Shown piece by piece: positions 1 through 64,000 of a DNA stretch of 64,000 nucleotides (the stretch's first letter is position 1; each line of letters starts with the position of its first letter). The stretch is from assembly GCA_965240325.2 (NCBI GenBank), contig OZ251230.1:248001-312000 (forward strand), read 5' to 3'. Source of the stretch: Rebecca billardiae RCC1528 (Eukaryota; Protista; Haptophyta). The position numbers were made by a program, and so were the translations under genes. The notes under the pieces are model-generated. The model ran no database searches. It saw only the letters and a program-made list of their open reading frames with translations, and was not told the origin of the DNA.

Positions 1-2
1 CC

Positions 3-46
3 GCCTACGGTGGTGGCGGCGGATACAGCGCCGCTGCGCCCAGGTA

Positions 47-78
<32 letters not shown>

Positions 79-2133
79 ACCCGTCGAAGCGGCCGGCAGA
101 TCAGCCGCCGTCGGAGGAGGTTGCCAAGTACTGGGAGGAGCACGCGATCAGGGTGACGGGCGGCGCGCCCCCGCCGTGGCTCTCCTACTCGCAGGCCGGC
201 CTGCCGCCGCCGCTCCTCCAAGCGTTCACCGCCGCGGGCTTCAGCGCGCCGACGCCGATCCAAGCGCACTCGTGGTCTGCGGCTGCGGACGGGCGCGACG
301 TGATCGCCGTGGCGAAGACGGGCTCGGGCAAGACGCTCGGCTTCCTGGTGCCGTCGATCAAGCTGATGCTCTCGCGCCAGCTCAACACCAGCGTGCCCGC
401 GCTCCTCGTGCTCGCGCCCACGCGCGAGCTCGCCACCCAGATCCAGGAGGAGGCGAACAAGTTTGGGCGCGCGCTCGGCATCGGCTGCTGCTGCATGTAC
501 GGCGGGCAGCCGAAGGGGGCGCAGCTGGGCGAGCTGCGCCGCGGCGCGGGGGTGATGATCGCGACGCCCGGCCGGCTCAACGACTTCCTCGAGGCCGGCC
601 AGGTCTCCCTCCACTCGATCCAGATCCTGACGCTCGACGAGGCCGACCGGATGCTGGACATGGGCTTTGAGCCGCAGATCAGGCGGGTGGTCGCGCAGGT
701 GCCGCCCGCGCGGCAGACGCTCTTCTACACGGCGACGTGGCCGAAGGGCGTGGTGCGGCTCGCGATGGACTTCCTGCGCAACCCCGTGCAGATCAACATC
801 GGCGACACGGACAAGCTGAACGCGAACAAGGACATCACGCAGCACGTGCACACCGTCTCCTCCTCCTTCCAGAAGCAGCCGATCCTCTTCGACATCCTGC
901 GCACCCTCGGGCCGCAGGCGAAGGTGATCATCTTCTGCTCGACCAAGCGGATGTGCGACCAGCTCGGCATGCAGCTCATGCGCCAGTGCAACGCGGGCGT
1001 GCTGCACGGCGACAAGACGCAGGTGCGCTCCGCGCGCGCGCGCGCCGCATGCGCTTGCCTAGCGCGCCGCGCTCACGGCCGCGCCGCCTCGCGCCGCCTC
1101 GCGCCGCCTCGCGCCGCCTCGCGCCGCCCCGCTCGCGCGGCCGCCCGGCGCGCGCGTGCGCGGCCGCGCAGGTGGAGCGCGACCGCACGATGGTCGAGTT
1201 CAAGAACGGCATGCGCCCGGTGCTCTGCGCCACCGACGTCGCCGCGCGCGGCCTCGACGTGAAGGGCGTGAGCGCCGTGATCAACTACGACTTCCCCTCG
1301 TCCACGGAGGACTACATCCACCGCATCGGGCGCACCGGCCGCGCGGGCGCCAAGGGCGAGGCGCACACCTTCTTCGAGCCGAAGGACGCGCGGCACGCGC
1401 GCTCGCTCGTCGAGATCCTCAAGGCGCGCGCGGGCGCGCACCGCGCGCACCGCCGCCGCGCGCACCGCCGCCGCACACACCGCGCGCTCACTCACGCCGC
1501 ACACGCACCGCGCACGGCCGCGCGCGCACCGCTCGCTCGCACGGCGCGCAGGGTGCGGAGCAGCACGTGCCGCCTGAGCTGGCGCAGATGGGGGAGGGCG
1601 GGTTCGGCTCGAGCCTCTCGGCGCTCGGCGCGCGCTTCTCGCAGGGCGGTACGCCCGCCGGCGGCGCTGGCGGCGGGTACGCGGGCGGCGGTGCGTACGG
1701 CGGGTGCGGCGGCGGGTATGGAGGCGGTGGCGCGTACGGCGGCGGTGGCGCCTCCGCCCTGCCCGCGCTGCCCGCGATGCCGGCCGGCGTGGACGGCGCG
1801 GCTCGCCCCGCCGAGCCCGCCGGCGAGTACGCGCGTGAGCGCGAGCGCGAGTACGGCCCGCCACGAGGCCGCGCCGACGAGTACGACCGGCCGGCGCGCC
1901 CGCGCTCGCGCTCGCGAGAGCGCGACTACGACTATGGCGGCGCAGAGAGGCGCGGCGGCGGGTACGGGGAGCGCGAGCGCGACTACGGCCGCGGCCCGCC
2001 GCCGCGCCGTCCCGACGAAGAGTACGACCGGTATCGCGCCCCCCCGCCGCGCCGCAGCCCCGATCGGGGCCCGCCGCCGCGCTCGCCGCCGCCACGCGAC
2101 GCAGACGATCGGTACGATCGCCGCCGCTACTAG
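3..2133 (+). CDS. DEAD-box RNA helicase, DBP2/p68-like, with RS/RD-rich tail; 5' end lies outside the window
   Basis: Motifs [18 protein letters not shown] and [10 protein letters not shown]. Exons <3-1022, 1172-1423, 1552-2133. Introns 1023-1171 (GT-AG) and 1424-1551 (GC-AG) join the three reading frames. Confidence 0.93.
1081..1127 (+). repeat. Intronic 10-nt tandem repeat (GCGCCGCCTC) x4 plus partial
   Basis: Read directly inside helicase intron 1. Confidence 0.9.
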
Positions 2134-2331
2134 TGTCACGAGTGTACTACTCAGTGTCAACGACAACATCATCAAGTGCGGGACGGTGACTCGGACTGGC
2201 GGTGCCGGCCCCGGGGTCTGAAACTATAGCTTACGCACGACGATGATGATGATGCGCGCTGCTGGGCGGTGCTGATCGCAATAGTCTTTATTTAATTGCG
2301 CGCGCCTGCTAGTGCTACTGCGCTATTATTT

Positions 2332-2395
2332 AATATATATATATATATATTATAACGACGTGGTATGCAACGATATATATATATATACTATATAT
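2332..2395. repeat. (TA)n microsatellite interrupted by a 20-nt motif TAACGACGTGGTATGCAACG
   Basis: Motif at 2353-2372; its reverse complement recurs at 35865-35884. Confidence 0.85.
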
Positions 2396-2823
2396 CAGTA
2401 TAGTCTGATGATCTGATCCGGCCATGCGACTCAGATGGCGATGCTGCCCGGCATTGCGGCATATTGTCAGGCATCACCCCGTCGCCCCGCCCGCCGCGAC
2501 CGCCGCGCCGGCGTCACTGGCCACTGCTCCGCCAAGGCCGGTCCGAGTTTACGGAGTGATTTAGTCTTTAGAGCGGTTACCAGTAGTATCATCAGAGCAG
2601 TACTATACTGGCACGCATATAGTCATCGGCCCACCCGGGCTGCAGTAGCAGCTGCCGAGTAGCAGCGGCGGCCGTATTGGGCTTGAGGCGGAGCCGCGCG
2701 GGGCCGCGGGCGCCGCCCGGACTCCGGAGCCGCGAACGGAGAGTCTACTCAGCAACGGAGTACTCGTCGTCTACGCTGGTAGTCAGGTAGTCGGGTGACT
2801 GCATTGCGGGTGATATGAATATA

Positions 2824-4314
2824 TCACGCGCGCTGCTGCGTCCCAGAGACCATCACGCCATCACCCTGCCTGGGACAGCCTGGGTCGGTGGCAGGGAAGC
2901 GTGGCGCCCGCGCCGGGCGATTGGGAAAGCCCGCATGGCGCGCCATCTTCGGGCCTGACGGGCCCCGCTGCTTGAAGACGGGCTTATACTTGCTCGGCAG
3001 CTCCTGCACGCTCAGGTTGTCCGGCCGGAGCAGCAGCGCCCTCTCGATGCCCACGTACACCTTCGGCACCGTGCACGGGCCGTACCGGATGGCCCTGCCA
3101 CCCCGCGTGGTGCGCCGGGTCGGCTCTTTGAACTCGAGGGTGAGCACCTCCACACAGATGCGCTCGCGCGCGTGCGAGAGGACGCGCGCCCAACGGCCGT
3201 TCCACTCGGGCGCGCGCACAAGGCCGTGGATGATGCCCGTGGTCATCGGGCACAGCCAGTCGCGCCGGACGCAGCGCGGGATCACCTCGTCGCGCCAAAC
3301 GTCGAGCAGAGCTCCGGCAGGCGAGCCGCTTGCGGCGTGCTCCGCAGCGATCGCCGCGCCCAGCAGCATCAGCGACGTGGCGCGGGCGCGCGCGGGCTGA
3401 GGGAAACCGGCGTGGGCCGCTGCCGCCCACGCCTCCTCCGGGCGCGGCTGCGCGCCAGCGTGCCGCGCAAAGCGCACCACCATGTCCCACGCAAGGCTCC
3501 GCTCCCACGGGTCGTAGACAGGCACGCGCTCGGTGGGGCACGTGAAAAGCACATGTCCCGCGCCGTGCGCAGCGACGGCCACCGATGTGCCTTGCTCGCC
3601 CTCGGCATTGAGCAGGGTGGTGTACGCCTGCTGCTCGCGTGGCACGCGCTCCAGGTAGCGCAGCTCGGCCTCGAGCCCTTGGATGTCGAGGGCATCCCCG
3701 TGCGCCCTGCACGCCGCACCGAACCAGCGCCTCAGCGCGTCCGAGTGCGGGTCGAGGTGCGCCTCCGCCGTTCCGAGCGGCACGCTGTTGTCGTAGCTGC
3801 CGTGCACGCGCGAGTACTCCCAGCGCGCGCCAAAGTGGGCGCGCACCACGCCCAGCAGCCCGCCCGTGCGGCCCACCGGGAACGTCTCGACCACGGCCAG
3901 GGCCCCGCCACCGCGGACAAAAGCCTGCAGCGCCGCGCCAAGGCACTCCATCACCGCCTCGTGCGCACCAGCCAGCAGGATCACCGACGAGTACACGCCG
4001 CTCTCGATGCTGGCGCACACCGCGTCTACTAGAGCGTCGGACTGGCCGTTGCCAAAGTCAAGGCGGGTGTATCGCAGGCTGAGCTCGGACGCGAGAAGGG
4101 CGAGGCTCCACTTGAGCCTGGCGACTTCCCCCTCCTCGCCGTCGACGTAGCGCCCGGTGAAGTAGGGGGCGCACCAGCACGACTTGCTCGGGGTGCCGTC
4201 CGCGCTTCGCGTGGCACCATCGACGATGAGCACGTCCCGCCTGGGCAGTGCCTCCTCCTCGTCCTCCTCGTCCTCCCCGTCCTCCCCGCCGGAGCCCGGA
4301 CCTTCGAAGGCCAT
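2824..4314 (-). CDS. Hypothetical protein: possible class I GATase/ThuA-like N-terminal region plus C-terminal 'GL..PE.NG...R..V...L.P.NL' small beta domain
   Basis: 496-aa ATG ORF with normal composition. LQAFVRGGGALAVV resembles ThuA/GATase-like folds; IIHGLVRAPEWNGRWARV...LLRPDNL is a motif seen in many algal proteins. Confidence 0.65.
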   Translation of the reverse strand: MAFEGPGSGGEDGEDEEDEEEALPRRDVLIVDGATRSADGTPSKSCWCAPYFTGRYVDGEEGEVARLKWSLALLASELSLRYTRLDFGNGQSDALVDAVCASIESGVYSSVILLAGAHEAVMECLGAALQAFVRGGGALAVVETFPVGRTGGLLGVVRAHFGARWEYSRVHGSYDNSVPLGTAEAHLDPHSDALRRWFGAACRAHGDALDIQGLEAELRYLERVPREQQAYTTLLNAEGEQGTSVAVAAHGAGHVLFTCPTERVPVYDPWERSLAWDMVVRFARHAGAQPRPEEAWAAAAHAGFPQPARARATSLMLLGAAIAAEHAASGSPAGALLDVWRDEVIPRCVRRDWLCPMTTGIIHGLVRAPEWNGRWARVLSHARERICVEVLTLEFKEPTRRTTRGGRAIRYGPCTVPKVYVGIERALLLRPDNLSVQELPSKYKPVFKQRGPSGPKMARHAGFPNRPARAPRFPATDPGCPRQGDGVMVSGTQQRA

Positions 4315-4465
4315 CGTGCGACGAATTTTACTGATGATGAGGTAATACAGTACTCGAAATCAGGGCAAGAAAGCCTGTCGACGAGTGACGATTTGACGAA
4401 CTTGTACGTATCGTAGCTAGTGCGGTATATTTGTACAATAACAATAATGGTGCAGTGAGTGACCC

Positions 4466-4490
4466 TGCCTGTGTCTTTAAATCATAGAAT
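4466..4490 (+). repeat. Dispersed repeat A, truncated copy (TGCCTGTGTCTTTAAATCATAGAAT)
   Basis: 25 nt identical to 31031-31055; related copy on the - strand at 49358-49408. Confidence 0.9.
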
Positions 4491-4504
4491 GAGTAGAGTC
4501 TACT

Positions 4505-4556
4505 GTAATCTCGCCTGCCTGAGCTGTGTGCGTCTCTTATTCTTAGTAAACTGTAC
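4505..4556 (+). repeat. Dispersed repeat B (ATCTCGCCTGCCTGAGCTGTGTGCGTCTCTTATTCT...)
   Basis: Copies at 40758-40799 (+) and 50561-50609 (-). Confidence 0.9.
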
Positions 4557-4599
4557 TCAGTAGATAGCTCACTTTCGATCGTTACCGGATGTGGGTGAT

Positions 4600-5352
4600 A
4601 TGTACCGCTCGCATTCTCTCGAAGAGAATCCAGTGCTCCGGCTTGGTGATTGCTGCCGTCCGCGCTGGGCCTGCACGATGTGCATCGAGCAGCAGGGTGT
4701 GCCGCGCGAGCACCACATCGCGTACTCGCTGAATGTCGCGATCCTCGTTTTCAGCGTTCTCAGCGTCATGGCCTTTGCGTGGGACGTGCTGCCAGGGCTT
4801 GCCGGCATCCTGGGCGTGGTTGCAGCGTCCATCATGGTTTGTTGCGCCACGAGGGATGCACCCGACATCACTTCGAAGCTATTGGCGAATTTGGTACTCC
4901 TCAGCATGTCCAGCTTTCTATACGTGATATCCGTGGTCGTCCTTCTCCTTTGGTTTCTCTCCCTTGCGGCGCGCGTCGATGAGTACTGTCGTGAGCACCC
5001 CGAGGAAGACTGCGATGCCATCCGGAGCTCAACTCTCGGGATCGTCGCTATTTTGATTTGGCCGACCATCATAAGCAACCTGATTTGCGCCTCCCTCGGC
5101 CTGCCTGCCGCGTACTATGCTCATAGGGCGAACATTGCGTACAAGCTGATGGTCAGAATCGAGCCCTTGCCGCCAGTGGTCGAGGCGACCATCGTCCAGC
5201 GGAGTGCGGTCGCGCCAGCAAGCGCGCCGCAGCCGATACCGGTTGCAGCTGGTGCACCGAGTGGGAACGAGCAGCCGCTCGCGGCTCATGGAGCGAGTGC
5301 AGTCTCGCAGCCGGGCGTGGAAGAAGGTGCGCCCTCCATGGTGCCAGTATGA
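4600..5352 (+). CDS. Hypothetical multi-pass membrane protein (about 4 TM)
   Basis: ATG at 4600; four hydrophobic segments, a Cys-containing loop and a Pro/Ala-rich tail. Confidence 0.7.
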   Translation: MYRSHSLEENPVLRLGDCCRPRWACTMCIEQQGVPREHHIAYSLNVAILVFSVLSVMAFAWDVLPGLAGILGVVAASIMVCCATRDAPDITSKLLANLVLLSMSSFLYVISVVVLLLWFLSLAARVDEYCREHPEEDCDAIRSSTLGIVAILIWPTIISNLICASLGLPAAYYAHRANIAYKLMVRIEPLPPVVEATIVQRSAVAPASAPQPIPVAAGAPSGNEQPLAAHGASAVSQPGVEEGAPSMVPV

Positions 5353-6022
5353 CGATTGTTGTCATGCATACGGCGCCCTCATCATCATCGGCGCTCGGTG
5401 AGTCACTGAGCAGCTGCTTCTGGCAGCCACTAGCCAGCCAGCCAGCGGCAGCACGAGCTCATGTGGTACCATTCGGACTTCCGCGAGCGATCATGAATCG
5501 TCGGCTCGGGCGGAGTGAGTGCACAGCAGTCGTCGACAGAAAATGGCGGAACTTTCAAGCAGACGCGTGAATGAACGAACTACGGTGTTCTGACATGATG
5601 CGGCGTGAGTGACGGTCCCGGACTGCCCGTAGAGCTCTAGGCGAGTAGCGGTACTCAGTCCGAGACGGTGCCGCCAGTGAGTCAATGCTGGACGATGCGT
5701 CCGGCGGGCGACCGTCCGGTAGAGCTATGTATATTTTATTTACCGCGCCGAATGATGACGGTCTGTCAGGCCGCGGCGCCAGCGCGGGCCGACGGTCTAA
5801 CTCTCAGACTGTGGCTGTGCCCGGTGAGTCTGGTCATGGTGCCGCACGCTGACATGTCATAGCTACTCAGTAACTCACTAGTGGCACATATGACATAGCC
5901 CGCACACACATTGACGTTATTTGACGGGTCTACAATTACATATAGCGATATATATATATACATAGTATATACTGCTGCTGTATATATATATTGTACTCGA
6001 TCATACGCGACTAACGTCTTAA

Positions 6023-7377
6023 CCCCTATTGTTGAACGGGCCCCTATTGTTGAACGGAGGCAATTTTTGCTATGTAGCAGGCTGATTACGCGGGGGCGAT
6101 GGGATCAGCGGCTACCGCCGTGTGCGCCCGGCCAAGGCGCGTCCAACGAGCCCAAGAACGTCGCCATAGCCCCGCCCCAGCGCCGTCCGCAGCCGATCAT
6201 TTGCTGAAGTCAGACCTGAGAATCTGGTGTGAACAAATGGTTTTCGGCTCCTGTAGGCCGAAGCTTCGGCCGGGAGAGCGCGCACGGTATTTTACTATTT
6301 TTGGGAGCTCCCCGACCGAGCACCCCGGGCGGGGAAATCAAGCCGGCTTGCCGCTGCCGCACTCGTGCATGGACTCATGGAGCGCGAGTGACACGAATTG
6401 GGTGAGGTCAGCATGGCTGATTCCTGGGTGGAGGGTCGAGGACGCCCCGCCGCGGCGGGGGGCGGTGCGGCGGCGCGAGCTGACTAGTGGCGATGACGAA
6501 GGCTCAAGGCGCAGCACACGTGGGTTGGCAAGGCGAAGTCTCCGCGCCGGATGGACGAGTCATGGCATCAGACGCTGGGCGATGAGAGCGGTGCGGGCTA
6601 GGCGACCACGGCTGCGACGCGACGCTTCGAAGCTGCTGTGAGTGACGCGACGGACCCGGCCACCGCGCCAGCACCCAACTCTACCGATCGTACAATCGGC
6701 AGCCAGGCAGTCGTGCCGTGCTTGTCAAGCTGGATGCTGGTGTCGTTGGGCATGTTGCTGTCGCAAGCGGGGCACGATGCCAAATGCTGAACGCATGCAC
6801 CAGAGCGCGGCGGAGCAGCAGGTCGTGCTTCGCCACGAGCTGACACACGCACCAAGGCGGCCGATAACCCGGCACTAGCAAGCTGCTCGATACGCGGCTG
6901 CGCCCCATCACCAATCGGGCTGAGGATCTGGACGCGATCGCACGCAAGCGCACGCTGCTGGCTCACACGCCGTTCAACGATTACCGTCGTCGTCGCTTGG
7001 TGGGCTCGGCCGGGCTCAAACGTGGGCATTGGCATCCCCGGCGGCACGGAGACGTGGCTATCTTGCCTGCAGATCGGTGAGCATCCGACAGACCGCGTGC
7101 GTGCCCTCAGGTGCCGCTGCTGCACCACTACGCGCGCGCGATGAGCTCCGTTCAACAATAGGGGTCATTCGACCCGTCGACGCACCCCGCAAGTGCGCGC
7201 GTGCGCGCGCGCACAGGCGGGCGAGTTCCGAGTACCGCAGTCTCAGGGGTGCATGGTCCCTTCGGCAGGACCCATACCCTGTGCATGACACCCAAAGTTC
7301 GCTCGCCGAGCCACACTGGCTCGTGGCAGGCGCCGGCGTAAAACCCGTTTTCCGTTCGTCAACAATAATACTAGGGG
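6023..7377. mobile_element. Non-autonomous piggyBac-like element
   Basis: TTAA (6019-6022) then CCCCTATTGTTGAACGG, repeated at 6041-6057. Inverted copy at 7146-7164. Degenerate right TIR at 7352-7377 ends AGGGG followed by TTAA (7378-7381). No intact transposase. Confidence 0.75.
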
Positions 7378-7506
7378 TTAAGCAGACGCTAGTATCACTA
7401 TTCACTATTATTATCAGCGCAGTATCGGACAACTGACTCTAAGCTACTGACGACCGTCTTCGAGTTCGTCGGTCCTGAGTTCGGAGTCCGCCAATGGATG
7501 GTAGCA

Positions 7507-8560
7507 GAGGCCGCTCGAGCGACTTCGTGTCAGGCGAGGCAGATCGCGCCAGTGCGAGGCGAGGCAGACGCTCGCCTGCCTCGCCCAGCAGGCGAGGCAG
7601 CTAAGCTAGTAAAGCCGCGGCCGAACTTTACGAAAGCCAAATGTCTGCCGGTGCGCCGCCCGTCTTTGCGCACGGTGACAAGGGCGCGCGAGGGCGCTTC
7701 CTCACGATCCCGAAGAGCGCTGCGCGCGGCGTCGCGTTGGCGGCGGCAGCGGCGCTGGGGTGTATCTTGCCCATTCTGCTTGGCGGTGCGCGCTCATGAC
7801 GCCTCGGCCGCCGCCACGCCATGCGCGACCGGGCGTGTCGCCTTCTTGACGGGCAGTGCACGCGCCCTTGCAAGCGCACAGCCGTGAAGAGCCGAGAGCG
7901 TCCGTCGCGCGCACGCCGCCCACGCGGGATGCTTTGTGTTATCAACGAAGCCACCTTGCCCATGCGCTCCGCCGAGTTCGCCATGCGTTCAGAGCAGTCA
8001 AGATCGCTGAACGAGAGGATGTCATCGGCTGAAATGCAGGTGAGCAGTGGTCATCGTAGTTGCTACCCATGGTCATCATGGCTCGCACATGCCAGAGCGC
8101 GATCGCTCAGTGTCATACGAATAGTCCTGAAACCTCATCCCGCGTGGGCGGCGTGCGCGCGACGGACGCTCTCGGCTCTTCACGGCTGTGCGCTTGCAAG
8201 GGCGTGTGCACTGCCCGTCAAGAAGGCGACACGCCCGGTCGCGCATGGCGTGGCGGCGGCCGAGGCGTCATGAGCGCGCACCGCCAAGCAGAATGGGCAA
8301 GATACACCCCAGCGCCGCTGCCGCCGCCAACGCGACGCCGCGCGCAGCGCTCTTCGGGATCGTGAGGAAGCGCCCTCGCGCGCCCTTGTCACCGTGCGCA
8401 AAGACGGGCGGCGCACCGGCAGACATTTGGCTTTCGTAAAGTTCGGCCGCGGCTTTACTAGCTTAGCTGCCTCGCCTGCTGGGCGAGGCAGGCGAGCGTC
8501 TGCCTCGCCTCGCACTGGCGCGATCTGCCTCGCCTGACACGAAGTCGCTCGAGTGGCCTC
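7507..8560. mobile_element. Foldback element with ~425-bp near-perfect inverted arms
   Basis: Arms 7507-7931 and 8136-8560, 204-bp spacer, termini GAGG...CCTC, flanked by direct TAGCA (7502-7506 and 8561-8565). Confidence 0.85.
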
Positions 8561-8596
8561 TAGCAGCTTAGCAGTTAACATGACTCATGAGTGCTG

Positions 8597-10278
8597 GACA
8601 GGTTGCACGGGAAACTGACCTTGGTGTTACATTTCGGCCCTTCGGAGCATGGCTGCCCGCCGGCACGGTGCCCTCGCGGGTGCGGCCGTTGCTGCCGCAC
8701 CATGTACGACTCAATGAGTCTTGCGTTTAGGCCGTGAGTACTGACGCACATGTAGCAGACCGAGTCCTCCTCCCAAGCTCGCCAAGGACCCGACCGCGTC
8801 ATTTGAAGGGCAGCCGCCACGAGCGTCATCCGCTCGACTCGGTCGGCACCATACGTGCGAGAGGTTGCGACGGCGCGCAACTCCTCGTCATCGTCAGGAG
8901 TCAGCCAGCAAGCACCCTGCGGCCGCACCTCGGCGACCTAGCACACGCAAGGCAGACTCGACCTTGGGCGAGCCCTGGCGACCTCCGCCTCGAGCTGAAT
9001 GCCACGCGTAGCAGCCTGAGTCGACGTCGCGGAAAGGCACGCGCACGTGCATAGAGCATCAGACAGTGCGCCGCATCTGCCTGCCGGAGTGTACCATCAC
9101 CGCGCCCGCGCGACTGGGTTGAAGAAGAAGTCGTCAACGACGAGCGAGCCGGCGTCCAGCGGAACGGGCGGTGCAGCCGGCGCCGCGCTGTGCGAACAGG
9201 GTGGAAGCCGACCGCTGCCGCGCGCGATGTGAGCGAGCTGGCGGGTGCACGCCAGTCAGCTGCAGATGATGCGGCGAAGAGGCGCGCTACCACCTACTCC
9301 ACCTCGCGCGACTTAGTCTTGCTGACGTGATCACACACGCGCGCGATCAATGGCATACTCAACGTCGAGCGCCTGAGTGCTGTCTCGAAAGGTGCCTTCC
9401 CCCTTGCTCAGGGCGTGCCTGTCGGCGTGGTCGAGCGCCGCGCTCGTCGCCTCGGCCTGCTGAGCGTCAGCAAGGCGCTTGTCAAGGAGCGCCTGCTTGC
9501 TGCGTCACAGCGCGCGAGCGCGCCACGCGCACGACCAAATGTGTGCGCTTCCGATACTTCTTGCCGGCGGCAAAGGCAGACTGCCCAGAGTTCGCCTGCT
9601 TGTCCGAGGACCCCGCGCCAGACGCCTGCACGGCCGGAGCAGCGGCCCGAGCTGCAACAGCAGAGGCCGCGCGCGCCGTAGCAAGCTTCACCCTCGCGCG
9701 CTGGACGCGTTTGGCGGGCATCGTTTCTGTTTCCTTAGCGCGCTGCGGTTGCCCGCCTTCTTCTACGAAGGCCTCGTGAGGCGAGCTTCACAAGCACTCG
9801 CGTGTGTGGTCCGAGCCACCTGGACGCGTGCGCACGGTTGCGCGCTCGTGCGTACGGTATGAGCAGTGCAGCAGGAGACCAGCACACGTTCGTGCAAGGG
9901 TGCACGCGCATACCGCAACCGGTGCATCCTAATCGTTCGCGACGGCAGCCTCCTTGAAGGCTCTATCTACCACCTGCATCCAGGTCACCTTGTGCTTCCC
10001 GATGCGCTTCGGCTTCGCGCCACTGCCGACGCGGGAGTGAGTGAGAGGAACTGGGCACCAGACTGTGGTACCGATTGCGGGCGAACGGGGAGACGGGCCC
10101 TGTCCGCGAAGGTCGGAAACGGACGACCTTCGTGTGCTCCTCCGTTTCCAAGCACTCGCGCCACGCGCCGGCCGCCATGGGACGGGCGCGATGTACCGAA
10201 AGACGGGTGGACAGGTCGCGTCCACTGTGAATGTAACATCTGTCAGTCGCGGGCGGTCATTTTTTCGTGCAACCTGTC
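8597..10278. mobile_element. Degenerate TIR DNA element (~1.7 kb)
   Basis: GACAGGTTGCACGGGAAACTGACC (8597-8620) is inverted at 10255-10278 with 3 mismatches. GCTG flanks both ends. Interior has no convincing ORF. Confidence 0.65.
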
Positions 10279-10344
10279 GCTGGGTATATATCAGTGTCGT
10301 ATTTATTTATGTGGCGGCGACGGCTCCGCGCCTTGGGCTGACTG

Positions 10345-11447
10345 CTACCTCGATGCGGTGCGATTCAGCGGGCGCTCGGCGAGGCGTTCCGTCTTCAACG
10401 CCGCATCTAGTTCATTGTCGCGCTCCTCCTGGACAAGTTCGATGTCCAGGTCGACCGCCTGTGACATTGACTTGGAGCGCGCGATGGTCGCAGCGCTCGG
10501 AGGCTCCTCGTCGACGTCGGCGATGTGCCGACCGGTGCAGATGGGAGCGCAGAACCGGGCGATCCGCGAGTGGAAGAGGTGCGCGGAGCCAAAGTCGATC
10601 ACGTACAGCTGCGCGCGCTTGCTCGCGGGCCCGGCCGCGATGGCGTCCATCAGCGCATGCTTGATGGCCTTCGCGTCCTTCTCGGCGTCCTGCTTGAAGG
10701 CGAGGTTGTGCACCTCGGGCACGTCGAAGACGAGGTTGCCTGCGGGCCTCTCGTGGGAGGGGGAGTGGCGGAGGGGCGATCGACAGGGCGCGCGTGAGCC
10801 GTCCGCGATGCTCACGCGGAGGCCGCGTGAGCCGCACGTGCGCGCGCGCGCGCACGTTCGTGCCAGTCGCCGTGCTCGATCCCGGCATCGAAGAGCGCCG
10901 TCTGCACGCGCTTGCACTCTCGGGTCCACGCCTTCTGGATGGGGAGGCGGAGGGCCTGCTTGTCAATGTCCCACCCTAGCGCATTTCTCTCGTGCATGTG
11001 GCGCAACTGCCTCGAGAGCCAGAACAGCCAGCGGAAGTAGGTGGGCTGTGTGAGCCGTTGCATCGCGATCGTGCCGCGCATACGGCCGTTGACGATGGTG
11101 ACGTGGCTGTAGTAGATGCGTGGCGCCAGCCCCGCATCGGCGGCAATGCCATGTATGCGTACTTCTCGTTCGAACGAATCCTTTGAGGTCCATCGGCCGA
11201 TCTTGGCGACGACTGAGCACAGTGGCAGGGTCCTGGCCGCCGTGCTCCCGGGGGCAGCGCCATCGACAGTCGCCAGCACCGACCAGTCGTCAAAGCCGTA
11301 GACGACGGCATTCTGACCGCGCGTGAGCTCGTACGCGCTGACCTCGTGGCGCCGAGCTGCGTCGGCTGCGATCTCGCACACGTCTTTCAGATCGAGTGTG
11401 ACACCCTGTCGTCGCGCCCCGCCACGCAAACCGCCGCGCGCGGCCAT
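10345..11447 (-). CDS. Atypical protein kinase-like protein
   Basis: VVAKIG lysine, EREVRIH glutamate, spliced catalytic loop HGDWHERN and IDFG. Intron 10855-10740. Confidence 0.8.
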
Positions 11448-11875
11448 TCTCCGTCTCCGCCAATCTTGAGCTGCCAGTGCCTGAGGCCACGCGGACGGGG
11501 GTGCACCCACCTGCCGGCGGCGGCGGCACGCCGGCGGCGCTCGAAAATGTATGCGGAGATATGCATGCCTGATATTATGACGACGCGATCACTTGGTTTC
11601 CCGTCGCGCCAAAAGCAGAATGAAAAGATCGGCGCTCTCCCGGTGGCGGTTGCCGACTTGCCGCACCAAAATCACCACCGACATTGCTTGGCGGACGCCC
11701 CACTACTGTCCGACTCATCGCGCCTCAGCGAGTCACTTATCATCCGCGCAGAAGCCGACGAAGAATATGATACATATACACCGCCCACGTGCGTCGCCTG
11801 CCGGGTCGCGTGTTTGCGTCGTAGTGAACGCGCCCGCCTGTTCGCGGTTGACACGGAGCGCCGATCTGCTCAGAG

Positions 11876-12814
11876 TCAGAGACGTTGTACCACTGCACAC
11901 CAGTTGCCGCAATCGTACCACGTTTCCTCGATCTCAACCTCTCCAGAGGCGACGAGAGGGCCGAAAAGCTCTTCCAGCTCGCCCCGGCAGTACACGTGGC
12001 AGTAGCGCTGGAAGACGATCGTGCCCTTTGCGTCGTCGTGGACATCGTGGGCGGGCCATGCGCTGGTGCCGCCGCCCTTGGCGTCGGCAGCGCGCTCGGT
12101 AGCTGCTGGGATGCTGTTGGCGCTGCCGTCATCAGCCACCTGCGCCTTGGGGACGTGGAAGGGCACGAGCACGTCCGGGGCGGAAAAGCGGTGCCCCGAG
12201 TACCCACCGGCCACCGCCGAGGAGGATGCTTGCCCTGCGCCCCCGCCGCCCGCAGCGTCGCTGCCCTCCTGCTCCTGCGCCCACGCGTAGAAGAGTGCGC
12301 GGCCGCCGACGGCGAGGAGGCGGCAGCACTCGGCGCATGCGGCGAGCCTGCGCTCGCGTGTGGAGAGGTGGTGCAGCACGGCGATGCACAGCACGCATTC
12401 AAAGGCGCCCGACCGAAACGGCAGCCTGGTCACGTCGGCGCCGACGACCTGAAAGCCTCGCTCGGCGGCAATCTTGGCGAGCTCCATCGAGATGTCGCTG
12501 GCGATTGGGAAGCTGGGGCCGGGCTCGCTCGAGTCGCCCTGCGCGCCCGTGAACTGGCATGCCGGTAGGTTCTTGCCGTTGCCGGCACCCACGTCCGCGA
12601 TCAGGGAGCCGCGAGGGCGCTCGCGAACAAACGCCTCCACGCGCGGCCACGCCTTGTACCGCGTGCCGTGCCACTTGCGCGCGATGCGGTCGTACACACG
12701 GCGCACGTGCTCGACCTCGATCGAGGGCGTCCCATCCGCCTCGACACGAGCGATAGCCTCCTCGAGCTCACTGCCTGCCAGCGGGTAGGACCTCCGACTG
12801 CCATCCAATGCCAT
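11876..12814 (-). CDS. TRM9: Trm9/ALKBH8-type tRNA wobble-uridine methyltransferase
   Basis: [11 protein letters not shown]...[45 protein letters not shown] and YDCGNWC motifs. Confidence 0.9.
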
Positions 12815-13108
12815 TTGTCCCGCACGGTCACCGACGCCGGGCGGCCATCGTGCTTTTTGCGTGCCCGGCTGCCCGCCGACGCGGCATACATACTGTACAG
12901 TTTACTATGTTTTAACGTGCACACTTGGTTAAGGCGTGATTACTGGTGCAAAGTGCAAACGGCCTGCACCCCGCTCGGTTGTCCAGCGCGCACTGGCACG
13001 GGTTTGCACCGAGCGTTCCCTGCGCACGCGCGCACGCGAAGGCCGAGGGGCGAGAGCCTTGCTGCGCGCCCGCCGCCGCGTCGCGCGCGTCGCGCGCTCC
13101 CGGCCACG

Positions 13109-14020
13109 ATGTCGCTCGAGGCGTCGCTGGAGTACGCGTGCCCAAAGTGCTCGACGCGCATGCGCTCCGTGCCCCCCGGCCCCGCCTTCCGCGCCACCTG
13201 CGTGCGCTGCGCGGCCAAGTTTGTCGTGCGGCTCGCGGCGGCCGCGCCGCCGCCGCCGCCGCCCGCGGCGGCGGCCGCCGCGGGCGCGGGCGCCGGTGCG
13301 GCGCAGCCAGCCGTCGTGGACGACACGGGCGAGGCGGACGCCGCGGACGCGCCGCCGCCCGCGAAGGACGTCTTTGTCGACTACACGCCCACGCTGCCGC
13401 TCGAGGGCGCGCAGCCGCACCCGGGCGACATTGTCGAGTCGAACTCGCTCGCGGCGACGCCGGTGCCGCTCGTGCCGTACGTTCCCGTGTACTGCTGCGA
13501 GGAGAGCATGGCGCCGGTCGTCTCGTCGGGCAAGCTGAGCGCGCTGCAGCTCGAGACCGTCGCGCTGTGCGGCGCGCGGCACGAGCACCTGCTGCCTGAC
13601 GGGCGGCGCGCGGGCTTCTTCCTCGGCGACGGCGCGGGCGTGGGCAAGGGGCGGCAGATCGCCGCGGTGATCGTGGACAACTACGCGCGCGGGCGGCGCA
13701 AGCACGTGTGGTTCTCCACCTCCACCGACCTGCGGCTCGACGCCGAGCGCGACCTGCGCGACATTGGCGCGCCGGGCGTGGCCGTGCACGACGGCTGCCA
13801 GCAGCTCGACCGCGAGACGCGCGGGCTCGGGCTGGGCGCGGCGTTCAGCGAGGGCGTCGTCTTCTCGACGTACGCCTCGCTCGTCAGCGCCGCGCGCCAG
13901 GCGCGCGGCGGCGAGAGCCGGCTGCAGCAGCTCGTGCGCTGGTGCGGCGCGGAGGCGTTCGATGGCTGCGTCGTGTTCGATGAGTGCCACAAGGCGAAGA
14001 ACTTCAAGCAGGCGGCGCAG

Positions 14021-14051
<31 letters not shown>

Positions 14052-17000
14052 CGTCGGAGGTGAGCGCGGCCGACGGCTCCTCCAAGGTCTCCGCCGCGGT
14101 GATCCAGCTGCAGCGCCTGCTGCCGCGCGCGCGCGTGCTGTACGCGTCGGCGACGGGCGTGTCCGAGCCTTCCAACATGGCGTACATGGAGCGGCTCGGG
14201 CTGTGGGGGCCGGGCTCGGCGTTCGGCGGCGAGTTCTCGGCGTTCCTCGAGGCGCTCGAGGCGCGCGGCGTCGGCGCGATGGAGCTGCTCGCGATGGAGA
14301 TGAAGGCGTCCGGCATGTACACCGCGCGCGGCCTCTCCTTCCGCGCCGCCGAGTTTGAGGTGCGCAGCATCCGGCTCAGCGCCGAGCAGCGCGCGGTCTA
14401 CGACGGCGCCGCGGCGTTCTGGCGGCGCGTGCACGCGGAGATCGGCGAGGCGAAGGCGCGGCTCGAGGCGAAGGGCGGCGCGAAGGGGCCCGGCGGCAAG
14501 GGCGGCTCCGACGGCTCGGCGTCCTCCAACTTCTTCAAGCAGCTCTGCGTCGCGTCCAAGGTGCCGCAGGTGGTGGGCCTCGCGCGCGCCGCGCTGCAGC
14601 GGGGCGAGTGCGTCGTGATCGGGCTGCAGATGACGGGCGAGTCGGCGCTGGTGGCCGAGCTCTCGCGCGACCTGCAGCTCGCGCGGCTGCCCTCCTCGTG
14701 CCGCGAGATCCTCCGCCGCCTCATCCTCGAGCGCTTCCCGACCGAGGTGGACGGCGGCGCGCTCGCCAAGAAGCGCGCCGCACTCGACGAGCGCGCGCGC
14801 GCGCTCACCGAGGCGGTGATCAAGGCGCGCGCGGGCGTGGCGGCGCTGCAGGCGGCGGGCGCGGACGCGAGCGGGCCGATGGCCGAGCTGCTCGCGCTCT
14901 CGCGCCGGCACACCGAGACCCGCCTCGAGGCGGACGCGGTGGGCGCGCAGCTGGACGCGGCCGCGCACGGCCCGTGCCACGAGTGCACGACCGCCAAGGC
15001 GCGGCTGCTGCGAGAGCTCGACGAGCTGCCGCTGCCGCCGTGCGCGCTCGACTGGCTGGTGGACGAGCTGGGCGGGCCCGAGGCCGTCGCCGAGATGACC
15101 GGGCGGCGCGGCCGCATGGTGCGCCGCGGCGGCGCGCGCGGCGCCGACGGCGGCGCGGCGGGCGGCGCGCGGTTTGCGTACGCGCTGCGAACGCCCGCGG
15201 ACGCGCTCGGCGGCGGCGGCGGCGGCGGGTGCGCGCCGGGCGGGGACGAGCTGGAGCAGCTCAACGTGCTCGAGCGCAAGGCGTTCTGCGAGGGGCGCAA
15301 GCTCGTCGCCATCATCTCCGACGCGGCCTCCACCGGCATCTCGCTTCACGCGGACGTGCGCACGGCCAACCAGCGGCGGCGCGTGCACATCACGCTCGAG
15401 CTGCCCTGGTCGGCCGACAAGGCGGTGCAGCAGCTGGGGCGGTCGCACCGCTCGAACCAGTCGTCCGCGCCGGTGTACGTGCTCGCGCAGACCGAGCTGG
15501 GTGGCGAGGCGCGCTTCGCCTCCGCGGTCGCCAAGCGCCTCGAGCTGATGGGCGCGCTCACGCGCGGCGACCGGCGCGCGGCGTCGGGCGCCGACCTGCG
15601 CCAATTCAATTACGACACGGCGTGGGGGCGCAAGGCGCTGCAGCAGCTGCTGCACGCGCTGGCGACGGGCGCGATGACGGCCGGGGTGGACTACGCCGCG
15701 CTCGCGCGCGAGCACGCGCGCGCCGAGGCCGAGGCGGCGGGCCTCGACCCCGCCGCCGCGCCGCCTCCCCTCGGCATGGGTGCGCTGCACTGCCGCCTCA
15801 AGGCCGCGGCCGAGCGGATGGGCTTCGCAGACGAGCTCAAGGGCGCGCTCGGCGGGCCCGAGGCGGACGGCGCGCTCGGGCTGGCGCTGGGCGCGCCCGC
15901 GCCCAAGGCGAAGAAGAGCGGCGCCACCGTCAAGAAGTTCCTCAACAAGCTGCTCACGTGCGCGCGCGCGACGGCGCGCACGCGAGCGCGACAGAGGAGC
16001 GCGCCGCGGCCGCGCTCGCGCTCACGCGCGCCGCTCGCGCGCGCGCACACGCGCGGCGCGTGTTCCGGCTGCCTGGCTGCCTTCCAGGCTTGGCGTGAGC
16101 GAGCAGAACCTGCTCTTCTCCGCCTTCCACGCCACGCTCGAGGCGCTGATCAGCGCGGCGGTCAAGGTGCGCGCTGCGCGCCGCCGCGCGTCATAGGCGC
16201 GGCGCCCGCCGCACCCGCCGCGCACTCCGCGCCCCGCGCGCACTCAACCCGCCGCGCGCTCGGCCACGCCCCGCACGCCGCACGCCGCACGCACCGCGCA
16301 GGACGGCAAGTACGACGCGGGCGTGGGTGACGTGGTCGCCACCTCCATCGTGCGCAAGAGCGAGCGCGTCCTGTGGACCGACCCCGCGACGCGCGCGCGC
16401 ACGCGGCTTGTCACGCTCGCGTGCGACCGCGGCGTGGCGTGGGAGGAGGCGGTGGCGCGGTACTCAGCGGCGGTGCAGGGGGCGGCGGGCGCGGAGGGCA
16501 CGGCGGGAGCGGCCGAGGCGGGGGAGGAGGAGGAGGAGGCGGCGGACGGCAGCAGCGGCAGTGAGAGCGGCGGCGAGAGCGAGGAGGAGGCGGAGGAAGA
16601 GGAGGGCGGGGGCGAGAGCGGCGTGTCGGCCGCGGCGGCAGCGCCCGAGGCGGCGGCCGCGCCCGCGGCCGCCGCCGCCGCCGCCGCCGCCGCCACCGCG
16701 CCCGCCGCTGCGCCCGCCGCCGCCGGCCGCGCTGAGCCGCGGCCGCGGCCGCGCCGCGCGCGCCGCCGCCGGCACGACGGCTTCTACGCGTCGATCCGCA
16801 AGTTCCAGGGGCGGCACACGCTGTACGCACTCGCGCTCTCGAGGGCGGAGGAGCCGCGCGCCTTCAGCCTCGTGCGGCCCAACACGGGCGCCGTGCGGCA
16901 CGACGTTGACCTCGAGACGCTGCGCGAGCGGTACGTGCGCGTGTCCGCGCGGCGCGCGCGCGCGGGGTGGGAGGCGCTGCACGCGCTGGCGGACGACGAG

Positions 17001-17786
17001 AGCAGCGGGCTCCCGGCGCGGCGCTTCGAGCTGCTGCTGCTGAGCGGCACACTCACGCCCCTCTGGCCGACGCTGCTCGCCCTGGTGAACGAGCACGCGC
17101 TCAAGCTCACGCGCGCCGAGCAGCGCCTCTCCGTCGTGCGCGTGCAGACCACGGACTGCGCAGAGCGGGTGGTCGGGATCAAGTGGGCGCGCGCGCTGCT
17201 GCCGTACCTGCGCGAGCGGCTCGAGGGGCTCGGCGCGGCGAAGGCGGCGGCCGCGCACGCGGCGGGTGGCGCGAGCGCCACGGGCGAGACGGGCGCGGCC
17301 GACGCCATCGGCGCGCCCATCGAGCGCCGCGCCTTGGAGAAGGTTCTCACCCCCAAGCCCACCATCCTCAGCTTCTTCGCCGCCAAGGGGCAGGGGCAGG
17401 GGCAGCAGCAGCAGCACGGCGGCGGCTCGCAGCCGCACCCGCCCCAGCGGCTCACGCCGCCGCGCGCGCACGGCGGCGGCGGCAGTGGCGGCGCGGAGAG
17501 CGCCATCGAGCTCGACGCCGCCACGCCGCCGCCCGCGCGCGGCCTCGGCGGCAGCTCGGCGGCCAGCCCGCAGCTGGTCGACCTCACTTCGGACGCGCCG
17601 ACCGTGCGCCAGCTCGCTCGCTCCTCCGCGGGCGCGGCCGCCAAGCGGCCGCTCGGCGCCGCCGCGCTCTCGGCGCCGCCGCCAGGCAAGCGGCCGAGCA
17701 AGCAGCCCGCGGCAGGGGGCGGCTCGAAGGGCGCGGCGTCCAAATCGGCCGCCATCTCCAAGTGGTTCCGCCCGAAGGGCTCCTAG
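13109..17786 (+). CDS. SBNO: Strawberry notch family SF2 helicase-like protein
   Basis: [64 protein letters not shown]. Introns 15958-16087 and 16167-16301. Confidence 0.93.
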
Positions 17787-17971
17787 CAGCTTCTCGTTCT
17801 CCGTCGACGCGAAGAAAGAACTGCTGCTGCTCGTCGCTGTCGTCGAGTCTACTGTCTTAGTAGCCGAACATACTGTACGACTGGCGACTTGACATGCATT
17901 ATATGATCTGGACGAATATAAGTGTCAATAATGACGATGCTGCACGGCAGACGACATCGCGGCCATCACGG

Positions 17972-20900
17972 CTAGCGCTCGTAGTGGAGCCCCGTGAGCG
18001 ACTTGCGCAGCCCGTTGACCGCGTCGAGCACCTGCCCGAGCGCGAGCGAGTTGACGCGCACCTCGGCGCGCAGGTGGTTGAGCTCGTTGCGGATGGACTC
18101 TGCGTCTTCCGCCGCGCCGCCGCCACCGCCGCCGCCGCCGCCGTCTGCCGCGGCGCGCGGCGGCGCGGGCGGCTCGTGCAGCACGGCGGCGCCGCCGACG
18201 AGCGCGACGACCGCCGCCGCCTCGTCCGCGACGGCGCGCGCGTCGGCGGTGGCGGCCGCGCTCGCCGCCGCCGCGAGCGCCGCCGCCGAGCTGAGCTCGT
18301 GCTGCAGCGAGGCGGAGGAGGACTGCCTCGAGAGCACGCGCGAGCCCGCCACGCCCTCGCCGTCGGTCGCGGGCGGCTGCTGCAGGATGGAGAGCGCCGC
18401 GTGGCCCACGCCCGCCGCGGGCAGCAGCACGCCGAACAGCAGGTGGCGCACGGCGCTCAGGTGCAGGCACGCGTACAGACCGCCAGCGAGCGCGCAGCAC
18501 AGCCGCGCGAGCGAGGCGCGCTCGGCCGCCGCGGCCGCGCCCGCCGCCGCGCCGAAGGCCGAGCTCGCGCCCGCCGCGGCCGAGCGCGCGCGGCCGAGCG
18601 CCGGCCGCGCCGCCGCGGCCGCGCCGCCGCCCTCCAGCCCGGTCGCCGCGCGCGAGAGCGCAGGCTTGGCGGCGGGCGCGCGCGGGCGCACGCTGCTCGG
18701 CCGGTCGCGCAGCATCACGCTGTCCAGCTCGAGCGCGCGCGCGTACGCCTCGAGCGCGTGCTCGCCGAGCACGAGGTCGGCCCTGCTGCGCATCTCCTCG
18801 GGTGGCAGGTACGGGAACGACTGAGGCAGCAGGGGCAGGGGCGGCGTCAGCGGCGGCAGCAGCGGCGCCCGCGGGCACGGCACGGCACGGCGCGGTGAGC
18901 GCGCGCGCGCGCGCGCGCCCGCACCTGCTCGAGGTGGTCCGCGAAGATGAGCGTGAGCTTCTCCCGCCCGATGAAGTGCGCGTGCGTGTACGCCTTGGCG
19001 GGCAGACCCAGCGCGGCGCACGCGCACTCCACCGCCTGGGTGCGCGCAGGCGGCGCGCAGCGGGGAGGCAGCGCGGGGCTGAGCGCCAAGGGAGCGTGCG
19101 TGGCGCGCGCCGGGCCGCGCGCGGTGCCCGCGCACGCACCCACTCGTCCGCGGCGAGCGAGCGGTGCACGAAGGCGAGCGTGACGAAGCGGTCGAGCTGC
19201 GACAGCTCGCTGAGCGCGGTGCCGTCCGCGCCGATCGCGGCCGACGCCTCGCGGCCGCGCGCCGGCAGCCCCGCGCGCGGCGCGCCGTCGGCGTGCGCGC
19301 CAGGCTCGTCGGCGGCGCCGGGCTCGACACAGACGGCGCCGGGCTCGACCAGCCGCAGCAGCCGCTTCGCGCGCGGCAGGCTCTCGTCCACCCAGCTCGA
19401 GATGACTTCGCGCACGTGCGCCGCCGTCGCCTCCCTCTCGAGAGCGCGCGCGGCCGCGGCCGCGGGCGCGTCCGCCTCCGGCTCGGCGGCGGCGGCGGCG
19501 GGCGGCGCGGCGGCTGCGGCGGCGCCGTCTGTGTCCGAGGCGGGCGCGGAGGCGCGCGCGTGCGCGGGCGCGTGCGCGTGCGCGTGCGCGTGCGCGGCTG
19601 GCGGCTCGACGGCTTGCCTGATCATCTCGAGCAGCTGCGCGCCCTCCGGCTGCGCCGGCCGCGCGCCGCCGAGCGCCGAGCCACGGCGCGACGCGGCCGC
19701 GGCGGCGAGCGCGGCCGCCTCCGCGTCCGCGTCGGCGTCTTCGGCGTGTCCGCTGTGCGCGGCCGCTGCTGCGCGCGCGCGCTGCGCGTGCAGCTCGTCC
19801 GCGCCGTGGCCCGCCGCCTTCGCCGCGGCGGCGGCCGCCGCCTTCGCCGCGGCGCGGCGCGCGCCGTCCTTCGCGCCCGCCTCCGCCGTCTTGCGCAGCC
19901 AGCGGAACACCGCCACCGCGTCCGCGTCGCCGTGCCGCTTGTCCGGGTGCCACTCGAGGTAGAGGCGCTTGAGGGCGCGCGCCTGCTCCGCCTCGTCGGG
20001 CAGCTCCCACACCGCGTCGAGCTGCTGGCGCACGGCCGCGCACTTCTGCCGCGCGGAGGGCGTGAGGTCCGCCTCGTCCACGCCCTCGTACCCGTGCACC
20101 ACGACGGACGCGCCCTCGCCCGCGCCGCCGCCGCCCGCCGCGGCCGCACCGTCGGCGGGCGCGGCCGCGCGCGGCGGCGAGCGCTTGGGCGCGTCCGACG
20201 CGCGCCGCGAGCGCTCCGACTCGGCCTCGACGCCGTCGGGCGGCGCGGGCATGCCGAGCACCGAGGGCACGACGAAGCCCTTCTGCCGCAGGATCGCCTC
20301 GCGCGCCGCGTCGTCGCGCATCAGCATCGCGCGCCCGACGAAGTCCTCGAAGTCGCCCGCGCGCTCGAGGTCGCCCAGCAGCGTGCGCGCGAGCGCGCGC
20401 GGCACCTCGAGCGCGGCGAGCGCGCCGCCGCCGCGCCCGACGTAGAGCAGCCCGCGCGGCGCGTCCCAGAACGCGCCCACCTCGCGGCTCGAGACGATCG
20501 GCTCCGCCGCGCCGCCGCCGCCCGCGCCGCCGCCGCCGCCGCGCGCCGCCGCGCGCGCGATCGTGTGCGTCACGCTCACGCGCGCGGCCGTCACCTCCTT
20601 GGTGCGGAAGAGGAGCCGCATCGTGCCGGCCGCGCACAGCCGCTCAAAGTCGGGGCGGAGGCGGTTGGCGAGGAAGGTGGCGATGCAGCGCTTCGTGCCC
20701 GGCGTGAGCAGCTCCGCCTCGCCCTCGCCCTCGCCCTCGCCCTCCGCCGCGGGCGCACCCGCCGCGTCGGCCGCCGCGTCGCGCGGCAGCGCCGCGCCGC
20801 CGCGCAGCACGCCCTCGGCGCGCACGGCGCACTGCGCGCGCGCGCCCACGCCGCGCACGCCGAGCGCGGCGCCGAGCTGGAGGTACGGCGCGGCGGAGCC

Positions 20901-23900
20901 GTCGCCCTCGCGCGGCGCCCAGACGAAGGGCAGCGTCGCCCCCTCGCCCTCCTCGCCCGCCTCGCCGCCCTCGCCCTCGCCCTCGCCCCCGCCGCCCCCC
21001 TCGAACGCGCCCCTCAGCTCGGAGTCGTCCGGCAGCAGCGCCTCTGCGGGCGGCACGAGCGCCATGGCGTGCGTGAGCGCCCACCCCTTCTCGCACAGCC
21101 GCGCCCAGAGCTCGGCGGGCATCGCGCGCTCGCGCTCGCGCCCGCGCTTCGCCGTGTGCGTCGCGAGCCGCGCCCACAGCGCGCGCAGCACGGGCGGCGC
21201 GGGCGGGCGCTCCGCCGCGTCCGCGTTTGACAGCGCCAGCCAGCGGTGCGCGTAGTCCGAGTCGTCCGCGTGCGGCCGCGCGCCCAGCTTCTCGACGAGG
21301 TAGTGGCGCAGCCCCTCGGGGTACTCGAGCGAGAGGATGTGCAGCTGGCCCAGGAAGATCTCGCGCTCCGCCGCCCACACGCACTCCTTCGCGCGCACCC
21401 AGCGCGGGCGCGGCGTGCGCACGAGCAGCGTCGCGCTCCCCTCCCACTCCGCCAGCTCGGCGCTCGCGGCCGCGCGCGCGCCGCCCGCGCCCACGCCCGC
21501 CGAGGCGGCCGCGAGCGCGGTGAAGAGCTTGAGGACGAGCGCGGGCTCGACGTCGTCCGCCGGCTGCGCCGCCAGCCGGCGCACGTGCGCCACCAGCGCG
21601 CCCGCGCTCGCGTCCGTCGGCAGCCCCAGGAACGCCGCGACGCGCGGCCGCAGCTGCAGCGTGCAGTACGGCAGGCCGGCCCCAAACACGTCGCGCAGCG
21701 CCGCAGAGTCTGCGAACAGCTGCGAGGGCGCGCGCGCGCCGGCGGAGGAGGGCAGCCACGGCGCGGAGAGCAGCAGCCGCTTGAGCTCCGACGGGCGCCG
21801 CGTCACGTGCAGCAGCGCGCGCGCGCCGCCGCCCGCGCCGCGCGCCGCGCGCGCGGGCGAGGCGAGGGCCGCGTGCGCCGAGGGCGCGCGGTGCACGCGC
21901 GCCTCCTCCCAGCCCATCCGGCCGGACGACAGCAGCGCGTCCAGCCACTCGGCGAGGAGCGCGGCCTGCTCGGCGCTGACGGGAGCGCCGCCCGCCACCG
22001 CGCCCGCCTCGGCGCCCGCCACCGCGCCGCCCTCGCCCTCGGCCGCGGCCGCGCGCCGCAGCAGCGCGAGCGCGGGGAACTCAATGTCAGGCGCGCCCGG
22101 CCCGCCCGCGCCCGCGGTGGAGACGGCGGCGGGCGTGATGAGCGGCAGGTCGAGCGCGCCGAGGCAGAGCGCGGCGAAGCCCGCGCCGCCCGCCTCCGCC
22201 CCCGCCCCCGCGCCGCCCTCCGACCCCGCCGCGGGCACGACCGCGCCGCCGTTCGGAGCGCCGCCGGGCGCGCCCGCGCCGCCGCCGGGCGCGGGCGGCT
22301 GCGGCGGCGCGGGCGCGAGCTCGGCATACTCGGGCGCGAGGACGGCGAAGTGGAGGTCGTCCTCGCCCGGCGCGAGCAGCCGCGCCCACGCCGACTTGGC
22401 GCGCGGCACGAGCACCTGCGCGTCCACGTCCACGTCGCCGCGCCGCACCACCAGCCCGCCCTCCAGCGCCAGAGGCATGAGCGGGCCGACCGCGCGCACG
22501 CACCTGTCGTCGATGGCGCCGCGCGCGCGCAGCTCGCGCACGCCGCGCGCGAGCTGAAGCGCGGCGCGCGCGGCGGAGGCGTGCTCGGCGCGCAGCTCGG
22601 CCGCGCCGAGCGCGGGCGCCGCGCCCTTCGCGCCGCCGCCGCTGCCGCCGCCGCCGAGCTGCGCGCGCGCGCTCGCGGGCAGCGCGGGCCGCGCGCCGGC
22701 CGCGCCGTCGCCGCTGCCGGGCGCGCAGCCGTTGTGGGCGCAGCCGTTGTTGACGCAGCCGTTGGCGGTGCCGTTGGCGGGGCCGTTCTCGTCGTTGGCG
22801 AGGGCGGCGGGCCCGCGCGGCGCGCCGGGGACGTGCGCGTCGGGCGGCAGCGGCGGCACGTGGAACGAGCGCACCGCGTGCTCCACGAACGCCGCGACCG
22901 AGAGCGGGCGCAGCCCCAGCGCCTCCTGCGCCCACAGCAGTACGCCGGGCGCGTGCGTGTCGATGGCGGCGTGCACCGAGCGGCACATCAGCTGCAGCGG
23001 CTGCGGCGCGTGCGCGGCGGCGCCGTCGGCGGCGCGCGGGAGGAGGAGCGAGGCCACGTCCTCGGGCAGCGTCTGCGTCGACGCGGCGAACACCGGCCGC
23101 TCCACCGTCGCCGCGCACATGCGCGTGCCCTCCGTGCGCTGCGCGAGCCGCGCGCTCGCGGCCGCGGCCGCGGCCGCGGCGCGCGCGCGCGCGCTGCCGC
23201 CCGCCGCGCCGCCGCCGCCGCCCGCGCCGACGGCGGCGGCGCGCGGCGCGCTGTGCTCGACGCGGAGCAGGGGCAGCCCCTTGAGCGCGGCGGGCGTCGC
23301 CCACGCCTCCGCCGCGAGCAGCGCGTACAGCTCCACCAGCTGCGCCGCGCTCAGCGAGCCCAGCCAGTCCGCGTCCCCCAGGATGGCCCCCCAGTCGGCC
23401 GCGGAGAGCGGCCGCGCGCCGAGCGCGTCCAGCTGCGCGTGGTACAGCGCGGCGACGTCGGCGTGGACGAGAGCGACGGGCGCGGGCTCGGGCGGCGGCG
23501 CGCCCGCCGCCGCGTCGTCGCCCGCGCCGCGCGACACGTGCGCCGGCCACGCCGCGCAGCGCGCGAGCAGCGCGAGCAGCGCCGCGGGCGCGACGCGCGC
23601 GTGCGCCGGCAGCACGAGCTCGGCCGCGCACCCGCCCGCGCCCGGCGTGGCGGCTGCGGCTGCGGCTGCGGCCGAGGGCGGGCGCGGGCGCGGCGCGACG
23701 AGGACGCACGCCGCGCCGGCGAGCTCGGCGAGCGCGCGCGTGCGCAGCTCCGCGAAGAACGTGCTCGACGTCAGCGGCACGAAGCCGTACGCGTCGACCG
23801 CGTGCGCGCGCTGCCCCAGGCAGCTCAGAAACGCGCGCACAAACGCCGACGCGAGGCACTCGCGCAGCCACAGGTTCCACGGGCGGTGGAGCTGGATGGA

Positions 23901-24974
23901 CTCGCGCGAGGAGGAGAGCACGAAGTCGGCGTTGAGCAGGAACGGCACGCGCGAGTGCACCTCCGTCGGCAGGAACGCGAACACGCGCCCCGAGCAGTGC
24001 AGCGCGCCGAGCGCGCCGTCGTCGCCGTCGTCCGCCGAGCGCAGCGGCAGCGCGACCGCGCACGCGCGCGCGTCCACGCCCGCACGGCTCGGCTCGACGA
24101 CGTCGGCGGGCACGGCGGCCTCGTGCGCGGCGAGCCAGTAGTCTCGGCGGCGCTCCTCCCCGCCCGCCCGCGTGATCAGCGAGACCACGTGCCCGCCGTC
24201 GCCGCCGTCGGCCGCCGCGCCGCCGGCCGTGGGCTGCGGGTGCGCGGCCGAGACGACACGCGTCACCTGCGCCGTCACGTGCCCGCCCACGACGACGCGG
24301 AGCTGCGCGATCTTGTGGAGGAAGAGGAGGGTCTCGGGCGCGATGGAGGCGAGCTCGCGCTCCACCTTGTCCCGCTTCCCCGCCTTGAGCGGCAGCAGGA
24401 TCACCGTGTGGCTCACCTCGATGTGCGGCCGCACCGCCTCGGGCACGGCGTGCACCAGCGAGGGCACAATGTACCCCAGCCCCGTGCACTCGTCGGGCTC
24501 CTCGTTGAAGGAGAAGTGGAAGCCGTTGGAGAAGATGGCGGGGCGGGCGGAGACGACGAACACCGACTTGAAGCCGATGCCCTTGTCGCCGATGAACGCA
24601 CCCGACGACTTGCGCGCCTTCTTGGTCGACGCGCCGACCGCGCACAGCGCGCGCACGTCCGCCGGCCGGAAGCCGCGCTCGTTGTTCGAGATGAGGAGCG
24701 CGCCGTCGGCGCCGGGCGTGTGGAGCGGGTCGGTCTCGAGCAGCTCCATCGACAGCGTGGGCGTGGTGCCCTCGTCGTACGCGTTGTCCTCCGCATTCTG
24801 GATGAGCTCGAGCACAAAGTGCGTCTCTGTCGAGTAGAGCCCCTCGGAGAGGTGGAGCACCGAGGCCTGCAGGTCGTCGATCAGCGGGTTGCGCGCGTTG
24901 GACTCGCCCTCGCGGTCCAGCCAGAACTTCTCGCGCCGGATCTGCTCGATCACCCCCCGCCCGTAGTCGCTCAT
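17972..24974 (-). CDS. Giant NO VEIN/sacsin-type GHKL ATPase with J-like motif and C-terminal RNase III-like domain
   Basis: HFVLELIQNAEDN, NNERGF, IGDKGIGFKSVF, FLPT..., NADFVLSSSRE; LYLEWHPDK near 19945. Introns 19139-19036 and 18924-18821 link to the frame ending at 17972. Confidence 0.88.
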
Positions 24975-25122
24975 GCTCGCCGCGCTTCACTCGGCGCTCA
25001 CGCGCGGGGGGATGCTCCCGTTGCGGAGAGGCAGGCGGAGGGGAGGTTCACCCACTGAAGCGGCCAGGAAGATGTTCAAATTCCCGCTCCGGACTGCGCG
25101 CTAAATCCCGCCCGGACCATTG

Positions 25123-26216
25123 TCAATATTGCGCTTCGTCATTGATGATGAAAGTTTTCCGCCGCGATTCCAATAATAATTCGTCGTTCGCGTTCAAACG
25201 AATGGCCGTCAAGCGTCGTCGCGCCGATTCGTCGGCGCGCGCGAGCGCGTCCTCGACGCCGATCGCGTACGCGACGTACAGCTGCGGCGTGAAGCACAGG
25301 TGCGTGCAGTCGCAGCACACGCGCCGCGTCCCCTTGCCCGCGAGCCCGAGCCGTGTGGCGCCGCCGCACATGTCGTCCGCGAGTGCATGTCGTGCCGCGG
25401 CGCGCTGAGCGCGTATGCCGGGACGATCGGCACGCGGCCGCGCGAGAGCTGCTGCGAGGCGTTCGCGAGCACACGGTTCGCCAGCAGCACGCGCTTCTCT
25501 CGCGCCGCGCTGCGCGAATGCGCCGCGCACGCGCACCTCGCCGACGCCCGCTCCGCGCCCGGCGTGTACGAGCCCGTGCCCGGGAAGTGCTGCGCGGTCG
25601 TCTCGCGCACGAGGGCCGTGGCGCCGCCGCCGTCGAGCTCGCGGAAGAGCGCGCGCATGTCGCGCTCGTACGAGCCGAGCGGCTTGTGCGCATAGTGCAG
25701 GCCGTAGTTCATCAAGAGTACGTCCGCTGCCTCGAGCAGCAGCCCGACGAGGTTCGCGTCGTACCTGCACGCGCCGAGGTAGACGACGGCCCCACCGCGG
25801 GCGGTGCCGAGCGCGAGCTTGCAGCACGTGACGCGGTGCCGCTTGCCCCACGCGCGCCACGTCTCGAGCGCCGCGCGGGTGCGCGCGCTGTCCTCAAGCT
25901 GCTCGCGCTGCACCGCGCAGCGGATGCCGCGGAAGTCGAGCCCGCTCGACGAATCTCCTGCGAGCACGAGTGTGCGGTTCCCGAGCCGGCGCACAAGCGC
26001 GGCGGTGCGCGCGTCCCCCTCGCGCATGCTGCCGAGGTTCGGGTCGTACGTCGGCCAGTCAGCGTAGCGCGTGCGCGTGGCGCAGTCATGCGCGCTGAGC
26101 AGCGCGCGGTTCTCCGCGCGCTCGTTGATCACTCAGGGTGGATTGCGGTCGCAGCTCACGAGCACGCGCGCGGGCGTTAGCGCTTGGTGCCCAGCGCGCC
26201 TCGACGACGGCCGCAT
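25123..26216 (-). pseudogene. SGNH/PC-esterase (TBL-like O-acetyltransferase/esterase), disrupted
   Basis: LAGDS, NYGLHY and RETTAQHF lie in one frame, DCTHLC in another (frameshift near 25383). In-frame TGA at 26133-26135 follows an ATG at 26216. Confidence 0.65.
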
Positions 26217-26703
26217 CGCGCTCGTGCCTGTCCGTGCTCCACCGGCGCAGGAGCGCGTCAAATGCTGGCGACTATCGCCGCCATCGTCGCAGTTGATCGT
26301 TATTGATTGGCGGTTCGTAATCTTGTGCCCGACTGACCAGCTGGAGAGCCGGGGAAATCATCGGTCAGCACCGTCGTGCACACCTGGACCACCGACCAGG
26401 CCCAGGGCCAGACACCTGTGCCCAGTCCGGCTGATGATTTCCCGTGCTGGGAACCGCGTGGTCCGAGTGCCGCAATCGCGCCGCCGCGAGGAACGCGGCT
26501 GAGTAATGGTGGTGGAGAGCTGTCGTGCACGACTCGACCGGCAAGGCGCTGGCAGCCATGCGACCGCTGGGAGGAGCACGTGCAGACGTGCTCACCACGA
26601 GCACGCATCAGCCGCAGGCATTTCAGAGTGAGGCAAGCGGCGGCAACAAGGCGACTCGAGGTGACCCTACAGCGCCGCTGCACTCACCAGCTGCTGAGAC
26701 CTA

Positions 26704-27804
26704 CTAGAAGAGCTTGAGGATGAGCTTGCCCGTGTTGGTGCCGTCGAAGAGGCGGTTCAGCGCGGGCAGGTAGTTCTCGATCCCCTCCTGGATGTCCTCC
26801 TTGTACTTGAGCCTGCCCTGGGCGATCAGCGCGCCCAGCTTGGCCTGCACGGCGGGCAGCTGCTCGGCGTGGTCGGTGCAGATGAAGCCCTTGAGCTGCA
26901 CGCGGCGGTGGAGCAGCATGTCGTACGACGCGAGGCCGAGCTCGCCCGAGTTGTACCCCGAGATCACGCCGCACAGCGCGAGCCGCATCCCGTTGTTCGC
27001 CACCTGCAGCACCGCCTCTGTCGTGACGCCGCCGGTGTTGTCAAAGTAGCCGTCCACGCCGCGCGGCGCGGCCGCGCGCAGGTCTGCGATCAGCTGCTCG
27101 CGCCCAACCTTGTAGTTGAGGGCGGCGTCGAAGCCGAGCTCGGTGGTCAGCCATTCCGCCTTCTCCGCCGTGCCCACCACGCCGATCACGCGCGCGCCCT
27201 TGAGCTTGGCGAGCTGGCCGGCGAGCGAGCCCACCGCCCCCGCGCCCGCCGAGACGACGACCGTGTCGCCCTCGGCGACCTCGAGCAGGTCGACGCCCAC
27301 CGAGGCGGTGAGGCCGATGACGAGGGAGAGGGCGGAGAGGTACGCGGTGACGGGCACGCTCGCGGTCGCCTCGGGCGGCAGCACGGCCGCCCCCTCCGCG
27401 CGCGAGGTGAGGTAGTAGTCCTGCACGCCGCCCACGCCGACCACGTGCGCGCCCACGGGCACGTCCTTGTCCTTCGAGGCCTCGACGACGCCGACGGTGA
27501 TCGCGCGCATCGGCTCGCCGAGCTCAACCGGCCCCCAGTACTGCGGTGCGTCGCCCATCCAGATCCGGTGCGTCGGGTCGAGCGAGGCGTACCGGTTGCG
27601 CACGAGCAGCTTGCCCTCCGCAACCGCCGGCTTCTCCCGCTCGACGAGCTCGAGGTTGGCGTCGGTGATCTCGGCGTCCGGCCGGCTGCGGAGGACGATG
27701 GCACGATTCACCGTCGGACACGAGCCGTCGCCCGCCGACGCCGACGCGCCGACTCGCAGCACGGCGGCGCACAGGAGCGCGAGCGATCGCGTGTGAGCCG
27801 ACAT
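26704..27804 (-). CDS. NADP-dependent alkenal/enone double-bond reductase (PTGR1/CurA-like MDR) with N-terminal signal peptide
   Basis: YASLDP..RIWM, VVVSAGAGAVGSLAGQLAK, GVDGYFDNTGG, LCGVISGYN, LFDGTNTGKL; MSAHTRSLALLCAAVL leader. Confidence 0.9.
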   Translation of the reverse strand: MSAHTRSLALLCAAVLRVGASASAGDGSCPTVNRAIVLRSRPDAEITDANLELVEREKPAVAEGKLLVRNRYASLDPTHRIWMGDAPQYWGPVELGEPMRAITVGVVEASKDKDVPVGAHVVGVGGVQDYYLTSRAEGAAVLPPEATASVPVTAYLSALSLVIGLTASVGVDLLEVAEGDTVVVSAGAGAVGSLAGQLAKLKGARVIGVVGTAEKAEWLTTELGFDAALNYKVGREQLIADLRAAAPRGVDGYFDNTGGVTTEAVLQVANNGMRLALCGVISGYNSGELGLASYDMLLHRRVQLKGFICTDHAEQLPAVQAKLGALIAQGRLKYKEDIQEGIENYLPALNRLFDGTNTGKLILKLF

Positions 27805-27937
27805 CGTGTTTGCCGCCGTTGACCGCCGTGACCGGCCGTGCGTGCGCAGGGCGCCGGCGTCGGAAATCATTTTACGCGGATATCGAGTCGTATCGCGCCA
27901 ATTCGTTATCATCTGCATGCAGATTCTTATTCGCGCG

Positions 27938-30045
27938 TCACCGCGGCGGAGTCCGGTTTGCGTTCGCACGGCGCGCGACGTGCTCGAGCAGCTCGGCCTC
28001 GGGGATCCAGTGGCCGTGGAAGCCGAAGGGCACGCGGACGCCGTCGGCGGCGAGCCTCGCGACTTCTGGGAGCGCACCGTCGCGCACCTCGCCGTCCAAC
28101 ACGACAAGCGCCGAGGCGTTCGCGCGCATGTCGTGCACCCACGAGAGCACCCACACGGCATCGGAGTCGGCCGCGCGGCCGGCCTCGGGGCGCTTGGGGC
28201 AGAGCACCGGCTCGCCTCCCGCCTCGCCGCCGCCATACGTGGTGGCTGAGACCAGCCGGCCGCCACCGGGCACGATCTCCCACTTGGCCACGCCGGTGAA
28301 GAGCGCGTCCCTGCCGCTCATGATCGCCGAGAAGCCCCACCTGTTGCCAGCACGGGTGGCGCGCGCGCGCGGTGGCGTGTCAGCGCGGCCGGCGCGGCGC
28401 ATGCGCTGGGCGCCGGCGGCACCAGCGCGCGGGCGCGCACCGCGCGTAGTGCCCGGCGTAGGCGGGGTGCACGCGCGGGAACTCAACGTTGAGCAGCCCG
28501 TCGGCCGCGCTCGCCTCGGGCTGGACGCGTCGCACCGTCGCCGTGCCGGCCGCCACATCCATCTCAACCTCGGACATTTCCCAGAAGTTCTTCATCCTCC
28601 TCTTCTGCTCAGAGTCCGGATCGCGCTCCGCCTCGCTCGGCGGTGAGCCTGGAGCGGGCATGCCGGGCTGGCTTTCCGCCGGGTCGTCGTCCGGCATGGC
28701 GTCGAGCGTGCCGTCAAAATCGCGCGCCACGGGCAGCCACAGGAACACCCTGCCCGCCTGCTCGGGCACATCCTCCGCGCCATCCCACGCGTTCAGCACG
28801 TGCACGAACGAGAGGGCCTCCCGTGCGCGCACCCAAGCGACGGCCGCGCCCGTAGTGGCGTTGCCGCCGCCGAGCGCGCTGCGCGGCACCAGGCCAAACA
28901 GCGCGCGGTGCTCGTCGCTGTGCGAGAAGACGCTGCCCGCGACGATGCCCTCCGGGGTGAAACGGATCGAGGGCACGAGCAGCACGAGCCGCGTGCGCGT
29001 GATCGCCATGTCGTGCGCGAACGCCGCGCTGCCACCACCCTCGAGCTCGGGCACAAACTCGAAGGTGGCTGAGGGCAGCTCGACCGGCCGCGCGCCGCTG
29101 CCGCCCGCAGCGCCTCCGGTCGCCGCCTCCGACCGGAGCGCGCCGTACATGAGCGGCGGCAGGTCGGGGCTGAACGAGTAGCCGTGCAGCAGCACCTCGC
29201 CGCTCTCGCCGTCCACCTTCGGGTGCGCCGACACGGGGTACCCCAGCCGCCCGCCAAAGTCGACGAAACCGAGCGACTCGACGGCGCCGCCCTCTGCCGA
29301 GAGCGCGAGCTCAAACGGCAGGCTGCCCTCGTGCAGCGCAAACACGCGGCCGCCCCACGAGCTGACGGCGGTGTTCGCCTGGCCGACGGTGAGCGGGGTG
29401 AGCCCGGCCAGCCTGGGCTTGGGCGAGATGAGCAGCACCTTGAGCAGGCCGACCACGCCGCTCAGCTCGCCGATGCCCCCGAAGAAGTCGCGGCCGAGCT
29501 GCCGCTCGAGCAGGTAGCGCGGCGTGCGCAGCCACGCGTTGGAGTACGCGGCGGTACGCTCGGAGCCGTGGAGGCGGACGGCGTGGACCATTCCGTGACC
29601 TGTGCGCACCGCGCCGTCGCGAGCACCGGAGGGGGCGCGGGGGGGGGGGGGGGGGGGGGGAGCAGAGAGTCGGACCGCGTGGGGTGCGAGCATCCCGCGC
29701 CGCGCGGTACCGCGCACCGTCAAACCAGTGCGCGCGCTTGGTGAAGCCATGCCCGACGATCGGGTTTGGGCCCGTGCGCAGGAACACGCCGCGTAGAGTG
29801 TCAGGCACGGCGCCGTGCCGCACGACCAGCGGCACCGCGGAGAGCTCGGCAGACACCGGCGCGTAGTTGCCAAGCAAGTAGCGGTTGCGCACGTTGAAGC
29901 TGCGCCCGTCCTGGAGCCAGTCAAGCGCGCGGTCGACCGCGTCATTGAGTGGCAGGCACAGCATGACCAGCACGGCCGCAGCCGCTACGAGCAGCGCAGG
30001 GCAAGCCGCCACCACCCCGCGCCATGCCCAGCGCTTCAGGCCCAT
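27938..30045 (-). CDS. Carotenoid cleavage dioxygenase (RPE65/CCD family) with N-terminal hydrophobic anchor
   Basis: GNYAPV, RTGPNP, spliced HWFDGHGMVH, SAHPKVD, AHDMAIT, FVHVLNAW, EFPRV, GGEPV, PFGFHG: four Fe-ligand His present. Introns 29717-29600 and 28440-28341. Confidence 0.92.
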
Positions 30046-30335
30046 CTTTTGTAGCGCGTCCGTGGCGGACTGCGCCCGGTCCGTCGACGGTCGGGAGTTT
30101 GCACCTTGACGCCCGCCGCGCGCAACTTTGACCAGTGCTGAGAGCCGATCGAGAATTTTGACGAAGAATCAAGCCCGGAGTGGCGGAGTCCACTGATGGA
30201 GCCGTCGCACGGTACCAGCCAGCCGAAATGCCATCAGCTTCGTGCACGGCCCTTGCTTCGTGTTCCGGTGTGGTGGGCAAAATAATCGCGGCTCGGAAGC
30301 ACTCAAGAGAACTCCTGCCCTACTGGCTACTGGTC

Positions 30336-30493
30336 ACTTCGGCGAGTCCAACTACTACTAACTTCGGCGAGTCCAACTACTACTAACTCAGGCGAGTCCA
30401 ACTACTACTACCTGCGGCGAGTCCAACTACTACCAACTTCGGCGAGTCCAACTACTACTAACTCAGGCAAGTCCAACTACTACTAACTTCGGC
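30336..30493 (+). repeat. 25-nt minisatellite ACTTCGGCGAGTCCAACTACTACTA x6 plus partial
   Basis: Units start at 30336, 30361, 30386, 30411, 30436 and 30461; no spacers. Confidence 0.95.
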
Positions 30494-30593
30494 CACAACA
30501 TCATCCACCAGCTGCTGACCAAGAACAGGCTACACCATCGTCCACCATGACCTGCCACTGACCAAGTAGGCGACGACATCATCCGCACCAGCT

Positions 30594-31055
30594 GCTGACC
30601 AAGTAGGGGACGGCCTGGCCGACGCCAACATGCTCACTCGCCTTTGATTTCGTACCCATGCACTTTCTGGTGGGCCTGACGACGTCCGGACGACGACAAC
30701 AACGACATCCGCCATGGGGACCAACATCAACGCGCTCACACCACTGCAACTGCTGCAAGCTTCGACCAGTACCACTACAGACGAATCAGGAGAGCTGCGC
30801 CCTCGTGCCTGGCTGACCAAGTAGGGGACGGCCTGGCCGACGCCAACATGCTCACTCGCCTTTGATTTCGTACCCATGCACTTCCTGGTGGGCCTGAGCC
30901 CTGACGACGTCCGGACGACGACAACAACGACATCCGCCATGGGGACCAACATCAACGCGCTCACACCACTGCAACTGCTGCAAGCTTCGACCAGTACCAC
31001 TACAGACGAATCAGGAGAGCTGCGCCCTCGTGCCTGTGTCTTTAAATCATAGAAT
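30594..31055 (+). repeat. Tandem duplication (218 and 225 nt) ending in dispersed repeat A
   Basis: Copy 1 at 30594-30811, copy 2 at 30812-31036 with a 7-nt insertion, then TGTCTTTAAATCATAGAAT. Confidence 0.92.
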
Positions 31056-31175
31056 TGGTCAGCAAGGCCCTTGCTACTGGGCACTAACTTGGTCACTGGG
31101 CATGGCCGCCGCAGCCGCCATCGTGGTTTTTGGCCTGAGTCATCCCGATCGTCCATCGGCAAGTCGCTCAGCACG

Positions 31176-31832
31176 ATGCGCGTGCCGCGCGTCTGGGCCG
31201 GAGGTGTGGCGCGCGTGGTGAAGGAGAAGGCGCCGTCGCCCGGGCCGCGGTTGTGGCACCTCGTCGATGCGCGTGCGCAGGTACGCCGCGCGTCGCGCGG
31301 CGCCATGCCCGCGCGGCCCTGCGCACGCCTCACGCACGAGCGACTGCGCAACCGTGCGCGCGCCGCGCAGATCGTCGGCCGGCTCGCAAAGAACGTTGCG
31401 GAGCTGCTGGTGGGCAAGCACAAGCCGACGCACGTGCCACGACTGGATGGAGGGGACCACGTCGTCGTGATCAACGCCGCTGAGGTCGAGTTCACCGGGC
31501 GCAAGTGGAAGCAGAAAATGTATTATTACCACTCCGGATGGATGGGCAACCTGAAGGAGACCGTGGCCAAGGACTTGCGCCGCAAGTTCCCCGAGCGCGT
31601 GCTCGAGTACGCAGTAAAGGGCATGCTGCCCAAGAACAAGCTGCGCAAGCAGCGGATGATGCGGCTGCACGTCTTCCCCGGCGAGGAGCACACGTGCGAG
31701 GCGGAGTTGGCTGAGAGCTACACGCTGTTCCCGAATCGCTGGCAGCTCGGCGTGAAGCCCAAGGAGTGGTACCCAAAGCTCGAGCTCCCGGCGCCGCGGC
31801 CCGGCGGGGCTGAAAAGGCGGGGTCGAGCTGA
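31176..31832 (+). CDS. rplM: Bacterial-type ribosomal protein uL13, probably mitochondrial
   Basis: WHLVDA, VGRLA, GKHKP, GDHVVVINA, YYHSGW.G, AVKGMLPKN. Intron 31281-31370. Confidence 0.93.
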   Translation: MRVPRVWAGGVARVVKEKAPSPGPRLWHLVDARAQVRRASRGAMPARPCARLTHERLRNRARAAQIVGRLAKNVAELLVGKHKPTHVPRLDGGDHVVVINAAEVEFTGRKWKQKMYYYHSGWMGNLKETVAKDLRRKFPERVLEYAVKGMLPKNKLRKQRMMRLHVFPGEEHTCEAELAESYTLFPNRWQLGVKPKEWYPKLELPAPRPGGAEKAGSS

Positions 31833-32135
31833 GCGACGTCCGTCGGAGCGGACGGCTGGACATACTACATAGACGATGTCAGGCTTCGGACAGTGCGCCG
31901 ACGACGACGACGGCAGGCTCAGCGTTTTCGTTATTGCAGAATTCATCGGAATTCATCAGGACGCGAATTGAGAATACAGTAAGCGCAGCAGAAAAGGCCT
32001 CGCTCATCCGGATCAGCGGACGGCGGACCGGGACCCCCTTGGACCGGGCATGGACAAGTCGCGATCGCGACCGGCCGCCGTGCGGCAGGAACCACCAGCC
32101 AAACTTGCATCACACCCCGCCCGACGCTGCGACGC

Positions 32136-33074
32136 ATGGGAACCCACGGCTACCTCGGGAACGCGGAGTGGGCAAGACCCACCTGCGCGGTGCACAGTGA
32201 CGACCTCGCGCGTCCCGGCTACATCTCCGAGAGCGCCTCGGAGTACCTCGACCAGCCCGACGTGCTCGCGGCCAAGGTCTCGCTGCTGGCAGAACTCGTG
32301 CGACGCTCCAGCAACCTCGTCGCGTACACGGGCGCCGGGCTGAGCACTTCGAGCGGGATCGGTGACTACGCGTCGAGGGCGAAGGGAACGCTCGCGGTGC
32401 ACTGGGACACGCCCTCGAGCTCGAAGAAGGCTGCGCCGCTGAGCGCGCGGCCACCGACGCGCGCGCATCGTGTGCTCGCCGCGCTCGAGCGAGCCGGCGC
32501 GGTGCAGCAGTGGGTCAACCAAAACCATGACGGCCTAGCGCAGAAGGCGACCTTCCCACAGTCGAAGCTCATCGAGATCCACGGGTCCTGGTTCGATCCG
32601 CGCAATCCCGTCGTCAAGATGAATGGCGCGCTCCGCTCTGACCTGTACGCGCGCATGCGCTCCTGGGCGCGCAAGGCGGACGTCGTGCTCGCGCTCGGCA
32701 CGTCGCTCTCGGGGCTGGCGTCCGACTGCGTCGCGGAGGAGTGCGCGAAGCGCGCCATCCAAGGCCGGGCATGCGCCGCGGCTGGCGCCCCCCCCGCGGC
32801 CGGCCTTGTGATCGTCTCGCTGCAGCGCACGCGCCTCGACTCGTCGGCGGCGCTGCGCATCTACGCGCGCCTCGACGAGACGCTCGACCTCCTGGCACGC
32901 GAGCTCGAGATTGGTGACGTGCCCACGGACGCTGAGGTGGCCGCCGCGTCGCGCGACCCGTCCAAGTGGTACACGTACGACCCCGCCGATCGCACGTGGA
33001 CGCGCGAGACACGGCAGGAGTGCCTCGAGCGCGCCCAGCCGTCACGAGCGGCCGCGGCACGGGCATCGCGCTGA
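32136..33074 (+). CDS. Sir2-family NAD-dependent deacylase (SIRT6/7-like) lacking Zn-binding cysteines
   Basis: YTGAGLSTSSGIGDY, NQNHDGL, EIHG, LGTSL, IVSLQRT. Confidence 0.9.
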   Translation: MGTHGYLGNAEWARPTCAVHSDDLARPGYISESASEYLDQPDVLAAKVSLLAELVRRSSNLVAYTGAGLSTSSGIGDYASRAKGTLAVHWDTPSSSKKAAPLSARPPTRAHRVLAALERAGAVQQWVNQNHDGLAQKATFPQSKLIEIHGSWFDPRNPVVKMNGALRSDLYARMRSWARKADVVLALGTSLSGLASDCVAEECAKRAIQGRACAAAGAPPAAGLVIVSLQRTRLDSSAALRIYARLDETLDLLARELEIGDVPTDAEVAAASRDPSKWYTYDPADRTWTRETRQECLERAQPSRAAAARASR

Positions 33075-33515
33075 GGATCGCCGCGTGGGGACTGGTCACC
33101 GCCGCGGGGACTGGTCACCGCCGGCGCGAAACGAGCGCGCGCCTAGGGCGTGCTGCTCGCGTCAAAGTCGGTGTGCGGACGGACCACCGGGGGGCCGCCC
33201 GACGAGCGACGGACTGATGACGGAGTCAGTCGGTATGATAGCTCAATTCATTTGTATCGAGCTCACAATCGGTGATGAGTGGCTTTTCCTTATTCCTATC
33301 GGTTCGGGGCCTGTCGCTGACCAAGGGGGGCGGGCGATTGTATTGATATCAGAGCCTGATAAGAACACCTTTTGAAAATCGAGCTCATCTAGCTACCCAT
33401 ACACTCACCCTCGCGCTCTGATTGGCTCTGGCGAAGCGGCTGCGCGGCGGCCGGGGCCGCCGCAGCCCCGCAGGGTCGAGGTCTCGGCAGGCACGCGCAC
33501 GCAAACACACTCAAC

Positions 33516-35397
33516 ATGCGCTCGGCGGTGCTTGCGCGCATCGCGAGGGCCTCCGCCCCGCCGCTGCCCCCGGCGCTTGCCCGCGGCGCCCGTGCAGCGA
33601 GCACGGCAGCGACGGCGACTTCCCAGGAGGTCGACTGGACCGCCCTCCGCCCGAGCGTGCACGCGCCACCGTCGGCGCCCGACGCGGGCGCGAGCTCGGA
33701 TCGTTCGCTCCACGCGGGGAACATGTCGCAGAAGCTACGCGCGATGGAGTACGCCGTGCGCGGGGTGGTGCCGAAGCGCGCCGAGGAGCTCGAGGCGAAG
33801 CTGCGCGCCGGCGAGACCCTGCCCTTCTCCGAGATCACGTACGCGCACAACGGCAACCCGCACAAGGTGGGCCAGCCGCCCATCACCTTCTTCCGGCAGG
33901 TGCTGGCGCTGTGCGACCTGCCGCCCGAGTACGGCATCGAGCACCCGATGGCGACGTCGATCTTCGCGCCCGACGCCATCGCGCGCGCCAAGGAGATCCA
34001 CGCCAGCATCGGCGACGGCGGCACGGGCGCGTACACGCACTCGCAGGGCGTGCCCGCGTTCCGGCAGGACGTGGCCGACTTTGTGACGGCGCGCGACGGG
34101 CACAAGGCGGACCCGGACGCCTTCTACCTGACGAGCGGCGCGAGCTCGGCGATCCACATGCTGCTCACCGCCGTGGTCAACCACCCGGACGATGCGGTCC
34201 TCATCCCGATCCCCCAGTACCCGCTGTACTCTGCGACGCTCGCGCTGCTCGGCGCGCACCAGGCGGGCTACCACCTCGACGAGTCGGCGGACTGGTCGGT
34301 CACGGCGGAGCGGCTGGAGCGCGCGCTGGACGAGTCGCGCGCGCGGGGCCACAACCCGCGCGCGTGCGTGATCATCAACCCGGGCAACCCCACCGGCGAG
34401 GTCTTCAGCCGCGGCGTGCTGCAGGACGTGATCCGCGTGTGCGTGCGGCACAAGCTGCTGCTGCTCGCAGACGAAGTCTACCAGGAAAATGTGTACGCGG
34501 GGGAGGGCTTCGTCTCGGCGCGGCAGGCGGCGCTGGACATGGGGCCCGAGGCGGCCTCGCTCGAGCTCGTCTCGTTCCACTCGACGAGCAAGGGCTTCGT
34601 CGGCGAGTGCGGCCGACGCGGCGGTTACATGGAGCTCCACAACATTGTACGACACGCGGCGCGCACGGGAGGAGCGCCCGCTGTGGCGCCTCCGCTTGCC
34701 TCGCGCACGCGCGGGCTCACGCGCGGGCTCGCGCCCCCCCGCCGCCCCGCGCCGCCCCGCGCCGCCCGCCCCCTCCCTGCCCCGCAGGACCCGTACGTGC
34801 AGTCGCAGCTCTTCAAGCTCGCCTCGTCCAAGCTGTGCTCGGGTGTGCCGGGCCAGGCGATGACTTCGCTCATGGTGCGGCCGCCGCAGAAGGGCGACCC
34901 GTCGTACGAGCTGTACGCCGCGGAGGTGGGCACGATCCTGGAGGGCCTCGCGGCCAAGGCCAAGCTGCTCGTCGACGGCCTCAACTCCATCGACGGCTTC
35001 TCGTGCAGGGAGGCGAAGGGCGCCATGTACGCGTTCCCCTCGGTGGAGCTGCCCGCGCGCGCGTGGAGCGCGGCCGAGGAGCAGGGCGTGAGCGTGGACG
35101 TGCTGTACGCGCTCTCGCTGCTCGAGACGACGGGCGTGTGCGTCGTGCCCGCCTCGGGCTTCGGGCAGGTGCGCGCCGCGCGCGCCGCGTCTCCGCCGCG
35201 CGCGCGCGCACGCCCGGCCGAGCCCGCCAGCGCATGCTCCTTGACGTCGCCCCACTTGGCGCCCGTGCGCACGCTCGCAGGCGGATGGGCGTGTCGGCTT
35301 CCGAACCACCTTCCTGCCCTCGGCGGGGGCGCTCGAGACCGCGGTCGAGCAATTCCGGCGGCACCACGAGCACTTCTGCAGGGAGTACGCGGACTGA
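33516..35397 (+). CDS. Alanine aminotransferase / glutamate:glyoxylate aminotransferase, probably organelle-targeted
   Basis: EYAVRG, GAYTHSQG, PIPQYPLYSA, INPGNPTG, ADEVYQENVY, SFHSTSKG..GECGRRGGY. Introns 34647-34787 and 35169-35280. Confidence 0.94.
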
Positions 35398-35864
35398 GGC
35401 GCGCGCGCAGATGGCGCTCGGATCAGCGCCATCGCGCTATTCGAGCGCTGAATCATCAGCCACTAATATTGCCAACGCCAACGGACGACATCGGTTGGTG
35501 CCCTGAAATTCGGCATTCCAGGGGCGTTCCCCGCACCGGTCATACGCCAAATCGAACCGCGTTCAGACTATTGAAATATATATGGCGGGCGGCTTCCTCT
35601 AGATCGGTAACTAGCGCGCGGGTAAGACTAAGACTAGTAAGAGCCAGAGGGTTCATCCGTGAGACTGATCGGATACCGCCGCGGCATTATATTCGCCACC
35701 GCGGTGGCGGCGCGCGCGCGTCGACGCCAGACGGTGCGTCGAGCTTCCGCTCGGCGATGGAGTGATGGGCGACTACGAGGGGGGGGGGGACGACGGCGAG
35801 GAGCGCTGATCCTGGTGTTTGTCTCTGCTGCTCGATCTACAGCTTGCTGACTCTGACGCCTGCC

Positions 35865-35881
35865 CGTTGCATACCACGTCG

Positions 35882-35956
<75 letters not shown>
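35865..35956. repeat. 20-nt motif abutting a long (TA)n microsatellite
   Basis: CGTTGCATACCACGTCGTTA then about 70 nt of (AT)n. Confidence 0.9.
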
Positions 35957-35959
<3 letters not shown>

Positions 35960-37172
35960 AAGATTATCATGGCCCGCCGCCAGTCCGGTTCAAAAGCAAT
36001 GCCCCCCCCCCCGAGAGGGGGGCATTGATTTGGGGAGCGTATATATATACGTGGGCACTGTGCGGCTGGGGGCCGGGAACGCCCTTGCGATACGCATGCT
36101 GTAACCGCTACGGCTAACATGCCGCTGCCCGCTACTCGGCGGACCGACCGATTCGGACGATTCGTGCAATCGTGGCGGGGCGGGGCCGGGCCCCGGGGGC
36201 AGAGTCGCGCCGCCCGGATCAGCTTAGTACTAAATTAAGTCGCGGCGGCCCGCGCGGCCCTTCCAACTCCTGAACAGCCGGGCTAAAGGGCAATGTGAGA
36301 TGGCGACTTTACAATTATACATGCATATGCATGCGCCATTGGCATTATCATGGCTCATGCACGGGCCGCGCGCGTTCTTAAGTAAATAATAAGACTTATT
36401 AGTTACAATAAATATTTATTAATTTAATGAAATGGCGGCGGGCCGTTTTATTTAAAATGGCAGTACCGCCGCTGAGGAGTGAGGCCCCCGCGGCCCCCGC
36501 GCCGGCGCCGGCCCGCCGGGCGGCCCGGGCCGGGTCTCGCGAGCGGAATCCGCTCACCAGCGTCCAGCTGTGTCCGCGTCGGCCGCTCGGCCTCAGCAGC
36601 CTCGGCTCACTCACTCCGACTGCTGGCTCCGGGGCTGACCGTGATGACGATGTCGTCCTGAGAGTGAGACGTCACGGCGCGGCATATGAAATGCGTAGTA
36701 CTTACAAATAATATACGACATATAACCATTTTAATCGTAGTAGTCTTAGTTAGTAGCTACGGTAGTTGGCAGTTATTATAATATTATTAAGTAGTACGGT
36801 AGCCAGTAATACTACCTAGCCGTAGTAATAAATAATGACATATATATATATATATATAAGCCGAACTGACCGTGATGGCGCGGGGTCGGGCTCGCATGCT
36901 AGTTATTTTGCTGCGTCGGTGCCGTGCTTCTCTGACCAGTCCCGGCGGAACAGACCGTGTGGCATGTAGCTTGCGCCCGTATGGCGCGTCAATGGTCAGC
37001 CGCGACTAGTGTGATTAGTGCTTGAAGGCGGGCGTGATCAGGGCCAGCACGTGTAGCTCCGGCCGGCTGCCACAGCAGGCGGCACAAACACCACCGCTCA
37101 CTGAAACCATCATACGCAGCTCAGGTGGGCCCACTGCTGGGCTCGTCAGGCCAGCTGCGCAACCTCTCAAGC

Positions 37173-37528
37173 TCACGACATCGACGGCACTTTGACGACC
37201 ATCGCGCCCGAGTTCACTGCGTAGCCCACCATGGCAGCCAGTGTGCCGAACTGCGCCAGCACACGTGCACGCATCATGTGTTGTGCAAGGATTTTGTTGC
37301 CTCGCTTGAAGGCAGCCAGACCACCACACAGCACCAGAGCCGTTGTCAACGCACCTGCGGTCGAGGTCACGCGCAGCGCGCGGGATACTCAGGCGTGTGT
37401 GTGTATGCACTGCGGCGCACTGCTGTGCATGACGCGGGCGCACCGATGGGCACGAGAGGCTGCTCCTTGCACTTGTCCATGAATGATTGCCTCGGAGGTG
37501 GCAGCCCCTCGCGCGTCGAAGTGCTCAT
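37173..37528 (-). CDS. HIG1 domain protein (Rcf1/HIGD-like)
   Basis: KCKEQPLVPIG-ALTT...MMRARVLAQ. Intron 37443-37355. Confidence 0.9.
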
Positions 37529-37798
37529 GGTTGTTGGAGGGTTTGCGTGCGTCCCCCGGCGGCAGCAGGAGCAAGTCGTCGTAGATTCTCGCCGCCACCG
37601 AACCGGCAGGTGGGCGCGTGAATAAAATTGGAAACTGATCACGAAACAAGTGTCTGGAAAAACACCCCGGTAGAATCACGATGGCGGGTGTCCGAAGCTT
37701 GCCGTGCCAGTGCACGTGGCCCGGAGGCCCGCAACCACTGCGGCTCGAGCAGGAACACGCCCCTGTGAGGACAGCCGCGTTCACCCGAGATCAGAGCC

Positions 37799-38370
37799 AT
37801 GGCTGATGACGGCGAGAAGCCCGATGCGGAGGAGACCGAGGAGACCACGGCGCCGGTCGAAGTGTATGCGCCACGCACCCTCGTGTCCACTCGCAAGAGC
37901 TGCGCACTCCTGCGCGCATGCGCGCTCGCGCTCTAGTGAGTCTGCTGACATGCGGCGCGCGTTCCGCATTGCCTGTGTGTGCGCGCAGCGCGGCTGAGGA
38001 GGAGCCGATGGACATCGAGGCAGCGCTGAAGAGCGTGCTGAAGAGCGCCCTCTGCCACGACGGCCTCGCGCGCGGCCTGCACGAGGCAGCCAAGGCCCTC
38101 GAGAAGAAGTCGGCTAAGCTGTGCGTCCTCGCGCAGTCGTGTGACGAGGCGGCGTACACCAAGCTTGTCGAGGCGCTCTGCGCTGAGCACAACGTCAACC
38201 TTATGAAGGTGGCGGATGGCAAGGAGCTCGGCGAGTGGGCCGGCCTGTGCAAGGTCGACCCCGAGGGCAATGCGCGCAAGGTTGTCAACTGCTCGTGCGT
38301 CGTTGTCAAGGAGTGGGGCGAGGAGAGCCGGGCACTGACGATGCTGCTCGATTACTTCAAGAAGAAGTGA
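37799..38370 (+). CDS. RPS12: 40S ribosomal protein S12 (eS12)
   Basis: [47 protein letters not shown]. Intron 37864-37988. Confidence 0.97.
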
Positions 38371-40032
38371 GCGTGTCGCGTGCGCTTTGGCAACGTCATC
38401 ATCGCGGGCCCTGGGCCGCCGTCCCGCGCCGGAGTCTAGTCGGGTCACCGGGACTCCGGGAGTGCGGGACGGCAGAGCCAGTGAGCCCAGCGGCACTCCC
38501 GCGGCCGCAGCGGCCCGCACGAACTTCGTCGCGTTACCACACTTCGTCTGCGGCCACAATGCTGATGGCATGACTGAGTCAGTGACCGCGCGGTTGCCAG
38601 CTGTCACTCGTCAGTCCGATACAGACCGTTAGTTACTTAGTTCGTCGTGCCGGCTAGCCCCGGAGGCTGGCCGTGACTCGTGAGCGGGCCGAGCGGCCGG
38701 CGTCGCCCGCGCGGTGCCCGCAGCGGCCCAGCGCGGCCGGGACCGCGGCCCGGACAGATTCGGGTCCGACCGGCCACCGGGCGCGACCCGCACCGTCGCG
38801 GCGCCGCGCGGGCCCGCGGGCCCCCGCCCCCGACGCGCGCGGGGCGCGGACGCCGACGCGGCGGACGGTACCGACTACCGAGTGGCCGCGCGGCGGCCCG
38901 CGCGCGACTTAGCACGAGGGCACGGCGGACGGCCGGCGGGCCGCGCTGGTCTGGCGGGGCGGCCGGGGCCGACCGACGACGGTGTGACGACCGTGCACCC
39001 TGCGCGGTCGCGGACTGGCGACCCGGTGATGGAGGATTTATATTTTATATTCCGCGAGGAAGTCCGGCAGCGGCGCAGGACGCGCAGGTCACCGCGGCGC
39101 ATCACTCATCAGTGAAGCCGCATCAGGTAAGTCAGTCCGCGCCGGTCACGGTGCAGCCAGCGCTAGCTAGACTCCTGGTAGTTACTATGTCAGCTACTTA
39201 CTGTCACTGTCAGTAAAGACTTACTGTCTACGCTGACGACTTGACGAGGCCCCGCGCCGCATCATTATATTTGGCTCGGCTGAGACTGTCGACGGTGATG
39301 AAGCCTCTCATCTGTAGACCTGTCTGACTGACCGTCTTGACTTACCGCAGTGTAACTCTGAGTCTGACTGACACTCACTCACTGTCATTCCGGCTCCGCC
39401 GCGGCTGAGGCTGCGTGACCCGCTGCGTGACACGGGCGTAGGCGGCGGACCACTGCGGCCTCCGTGATCGGCGGCATCGGGCGCATCGGCTGAGTGCGAT
39501 CAGTCCGGGCCGCGCTCCGGGGACCGACTGATGGCGTGAAACTCAAACTGCAATCTGCATAGCATGATGATCATGACGATGTCGCGATCGATGATATTAG
39601 ATGATGCTGCGCTGATTATATTCGTCATCATCATTTCGGATTAATGACCGCGGGACGCCATCAATCATCAAGAGCCGTTAATTGTTATTATTTAATTACA
39701 TATATATATACGGGCGGGCGCGCGGATCGGGCGATCGCCGGCGGTGACTCACTGATTGTCCGTGGCGGGCCGGTCACGGCCCGACAGCGGGCCGCGACTC
39801 ACTCACTCACAGTCACAGTGGCAGGCCCGACAGTCGACACTTGACTGTCTCGACAGCCACAGGGACGCTGCCGACCAAGATTATCAGCGCAATTGAATCC
39901 ACCACTTCGGCCCATGGCCCGTGCTGAGCAGAGCGCTGTGCACGAGAGAGCATGCCTGATTGCGGTTGTGAGTGCGGCCCGCAATCGGAAGCTCCAAATG
40001 TGTTCAGCGCGAGCTGCTCTTTCGCTCCCGGC

Positions 40033-40638
40033 TCACGAGCCTGCCGCACTGCCCGCAAAGTCGTCGGTAGCCATCGCGTCTGCGCTCCCCTTGTGCTGCG
40101 CGTTCACACTGGCCAGACGGCGCTCGAGCTGGTCGTACGCGTACTGCATGACTGCCATCGGTCGATGCACCGCCTCCGCGTTGGCATACCCCTCGCTCGT
40201 CTTCATCGCATGCTCAACAGCGCTATCGACGACGTCCACCACCGTGCGCGTCAGCTCGAAGCGGCCACACTCGTCGTGCACGATCTTCCCTTCCATGCGC
40301 GCGTGGTCCTTGGAGAGCCGACCTACGATGCCCACCATCTCCGCATTGCGTGGCCTATGGATCCATACGCTGGCGTCGAGTTGCAAGTCCCCAGCCTGCC
40401 CCGGCTCGTCGCCCTCCTCCACGATGAACGCGCCGTGTGTGCCCGAGTGCGGATAGACGAAGTGGAACACCGCGCGTATCCGCGCGGTTTCGATCACGTG
40501 AAGGAGGAGCCACGCTGGCACGTGCGCGCATGTGTAGTTGCCTGCCCAGACTTGCCCACTTCCGAAAGCGCCGCGCTCCTGCGGCGTGATAGACGACACC
40601 GCGGCCAATGCCAGACAGCGGGCTGCCGCCATGCTCAT
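40033..40638 (-). CDS. Hypothetical, probably secreted protein
   Basis: 201-aa ATG ORF with signal-like N-terminus and a beta-rich WAGNYTC...AVFHFVYP core. Confidence 0.6.
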   Translation of the reverse strand: MSMAAARCLALAAVSSITPQERGAFGSGQVWAGNYTCAHVPAWLLLHVIETARIRAVFHFVYPHSGTHGAFIVEEGDEPGQAGDLQLDASVWIHRPRNAEMVGIVGRLSKDHARMEGKIVHDECGRFELTRTVVDVVDSAVEHAMKTSEGYANAEAVHRPMAVMQYAYDQLERRLASVNAQHKGSADAMATDDFAGSAAGS

Positions 40639-40757
40639 GCGCTCCGCTCCACGCGGTCACGGACAACGGGACCAAACGGAAAATAATAAGGAAAAGTAGC
40701 GCAGTGAAACTCCCGGTGCGTGAAAGACTGATGAAACAAGGGCGGTGGATGAAATAA

Positions 40758-40799
40758 GTAATCTCGCCTGCCTGACGAGCTGTGTGCGTCTCTTATTCT
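40758..40799 (+). repeat. Dispersed repeat B copy with a 3-nt insertion
   Basis: GCCTGACGAGCTG here versus GCCTGAGCTG in the other copies. Confidence 0.88.
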
Positions 40800-40996
40800 C
40801 GGGAGAAGGCCATAGACTCTGCACAGCATACCATAAGATCTAGTAGTACAGTGCGAACGCCCCCCCGACAGCCTGTCCCCCAAGGAGCCCGCTTCTCGTT
40901 ACCGTACTAGCTGACGCCTTGCAACTCGTCGGACTGAAGCACGGTACAGTGCTGTACGTGGCAGCCTGCCCGCTCACACTGACTCACACTTCACAG

Positions 40997-42379
40997 TCAC
41001 ACCGCCGCTGCTGCGCCGCCGCCGCTACTGCCGCCGCCGCCTTCGGGCGGGTGCAAGAGGACGCGCCCGTCGTCGTCGAGCATGAGCCCAAGCGCCGCGC
41101 ACTCGGCCGCGCATCGCTCGTAGTAGCCCGGGTCGGGCCAGCCGTACCGCTCCGTGCCGCCCGCGCGGCTGGTCTTGTGGTGGATGGCCCACGTGACGGT
41201 GTTGGCGCGGCCGGTGGTGATCGACGTGGCGATCTTGAAGGTGAGGCCGCGCTGGAACGCCTCCTTGAGCAGGCGGAGCGTGCGGCGGCCGTCGGCGGTA
41301 TTGGGCAGGTAGCACTCGCGCTGCGTGCCGTGGTACGGCGCGCCGGGCTGCGGGTGCTGCGGCCCCTGCCGCCCGCTCGCGAAGTCGTACCGGATGACAA
41401 TCGTGCCCGCGCCCGCGTTGCCCTCGCACGGGAACGGGTCGCGCGACACCGCCATCGAGCCCGTCGGCTGCGCGCCGGGGAGCGCGAACTTGTAGTGGCA
41501 GAGCGGGCACTGCGGCTTGTTCACCAGCGCGCGCTCGGTCGTGCTCTGGTTGAAGATGCAGCCGCAGCTCAGCTTCACCACCGGGTCGTCCGCGTCTGCG
41601 CCGTACTCGCAGCACGTGATCGGGCACTCGGCCGCCGGGTCGTACCCGTCGCCCGGCCGCAGCAGCCGCCAGTCGGTCATGAGCGCGATGTCGAGCTGGC
41701 CCTCGTGCGATTCGAAGAAGATCTCCTCGTCGATCCGGTCCTCCGCGTCCATCGCGTCGTCGCCGCCCACGCGGCCGCGTGGCGTGCGCGTCGCCTTGGG
41801 AGGCGGCGCCGGCTGCGCGCCCCCGCGCTTGCGCGACGAGCGGCGCGCGGGCGGCGCCGCGTGCGGCGCGGCGGCGGCGGCGGCGGTGTTCGGCGGGCCG
41901 GCCGTGCCGACGGCTCTGTGGATCTGCCGGCGGAACTGCGTGCGCACGTTCTGCTGCGACATGCGCACAAAGTCGATCACGTACTTCTGCCCGCCCACCA
42001 TCAGCCCAGTGACGCTGCGGTTCGCACGGTGCGCGAGCTCGAGCTGCTGCGCCGCCTGCTCGTCGTACGCCGTCCAGCCGAGGGCCGAGCCGCCATCCCA
42101 CCACCACGCCGCCGTGCCGCGCATGGCCGCCGTCGGCTCTCGGCGCACCGCGCGGGAGAAGTTGGTCGAGAGGTTGATCTGCTCCATCGTGTTCAGATCG
42201 ATCCGGTAGCGCGTGCGCTGCGGGCCGAGCTGCACCTCGACGGCCGGCGTGCGGCTCGTGGTGAGCGCGCGCTCGAGCTGCGCGCTCAGTTCCTCATCGT
42301 ACGCCGTCCACGTGTCGGGGAACTGGTGCCACGACCATTGCGCGGCGGCGGACGAGCCCGCGCGCTGGTGGGCGGGCAT
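40997..42379 (-). CDS. DTX: Deltex-family E3 ligase (WWE-WWE-RING-like-DTC)
   Basis: Two WWE repeats (W..YD....QLE...Y.ID...M.Q.N..T.F.R...R), QCPLC, and DTC motifs QPTGSM, HPQPG, YLPN, IHHKT, GWPDPGY. Confidence 0.92.
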   Translation of the reverse strand: MPAHQRAGSSAAAQWSWHQFPDTWTAYDEELSAQLERALTTSRTPAVEVQLGPQRTRYRIDLNTMEQINLSTNFSRAVRREPTAAMRGTAAWWWDGGSALGWTAYDEQAAQQLELAHRANRSVTGLMVGGQKYVIDFVRMSQQNVRTQFRRQIHRAVGTAGPPNTAAAAAAPHAAPPARRSSRKRGGAQPAPPPKATRTPRGRVGGDDAMDAEDRIDEEIFFESHEGQLDIALMTDWRLLRPGDGYDPAAECPITCCEYGADADDPVVKLSCGCIFNQSTTERALVNKPQCPLCHYKFALPGAQPTGSMAVSRDPFPCEGNAGAGTIVIRYDFASGRQGPQHPQPGAPYHGTQRECYLPNTADGRRTLRLLKEAFQRGLTFKIATSITTGRANTVTWAIHHKTSRAGGTERYGWPDPGYYERCAAECAALGLMLDDDGRVLLHPPEGGGGSSGGGAAAAV

Positions 42380-42731
42380 CTTGGGCAGCGGCTGCTGGCG
42401 AACATTGACTGTGAATGTTCTCCGCCCCGCGCGTGGACCTGGAGCAGTGGAGCGTGGGAAGACCGCGTCAAATGACGGACCGCCTCACGGACGCCATTAT
42501 TCTGCTGTGGAGTCGATCGCAGCTGCCGACCGGAGTGCCGGCGGACGGCGACCAGTCCAGGGCGGGAGCTTCAACCGCGCAGGCGGCCCGGCTACGAACA
42601 GCCCCCGGCCGAGCAGCGTGAGCTCTCGCGGCTCCTCCTTCCGGGGTGGGCCCTCGAGCGCGGCGAGCCCAGGCTGCTCGTCGCCCGGCGGAGCGGCGGC
42701 GGCCTTGTGGGCCAAGCAGACGGCTCCGGCG

Positions 42732-45700
42732 ATGCCGGCGATCCCGCGCGCAAAATCCCACCCTGAGGGCCTTGGCGCCGAGGTTGCGTCGCAATGGCAG
42801 GCGCTTGCCGACCGTGTCTCGCCCGACGGCCCGCGCGCGCCCTCGAAGGCCAACTCGGGCTCGACGCTCGCGGTCGAGGCGGGCGAGGCTATGGTGCCGC
42901 TCACGGCTCGCACGCGCTCGGTGGTGTCGTCCGCGTCCGCGTCGTCCATCCCCGTCGACCTCGCGTGGTCGTCGGGCGAGCTGACGCGCGCGGTCGCCGA
43001 CTCGTCCGACCGCATGTTCCGCGACGCCGTCACCGGCCTCCTCGACGGCGTCGGCGTCGACGGCGAGGTGTGCAAGGCGGAGGCGGCCGAGTCGATCGCG
43101 CGGCTCTGCTTCCGCTCGTGCGAGGACCGCGAGGCGAACCAGTACCGCGCGATCACGTCAGGCATCGCGCCGCCGCTCGTCGCGATGCTGCAGGGCTTCG
43201 CGCGCGAGGGCGGCGCGCCCGCCGCCGCGAGCGCCGCGCGCGCGCTCTCGCAGATGTGCGAGAAGTGCCCGCTGGGCGCGATGGTGGTCGCGCAGTCGGG
43301 CGCGATCGAGGAGGGCCACCACATCGTGCGCTCGCTGCGCAACTCGGCGCCGCACAGGCGGGCGAAGGAGGAGTGCTGGCGGCTGCTGCACAACGTCGCC
43401 GACGCGAACGCCGTCACGCACGAGCGCATGTGCGACGCGGGCATCGTCTCGGACGCGCTCACCCTGCTCGCGCAGGCGCCGCGCGAGCGCACCGTGCGCG
43501 AGCTGCTCATCTCCTTCCTGTGCGCACTCTCGTACAACGACAACAACAGGGCGCGGCTCGAGCCCGCGGTGCCGCTGCTCGTCGCCGAGCTGCACGGCGG
43601 CGGCGGGGGCGGGGGCGGCGGCGCCGCCGCCGCTGCCGCCGGCTGCCCCTCGCCGCGCGCGCTCGCGTCGGCCGCGTCGGCCGCCGAGCGCGCGGGCGCG
43701 GAGCGGTGCGCGGGCGGCGCCGCGCCCACCGCGCGCTCGACGGCGGCCGAGGTGCACGCGACGATCGCGCTGGCGAACCTGATCGGGCCGAGCGAGGCGG
43801 ACACCGACGGGGGCTTCCCGCTCGGCTCGCCCACGCCCTCCGAGTCCGGCTCCACCGCCTCCGAGCGCGCCGAGCTGCTGGTGGGCACGGCGCGCATGGA
43901 GCGTCTCGTGCGCATCCTGCAGTCGTCGACCGCGGGGCGCAAGGACCTGCGCTCTCAGCTCCACCTCGAGATCTGGAAGTGCGCCGCGGCCATCGCGCAC
44001 CTGGCCGTCGCGGATCGTGCGCGCCGCGCGCCGGCCGCGCCGCAGCGCAGCGCGGCGCCGCCGTGCCGCCCTCTCGCCGCGCGTGCGCCGCCCCGGCCCG
44101 CGCCGCGCCGCGCCGCGCCGCGCCGCGCCGCTCACGCGCGCCGCGCGCGCTGGCGCCGCGCCGCGCGCGCAGCGAACAAGGCGAGGCTGCGCAAGGTGGG
44201 CGCGCCGGCGGCGCTGGTCTCGGCGCTACGGCGCTGCCTCGAGCAGCACGACGCGCTCGGGCAGGAGCGCTGCGCCGAGGCGCTCTGGAACCTCGCCTTC
44301 GACGCCGAGAACCGCGCGCTGCTCACCGGGCGCGCGGGCGCGGCCGCGGGCGGCGACGGCGCGGCGGGCGGCGCGCTCGCGGCGCTCCGGGCATGCGCCG
44401 CGGAGGGCTCGAGCGAGCAGGCGCGGGACAAGGCGAAGGGCGCGCTCTTCGTCCTCGCCGGCGAGATCGGCGACTCGCTCGCCGCGTTGGACGTCCTCGC
44501 GAACGGCCGTGCCGTCAGGGCGGGCGGCGGCGGCGGCGGCGGCGGCGGCGGGGACGGCGGCGGTGGCGGCGCGAGCGGTGGCGGCATCAGACGACGCGCG
44601 AGCGACGGAGGCGGCGGCGCCGGCTGGGCCCCGCTCGTCCCAGCCTCGCCCGCCAAGCCGCTCGCGCTGGGCCCGCCGGAGTACACGGCGACGTGGCCCC
44701 CGCCGCACCGCGCGCGCGGCGGCGCCGCGTGCGCGGACTCCAGTGACCCGCTTGCTTGCGGCCCGGCGCGCGCCCGCGCCGCCGCCGCCGGCCGGCGGCT
44801 GGGTCGGCCGCGCGCCGCGTCGGACGATGGCTCCGCGCTGGGGGCGCCGCTCGTCGCCGCGGGGGCGGAGGCGGAGGCGTCCGAGCCGGGCGGCGCGGCG
44901 GGGCGTCGCGCCGCCGCCGAGTGCGTCGAGCTCGCGGGCGCAGCGGAGCAGGGCCCGTGCCGCGCCCTCGTCCCTCGCGCGTGCGGCAGCCTGACGCCCG
45001 ACGCGGCGCGCGCGCCCGCGCGTGGGGCGCGCGCGCCGCCCGGCGCGCACAAGGGCGCGCACGTGATGATCTCGTGCGCGCAGCGCCGCGCGCCGTGCGC
45101 GCGGCACGCACGCCGCCCGGCATCGCGCGCGCCTGGCCTCCTTGCGCCCGCGCTCATCCCGCGCGCGCCCCCGGCCCGCGCGCCCCGCAGCTACTGCCAC
45201 GCGCAGAAGGGCCAGGTGGGCCGCATCCGCGACCAGCTGCTCGCCGCCGGGTACGCCACCTGGATCGACGAGCGCGACATGCGCGGCTCGTGCCTCGAGG
45301 CGATGGCGCGCGCGGTGGAGGAGGCGGCGGTGGTGCTCGTGTGCGTCTCGCGCGAGTACAAGGAGTCGCAGGCGTGCCGCACCGAGGCGGAGTACGCGTA
45401 CAAGCTGCGGCGGGACGTGGTGCCCCTCATGCTGTGCGACGCGTGGGTGCCGGACGGCTGGCTTGGCGCAATGCTCGGCACCAAGCTGTGGTTCAACTTC
45501 TCGCCGAGGGCGCGGGGGCAGGAGGCGACCGAGCTGCTCAAGCTGGTCGCGGAGCTCGGCCCGAGGGGGCTCGAGGCGAGCCAGCGCACACGCAGGCTGA
45601 TGCCGAGCGCCGGCGGCACCGCCGGCGGTGGCGGCGCCGGCCGCGCCGGCCGCGCGGCCGCGGCGCGGGAGGCTGGCGCGGTCGCCGCGCCGCCGCCGCC

Positions 45701-46328
45701 CGCCGCGCTCGAGCTGGCGGCCGAGGCACGCGCCGAGCTGGGCGCGGGCTCGGCGGCGCAGTCGGGCGCGCGCACCTCGCCGGCCCCGCGCTCCGCCGTG
45801 TCGCGCGCGCTCCTCTTCGCCGCGGACAGCGCCGCGCGCGCCGCGCCGGACCGGATCGGCGAGGCCGGCGCGCCGCCTGCCCGAGCCGCCGCCGGCGCGC
45901 CGCCTCGGCCGGAGGCGCGCCCGGCACCGACCCGGCCGGGCGCCGCGCCGCCGGCGGCGAGCCGCGCGGCGGATGTGCCGACGCACTCGAGCGCACCATC
46001 GCACGCCGCGCTGCCCGCCCCGCCGCCAGGCCCGGCGCCGGCGCGCGCGCTGAGCTGGGACGCCGATGCCGTGTGCCACTGGCTGCAGAGCGCCGCACGG
46101 CTGAGCGCGGAGCAGACCGAGCTGATCGCTCGGCACGCGCTCGATGGGGAGGGCCTGGCGCACGTGGCGAGGCTCGACGACGGGGCGAAGAACGCCATCC
46201 TGCGCGACGACTTTCAGCTCGTGCGCGTCGGCGACCGCCTGCGGCTCTGGCGCGCGATCGATGCCCTCTTTGCCGGTGAAGGCACGAGCAGCAGTGGCGA
46301 CGTAGCCGATTGTCTGTCCGCCGACTAG
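42732..46328 (+). CDS. ARM-repeat / TIR / SAM protein (SARM1-like domain set)
   Basis: ARM-like helices (AEALWNLAFDAEN), spliced TIR HVMISYCH...WID...CRTEAEYA...DGWLG, SAM WDADAVCHWL...LDGEGL...VGDRLRL. Introns 44017-44172 and 45074-45190. Start codon uncertain (first in-frame ATG used). Confidence 0.88.
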   Translation: MPAIPRAKSHPEGLGAEVASQWQALADRVSPDGPRAPSKANSGSTLAVEAGEAMVPLTARTRSVVSSASASSIPVDLAWSSGELTRAVADSSDRMFRDAVTGLLDGVGVDGEVCKAEAAESIARLCFRSCEDREANQYRAITSGIAPPLVAMLQGFAREGGAPAAASAARALSQMCEKCPLGAMVVAQSGAIEEGHHIVRSLRNSAPHRRAKEECWRLLHNVADANAVTHERMCDAGIVSDALTLLAQAPRERTVRELLISFLCALSYNDNNRARLEPAVPLLVAELHGGGGGGGGGAAAAAAGCPSPRALASAASAAERAGAERCAGGAAPTARSTAAEVHATIALANLIGPSEADTDGGFPLGSPTPSESGSTASERAELLVGTARMERLVRILQSSTAGRKDLRSQLHLEIWKCAAAIAHLAVADRARRAPAAPQRSAAPPCRPLAARAPPRPAPRRAAPRRAAHARRARWRRAARAANKARLRKVGAPAALVSALRRCLEQHDALGQERCAEALWNLAFDAENRALLTGRAGAAAGGDGAAGGALAALRACAAEGSSEQARDKAKGALFVLAGEIGDSLAALDVLANGRAVRAGGGGGGGGGGDGGGGGASGGGIRRRASDGGGGAGWAPLVPASPAKPLALGPPEYTATWPPPHRARGGAACADSSDPLACGPARARAAAAGRRLGRPRAASDDGSALGAPLVAAGAEAEASEPGGAAGRRAAAECVELAGAAEQGPCRALVPRACGSLTPDAARAPARGARAPPGAHKGAHVMISCAQRRAPCARHARRPASRAPGLLAPALIPRAPPARAPRSYCHAQKGQVGRIRDQLLAAGYATWIDERDMRGSCLEAMARAVEEAAVVLVCVSREYKESQACRTEAEYAYKLRRDVVPLMLCDAWVPDGWLGAMLGTKLWFNFSPRARGQEATELLKLVAELGPRGLEASQRTRRLMPSAGGTAGGGGAGRAGRAAAAREAGAVAAPPPPAALELAAEARAELGAGSAAQSGARTSPAPRSAVSRALLFAADSAARAAPDRIGEAGAPPARAAAGAPPRPEARPAPTRPGAAPPAASRAADVPTHSSAPSHAALPAPPPGPAPARALSWDADAVCHWLQSAARLSAEQTELIARHALDGEGLAHVARLDDGAKNAILRDDFQLVRVGDRLRLWRAIDALFAGEGTSSSGDVADCLSAD

Positions 46329-46576
46329 TCATCTAGTGACTGACTGTTCACGACGCACGAGCGTGGCGGCAGAGCAGTCACTGATATCTCGAGCGTGAGC
46401 CGCGGACTGAGCATCACGATATTATTGCGCATCGCCACGTATACATCAGCGGCTGACGATGAAAAAAGCGCGATCGATGATGATGCGTGCGAATAACAAG
46501 TGCGCGTGTGTTTCGTCATCTTCCGCATATTTTCGATCGCGTACTCTCTCTCTCGCTGGTCTCTCTGCTCACACGG

Positions 46577-49252
46577 TCAGACGAAGTATGATGCCCACCC
46601 TGCGCGCGCTCCGCCGCGTGCTGACGGGGCGGCAGTCCGGGCAGCAGCGGCGGGCACTAGACCGCCGTCGTCGGCACGCTGCGACCCAGCCTGTGCGTCG
46701 CGCACGTGCGCGACGACTCGCGAGAGCACCGCCGGCTCGTCGTAGAGCTCGCGCTCGGGCACCGCCGCCTCGAGCCCCGGGAGCGCGCCGTCCCGCTCGA
46801 TCCGAGCGACGGCCTCCGGCTGCAGCGCAAGGCCCGCGCCCGCCCCCGCGCCGCCCTGGCGCTGGCCGGGCGCGCGCAGCATGAGCAGGGAGAAGCTGGG
46901 GCGGTCGAGCAGCTCGGCGAGCTCGTACGGCAGGAAGTGCGCGCGGGGCGCGCCCAGACGCGCCTCGTGCCGCTCCGCGTGCAGCGCGCGCACCTCCTCG
47001 CGAAAGGCGTCGGCGACGCGCGGCGGCAGCGCGAGCCCAGCGCTGATTGGCTCGAGCAGCTCGGCGAGCGTGCGCGCTGTGCCGATGGTCGTGACCGAGC
47101 GCGGCGCGAACGGCCGCGCGGCCTCCTCGCTGCCGTGTGCACCCGTGCTCGCGCCTCGGCCTTTCGCGCGCGTGGCGCCGTGCGCACGCGTGCCCAGCTG
47201 CGCGCGCTGCGCCTCGCCCCGGATCATGTCCGCAGCCAGCAGCGCCGCCGCGCCGCCCGCCGCGTACCCGACGACGTGCTCGACCGGGCCGTGCGCCGCG
47301 TGCAGGAAGAGCAGCGCCTCCCGCACCGCGGCCGCGCTCGCCACCAGGTCGGTCCGCCTGCCGGAGGAGCGGCCGCAGACGGGCAGGTCGATCAGGGCGA
47401 CGCGGCACCCGGCGCTGAGCAGCGCGGACGCGAGCTCGCGCATGCTGTACGCGTTGCCGCCCCAGCCGTGCAGCACGCACGCCAGCGGCGCAGCGGCCTT
47501 GCCGGCCGGCGTGCGCAGCGTCACGTGCACGTGGTGGTTGCCCGCGTGCGTGGGCACGAAGAGATTGGTCGCCTCCTGGTACCAGTCGTCGGCCTCCCAG
47601 CCGAGCGGCTTGCGCGCCGGGTGCCTGTACGCGCGCACGGCCGCGCGCGCGGCGGCGCGCGCCGAGCAGCTGCCGAGCACGAGCAGCCTGGCGCGCGCGC
47701 CGAGCAGGGCAGGGTTGGCGTGCGGCGCGCCGCGGCCGTGCAGCTTGAGCCGGAAGAGGCCGCCGAGGTGGCCAGCCGCGCGCGCGAGCAGCTGGAACTT
47801 GGCGCCTGCCTCCTTGGTGATGGCGTGCTCGCTGTGCTGCTGGCTCAGCACTCGGAGCCACATCTCGAACTCGACCGAGCGCTCCGCACGGCCGCTCGCC
47901 GAGTGCACGGCCGACCACAGCTTGAGCCGCGCCGAGTCGGAGAGCCGGCGGCTGCGCTCCTCCGCCTTGTGGTCCAGCCGGTAGCCGACGGCGAACACGG
48001 CAAAGCAGAGGGCCTGCATCAGGGCGAGGTACGCCCACGCGGCCGTCGGGCTCACCTCGGCGAAGAAGACCGCCCCGAGCCCTCCGAGGGACTTGCCCAC
48101 GCCCGTGTTGAGCGTGCGCAGCACGCCGAGCAACACCGCTGGCGCCGTGCGCGTGCGCTCGGCGACGTGGCCCACGCGCACCCGGCCCGCCACCTTGAGC
48201 ACGAAGGTGGACATCGTCGGCCCGAAGGCGAAGACGAGGAGCACCGGCGGTGACAGCGGGCGCACGGCGGCGAGCACCACGCCCGAGCCGAGGACGAGCG
48301 CGAACGCGACGGCGACCGTCGGCGCGTACTGCAGCTTGGACATCAGCCGCGGCACCTGCGGGGTCAGCACGAGCCCGGCACACGTGTGCACGAGCAGCGC
48401 GATGCCCAGCAGCTCCGAGCTCAGCGTCGGGTCGGACGCGGCGGAGAGCGCGGTCACGACGACGTACCCCGCGTTCGTCACGCCCTGCGAGAGGTTGAGC
48501 GCCCCGACGGACAGAAAGCCGGGCGAGAGGTACACCCCCAGCCGCTGCCGGAGCGTGCCGCGCGCTGCTGCCGGGGGCGGCTTGGAGGAGTCGGCGGCGG
48601 TCTTGGCACTCGCCGCCGCGTCTGAGGGCTTGGACTCGCCGTCTGGCGCGTCCTGCCTCGGCGTGGCCTTGCACGACACGCGCGCGAGCGCGTAGGCAGC
48701 CGCAAACAGCGTCGCGGCGCCCATCATCGCCGCGCAGATCAGCAGGGTCACGCTCCAACCGAGCGTGCCGTACGCGACGATCAGGGCGAAGCCAATGAGC
48801 AGGCCCACGAGCTGCGCGCTGATGACGAAGGCGAATGCGTCGGCAGTCGCCCGCTTGTCCGCCTTGCCGCCCTTCCCCGCCTTGGCAAGATCGGCGTAGA
48901 TCATCGCTGAGCCGGCGAGGATGGGCGCGAGAAAGCCAAGCGAGCCGTTCAGCAGGATGATCGTGAGCGGGGCGGGCGCGAACGCCATGCCCATCAGAAT
49001 GGGGACGAAGAGCCCTTCCGTGAGCACGAGCGCGGGGCGCGGGCCGAGGATGCCGGACAGCTTCGCGTTGGGCACGTTGGCGCCGAGCGCGATCGCATTC
49101 CTCAGGATGCCACCGATCGCGACCGTGTTCAGAGGCCAGCCGCGCTCGACGACCAAGATCGGGATCAGGTAGTCAAGAGCGTACTGCGAGGCCGCCCAGC
49201 GGGCCAGCTCGGCCGCCGCGGCGACGACCGCGACGAGCGGCGGGACCTTCAT
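46577..49252 (-). CDS. MFS-like transporter fused to an alpha/beta-hydrolase-like domain
   Basis: Two blocks of hydrophobic helices split by a polar loop, then VLHGWGG, IDLPVCGRS and VVGYAAGG, all in one 891-aa ORF. Confidence 0.78.
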   Translation of the reverse strand: MKVPPLVAVVAAAAELARWAASQYALDYLIPILVVERGWPLNTVAIGGILRNAIALGANVPNAKLSGILGPRPALVLTEGLFVPILMGMAFAPAPLTIILLNGSLGFLAPILAGSAMIYADLAKAGKGGKADKRATADAFAFVISAQLVGLLIGFALIVAYGTLGWSVTLLICAAMMGAATLFAAAYALARVSCKATPRQDAPDGESKPSDAAASAKTAADSSKPPPAAARGTLRQRLGVYLSPGFLSVGALNLSQGVTNAGYVVVTALSAASDPTLSSELLGIALLVHTCAGLVLTPQVPRLMSKLQYAPTVAVAFALVLGSGVVLAAVRPLSPPVLLVFAFGPTMSTFVLKVAGRVRVGHVAERTRTAPAVLLGVLRTLNTGVGKSLGGLGAVFFAEVSPTAAWAYLALMQALCFAVFAVGYRLDHKAEERSRRLSDSARLKLWSAVHSASGRAERSVEFEMWLRVLSQQHSEHAITKEAGAKFQLLARAAGHLGGLFRLKLHGRGAPHANPALLGARARLLVLGSCSARAAARAAVRAYRHPARKPLGWEADDWYQEATNLFVPTHAGNHHVHVTLRTPAGKAAAPLACVLHGWGGNAYSMRELASALLSAGCRVALIDLPVCGRSSGRRTDLVASAAAVREALLFLHAAHGPVEHVVGYAAGGAAALLAADMIRGEAQRAQLGTRAHGATRAKGRGASTGAHGSEEAARPFAPRSVTTIGTARTLAELLEPISAGLALPPRVADAFREEVRALHAERHEARLGAPRAHFLPYELAELLDRPSFSLLMLRAPGQRQGGAGAGAGLALQPEAVARIERDGALPGLEAAVPERELYDEPAVLSRVVAHVRDAQAGSQRADDGGLVPAAAARTAAPSARGGARAGWASYFV

Positions 49253-49357
49253 ATTCTGCGAGCGGAGTGACCGAGCAGGACGGCGATTGGCGAGTGCGAC
49301 TGCCCAGCTGGGCTGCTCAGGCTGGGCCGCCAGCCGAGGGCCCCGGGTCCCGGACCC

Positions 49358-49408
49358 ATTCTATGATTTAACGACACAGGTAGGACGACGCGGGTCTCCT
49401 GATTCGTC
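49358..49408 (-). repeat. Dispersed repeat A (51 nt)
   Basis: 44/51 identical to 31005-31055. Confidence 0.88.
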
Positions 49409-50028
49409 CCCGGCCGGTGATGATTTGCATTTTTGGGCGGGAACGGGTGATGAACAATGGCAGGTGGGCGGTGTGAGGCGCATGGCCGGCTCATCCTTTG
49501 GCGTCCACCAGGACGATGACTCCGGCACGTTCGATCGCGGTGTCTGGCAAGCAGTCCGTGATAGAGTACATGTCTTTGCCATGCTGCGACGCTGCGTGAA
49601 CACGGACGCCGGCGAGGTCCAAGGAGGTCCGAAAGCACGTTGACGTGTACCAACGTACGTGCGGCTGGCTTGTCAACAAAACATCGACAACAGTCAAGAT
49701 GCTCGCGAATGCACATGTCTTCACACAATCACATGTACTACTACCAACATGTTCAGATACTGTTGGACACTGATGTAGTGATATTAGCCCGTCGGAACCG
49801 ACGGCCGTAACCCGAGTGGCACCTGACTCCCGTGAGGCTGCCGTGTTTAGCCAGCACCGTGCCCACGGATTCCAATTCCAATGCGAGCTCGATCTTCTGA
49901 TGGTACAGTACACTGGCGCCATCTTCAACGACGTCTTCGTCATCGTGCCGTTCGGCCATACTGATTTTATACAAGAAACCGTTTCGGGCGCCGCGGGTCC
50001 GCGGCGCCGTGCAGGTAGACTTAGACTA

Positions 50029-50539
50029 CAGGCAATCGCGGGCAATAAGGAGCTGTCACGTTAAGAAACTGGGGCTTGCTATCTGCGGATCTGGCCTAGA
50101 AACTGAGGCTAGCGATTGGCTGGTTCGCTATACGCATAGTCACACTAAGAAACCGGGACTACGTCGTCCGGGCTGACGAGTGGTCCGCCGAGGGGCGAGG
50201 CCGAGGCGCAGTCGGCCAGTCGGGGACGCGGCGCGCGGCCCGACTACGAGTACAGGCCAAGTCCCGACTTCTCCTGATGACTGACTCCTGGCCAGTGCAC
50301 CGCAGCATCCATGCAACATCATGCCAGATTTGCTCCAAAAAGGCCCAAAATTTTCGTCGGCCTCGCCGGCCGGGCCTAAAGACTCAGCGGGGGGCTCTGC
50401 CCCCCTGCGCCCCCCGCGCCTGCGCGGCGGGCGGACCTAGCTAAGAAACTGAGACTCCGTAGGCGCTCGGGCTACCGAACGGCTAAGAAACCGAGGCTAG
50501 CCGTGAGATCTCTGACTTCTTATTGCCCGCGATTGCCTG
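50029..50539. mobile_element. MITE, Tc1/mariner-like (TA target duplication)
   Basis: Perfect 21-bp TIR CAGGCAATCGCGGGCAATAAG (50029-50049 and 50519-50539) flanked by TA; five internal AGAAACYGRGRCT repeats. Confidence 0.88.
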
Positions 50540-50560
50540 TACGCACTCGCCGGACGCTCG

Positions 50561-50609
50561 GTACAGTTTACAAAGAATAAGAGACGTACACAGCTCAGGC
50601 AGGCGAGAT
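50561..50609 (-). repeat. Dispersed repeat B copy
   Basis: 47/49 identical to 4508-4556. Confidence 0.9.
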
Positions 50610-51043
50610 CAAGTTCAAAATCGCGACCACACGCCAGGCTCCGGATTCGGTCCAATGACCAATCCCCCCCCCCCCCCCCAGTCCGGTCACTGGAGCGTTA
50701 CATCTTCGGACCGAGTGCAATCGGCGGGAGGCGCCGCCTGACTGATGATCTACGATAGCTATTAGCTCCTAGAGGTCCCACCCCAGGCGGTCCCTTGGAC
50801 GACATTACGGCGAGATGGATCATCAGCCACACCTCCAAGTCCAATAACTAGGTGACTCAGACTCTATAATTTTCTATAACAAAATTCCCAGCCCGAATAA
50901 CATTTTCGCATATGTATGCAGGTGTCCGGAACGCGGCCCGCAGGATGTGCTGTGACGGACGGGTAATTACATAGGAAAATAGTAGAGTCTGAACCTATAT
51001 ATAAGGGACGGGTCGTAATTATACAGTAATAAAAATAGTAGAG

Positions 51044-51458
51044 TCTGAACCTATTGGGCCAGGTGGTCGGATGATGCGACTACTATACATTTCTCGTTGA
51101 AGTCATCAATCGGGGGTCGGAAGGGACTCTGCTGCATGGTCCGCTGCTTGGCGGCTTGGTTGACCGTTCGGCTCGGGGCCAACTGATGTAACGGAGCTGG
51201 GGGAAGGGGTGGACCGGAGCCCGCGGAGCCTCTGAACCTATTGGGAGGTGCCGGTGGTCGGATGCGACATTTCTCGTTGAAGTCACTACTTGAAGCGTCA
51301 TCAATCGGGGGTAGTCGGAAGGGCTCTGCATGCGCTCACTGCTGATGCATGGTCCGCTGCTTGGACTTGGTTGACTTCAGCTGGCTGGGCCAAGACGTAA
51401 CGGAGCTGGGGCGGGGCCGGTACGGTGCACGCGCGGACCGGAGCCGCCAGCCGGAGCC
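51044..51458 (+). repeat. Diverged tandem duplication (~190-230-nt unit)
   Basis: Units start TCTGAACCTATTGGG at 51044 and 51231 and differ mainly by short insertions. Confidence 0.85.
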
Positions 51459-51724
51459 CGGCCACGACATGAGTCTGATGCAGCATGGCTGAAACGTAGT
51501 CGTGTGAAATTGTATCATGCGTTGCGGGGAGCACGCGCTGCCGGCCCCTGCGGTGCACGCTTACTGCTACGTCGTTGTGCCAGGCAGCCGGTGTGGCTCG
51601 CCAATGGCGACGACGCCGCCAGCAGGCATCGCGCGTCGTCGTGTTGTCGTCACCATGACGTCGACGACCTTAGCAGTATTCACCATCACGCCGGATCCCG
51701 AGCACGCCGACACAAGCTCCGCGC

Positions 51725-52933
51725 TCACGGCGCGCCCCGCCTTTCCTCGCGCGCGCGCAGGATGAGCTGCTTGATGCGCTCGTCCGAGGTGTCCTCCGCA
51801 GGCGTGCGGCCCTTGCGGTCGAGGGTGCGCGTGCTCGCGCCGTGCTCGAGGAGCAGCGACACCACCGCTGGGTGCCGCTTGAACGCGGCGAAGTGCAGCG
51901 GCGACTGCCACTTGTCGTTCGGCTCGTCGAGCGCCTCCGCGCCCGCCGGGCTCGCCAGCAGCGCCTCCGCCACCTCGGCGTGGCCGCGCCTGCATGCGCG
52001 CAGCAGCGCGCTCGCGCCGAGGTAGCCGCGCGCGCCCGCGTCGGCGCCGCGCTCGAGCAGCCAGCGCACCGCGTCGAGGTGCCCGCCCTCCGCTGCCCAG
52101 ATGAGCGCGGTGTTGCCCGACGCGTCGGGCGTGTCCAGCACGCCGCCGCTCTCGCCGCCCATCGCGCGCGCCTCGGCCTCGAGCGCGCGCACGTCGCCGC
52201 GCGCCGCCGCCTCTGCGAGCGCGCTGCCGGGCGCGGGCGCCGGGTGCGCGACAAAGGGCGCGGCGGTGGGCCCGACCTCGTGCGTGCGGTACGCGCAGTC
52301 GATCGCGGGGATGAGCTGCTCGAGCGTCTCCACGCAGAAGTCCGGCGTCTCCGCGCTCGACGCGCCCTCGAGCACACTCCGGCCGCTGGCGCTCACAAGC
52401 GCTGTCGCGACGCCCGCCGCGTTGCCAAACGCGACGTCGTTCTTGGCGGAGTCGCCGACCATCAGCAGCTGCGGCCCGCACGGCACGTCCCACTCGCGCG
52501 CGATGGTGCGTAGCGCGGCGGGGTCCGGCTTGGGCGGCACGTCCGCCTCGTCGCGGCTGATCGCCATCGAGAAGGGCGGCACGCCCGCGGGCTCCAGCAG
52601 CGCGCGCTGCAGGTGTGACACGGTGAGCGCAGAGTTGCGCGTGACGATGGCGGTGGGGATGGCGCGCGCGTGGAGCCAGCGCGCGAGCGCGAGCGCGCCC
52701 GGCTGGAGCTGGAGCGTGCGCCGCCCCTCCTCCTCCATCTCGTCGATCACCGCCTGCGCGGCCGCCGCGTCGGGCGGCGACATGCGTGCAACGGCCGCGA
52801 GCAAGTCCTCGGACATCGGCACGCCGCATCGCTCGTACATGCGCGCAAAGTCGAGGTTAGGGACGGTGAGGGTGCCGTCCATGTCGAACACGACGCCGCG
52901 CAGCGCGCGCTGCCGCGTGGCCGCTCGCAGCAT
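51725..52933 (-). CDS. HAD-superfamily hydrolase fused to ankyrin repeats
   Basis: VFDMDGTL, VTRN, PKPDP, MVGDS..ND; ankyrins GNTALIWAA, ALLRACRRGH, SPLHFAA. Confidence 0.9.
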   Translation of the reverse strand: MLRAATRQRALRGVVFDMDGTLTVPNLDFARMYERCGVPMSEDLLAAVARMSPPDAAAAQAVIDEMEEEGRRTLQLQPGALALARWLHARAIPTAIVTRNSALTVSHLQRALLEPAGVPPFSMAISRDEADVPPKPDPAALRTIAREWDVPCGPQLLMVGDSAKNDVAFGNAAGVATALVSASGRSVLEGASSAETPDFCVETLEQLIPAIDCAYRTHEVGPTAAPFVAHPAPAPGSALAEAAARGDVRALEAEARAMGGESGGVLDTPDASGNTALIWAAEGGHLDAVRWLLERGADAGARGYLGASALLRACRRGHAEVAEALLASPAGAEALDEPNDKWQSPLHFAAFKRHPAVVSLLLEHGASTRTLDRKGRTPAEDTSDERIKQLILRAREERRGAP

Positions 52934-53190
52934 GCTCGCGAGTCGCGCCAAGGAGCACGGAGCCTGGGCGTCAGCGCTGGCACCTCGCGCACGCGTGCAC
53001 CACGCGCGCGGAGAAGCTGATCGATGCAGCAGCGCTCTCGATCGCTCGGTCCGGGTCGAATGCAATCCCAAATACTGGAAACTCGACGGCCGGCCGGATC
53101 CACTGCGAACGTCGCGCGCGGTCTGCTCGCGAGACGAGCATCCACCTGCCGGCCACGTCCAGACGAGGCAGCCCAACGAGGCGCACCACG

Positions 53191-54912
53191 ATGCAGCAGC
53201 AGCCGCAGCAGCCGCAGCCCGCGCTCGCCGCGCAGGTGAGCGCGGCGCGCTTCTCTTACGGGCCAACCAGCCCGCCCGTGTGCTTCGACGTCAACCTCAG
53301 CCTGCCCCGCGGCGCGCGCATGGTCCTCGTCGGCTCGAACGGCGCGGGCAAGTCGACGCTGATGAACTTGATTGGCGGCCGGCGCAAGCCGAGCGGCGGC
53401 ACGGTGCGCGCGCTGGGCGAGGACGCGTTCGAGAGCACGGCGCTGGCGCTCCGGATCAACATGGTCACGACCGACTGGCAGATCCACCTCAACCTCCCGG
53501 TGCGCCAGCTCGTCACGTCCGCGGCCGAGGGCGTGCCGCGCGCGCGGCTCGAGCGGCTGATCGAGGCGCTCGACGCGGAGGAGCTGCTCGAGCGCGAGAT
53601 CGCGAGCCTCTCCGACGGGCAGCGGCGGCGCGTGCAGCTGCTGTGCAAGCTGCTCCCCCCGCGCGAGCTCATCCTCCTCGACGAGGTGACCAACTCGCTC
53701 GACATCCTCGCGCGCGCCAAGCTGCTCGAGTTCCTCCGCACTGAGGAGTCGGAGGCGCGCGGCGCGAGCGTCGTGTTCTGCACGCACATCTTCGACGGGC
53801 TGGACGGCTGGGCGACGGACGTGGCGCACATGGACGCCGGCCGCGTCGTGCGCCACGTGCCCGCCTCGCAGCTCCCCGCCGGTCAGTCGCTGTACCAGCT
53901 CGTGCGCGGCTGGCTGCTCGAGACAGCGGCCGCGCGCCGGCGCGCCGCGAGCGGAGGCGGCGCGGCGCCGGGCGGCGTGCTCGGCGCGCGCGCGAGCGCG
54001 GTGCTCGACGAGATGATGCGCGAGCTCGACGCGCGCGGGCGGCCCGCCCACGACCCGAGCCGCGAGGACGCAGCCAGCGCGAGCGACCTGAGCGGCTCTC
54101 AGCCCAAGAAGCAGCGCGCGGACCAAGGCCCCGCGCCCGTCCGCGCCGCGTCTCCGTCCGGGGCGGGCAGTCGGAGCAGCGTGAGCTCCGCAGCCGCGGG
54201 GGTGGGCGCGGGCGCGCAGCCCGGAGACGCGCGCGCGCAGCCGCAGGGCGAGGCCAGCCAGGCGCACGCGGCTATACCCGCGGGCCCGGCAGCCACGTCC
54301 TCCTCAGGGGCGGGCGGTCCGCCACCGCCCCGCGAGGCGCCGAGGGCGCCGCCGCCGCCCCACCCGCCGCAGCCCCAAGCCGCGGCGGCCGACGCGCCGA
54401 CGGGCGGGGCCGCCGGTGCCCGCCCTCCCGGCGGCGCGCTCGGCGGGCGCGGTGCCGGCCCGCCGCCCGCGCCGCCGCGCGCGCGACTCGACCGGCAGCT
54501 CCCTGCGGACGCCGAGCGGATGGCCCCGACCATCCAGAGCGCGCTCGGTGCCCTCGAGGAGCACGTGCGCATGGTGGCGCACGCGGTCGCGGATGGCGAC
54601 CTCGGCGCGCTTGGGCAGGCGCGGCAGCGCGTGAGCGACCTGTGGGCGCAGGCGCAGCTCGCGCTCACCAGCTTCGAGAAGGTGGCCGCGGCGGGCAAGC
54701 CCGGGGACGGCGGCGCGCCCAACCCAGCCGGCGGCGGCGCGAGCCCTGCAGCCGGAGGGCCGGCAGCGGGCCAGCCCTCCTCCCAGCAGCTGCCGCTCGG
54801 CTGGGGCGAGCGGCACAACATGCGCGCCGAGGACGAGCTGCTCAGCCGTGGCGCGATCGCCCCCCTGCCGCCTGGCTCTCAGCTCTCGTCGCTAGGCGCA
54901 GGGAGCGAGTGA
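53191..54912 (+). CDS. Soluble ABC ATPase, CAF16/ABCI-like, with low-complexity tail
   Basis: GSNGAGKST, LSDGQRRRVQL, LLDEVT, CTHIFDGL. Confidence 0.9.
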   Translation: MQQQPQQPQPALAAQVSAARFSYGPTSPPVCFDVNLSLPRGARMVLVGSNGAGKSTLMNLIGGRRKPSGGTVRALGEDAFESTALALRINMVTTDWQIHLNLPVRQLVTSAAEGVPRARLERLIEALDAEELLEREIASLSDGQRRRVQLLCKLLPPRELILLDEVTNSLDILARAKLLEFLRTEESEARGASVVFCTHIFDGLDGWATDVAHMDAGRVVRHVPASQLPAGQSLYQLVRGWLLETAAARRRAASGGGAAPGGVLGARASAVLDEMMRELDARGRPAHDPSREDAASASDLSGSQPKKQRADQGPAPVRAASPSGAGSRSSVSSAAAGVGAGAQPGDARAQPQGEASQAHAAIPAGPAATSSSGAGGPPPPREAPRAPPPPHPPQPQAAAADAPTGGAAGARPPGGALGGRGAGPPPAPPRARLDRQLPADAERMAPTIQSALGALEEHVRMVAHAVADGDLGALGQARQRVSDLWAQAQLALTSFEKVAAAGKPGDGGAPNPAGGGASPAAGGPAAGQPSSQQLPLGWGERHNMRAEDELLSRGAIAPLPPGSQLSSLGAGSE

Positions 54913-55839
54913 CGATGACGAGCGGAGTAGGCGTCAAGTGTCCCGCGCCGTACGCTCCGTGAGGTACGCCCTCGAGATCGACGGAGAACGGACTACGGAG
55001 CAGTACTCAGTAGTCAGGCTCCACGAGCTCAGATCGAGTCCGGTATCATCGCGGCGGACGGTTTCGTCATAGCAGCGCAGCACATAAGTTATTCCGGGTC
55101 TTAGCCGAGAATTATGTGTGCGCGTGCGTGCCGACGGTGACGGAGCCCGGCGCCTGCTGAAGTTGTGCATTGGCATCCGAGGCGTCAGCAGTCTACGGGC
55201 CTAACATAACTAACAACTGCTAGCTGCTAGCAGTCACTACGACTACGGACGACTGCTTAGTCTTAGTACTTTGACAGTCGTACTTTAAGACGGTACTCGC
55301 CCTATATCGGCTATCTGCCGCTATATCTACTCTCACTACGCGGTCTCGATCTCTCACTCTCTCCGTAGTGGCGCCGGCGCCGCGCGGCGCTCTGCTCTCT
55401 GACTAGTCTGAGCGGGACTCTGACGGCCGCGTGCCTGGCACATCCGACACTGGCATCCGAGCATCATAGTACTCTCTCGATCTCTCCGCCGTAGTCTGCT
55501 CACATTGGCATTGGACATTGCGCACGTGAATGCACATCACGGCCACCCGTACGCATGTCCGCCTCGAGTCTCGACTCGTCATCAGGCTCGTCAGCTGTCA
55601 ACTTACACGACTAGCTGAGCAGTCAATGCCAGTGTCCTGATGGCCGATTCTTGACGCTGCCAGGCAGTGAGGCAGGCCGGACAGCCGCGGTTGTGCATGG
55701 GCGAGGGACGGGCGTGTACCCACGGTAGGCAGCCCCTGCTGGATGCTGCGCGCCAACACGGCATCGTCGGTGTGCCGCATCAGCATTCACCGGTCACGTC
55801 GGCTCCGCGATTGGCCGGCGCGTTTGGCCGGCCGCCGCC

Positions 55840-56582
55840 TCAGCGCTTCACCCACTGCGGCGCCTTGCGAGCCTTCACCTTGCCCGGCTTCTTCCGCTCG
55901 ACCACGCGCGGATCTCGAGTAAGCATATCCGCGCGCTTCAGCGTTGTGCGCAGCTCGGGCTCTAGGCCCTGAAGGGCGGTGGCAACCCCATGGCGCACAG
56001 CCTGAGCTTGGCCTGTGTGCGCACGCGTGGTGGGCGGCGCCGACGCCCGGCAGGTGAGACGCGGCAGCAGTGCACGCGCGTGTGGGCGTCGCGTGACGCA
56101 CCTGAGAGGCCACCGCCCCGCACGGTCGCTTGCACGTCGTACTTGCCGCTCCTGCGCGCCAGCAGCAGCGGCGAGACGCTGAGCGCGCTCATCGGCCACG
56201 GGAAGTACTCAAGGTGCAGCTGGCCGTTCACCTCGATGCGCGGCAGCTGCCCGTCGCGCACTGGCTCGACGTAGACGCGGGCAACGGACGTCTTTCGCTT
56301 CCCGACGGCGAATGCACGCCTCCGATCCCCTCGAGTCTGGATGATGTACCGCACAGCGCGCGTCGTGTCCAACCACTGATCCGGCGGCGGCGGCTCGTTT
56401 TCCATGCGCTTTGCGTCGGCGGCGACGCGCTCGAGGATGCCCTGCCAGGCGGGAGCGACTTTCGCCGCTTGCTCGATGAGCGCCGCGCTCTCTGCGTTCA
56501 GCTCCTTCAGGCCACGCGCTGGCGCCGCCAGGCCGAGCCGCGGCAGCGCCGATGCGCACAGCCTGCGTGCCGCAGGCAGCAT
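55840..56582 (-). CDS. rpsI: Bacterial-type ribosomal protein uS9, probably mitochondrial
   Basis: [49 protein letters not shown]. Intron 56101-56013; presequence-like N-terminus. Confidence 0.94.
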
Positions 56583-56687
56583 GGCGACGCGTTCCCGGGC
56601 GATCGAGATGACAAATCAGGAACAGGCCAGCCGGAGTCCGGAAGCCACTCCGGAGCGGAGAAGAACGCCAGCCACGGCGACGACGCG

Positions 56688-57504
56688 ATGGCGCCGGGCA
56701 GAAGAAAGAGCAGGGAAGAGGACGACGTAGACGTCCCCGAGCTTGACATCCCAGGGATCGATGTGGAGGCCATCATGGCGAAGAGCACCGTCAGCGCCCT
56801 GGACACGCGCGCGGTGCCCACGCACGTGCCGCGCGAGGTAAGCTCCGCGCGACGATTGCTCGCGGCCTGCTTATGACACGGGCGCCGTCACTCACCAACC
56901 AACGCTGTCCCCGTGTGCGCCTGCCGTACCTGCACCCAGGCCAAGAAGCAGCCGAGCAAGTGGTACGAGATCCCAAAGCCAGAAATGACGCAGGAGCTGA
57001 AGGATGATCTCCAGGTGCGCTGCACGTGCCATCCACTGGTTGGCCGTCGCACCAAGCTCACAGCTCGCACGCTCTGCTCGGAACGCGGTGGCAGGTTGTG
57101 CACATGCGCAGCGTGATCGACCGCAAGCGCTTCTACAAGTCGTCCGACTACAAGAAGAAGGCGGTGCCGTCTCGCGTGCAGGTGGGCACGGTCATCGAGG
57201 GCCCGACGGAGTACACGAGTGGCAGGATCCCACGCAAGGAGAGGTGTGCGCGGGCGCGCCCATCGCGTCGGCTGTGCCGCAGGCATGGCGTGACCAGCCC
57301 TCAAACGCCCATGCCTTGTGGCTTCCCGCGCGGCGTGGCAGGCGGAAATCGATGGTCGCCGAGCTCATGGCCGACGAGACTGTGCGCAAGTACGCGAAGC
57401 GCAAGCACCTGGAGGTGCAGGAGGCCACGCAGCGCGGGGGCAAGAAGGCGCGCACAGAGAAGCTCAAGAGCCGCAAGCCCAAGTGGTCTCGCGCGCGGCA
57501 CTGA
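56688..57504 (+). CDS. FCF2: Fcf2 pre-rRNA processing protein (DNTTIP2 C-terminal-like)
   Basis: KWYEIP...ELKDDLQ..MR..ID.KRFYK, QVGTVIEG. Introns 56838-56939, 57015-57094 and 57244-57341. Confidence 0.88.
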
Positions 57505-57809
57505 GTCTCATGGCGCTCTCTGCAGTCTGCCGCTCGCATTGATGTGTCTCGTCGTGCACGACGTATGGCAATGCGCACACGTCGTGGTCCCAGTCGGCAG
57601 TCGCAGCGCAGATAATGATCCGCCTGGGGCGCCGCCCTGCTTGCGGACATTCCGCGGCGCCGCACGGGTCACGTGAATTGACGCTTGACGCGCGCGTTGA
57701 AACGCTCACTATACAGTACGCGGTCGAGGCAGAGCGGCCGCGGCCGCGGCGGGATGATTGTGTATAGTCAAAAAAGAAATCGAGTCGTGATGACAATTCA
57801 GTGAATATA

Positions 57810-59831
57810 TGATTGAACTTTTTTCAGGAATGCGCACCAGAAAAAGCCTTAACAACCCGCTGGAGTTTCGCCGTCAAATCTCGAGCCGGCCCGCCACTGG
57901 CGGAAACGCCACGATGCGGGCCTTCTTCCTCGTCGACCGCACGTGCGCTCTCGCGATCGTGCGACGAGATGCGGGCAGATCGACCCGCTCTTCCTGATCG
58001 GATGCCGATATCACTCTCAGGTACGCTCGCTCGCGGGCGCGCACCCGTCTCCTCGCCGCCCTCGTCGAGCACGAGCCGATCTGCAGCAGATGTTGCAGCT
58101 CCGAGTGCCAGCTCGCCGCATTGGCCGTGCTTGCGCGCGCGCGGCACGGGCGACACAAAAATGGTTAGAGGCGACCTTCGCGCGCATTCCGTTCTTTGTT
58201 GGTGTTACCCTTGAGACCCGGACGAGGTCGCCTCTAACTAACGCTTTCGCTCTTCGCCGCTGCGTGCGCGCGCAAAGGAGCACTGCAAAGGCAGTGCACA
58301 GGCAGATGCAGTGAGCATTTCTGCTCGTGGGCGGCCTCCATGGCCTCGAGCGTGGTGACGAGCGCGCCGGTGACCACCGCGTGGTCCACCTTGGTGGCGC
58401 CGGACAGTCCGGCCGACCCTCGCCGGACTCCACCCTTGCTGCGCGCTGACTGTTTGCCGGTCGTGCAGCTGCGCCGCCAGCCCGCTCGGCGCGAGCGGCG
58501 AGCGGCCACATGGTGACACAAGATGGTCGAAGGCGTGGCAGCGCGGTGGTGCGTGCGATCGGGGGACCCCACCTGAGCTACGACACGGGCGCGCGCGCTC
58601 GTCCGTGCTCATCACGGTGGTGGACGCGCGCGTCACGCGCTCGTCGGCTGTCGCGCGCTGACCGAGTTGCCAGGCTGCATTTTGGTGTCTGCGGCGGCCA
58701 CAGCTCGCCGGTACGGGCCCTATGGTGGCAGCGAGTGGTACGCGGCGTTGTACTAGGTCCGCGCGCGCCACGCACGACGCTCGGCAGGCTCGCCCTCGGA
58801 CCATTGGCTGAGCCCTACTCGCCGCGCGCGCCGCGCGCAGCAGCCGCTCGGCAGCTGCTCCGGGCGCGAAGCGCGCCCCGCGCGCTGCACGTGGGCGCGA
58901 CGAGGTGGTGTAGCGAGCGTGCGCGAGTGTGTGCGCGTGATGGGCACCACCATGGCGCTACTTGCCATGCACATCTGCCTCTCGCCACGCCTTCGACACG
59001 ATAGCTGCGACTGCTGCTCGGAGGTGCGCTCGAGCGCTCGCACGCGTTTGAATCTGGGCTCGGCGGCGACCGCGTGGGCGAGGGGCAGCGCGGTGCACGG
59101 TGGCGGAGCGCGTGCGGAGCGCAGCCTACACCTCCTACACGCTCCATCCAGACACATCGCGCATGCTCGCGCGACCTCCTCGGTCCATCACGCACGCGTG
59201 CGCGCGCGAGCAGGTTTGCAGCTGCCGGGCGCAAGCACGGCGCGCCGCGTTGGCGCGCGCGCACCGATACCCGTGCGCAGCTCGACGAGCGAGCGCGGTG
59301 TGTTTCGATGCGTATGGGGAGGCTCGAATTTACGCGCGCGCACGCGCCGGCCCTCGCCGCCCCTTCGCTCGCCCACGCCTCATCTGCGCGCTTGGCGTTT
59401 GCACGCAGCTGCTCATCCTTTCCAACACGTGCACAAACGAGCAGATGGCGCTGGGCGAGGTCGATTGGTGCGTCAGATATTCGGCAACGACCAGGCCCGC
59501 TTGTGTGCCGCCGCTCGTGCTACTCTCGACGACCACCTCTGGCTCGGTCGCGCGCACGAGGCTGCTCGCGGCCGAATCGTGCCGTGTACCGTCAAGCTGT
59601 ACCGTGCGCGGCGAGGCGCACTCAGACGTCGGCGTGGGCTGGCATGCAATCGGCCAACAATCAGCGTCGACGAACGAGCATGTCGCGAGCATGGTTTGGC
59701 CCACTTCCTGGCGCGCACGAGCCGCTCCAAGGCGCGCAAGGGCGCATAACCGCCGTCGTGGCCGCCGACCCCATCTTGGGCCGCGCGGGTTGTTAAGGCT
59801 TTTTCTGGTGCGCATTCCTGAAGAAAGTTTA

Positions 59832-59835
<4 letters not shown>
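57810..59835. mobile_element. ~2-kb TIR element inserted in (TA)n
   Basis: ~51-bp TIR TGATTRAACTTTYTTCAGGAATGCGCACCAGAAAAAGCCTTAACAACCCGC at 57810-57860 and 59785-59835 (2 mismatches), with TA repeats outside both ends. Confidence 0.85.
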
Positions 59836-59888
<53 letters not shown>

Positions 59889-59960
59889 GTGTGTGTAGTA
59901 TTAATATATATATATATATATTATGATATATATATATGTGTGTGTAGTATTAATATATAA
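59836..59960. repeat. (TA)n/(TG)n microsatellite
   Basis: Read directly. Confidence 0.9.
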
Positions 59961-61924
59961 AACTCTGCCCTGGCGGGCGGGGGGGTCGGCGGGCCGTGCC
60001 AGTGCTGTCGCAATATTTCCCCAGCGGGTTCGCGCCTTTTATTTAGCGGTTTGACGGGCAGGATGACGAATAACAATGCGACACACAGATGATGGTGAGC
60101 TACCTGACTCACTGACGAATAATAACGCGACAGCATCTCCTCCTGCCGCCAGCTGAGATCGTGTGTCGCGAGGATGCCGATGTCCGCTCCGGGCACGATG
60201 GGCTCGGCGAAGGTCGCGTCGGCGTCGTGCACGGCCGCCACGCTGCGCAACAACGCGTCCAGGTCCAAGCGCTCGTCGGCGCTCGCCGCTTCGCGCGACA
60301 GGTCCGGCACCCGCACGTTCGGCGGTATCAGGAGCTGTCGGCGGTGCGCGCGCGCGCAGTGCGAGAGCGTGTGCCACTCGCGATCGAGGGTGGGCACGCG
60401 CTGCTCGAGCAGGCACAGGAAGCGCAGCGCATGTGCCACTGGCTTCACGACGTCGGCCTCGTCCCGCAGCGCTCGTGACATGGTGGAGGATGGGGCGACA
60501 ATGTTGCACGCTCTGCGTTTCAGCTCGTGGCGGATGCGCCTCTGGGATCGGTCATAGCGCTGTGCGACGAGGGCCGCCGACTCGCCAAGACGCGGTTCCT
60601 GCCACGGCGACAGACACGGCAGCTGCGTTCGCTGCGCCTCGTACGCCGCTTTGCGCTGCGCCTCCGTCGCATTGGTCACCGTCGACGCCATGCTGAAGGC
60701 CGGACGTGGGCTTTCGGCTGTGAGGGACCGCGAGCGCCGAGCGATATCTTTGGCCGCGATCGCGAAAGATGATCGCCGGGACAAGGGCCGGCCCTTCGGC
60801 GGTTGGCCGGGAACTGGTACAGCTGTGAGCTGTAGCAAACGGATTTGCATGCGCCCGACCTTGTCACCGCGGGGCACGCGACAGTCCGGTGTGTGGATTC
60901 CGGTTATGGTGTTCAGAAGGCCGCGCCAAATTTTGCGTCGCGTGCGATGGCGCTTCCCGCCCGCGAGACACCTCGTGATGAGGGCCTTTCCGCACCGAAC
61001 TCGACGCGCGGCGGTGAATCGAGCGAGGCGGCCATCGTGCGCAGCGCGTGATGCTATGGTCCGTGCGAGCGCTCGACGTGCAAGTCGGGCGAGGACCGCC
61101 CCAGGTCACACGATCGTGTCGACGCGCCGAGCGTACCTCCAAACGCGTCGACTTTGGCCCCCGTTCGACCTGCACGCGAGACGACGAGGGCAGCAATCGC
61201 GAATCGGGCGAAAACCCCCCTCGGGAGTCCTCTCACGATGTCCGCGCCGGCGTTGGATCTGGCGCGCGCCGCCCACGCGCTCCGCGCCAGGCGCCAGATG
61301 GTTTTCGGCCGAGCGTCCCCAGTGGGAGCTGCGAGGGCGCCCGGTAGTGAGCGAAGCGACCCGGCAGTGAGCGAGGCGATTTTCTTTTCTTTGCGAGGCG
61401 ATTTTCTTTTTCCTGTTTCTTTTTCTTATCTTTTTCCCGGGCACTACAAGGGGCGGACCTACGGCCCGCCATTAAGGCGATGGCCGCGCCACTGCAATCG
61501 TCGGACATCGGACTCCATTTCGGACTACCAGCATCGGTGCTTGCAAGCGGGCAAGCCCGCGTAGTCTGCCAGTCTCGGACCGGCGGCCCCGAGCGCGGGC
61601 GGCCGCCGGGCGCGGGCGGCACGGGTCCGGTCAGTCGCTCCGCGCCCGGGACGATCAGCGCCAGGCTTGGGCGGGAGTTTGCAAGCTGCAGCATCAACGT
61701 CTACGAGCCGTAGGGCTACAGTAGGCTGCTCGAGTGCGGAATGGCTGTGCCTGGCGTTGAGCTGGCCGGGCCATTGAAGCGCGCCCGTTCTCGACTCCTC
61801 GAGTCCTCAGGCCTTGCGATGGCTATCACGCCCAGGATGGTCCGACGGGTCGTCTGCCGCGAAGCGCGGCTCGTGACAGACCGGCACCGAGCCACGGCTA
61901 CCTCAAGATCCGCGCGTGCGCCCC

Positions 61925-62717
61925 TCAATGGCCTTTGCCGCCCGCTTTCTCGCGCTCGAACGCGTTGATGGCCTCAAAGGCGATCAGCATCTGCAGCACG
62001 TTGGTCATCTGCTTGAAGGCAAAGATGGGTGCGCACACGAGGACGGACATGAGCACCGCGGATATTTGGACCTCGCCAGCACCGAAAGGCGGGCGCACCG
62101 TCGCTAGTACCGGGCCCTGAACGAAGGCAAGCAGGTACAGGCTCCTGTGCAACGGGGCGCCGGGGTTGTCGGGCACGGGCGCAGCGTGAGGCGGCGGCCG
62201 CGGCGGCAGCGTGGGCATCATGCATGCTGCCGGCGCCGGCGGGCGCGTTGCGCGCGGCGCACATGTAGAAGAGCTCGTTGCCCGCGCACACGAAGAAGAG
62301 CACGGGCTTGTGGTAGTACAGCCGCACGATCCAGTTGGAGGAGGACTTGTGTGTGCTCGCCAGCTGCAGCACCGACGCGTACACGTGCGACCAGTGGCTG
62401 AAGATGTCGAGCGTGATCAGTGCGCTGAAGTGGACGAGATAGGCAGGGTACAGGTGGGCGAGCACGACACACAAGCTTGCCGTCGCCGTGCGATCCGTCA
62501 CCATGTCAAGCACCGCGCCGAAAAGCGAGGACTGGTTGAGCGCGCGCGCAGCGTACCCATCCGCCGCGTCGAGCAGCGCAGAGACAAAGTAGCAAGCGAG
62601 CGAGCCGCGATAGTTCGAGATCGCAAAGTAGAGAGCCACCAGATTGAGCGCGATCCGCACGTAGCCGATGATGTTCGGTACGTAGAGGTACACGGGCCAT
62701 GCTGACGTCCGCGCCAT
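61925..62717 (-). CDS. PIS1: CDP-diacylglycerol--inositol 3-phosphatidyltransferase
   Basis: YVPNIIGYVR, LLDAADGYAAR..NQSS.FGAVLDMVTDR, LDIFSHW, CAGNELF. Intron 62262-62145. Confidence 0.94.
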
Positions 62718-62836
62718 GCTGCAGTCCAGCGCGCCGGGTGGCACCGCTCAGCCGCGACGACCGGTCTTCAGTTCGCAAGCGCAACGTGATTGGGCGACGA
62801 AGCGCAGAATTGCCCACGGACGACAAGCCGGCAGCC

Positions 62837-63802
62837 ATGCCTGCCATGGCATCCATCCGCCCGGTATGGATGTTGATGTTGATGTGCGCTCGCACGGCCG
62901 AGTCGCGCGCGTGCTCGAGCGATGACGTGGCGTTTCCCAAGGTGACAAACACATGGTCGCTGCGCGAGGGGCAATCTGTCGTCAGTGCAGCCATGACGAT
63001 CGACGTCCAAGTCGAGTCGAACGCGTGCCTCGTGACGCGCGCGTTCAAGAGCATCGCGCACAGGCCGGTACAGGCCAAGTCCGTGAGGGTGACCGGCGGC
63101 TTCAGCGGAACCGTCCCTAGAGCTGTTACCCATCGCGTGTACGAGGACAACGGCTGGACGATGCTCGAGGTGCAGTTTGGCCGCTCGCTCTTTGTCGGGG
63201 AGACATTCCACATCCGTGCAGAGTACGAGCTGTCGAGCCCGCTGTGTGCCGTCGAGAGAGGCGTGGTGCGGTTCCATGAGGACTGGACGCACAAGTGGCG
63301 CGTGCCAGGCAATGTTGGCGTCCTCGAGTACACTTTGTGCAGCGCCCACGGGGCACGCTCCCCCACTCTACGCTCCTCTGGGTTTGGGCCTGGCTCGTCA
63401 CAGCGCACCGGGTGCCTCCACTGGCAGAGGAACGCGCCCGTTTCTGGCGCCGAGTTCGAGCTGGTGCTACCCCAAGGGCAGTCGGTGCCGCTAGGGATGC
63501 GCAGCTGCGGCTACGTGCACCCAGAGCTCATCGCCATCATCGTGGCCGCCGTGTCCTTGGTCATCGGCGGCATCGTCGCGGCGGCCTATTATCGGATCCA
63601 CAGCCGGTGCCCGGCTTGCCTTACGCCGTGGCGGCGCAAGGCAACAGCAACGGCACAGCCACCACCGCCGGCGTATGACGAGGCCATGCGGGCACGGGCT
63701 GCCCCGTCGGCGCGAGCGCCTCCGCCGTATGCGCATCCAGGAGCAGCAGTAGGTTACGCCGCCTCTACTTATTCGATCAATCCAAGAATAACTGCTGATT
63801 GA
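62837..63802 (+). CDS. Type I membrane protein of unknown function
   Basis: Signal-like N-terminus, Cys-containing ectodomain, TM LIAIIVAAVSLVIGGIVAAAYY, tail with PPAY and PPPY. Confidence 0.75.
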   Translation: MPAMASIRPVWMLMLMCARTAESRACSSDDVAFPKVTNTWSLREGQSVVSAAMTIDVQVESNACLVTRAFKSIAHRPVQAKSVRVTGGFSGTVPRAVTHRVYEDNGWTMLEVQFGRSLFVGETFHIRAEYELSSPLCAVERGVVRFHEDWTHKWRVPGNVGVLEYTLCSAHGARSPTLRSSGFGPGSSQRTGCLHWQRNAPVSGAEFELVLPQGQSVPLGMRSCGYVHPELIAIIVAAVSLVIGGIVAAAYYRIHSRCPACLTPWRRKATATAQPPPPAYDEAMRARAAPSARAPPPYAHPGAAVGYAASTYSINPRITAD

Positions 63803-64000
63803 TTTATTTCAATGAATGATGCGACGCGGGGCCCGGAGTCCGGACGGATCATGCGACGGCACTGAGTCTGATGATGGACTCACTGGACTCACTGAGACTG
63901 GAGGAGTCGGTCGGGCTCGCGAGGATATGAGCCATCATCGCATGCTCGTCAATATAGCATGCTGCTGCTAATTATAAATTAAGGTGCCCCCGGGCCCGGA

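Follow-up and report, generated by a model that had tools for sequence, protein, structure and literature searches.

A haptophyte gene predicted to couple a Tiamat/NO VEIN/sacsin-clade ATPase to a J domain and a probably inactive RNase III-like domain

In a 64,000-nucleotide stretch of Rebecca billardiae RCC1528 DNA (hereafter the window), we found a gene that probably encodes a spliced ATPase of the Tiamat/NO VEIN/sacsin clade, about 2260 residues long, in which a J domain and a catalytically dead, RNase III-like domain, proposed to serve in dimerisation, stand where the NOV_C domain would be. The features of this gene, in positions of the window, are as follows:

17972..24974, minus strand: whole gene, in which two introns separate three exons; the TAG stop codon is at 17974-17972
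19140..24974, minus strand: exon 1, 1945 codons; 42% identity across its length to the relative P0002
23748..24956, minus strand: N-terminal GHL (Hsp90-like) ATPase domain, Tiamat/NO VEIN/sacsin type, approximately residues 7-409
20262..21800, minus strand: Tiamat-type core, residues about 1059-1571; colinear with bacterial proteins up to the start of their nuclease
19800..20030, minus strand: J domain with HPD motif, residues about 1649-1725, located by phmmer against PDB sequences
18398..19214, minus strand: putative RNase III-like pseudo-enzyme domain, encoded by the last part of exon 1, all of exon 2 and early exon 3, and interrupted by the two introns and a low-complexity insert
19036..19139, minus strand: intron 1, 104 nt, GT-AG; 81 nt at the equivalent position in the relative
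18925..19035, minus strand: exon 2, 111 nt (37 codons); holds the degenerate RNase III signature helix
18821..18924, minus strand: intron 2, 104 nt, GT-AG; the equivalent introns have 65 nt in the relative and 318 nt in the third species
17972..18820, minus strand: exon 3, 282 codons followed by the stop codon; its profile retrieved the relatives P0121 and P0123
18524..18694, minus strand: Ala/Gly/Arg-rich low-complexity insert, in the loop corresponding to residues 92-111 of E. coli RNase III; the relative has no such insert
17975..18100, minus strand: conserved C-terminal helix, ending in ...LHYER (...LHYERS in the third species)

The N-terminal domain contains both the ExxxNAxD and the GxxGxG-type motifs of these ATPases. 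It was matched by the Pfam SACS model at E 9e-9 (35.9 bits, above the gathering cut-off of 32.8) and by PADLOC TmtA (E 4.8e-85), and BLASTP gave 47-50% identity to bacterial Tiamat-type proteins and 37% to plant NO VEIN. Together with the 1259 homologues retrieved using residues 1-240, these two matches back the NO VEIN/sacsin-type ATPase that the first-pass annotation of this DNA had proposed. The SACS/TmtA match was single and confined to the N-terminus, indicating one ATPase module and not three SRR modules. Further downstream, the BLASTP blocks of the core (residues 1059-1321 and 1424-1571) correspond to residues 809-1053 and 1111-1240 of the Tiamat-type proteins P0004 and P0008, with E values of 1e-11 to 1e-19 against P0004. 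This core is the DUF3684 region of the family; the Pfam DUF3684 model itself was not reported on the protein. The three colinear blocks shared with bacterial Tiamat-type proteins stop before the NOV_C domain of the latter, which occupies residues 1394-1492 in P0004. NOV_C scores 57.7 bits in P0004 and 47.4 bits in P0008, whereas no Pfam match to NOV_C/DUF3883 was obtained in the present protein at E values up to 1; the first-pass annotation had remarked that NOV proteins usually end in this domain. On these comparisons, the protein is a member of the Tiamat/NO VEIN/sacsin clade of GHL ATPases.

In the place of NOV_C, the protein has a J domain. Five solved J domains matched this region in the phmmer search of PDB sequences, with E values of 3e-6 to 9e-6 across about 46-70 residues; the best was 1iur, the J domain of sacsin (E 3.4e-6), and the value for E. 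coli DnaJ was 4.3e-6. The alignment to the sacsin J domain includes the motif RLYL-WHPDK. The Pfam DnaJ model, with a cut-off of 27.8 bits, fell short both in this protein (13.6 bits) and in the relative (23.7 bits). The sacsin-like HPD motif pointed out in the first-pass annotation is part of a full J domain, for which the sacsin J domain is the top solved match.

The remainder of the C-terminus is split over three exons. Both 104-nt introns have their GT-AG ends exactly where they had been predicted, with GT at 19139-19138 and AG at 19037-19036 for intron 1, and GT at 18924-18923 and AG at 18822-18821 for intron 2. Removing both predicted introns reproduced the C-terminal reading of the first-pass annotation. 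The conceptual translation of the exon 1 frame is clean to ...FVHRSLAADEW and Arg/Ala-rich beyond that point, and the frame of exon 3 is open through to the conserved ...LHYER end. In L001/L098, a relative from another organism, both equivalent positions hold introns (81 and 65 nt), and the third species (L096) has a second intron of 318 nt. The middle exon is exactly 111 nt in all three species; protein identity between species is 35-57% for exon 2 and 43% for exon 3. By contrast, the introns diverge in length and sequence, sharing across species only a GC-rich composition and GT...CAG ends. The gene model is thus supported, because the intron positions, the 111-nt exon and the exon sequence are conserved and the introns are not. 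These data indicate that the locus is a real, spliced gene encoding a protein of about 2260 residues, with the splicing predicted from DNA.

The DNA of the window is about 80% GC, and open frames are common in every frame. The open reading frames that overlap the gene in other frames and on the opposite strand gave no family matches. Word searches based on exon 3 and on the final part of exon 1 returned no matches, and no relative was found in the metagenome contigs scanned with the exon 3 profile. Carriers of the C-terminal domain came from only three species in a large profile search, resulting in shallow alignments. One further match from this search, P0122, is a bacterial repeat protein that shares a single short motif, and it was rejected as spurious.

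To compare the C-terminal domain with RNase III, family alignments were run exon by exon with hhalign against a 14-sequence alignment of bacterial RNase III domains. For the reference set, plasmid or chromid records supplied 13 diverse rnc genes; the relatives of E. coli Rnc, being near-identical enterobacterial genes, were dropped as a profile source. The results showed that exon 2 aligns to residues 37-58 of E. coli RNase III with a score of 22.5 (P 5e-4), the beginning of exon 3 to residues 60-91 with a score of 19.3 (P 3.5e-3), and a later part of exon 3 to residues 112-142 with a score of 21.1 (P 1.9e-3). The three-species alignment gave identical or nearly identical placements (exon 2 on 40-58 and the start of exon 3 on 60-90), and the junction of exons 2 and 3 falls between RNase III residues 58 and 59 with no gap. 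In the column-shuffle control, the score of each piece was reached in 0 of 100 shuffles, the maximum being 17.7. Real windows of exon 1 taken from two species (96 in number) scored at most 14.5 against the RNase III profile, and the same pieces scored at most 16.7 against 21 unrelated profiles. HMMER likewise placed four pieces in colinear order, at profile positions 16-28, 32-54, 67-92 and 110-134. Furthermore, a language-model feature search (Atlas) with exon 3 of the relative put RNase III clusters at the top (0.92 and 0.91), and all ten of the best family-bearing matches were RNase III; the same search with exon 3 of the window itself was weaker.

Other searches did not detect this relationship. 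Pfam reported no RNase III model (PF00636 or PF14622) on individual exons at E values up to 1, and nothing at E values up to 10 on the stop-free exon 2, intron and exon 3 of the third species. With HMMER (phmmer and hmmsearch), the individual exons drew only chance matches from the PDB sequences, none of them RNase III, and the C-terminal exons were not ranked in an unsplit six-frame scan of the window with an RNase III HMM. Single 40-residue segments elsewhere in the window scored as high as any one piece in the HMM test, so the case for RNase III rests on the joint, colinear pattern. AlphaFold models consisted of helices only, with a pLDDT of 58.8 for exon 3 of the relative alone and 50.8 for exon 2, the in-frame intron and exon 3 of the third species; Foldseek, given the low-confidence fold of the relative's exon 3, returned generic helical bundles and no RNase III match. 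No double-stranded RNA-binding domain (dsRBD) was found by Pfam in the exons. The RNase III resemblance first suggested from residue spacing is consequently upheld by the exon-wise profile-profile and language-model searches but is not seen by Pfam. Taken as a colinear whole, the pattern indicates that what follows the J domain is probably a divergent homologue of the catalytic domain of RNase III, predicted at low confidence to be all-helical.

Catalysis by E. coli RNase III depends on D45 and E117, both of which are essential. The alignments give His, Arg, Arg and Cys in the window at the positions of E41, D45, D114 and E117 (E. coli numbering), in agreement with the replacement of acidic residues reported in the first-pass annotation. 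The corresponding residues are Glu, Arg, Arg and Glu in the relative and Gln, Arg, Leu and Asp in the third species. E38 and E65 are likewise gone in the window, so that all six acidic positions checked are lost there. Because both metal-binding aspartates, D45 and D114, are missing in all three species, the domain is very probably dead, in the sense of being unable to cleave RNA in the manner of RNase III.

Four other explanations need to be weighed against this reading. The C-terminal region might have no relationship to RNase III and be a helical domain peculiar to this lineage, whose RNase III-like pattern of amphipathic helices arose by chance or convergence. Such a domain would account for the lack of RNase III matches in the Pfam and HMMER searches, for the low-confidence helical bundles predicted from fragments, and for the fact that each lone piece falls within the range of noise in the HMM test. 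However, it would not account for three pieces that occupy correct, colinear and abutting positions of the RNase III profile, with scores that shuffles, windows of the same protein and unrelated profiles do not match; RNase III families also come out on top in an independent language-model search. We consider this explanation unlikely, if the strongest of the four. A related idea is that the domain is a diverged HEPN and the protein a plain, single-module sacsin orthologue, as the J domain is closest to that of sacsin, where HEPN comes after J, and both HEPN and RNase III folds are all-helical. Judged from Pfam, PDB sequence searches and the alignments, this is very unlikely: Pfam found no HEPN match on any exon, no sacsin HEPN chain in the PDB matched at E values up to 10, no conserved Rx4-6H motif common to the three species was seen in the alignments, and the pieces match RNase III specifically, with 21 unrelated profiles scoring lower.

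The other two concern the gene model and the activity of the domain, and we give both of them scarcely any credence. DNA of 80% GC, in which open frames are frequent in all frames, could produce a false gene model, with C-terminal exons that are unused or belong to a decaying pseudogene and a protein that stops soon after the J domain. Yet the intron positions, the 111-nt exon and the amino-acid sequence are kept in three species while the introns diverge, and exon 3 is open to its conserved end. As for activity, the domain could be a ribonuclease working through other residues, for instance the Glu that the relative retains at positions 41 and 117. Against this, D45 is replaced by Arg in all three species and D114 by Arg, Arg and Leu, and the copy in the window lacks all six acidic positions checked.

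If the protein is indeed a GHL ATPase ending in a dead RNase III-like domain, a role for this domain can be proposed. GHL ATPases act as dimeric clamps, in which ATP shuts the N-terminus and the C-terminus holds the pair together. The Tiamat nuclease is predicted to provide such a C-terminal dimer contact, and the HEPN of sacsin also belongs to a dimeric RNase fold. Since RNase III domains are obligate dimers, the dead domain would most likely serve as a C-terminal dimerisation module; it may also have kept an ability to dock on double-stranded RNA. Hsp70 recruitment to the cargo of the clamp would fall to the J domain. The chaperone-like action and the pairing with Dicer or RNase III suggested in the first-pass annotation are hypothetical. 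A bolder reading, possible but on the doubtful side, is that the protein descends from the Tiamat antiviral system and, in eukaryotes, has taken RNA as its target: the dead dimer would sense double-stranded (viral) RNA, the GHL clamp would shut on it with the help of ATP, and the J domain would recruit Hsp70, which would remodel or dispose of the bound complex.

There is no agreed explanation of why sacsin pairs an Hsp90-like ATPase and a J domain with a degenerate HEPN. Here, a distant single-module relative appears to pair a sacsin-like J domain with another degenerate RNase fold, that of RNase III; the HEPN and RNase III folds both work as dimers and are both known RNA binders. The presence of two unrelated RNase folds at the same position suggests that this position needs a dimerising, perhaps RNA-binding, domain rather than nuclease activity. 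Were the antiviral reading true, sacsin with its J domain and HEPN would exemplify a broader design not seen before, consisting of a GHL clamp, a J domain and a dimeric RNase-fold sensor, which would offer a testable handle on the role of the enigmatic C-terminus of sacsin. The gene would also add a new type of effector to the recently described Tiamat-like swaps, and it illustrates how split, divergent domains in very GC-rich genomes slip past standard annotation.

Compared with E. coli Rnc (class 1), the C-terminal domain is colinear over the helices from residue 37 to 142 and keeps the signature Gly and the later FP motif. It differs in its replaced acidic catalytic residues, in having no detected dsRBD, in the 57-residue low-complexity insert in the loop 92-111, and in a similarity too low for Pfam. 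Catalytically inactive RNase III-like domains are known from mitoribosomal mL44/mL57, plant RNC1 and the trypanosome editosome proteins KREPB4/5, in which, as proposed here, an RNase III fold stripped of its acidic residues is retained as a scaffold for dimerisation or RNA binding. Those proteins, however, are small or have dsRNA-binding domains, and none of them is known to carry a GHL ATPase or J domain in the same chain.

The antiphage protein Tiamat (TmtA) and plant NO VEIN share with the present protein a colinear N-terminal ATPase and core, but their PD-(D/E)xK NOV_C domain is missing here, with the J and RNase III-like domains in its place. According to the main text of a 2026 preprint, Tiamat-like proteins often exchange their C-terminal nuclease for other effectors, and sacsin, as the form with ATPase, J and HEPN, is a 'Type XI-A' Tiamat-like protein. 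The combination of J and RNase III-like domains is absent from types I-XI as presented there, and that main text contains neither 'DnaJ' nor 'RNase III'. In the literature we found no description of a GHL ATPase combined with a J domain and an inactive RNase III-like domain.

Sacsin resembles the present protein in its type of ATPase, its J domain near the C-terminus and the domain that follows, which, as predicted for the present protein, is all-helical and of a dimeric RNase fold. The HEPN survey describes the HEPN of sacsin as a domain for RNase activity or RNA binding, without activity in humans, so the terminal domain of human sacsin is likewise catalytically degenerate. The differences are that this protein has one ATPase module against three in sacsin, that ubiquitin-like and XPCB domains were not detected in it, that its terminal domain is RNase III-like instead of HEPN, and that its ATPase is nearer to bacterial Tiamat and plant NO VEIN than that of a sacsin orthologue should be. 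The architecture, which the first-pass annotation did not recognise, is accordingly new as a combination but fits the known C-terminal swaps of Tiamat-like proteins, and its domain content marks the gene as a further swap of this kind.

The protein encoded by the gene studied (24974-17972, minus strand) starts with an ATPase region of the Tiamat/NO VEIN/sacsin type. Residues 47-150 are above the Pfam threshold for the Sacsin domain, and the first 400 residues match the PADLOC Tiamat (TmtA) models with an E-value of 4.8e-85. For residues 1-240, 1259 homologues were found; the best matches listed are mostly bacterial proteins combining this ATPase with NOV_C (formerly DUF3883), a PD-(D/E)xK nuclease, at 51-58% identity, with NO VEIN-like proteins of plants likewise present among the matches listed. 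BLASTP against two bacterial Tiamat-type proteins (P0004 and P0008) gave three colinear blocks (residues 9-405, 1059-1321, and 1424-1571), which stop ~150 residues ahead of the NOV_C nuclease (1394-1492), at residue 1240 of the bacterial proteins. Pfam detected no NOV_C in the gene studied. Farther along the protein, a sacsin-like HPD motif picked out by the first-pass annotation turned out to be part of a full J domain:

19800-20030, minus strand: J domain (residues ~1649-1725), matching five solved J domains with E-values of 3e-6 to 9e-6

Among solved structures, the J domain of sacsin itself (1iur) is the top match, ahead of generic DnaJ, with RLYL-WHPDK aligned. The Pfam DnaJ model remains below threshold in the window's protein and reaches 23.7 bits in that of its relative, P0002. 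Judged by these matches, the J domain is genuine, divergent, and sacsin-like, and more than a motif. Because the sacsin J domain is the best solved match, the data suggest that the ATPase-J pairing predates animals.

With a G+C content of about 80%, this region has long open frames whichever frame is read, and a lone ORF carries little meaning. One minus-strand frame runs open from 24974 (ATG) as far as 17925; translated, it resembles a protein up to ...FVHRSLAADEW and is Arg/Ala-rich beyond. In the DNA, intron 1 starts at TGG/GTGCGT, with an AG 104 nt downstream. Exon 2 (111 nt) is protein-like in the second frame, followed by intron 2, which starts at CAG/GTGCGG and has CAG at its end after 104 nt, and exon 3 lies in the third frame, open as far as the TAG at 17974-17972. 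Re-reading of the DNA and frames reproduced exactly the intron coordinates and the peptide quoted in the first-pass annotation.

19036-19139, minus strand: intron 1, exactly 104 nt, starting GTGCG
18821-18924, minus strand: intron 2, exactly 104 nt, starting GTGCG

These two introns are not copies of one another when compared, and their equal length may be due to chance.

The closest relative of exon 1, P0002 (42% identity overall and 72% at the N-terminus), is encoded on L001, an assembly contig of 8 kb. This contig carries, at the counterpart of intron 1, GT...CAG of 81 nt, followed by a 111-nt exon, GT...CAG of 65 nt, and an exon 3 homologue; the same region is covered by a second contig (L098). 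When the exon 3 profile was searched against 1.8 billion representative proteins, the only true matches were P0121 (the relative's exon 3) and P0123 from a third species. One further match was spurious. Contig L096, from the third species, likewise has an exon 2 of exactly 111 nt (84-194), and its second intron (195-512; 318 nt) is in frame and without stops, so that a prokaryote-style gene caller reads through it; exon 3 begins in register with that of the window. Protein identity among the species is 35-57% for exon 2 and 43% for exon 3, and the introns are alike only in composition and their GT...CAG ends. By this comparison between species, we take the predicted three-exon model as established at the level of genomic sequence.

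The first-pass annotation had also proposed a hidden RNase III domain split over these reading frames, for which the tests were run exon by exon, with the exons kept separate. Pfam gave no match for exons 2 and 3, nor for the third-species sequence read without a stop from exon 2 through the in-frame intron into exon 3, and HMMER against PDB sequences found no RNase III. An RNase III domain alignment and HMM were then built from E. coli Rnc and 13 diverse bacterial rnc genes. The exons were not ranked in a scan of unsplit six-frame ORF pieces. Piecewise, the end of exon 1 fell at profile positions 16-28, exon 2 at 32-54, the start of exon 3 at 67-92, and later exon 3 at 110-134, the whole set being colinear with the profile; pieces of the relative fell at 36-56 and 107-140. 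Among all the six-frame windows of 40 residues here, the piece scores (0.2 to 4.2 bits) each rank within about the top 0.2-2.6%; unrelated windows of this length reach 6 bits, and no piece score is remarkable alone. A much clearer signal was obtained by profile-profile comparison with hhalign.

Matches of C-terminal pieces to E. coli RNase III (hhalign)
Exon 2: residues 37-58 (signature helix), score 22.5, P 5e-4
Exon 3 start: residues 60-91, score 19.3, P 3.5e-3
Later exon 3: residues 112-142, score 21.1, P 1.9e-3

The final exon 2 residue is aligned to residue 58 and the second exon 3 residue to residue 60 (E. coli numbering), and thus the splice junction lies inside an ungapped match. Positions were unchanged or almost so in three-species alignments (exon 2 at 40-58 and exon 3 start at 60-90), with scores of 18.6, 18.5, and 19.7 for exon 2, exon 3 start, and later exon 3, respectively, from family alignments that are shallow (two species, or three at most). 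In 100 column shuffles per piece, the two-species scores were never attained (maximum 17.7); in the three-species run, one exon 3-start shuffle reached 18.7 versus the observed 18.5. Furthermore, 96 real two-species exon 1 windows scored 9.9 on average against the RNase III profile (maximum 14.5), and when matched to 21 unrelated profiles of 14 sequences each, the three pieces scored no higher than 14.1, 16.7, and 12.3. When the relative's exon 3, which is compact, was the query in a protein language-model search, the top-ranked clusters belonged to RNase III (PF14622/PF00636; 0.92 and 0.91), and all of the ten best family-bearing matches were RNase III; with the window's exon 3, which has a long insert of low complexity, these families came up again, at 0.84. 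AlphaFold produced only low-confidence helices from two fragment inputs (pLDDT 58.8 and 50.8), and Foldseek, run on the former model only, was uninformative. Overall, the proposed domain escapes Pfam and HMMER, but its colinear hhalign pieces exceed the controls and the language-model search agrees, making it quite probable that the C-terminal domain is homologous to RNase III.

Residues at RNase III catalytic positions (E. coli numbering; hhalign-based alignments)
E38: window T, relative H, third species T
E41: window H, relative E, third species Q
D45: window R, relative R, third species R
E65: window P
D114: window R, relative R, third species L
E117: window C, relative E, third species D

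Both aspartates are lost in all three species, and the signature GD is replaced by a conserved GR. The suggested loss of acidic catalytic residues is borne out in the window by H, R, R, and C at E41, D45, D114, and E117. RNase III catalysis depends on acidic residues lost here, and because both aspartates are gone, the RNase III-like domain should be unable to cleave RNA. No dsRBD was found downstream of it; the C-terminus consists of a stretch of low complexity and a conserved helix finishing ...LHYER.

The window also holds other genes, assigned by Pfam:

12668-17786, plus strand: Strawberry-notch (SBNO) type helicase (AAA_34, E 9e-112; Helicase_C_4, E 6e-77; the next ORF carries the SBNO alpha/beta domain), pointing toward the gene studied with ~190 nt between the 3' ends
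41000-42379, minus strand: WWE and Deltex C-terminal domain protein
42213-46325, plus strand: large protein with a TIR_2 domain (E 1.9e-17), head-to-head with the WWE/Deltex gene
26707-29945, minus strand: ordinary eukaryotic gene
33516-35762, plus strand: ordinary eukaryotic gene
46580-49252, minus strand: ordinary eukaryotic gene
53191-54909, plus strand: ordinary eukaryotic gene
737-2218, plus strand: ordinary eukaryotic gene

The ordinary genes include a zinc-type oxidoreductase, RPE65/carotenoid oxygenase, class I/II aminotransferase, MFS and alpha/beta hydrolase, ABC transporter ATPase, and Helicase_C protein. The WWE/Deltex and TIR_2 pair is ~16 kb from the Tiamat-like gene, which places two immunity-type genes near a Tiamat relative, a proximity that may or may not have meaning. 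No Rfam family reached threshold across the whole 64-kb window.

GHL ATPases are dimeric clamps, and RNase III domains are obligate dimers. Read most simply, the dead RNase III-like domain would serve the clamp as its C-terminal dimer contact; it might still dock on dsRNA, and the J domain would recruit Hsp70. Defence, RNA quality control, and protein folding are candidate roles for the protein. In its main text, a 2026 preprint on Tiamat-like proteins predicts that Tiamat dimerizes via its ATPase and nuclease, with the nuclease replacing a dedicated dimerization domain, describes dimerization as obligatory for HEPN RNases, and reports that in Tiamat-like proteins the C-terminal nuclease is often exchanged for other effectors; neither "DnaJ" nor "RNase III" appears in that text. 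Each element by itself is already known (the ATPase family, the exchange of the nuclease, J domains, and catalytically dead RNase III domains). Their combination as ATPase, J, and RNase III-like domains is outside the Tiamat-like types I-XI described there and was found in only three organisms among the 1.8 billion representative proteins. The sacsin-type proteins, presented there as a three-ATPase, J, and HEPN form, have a parallel architecture, but the RNase fold of sacsin (HEPN) differs from the putative RNase III-like fold here.
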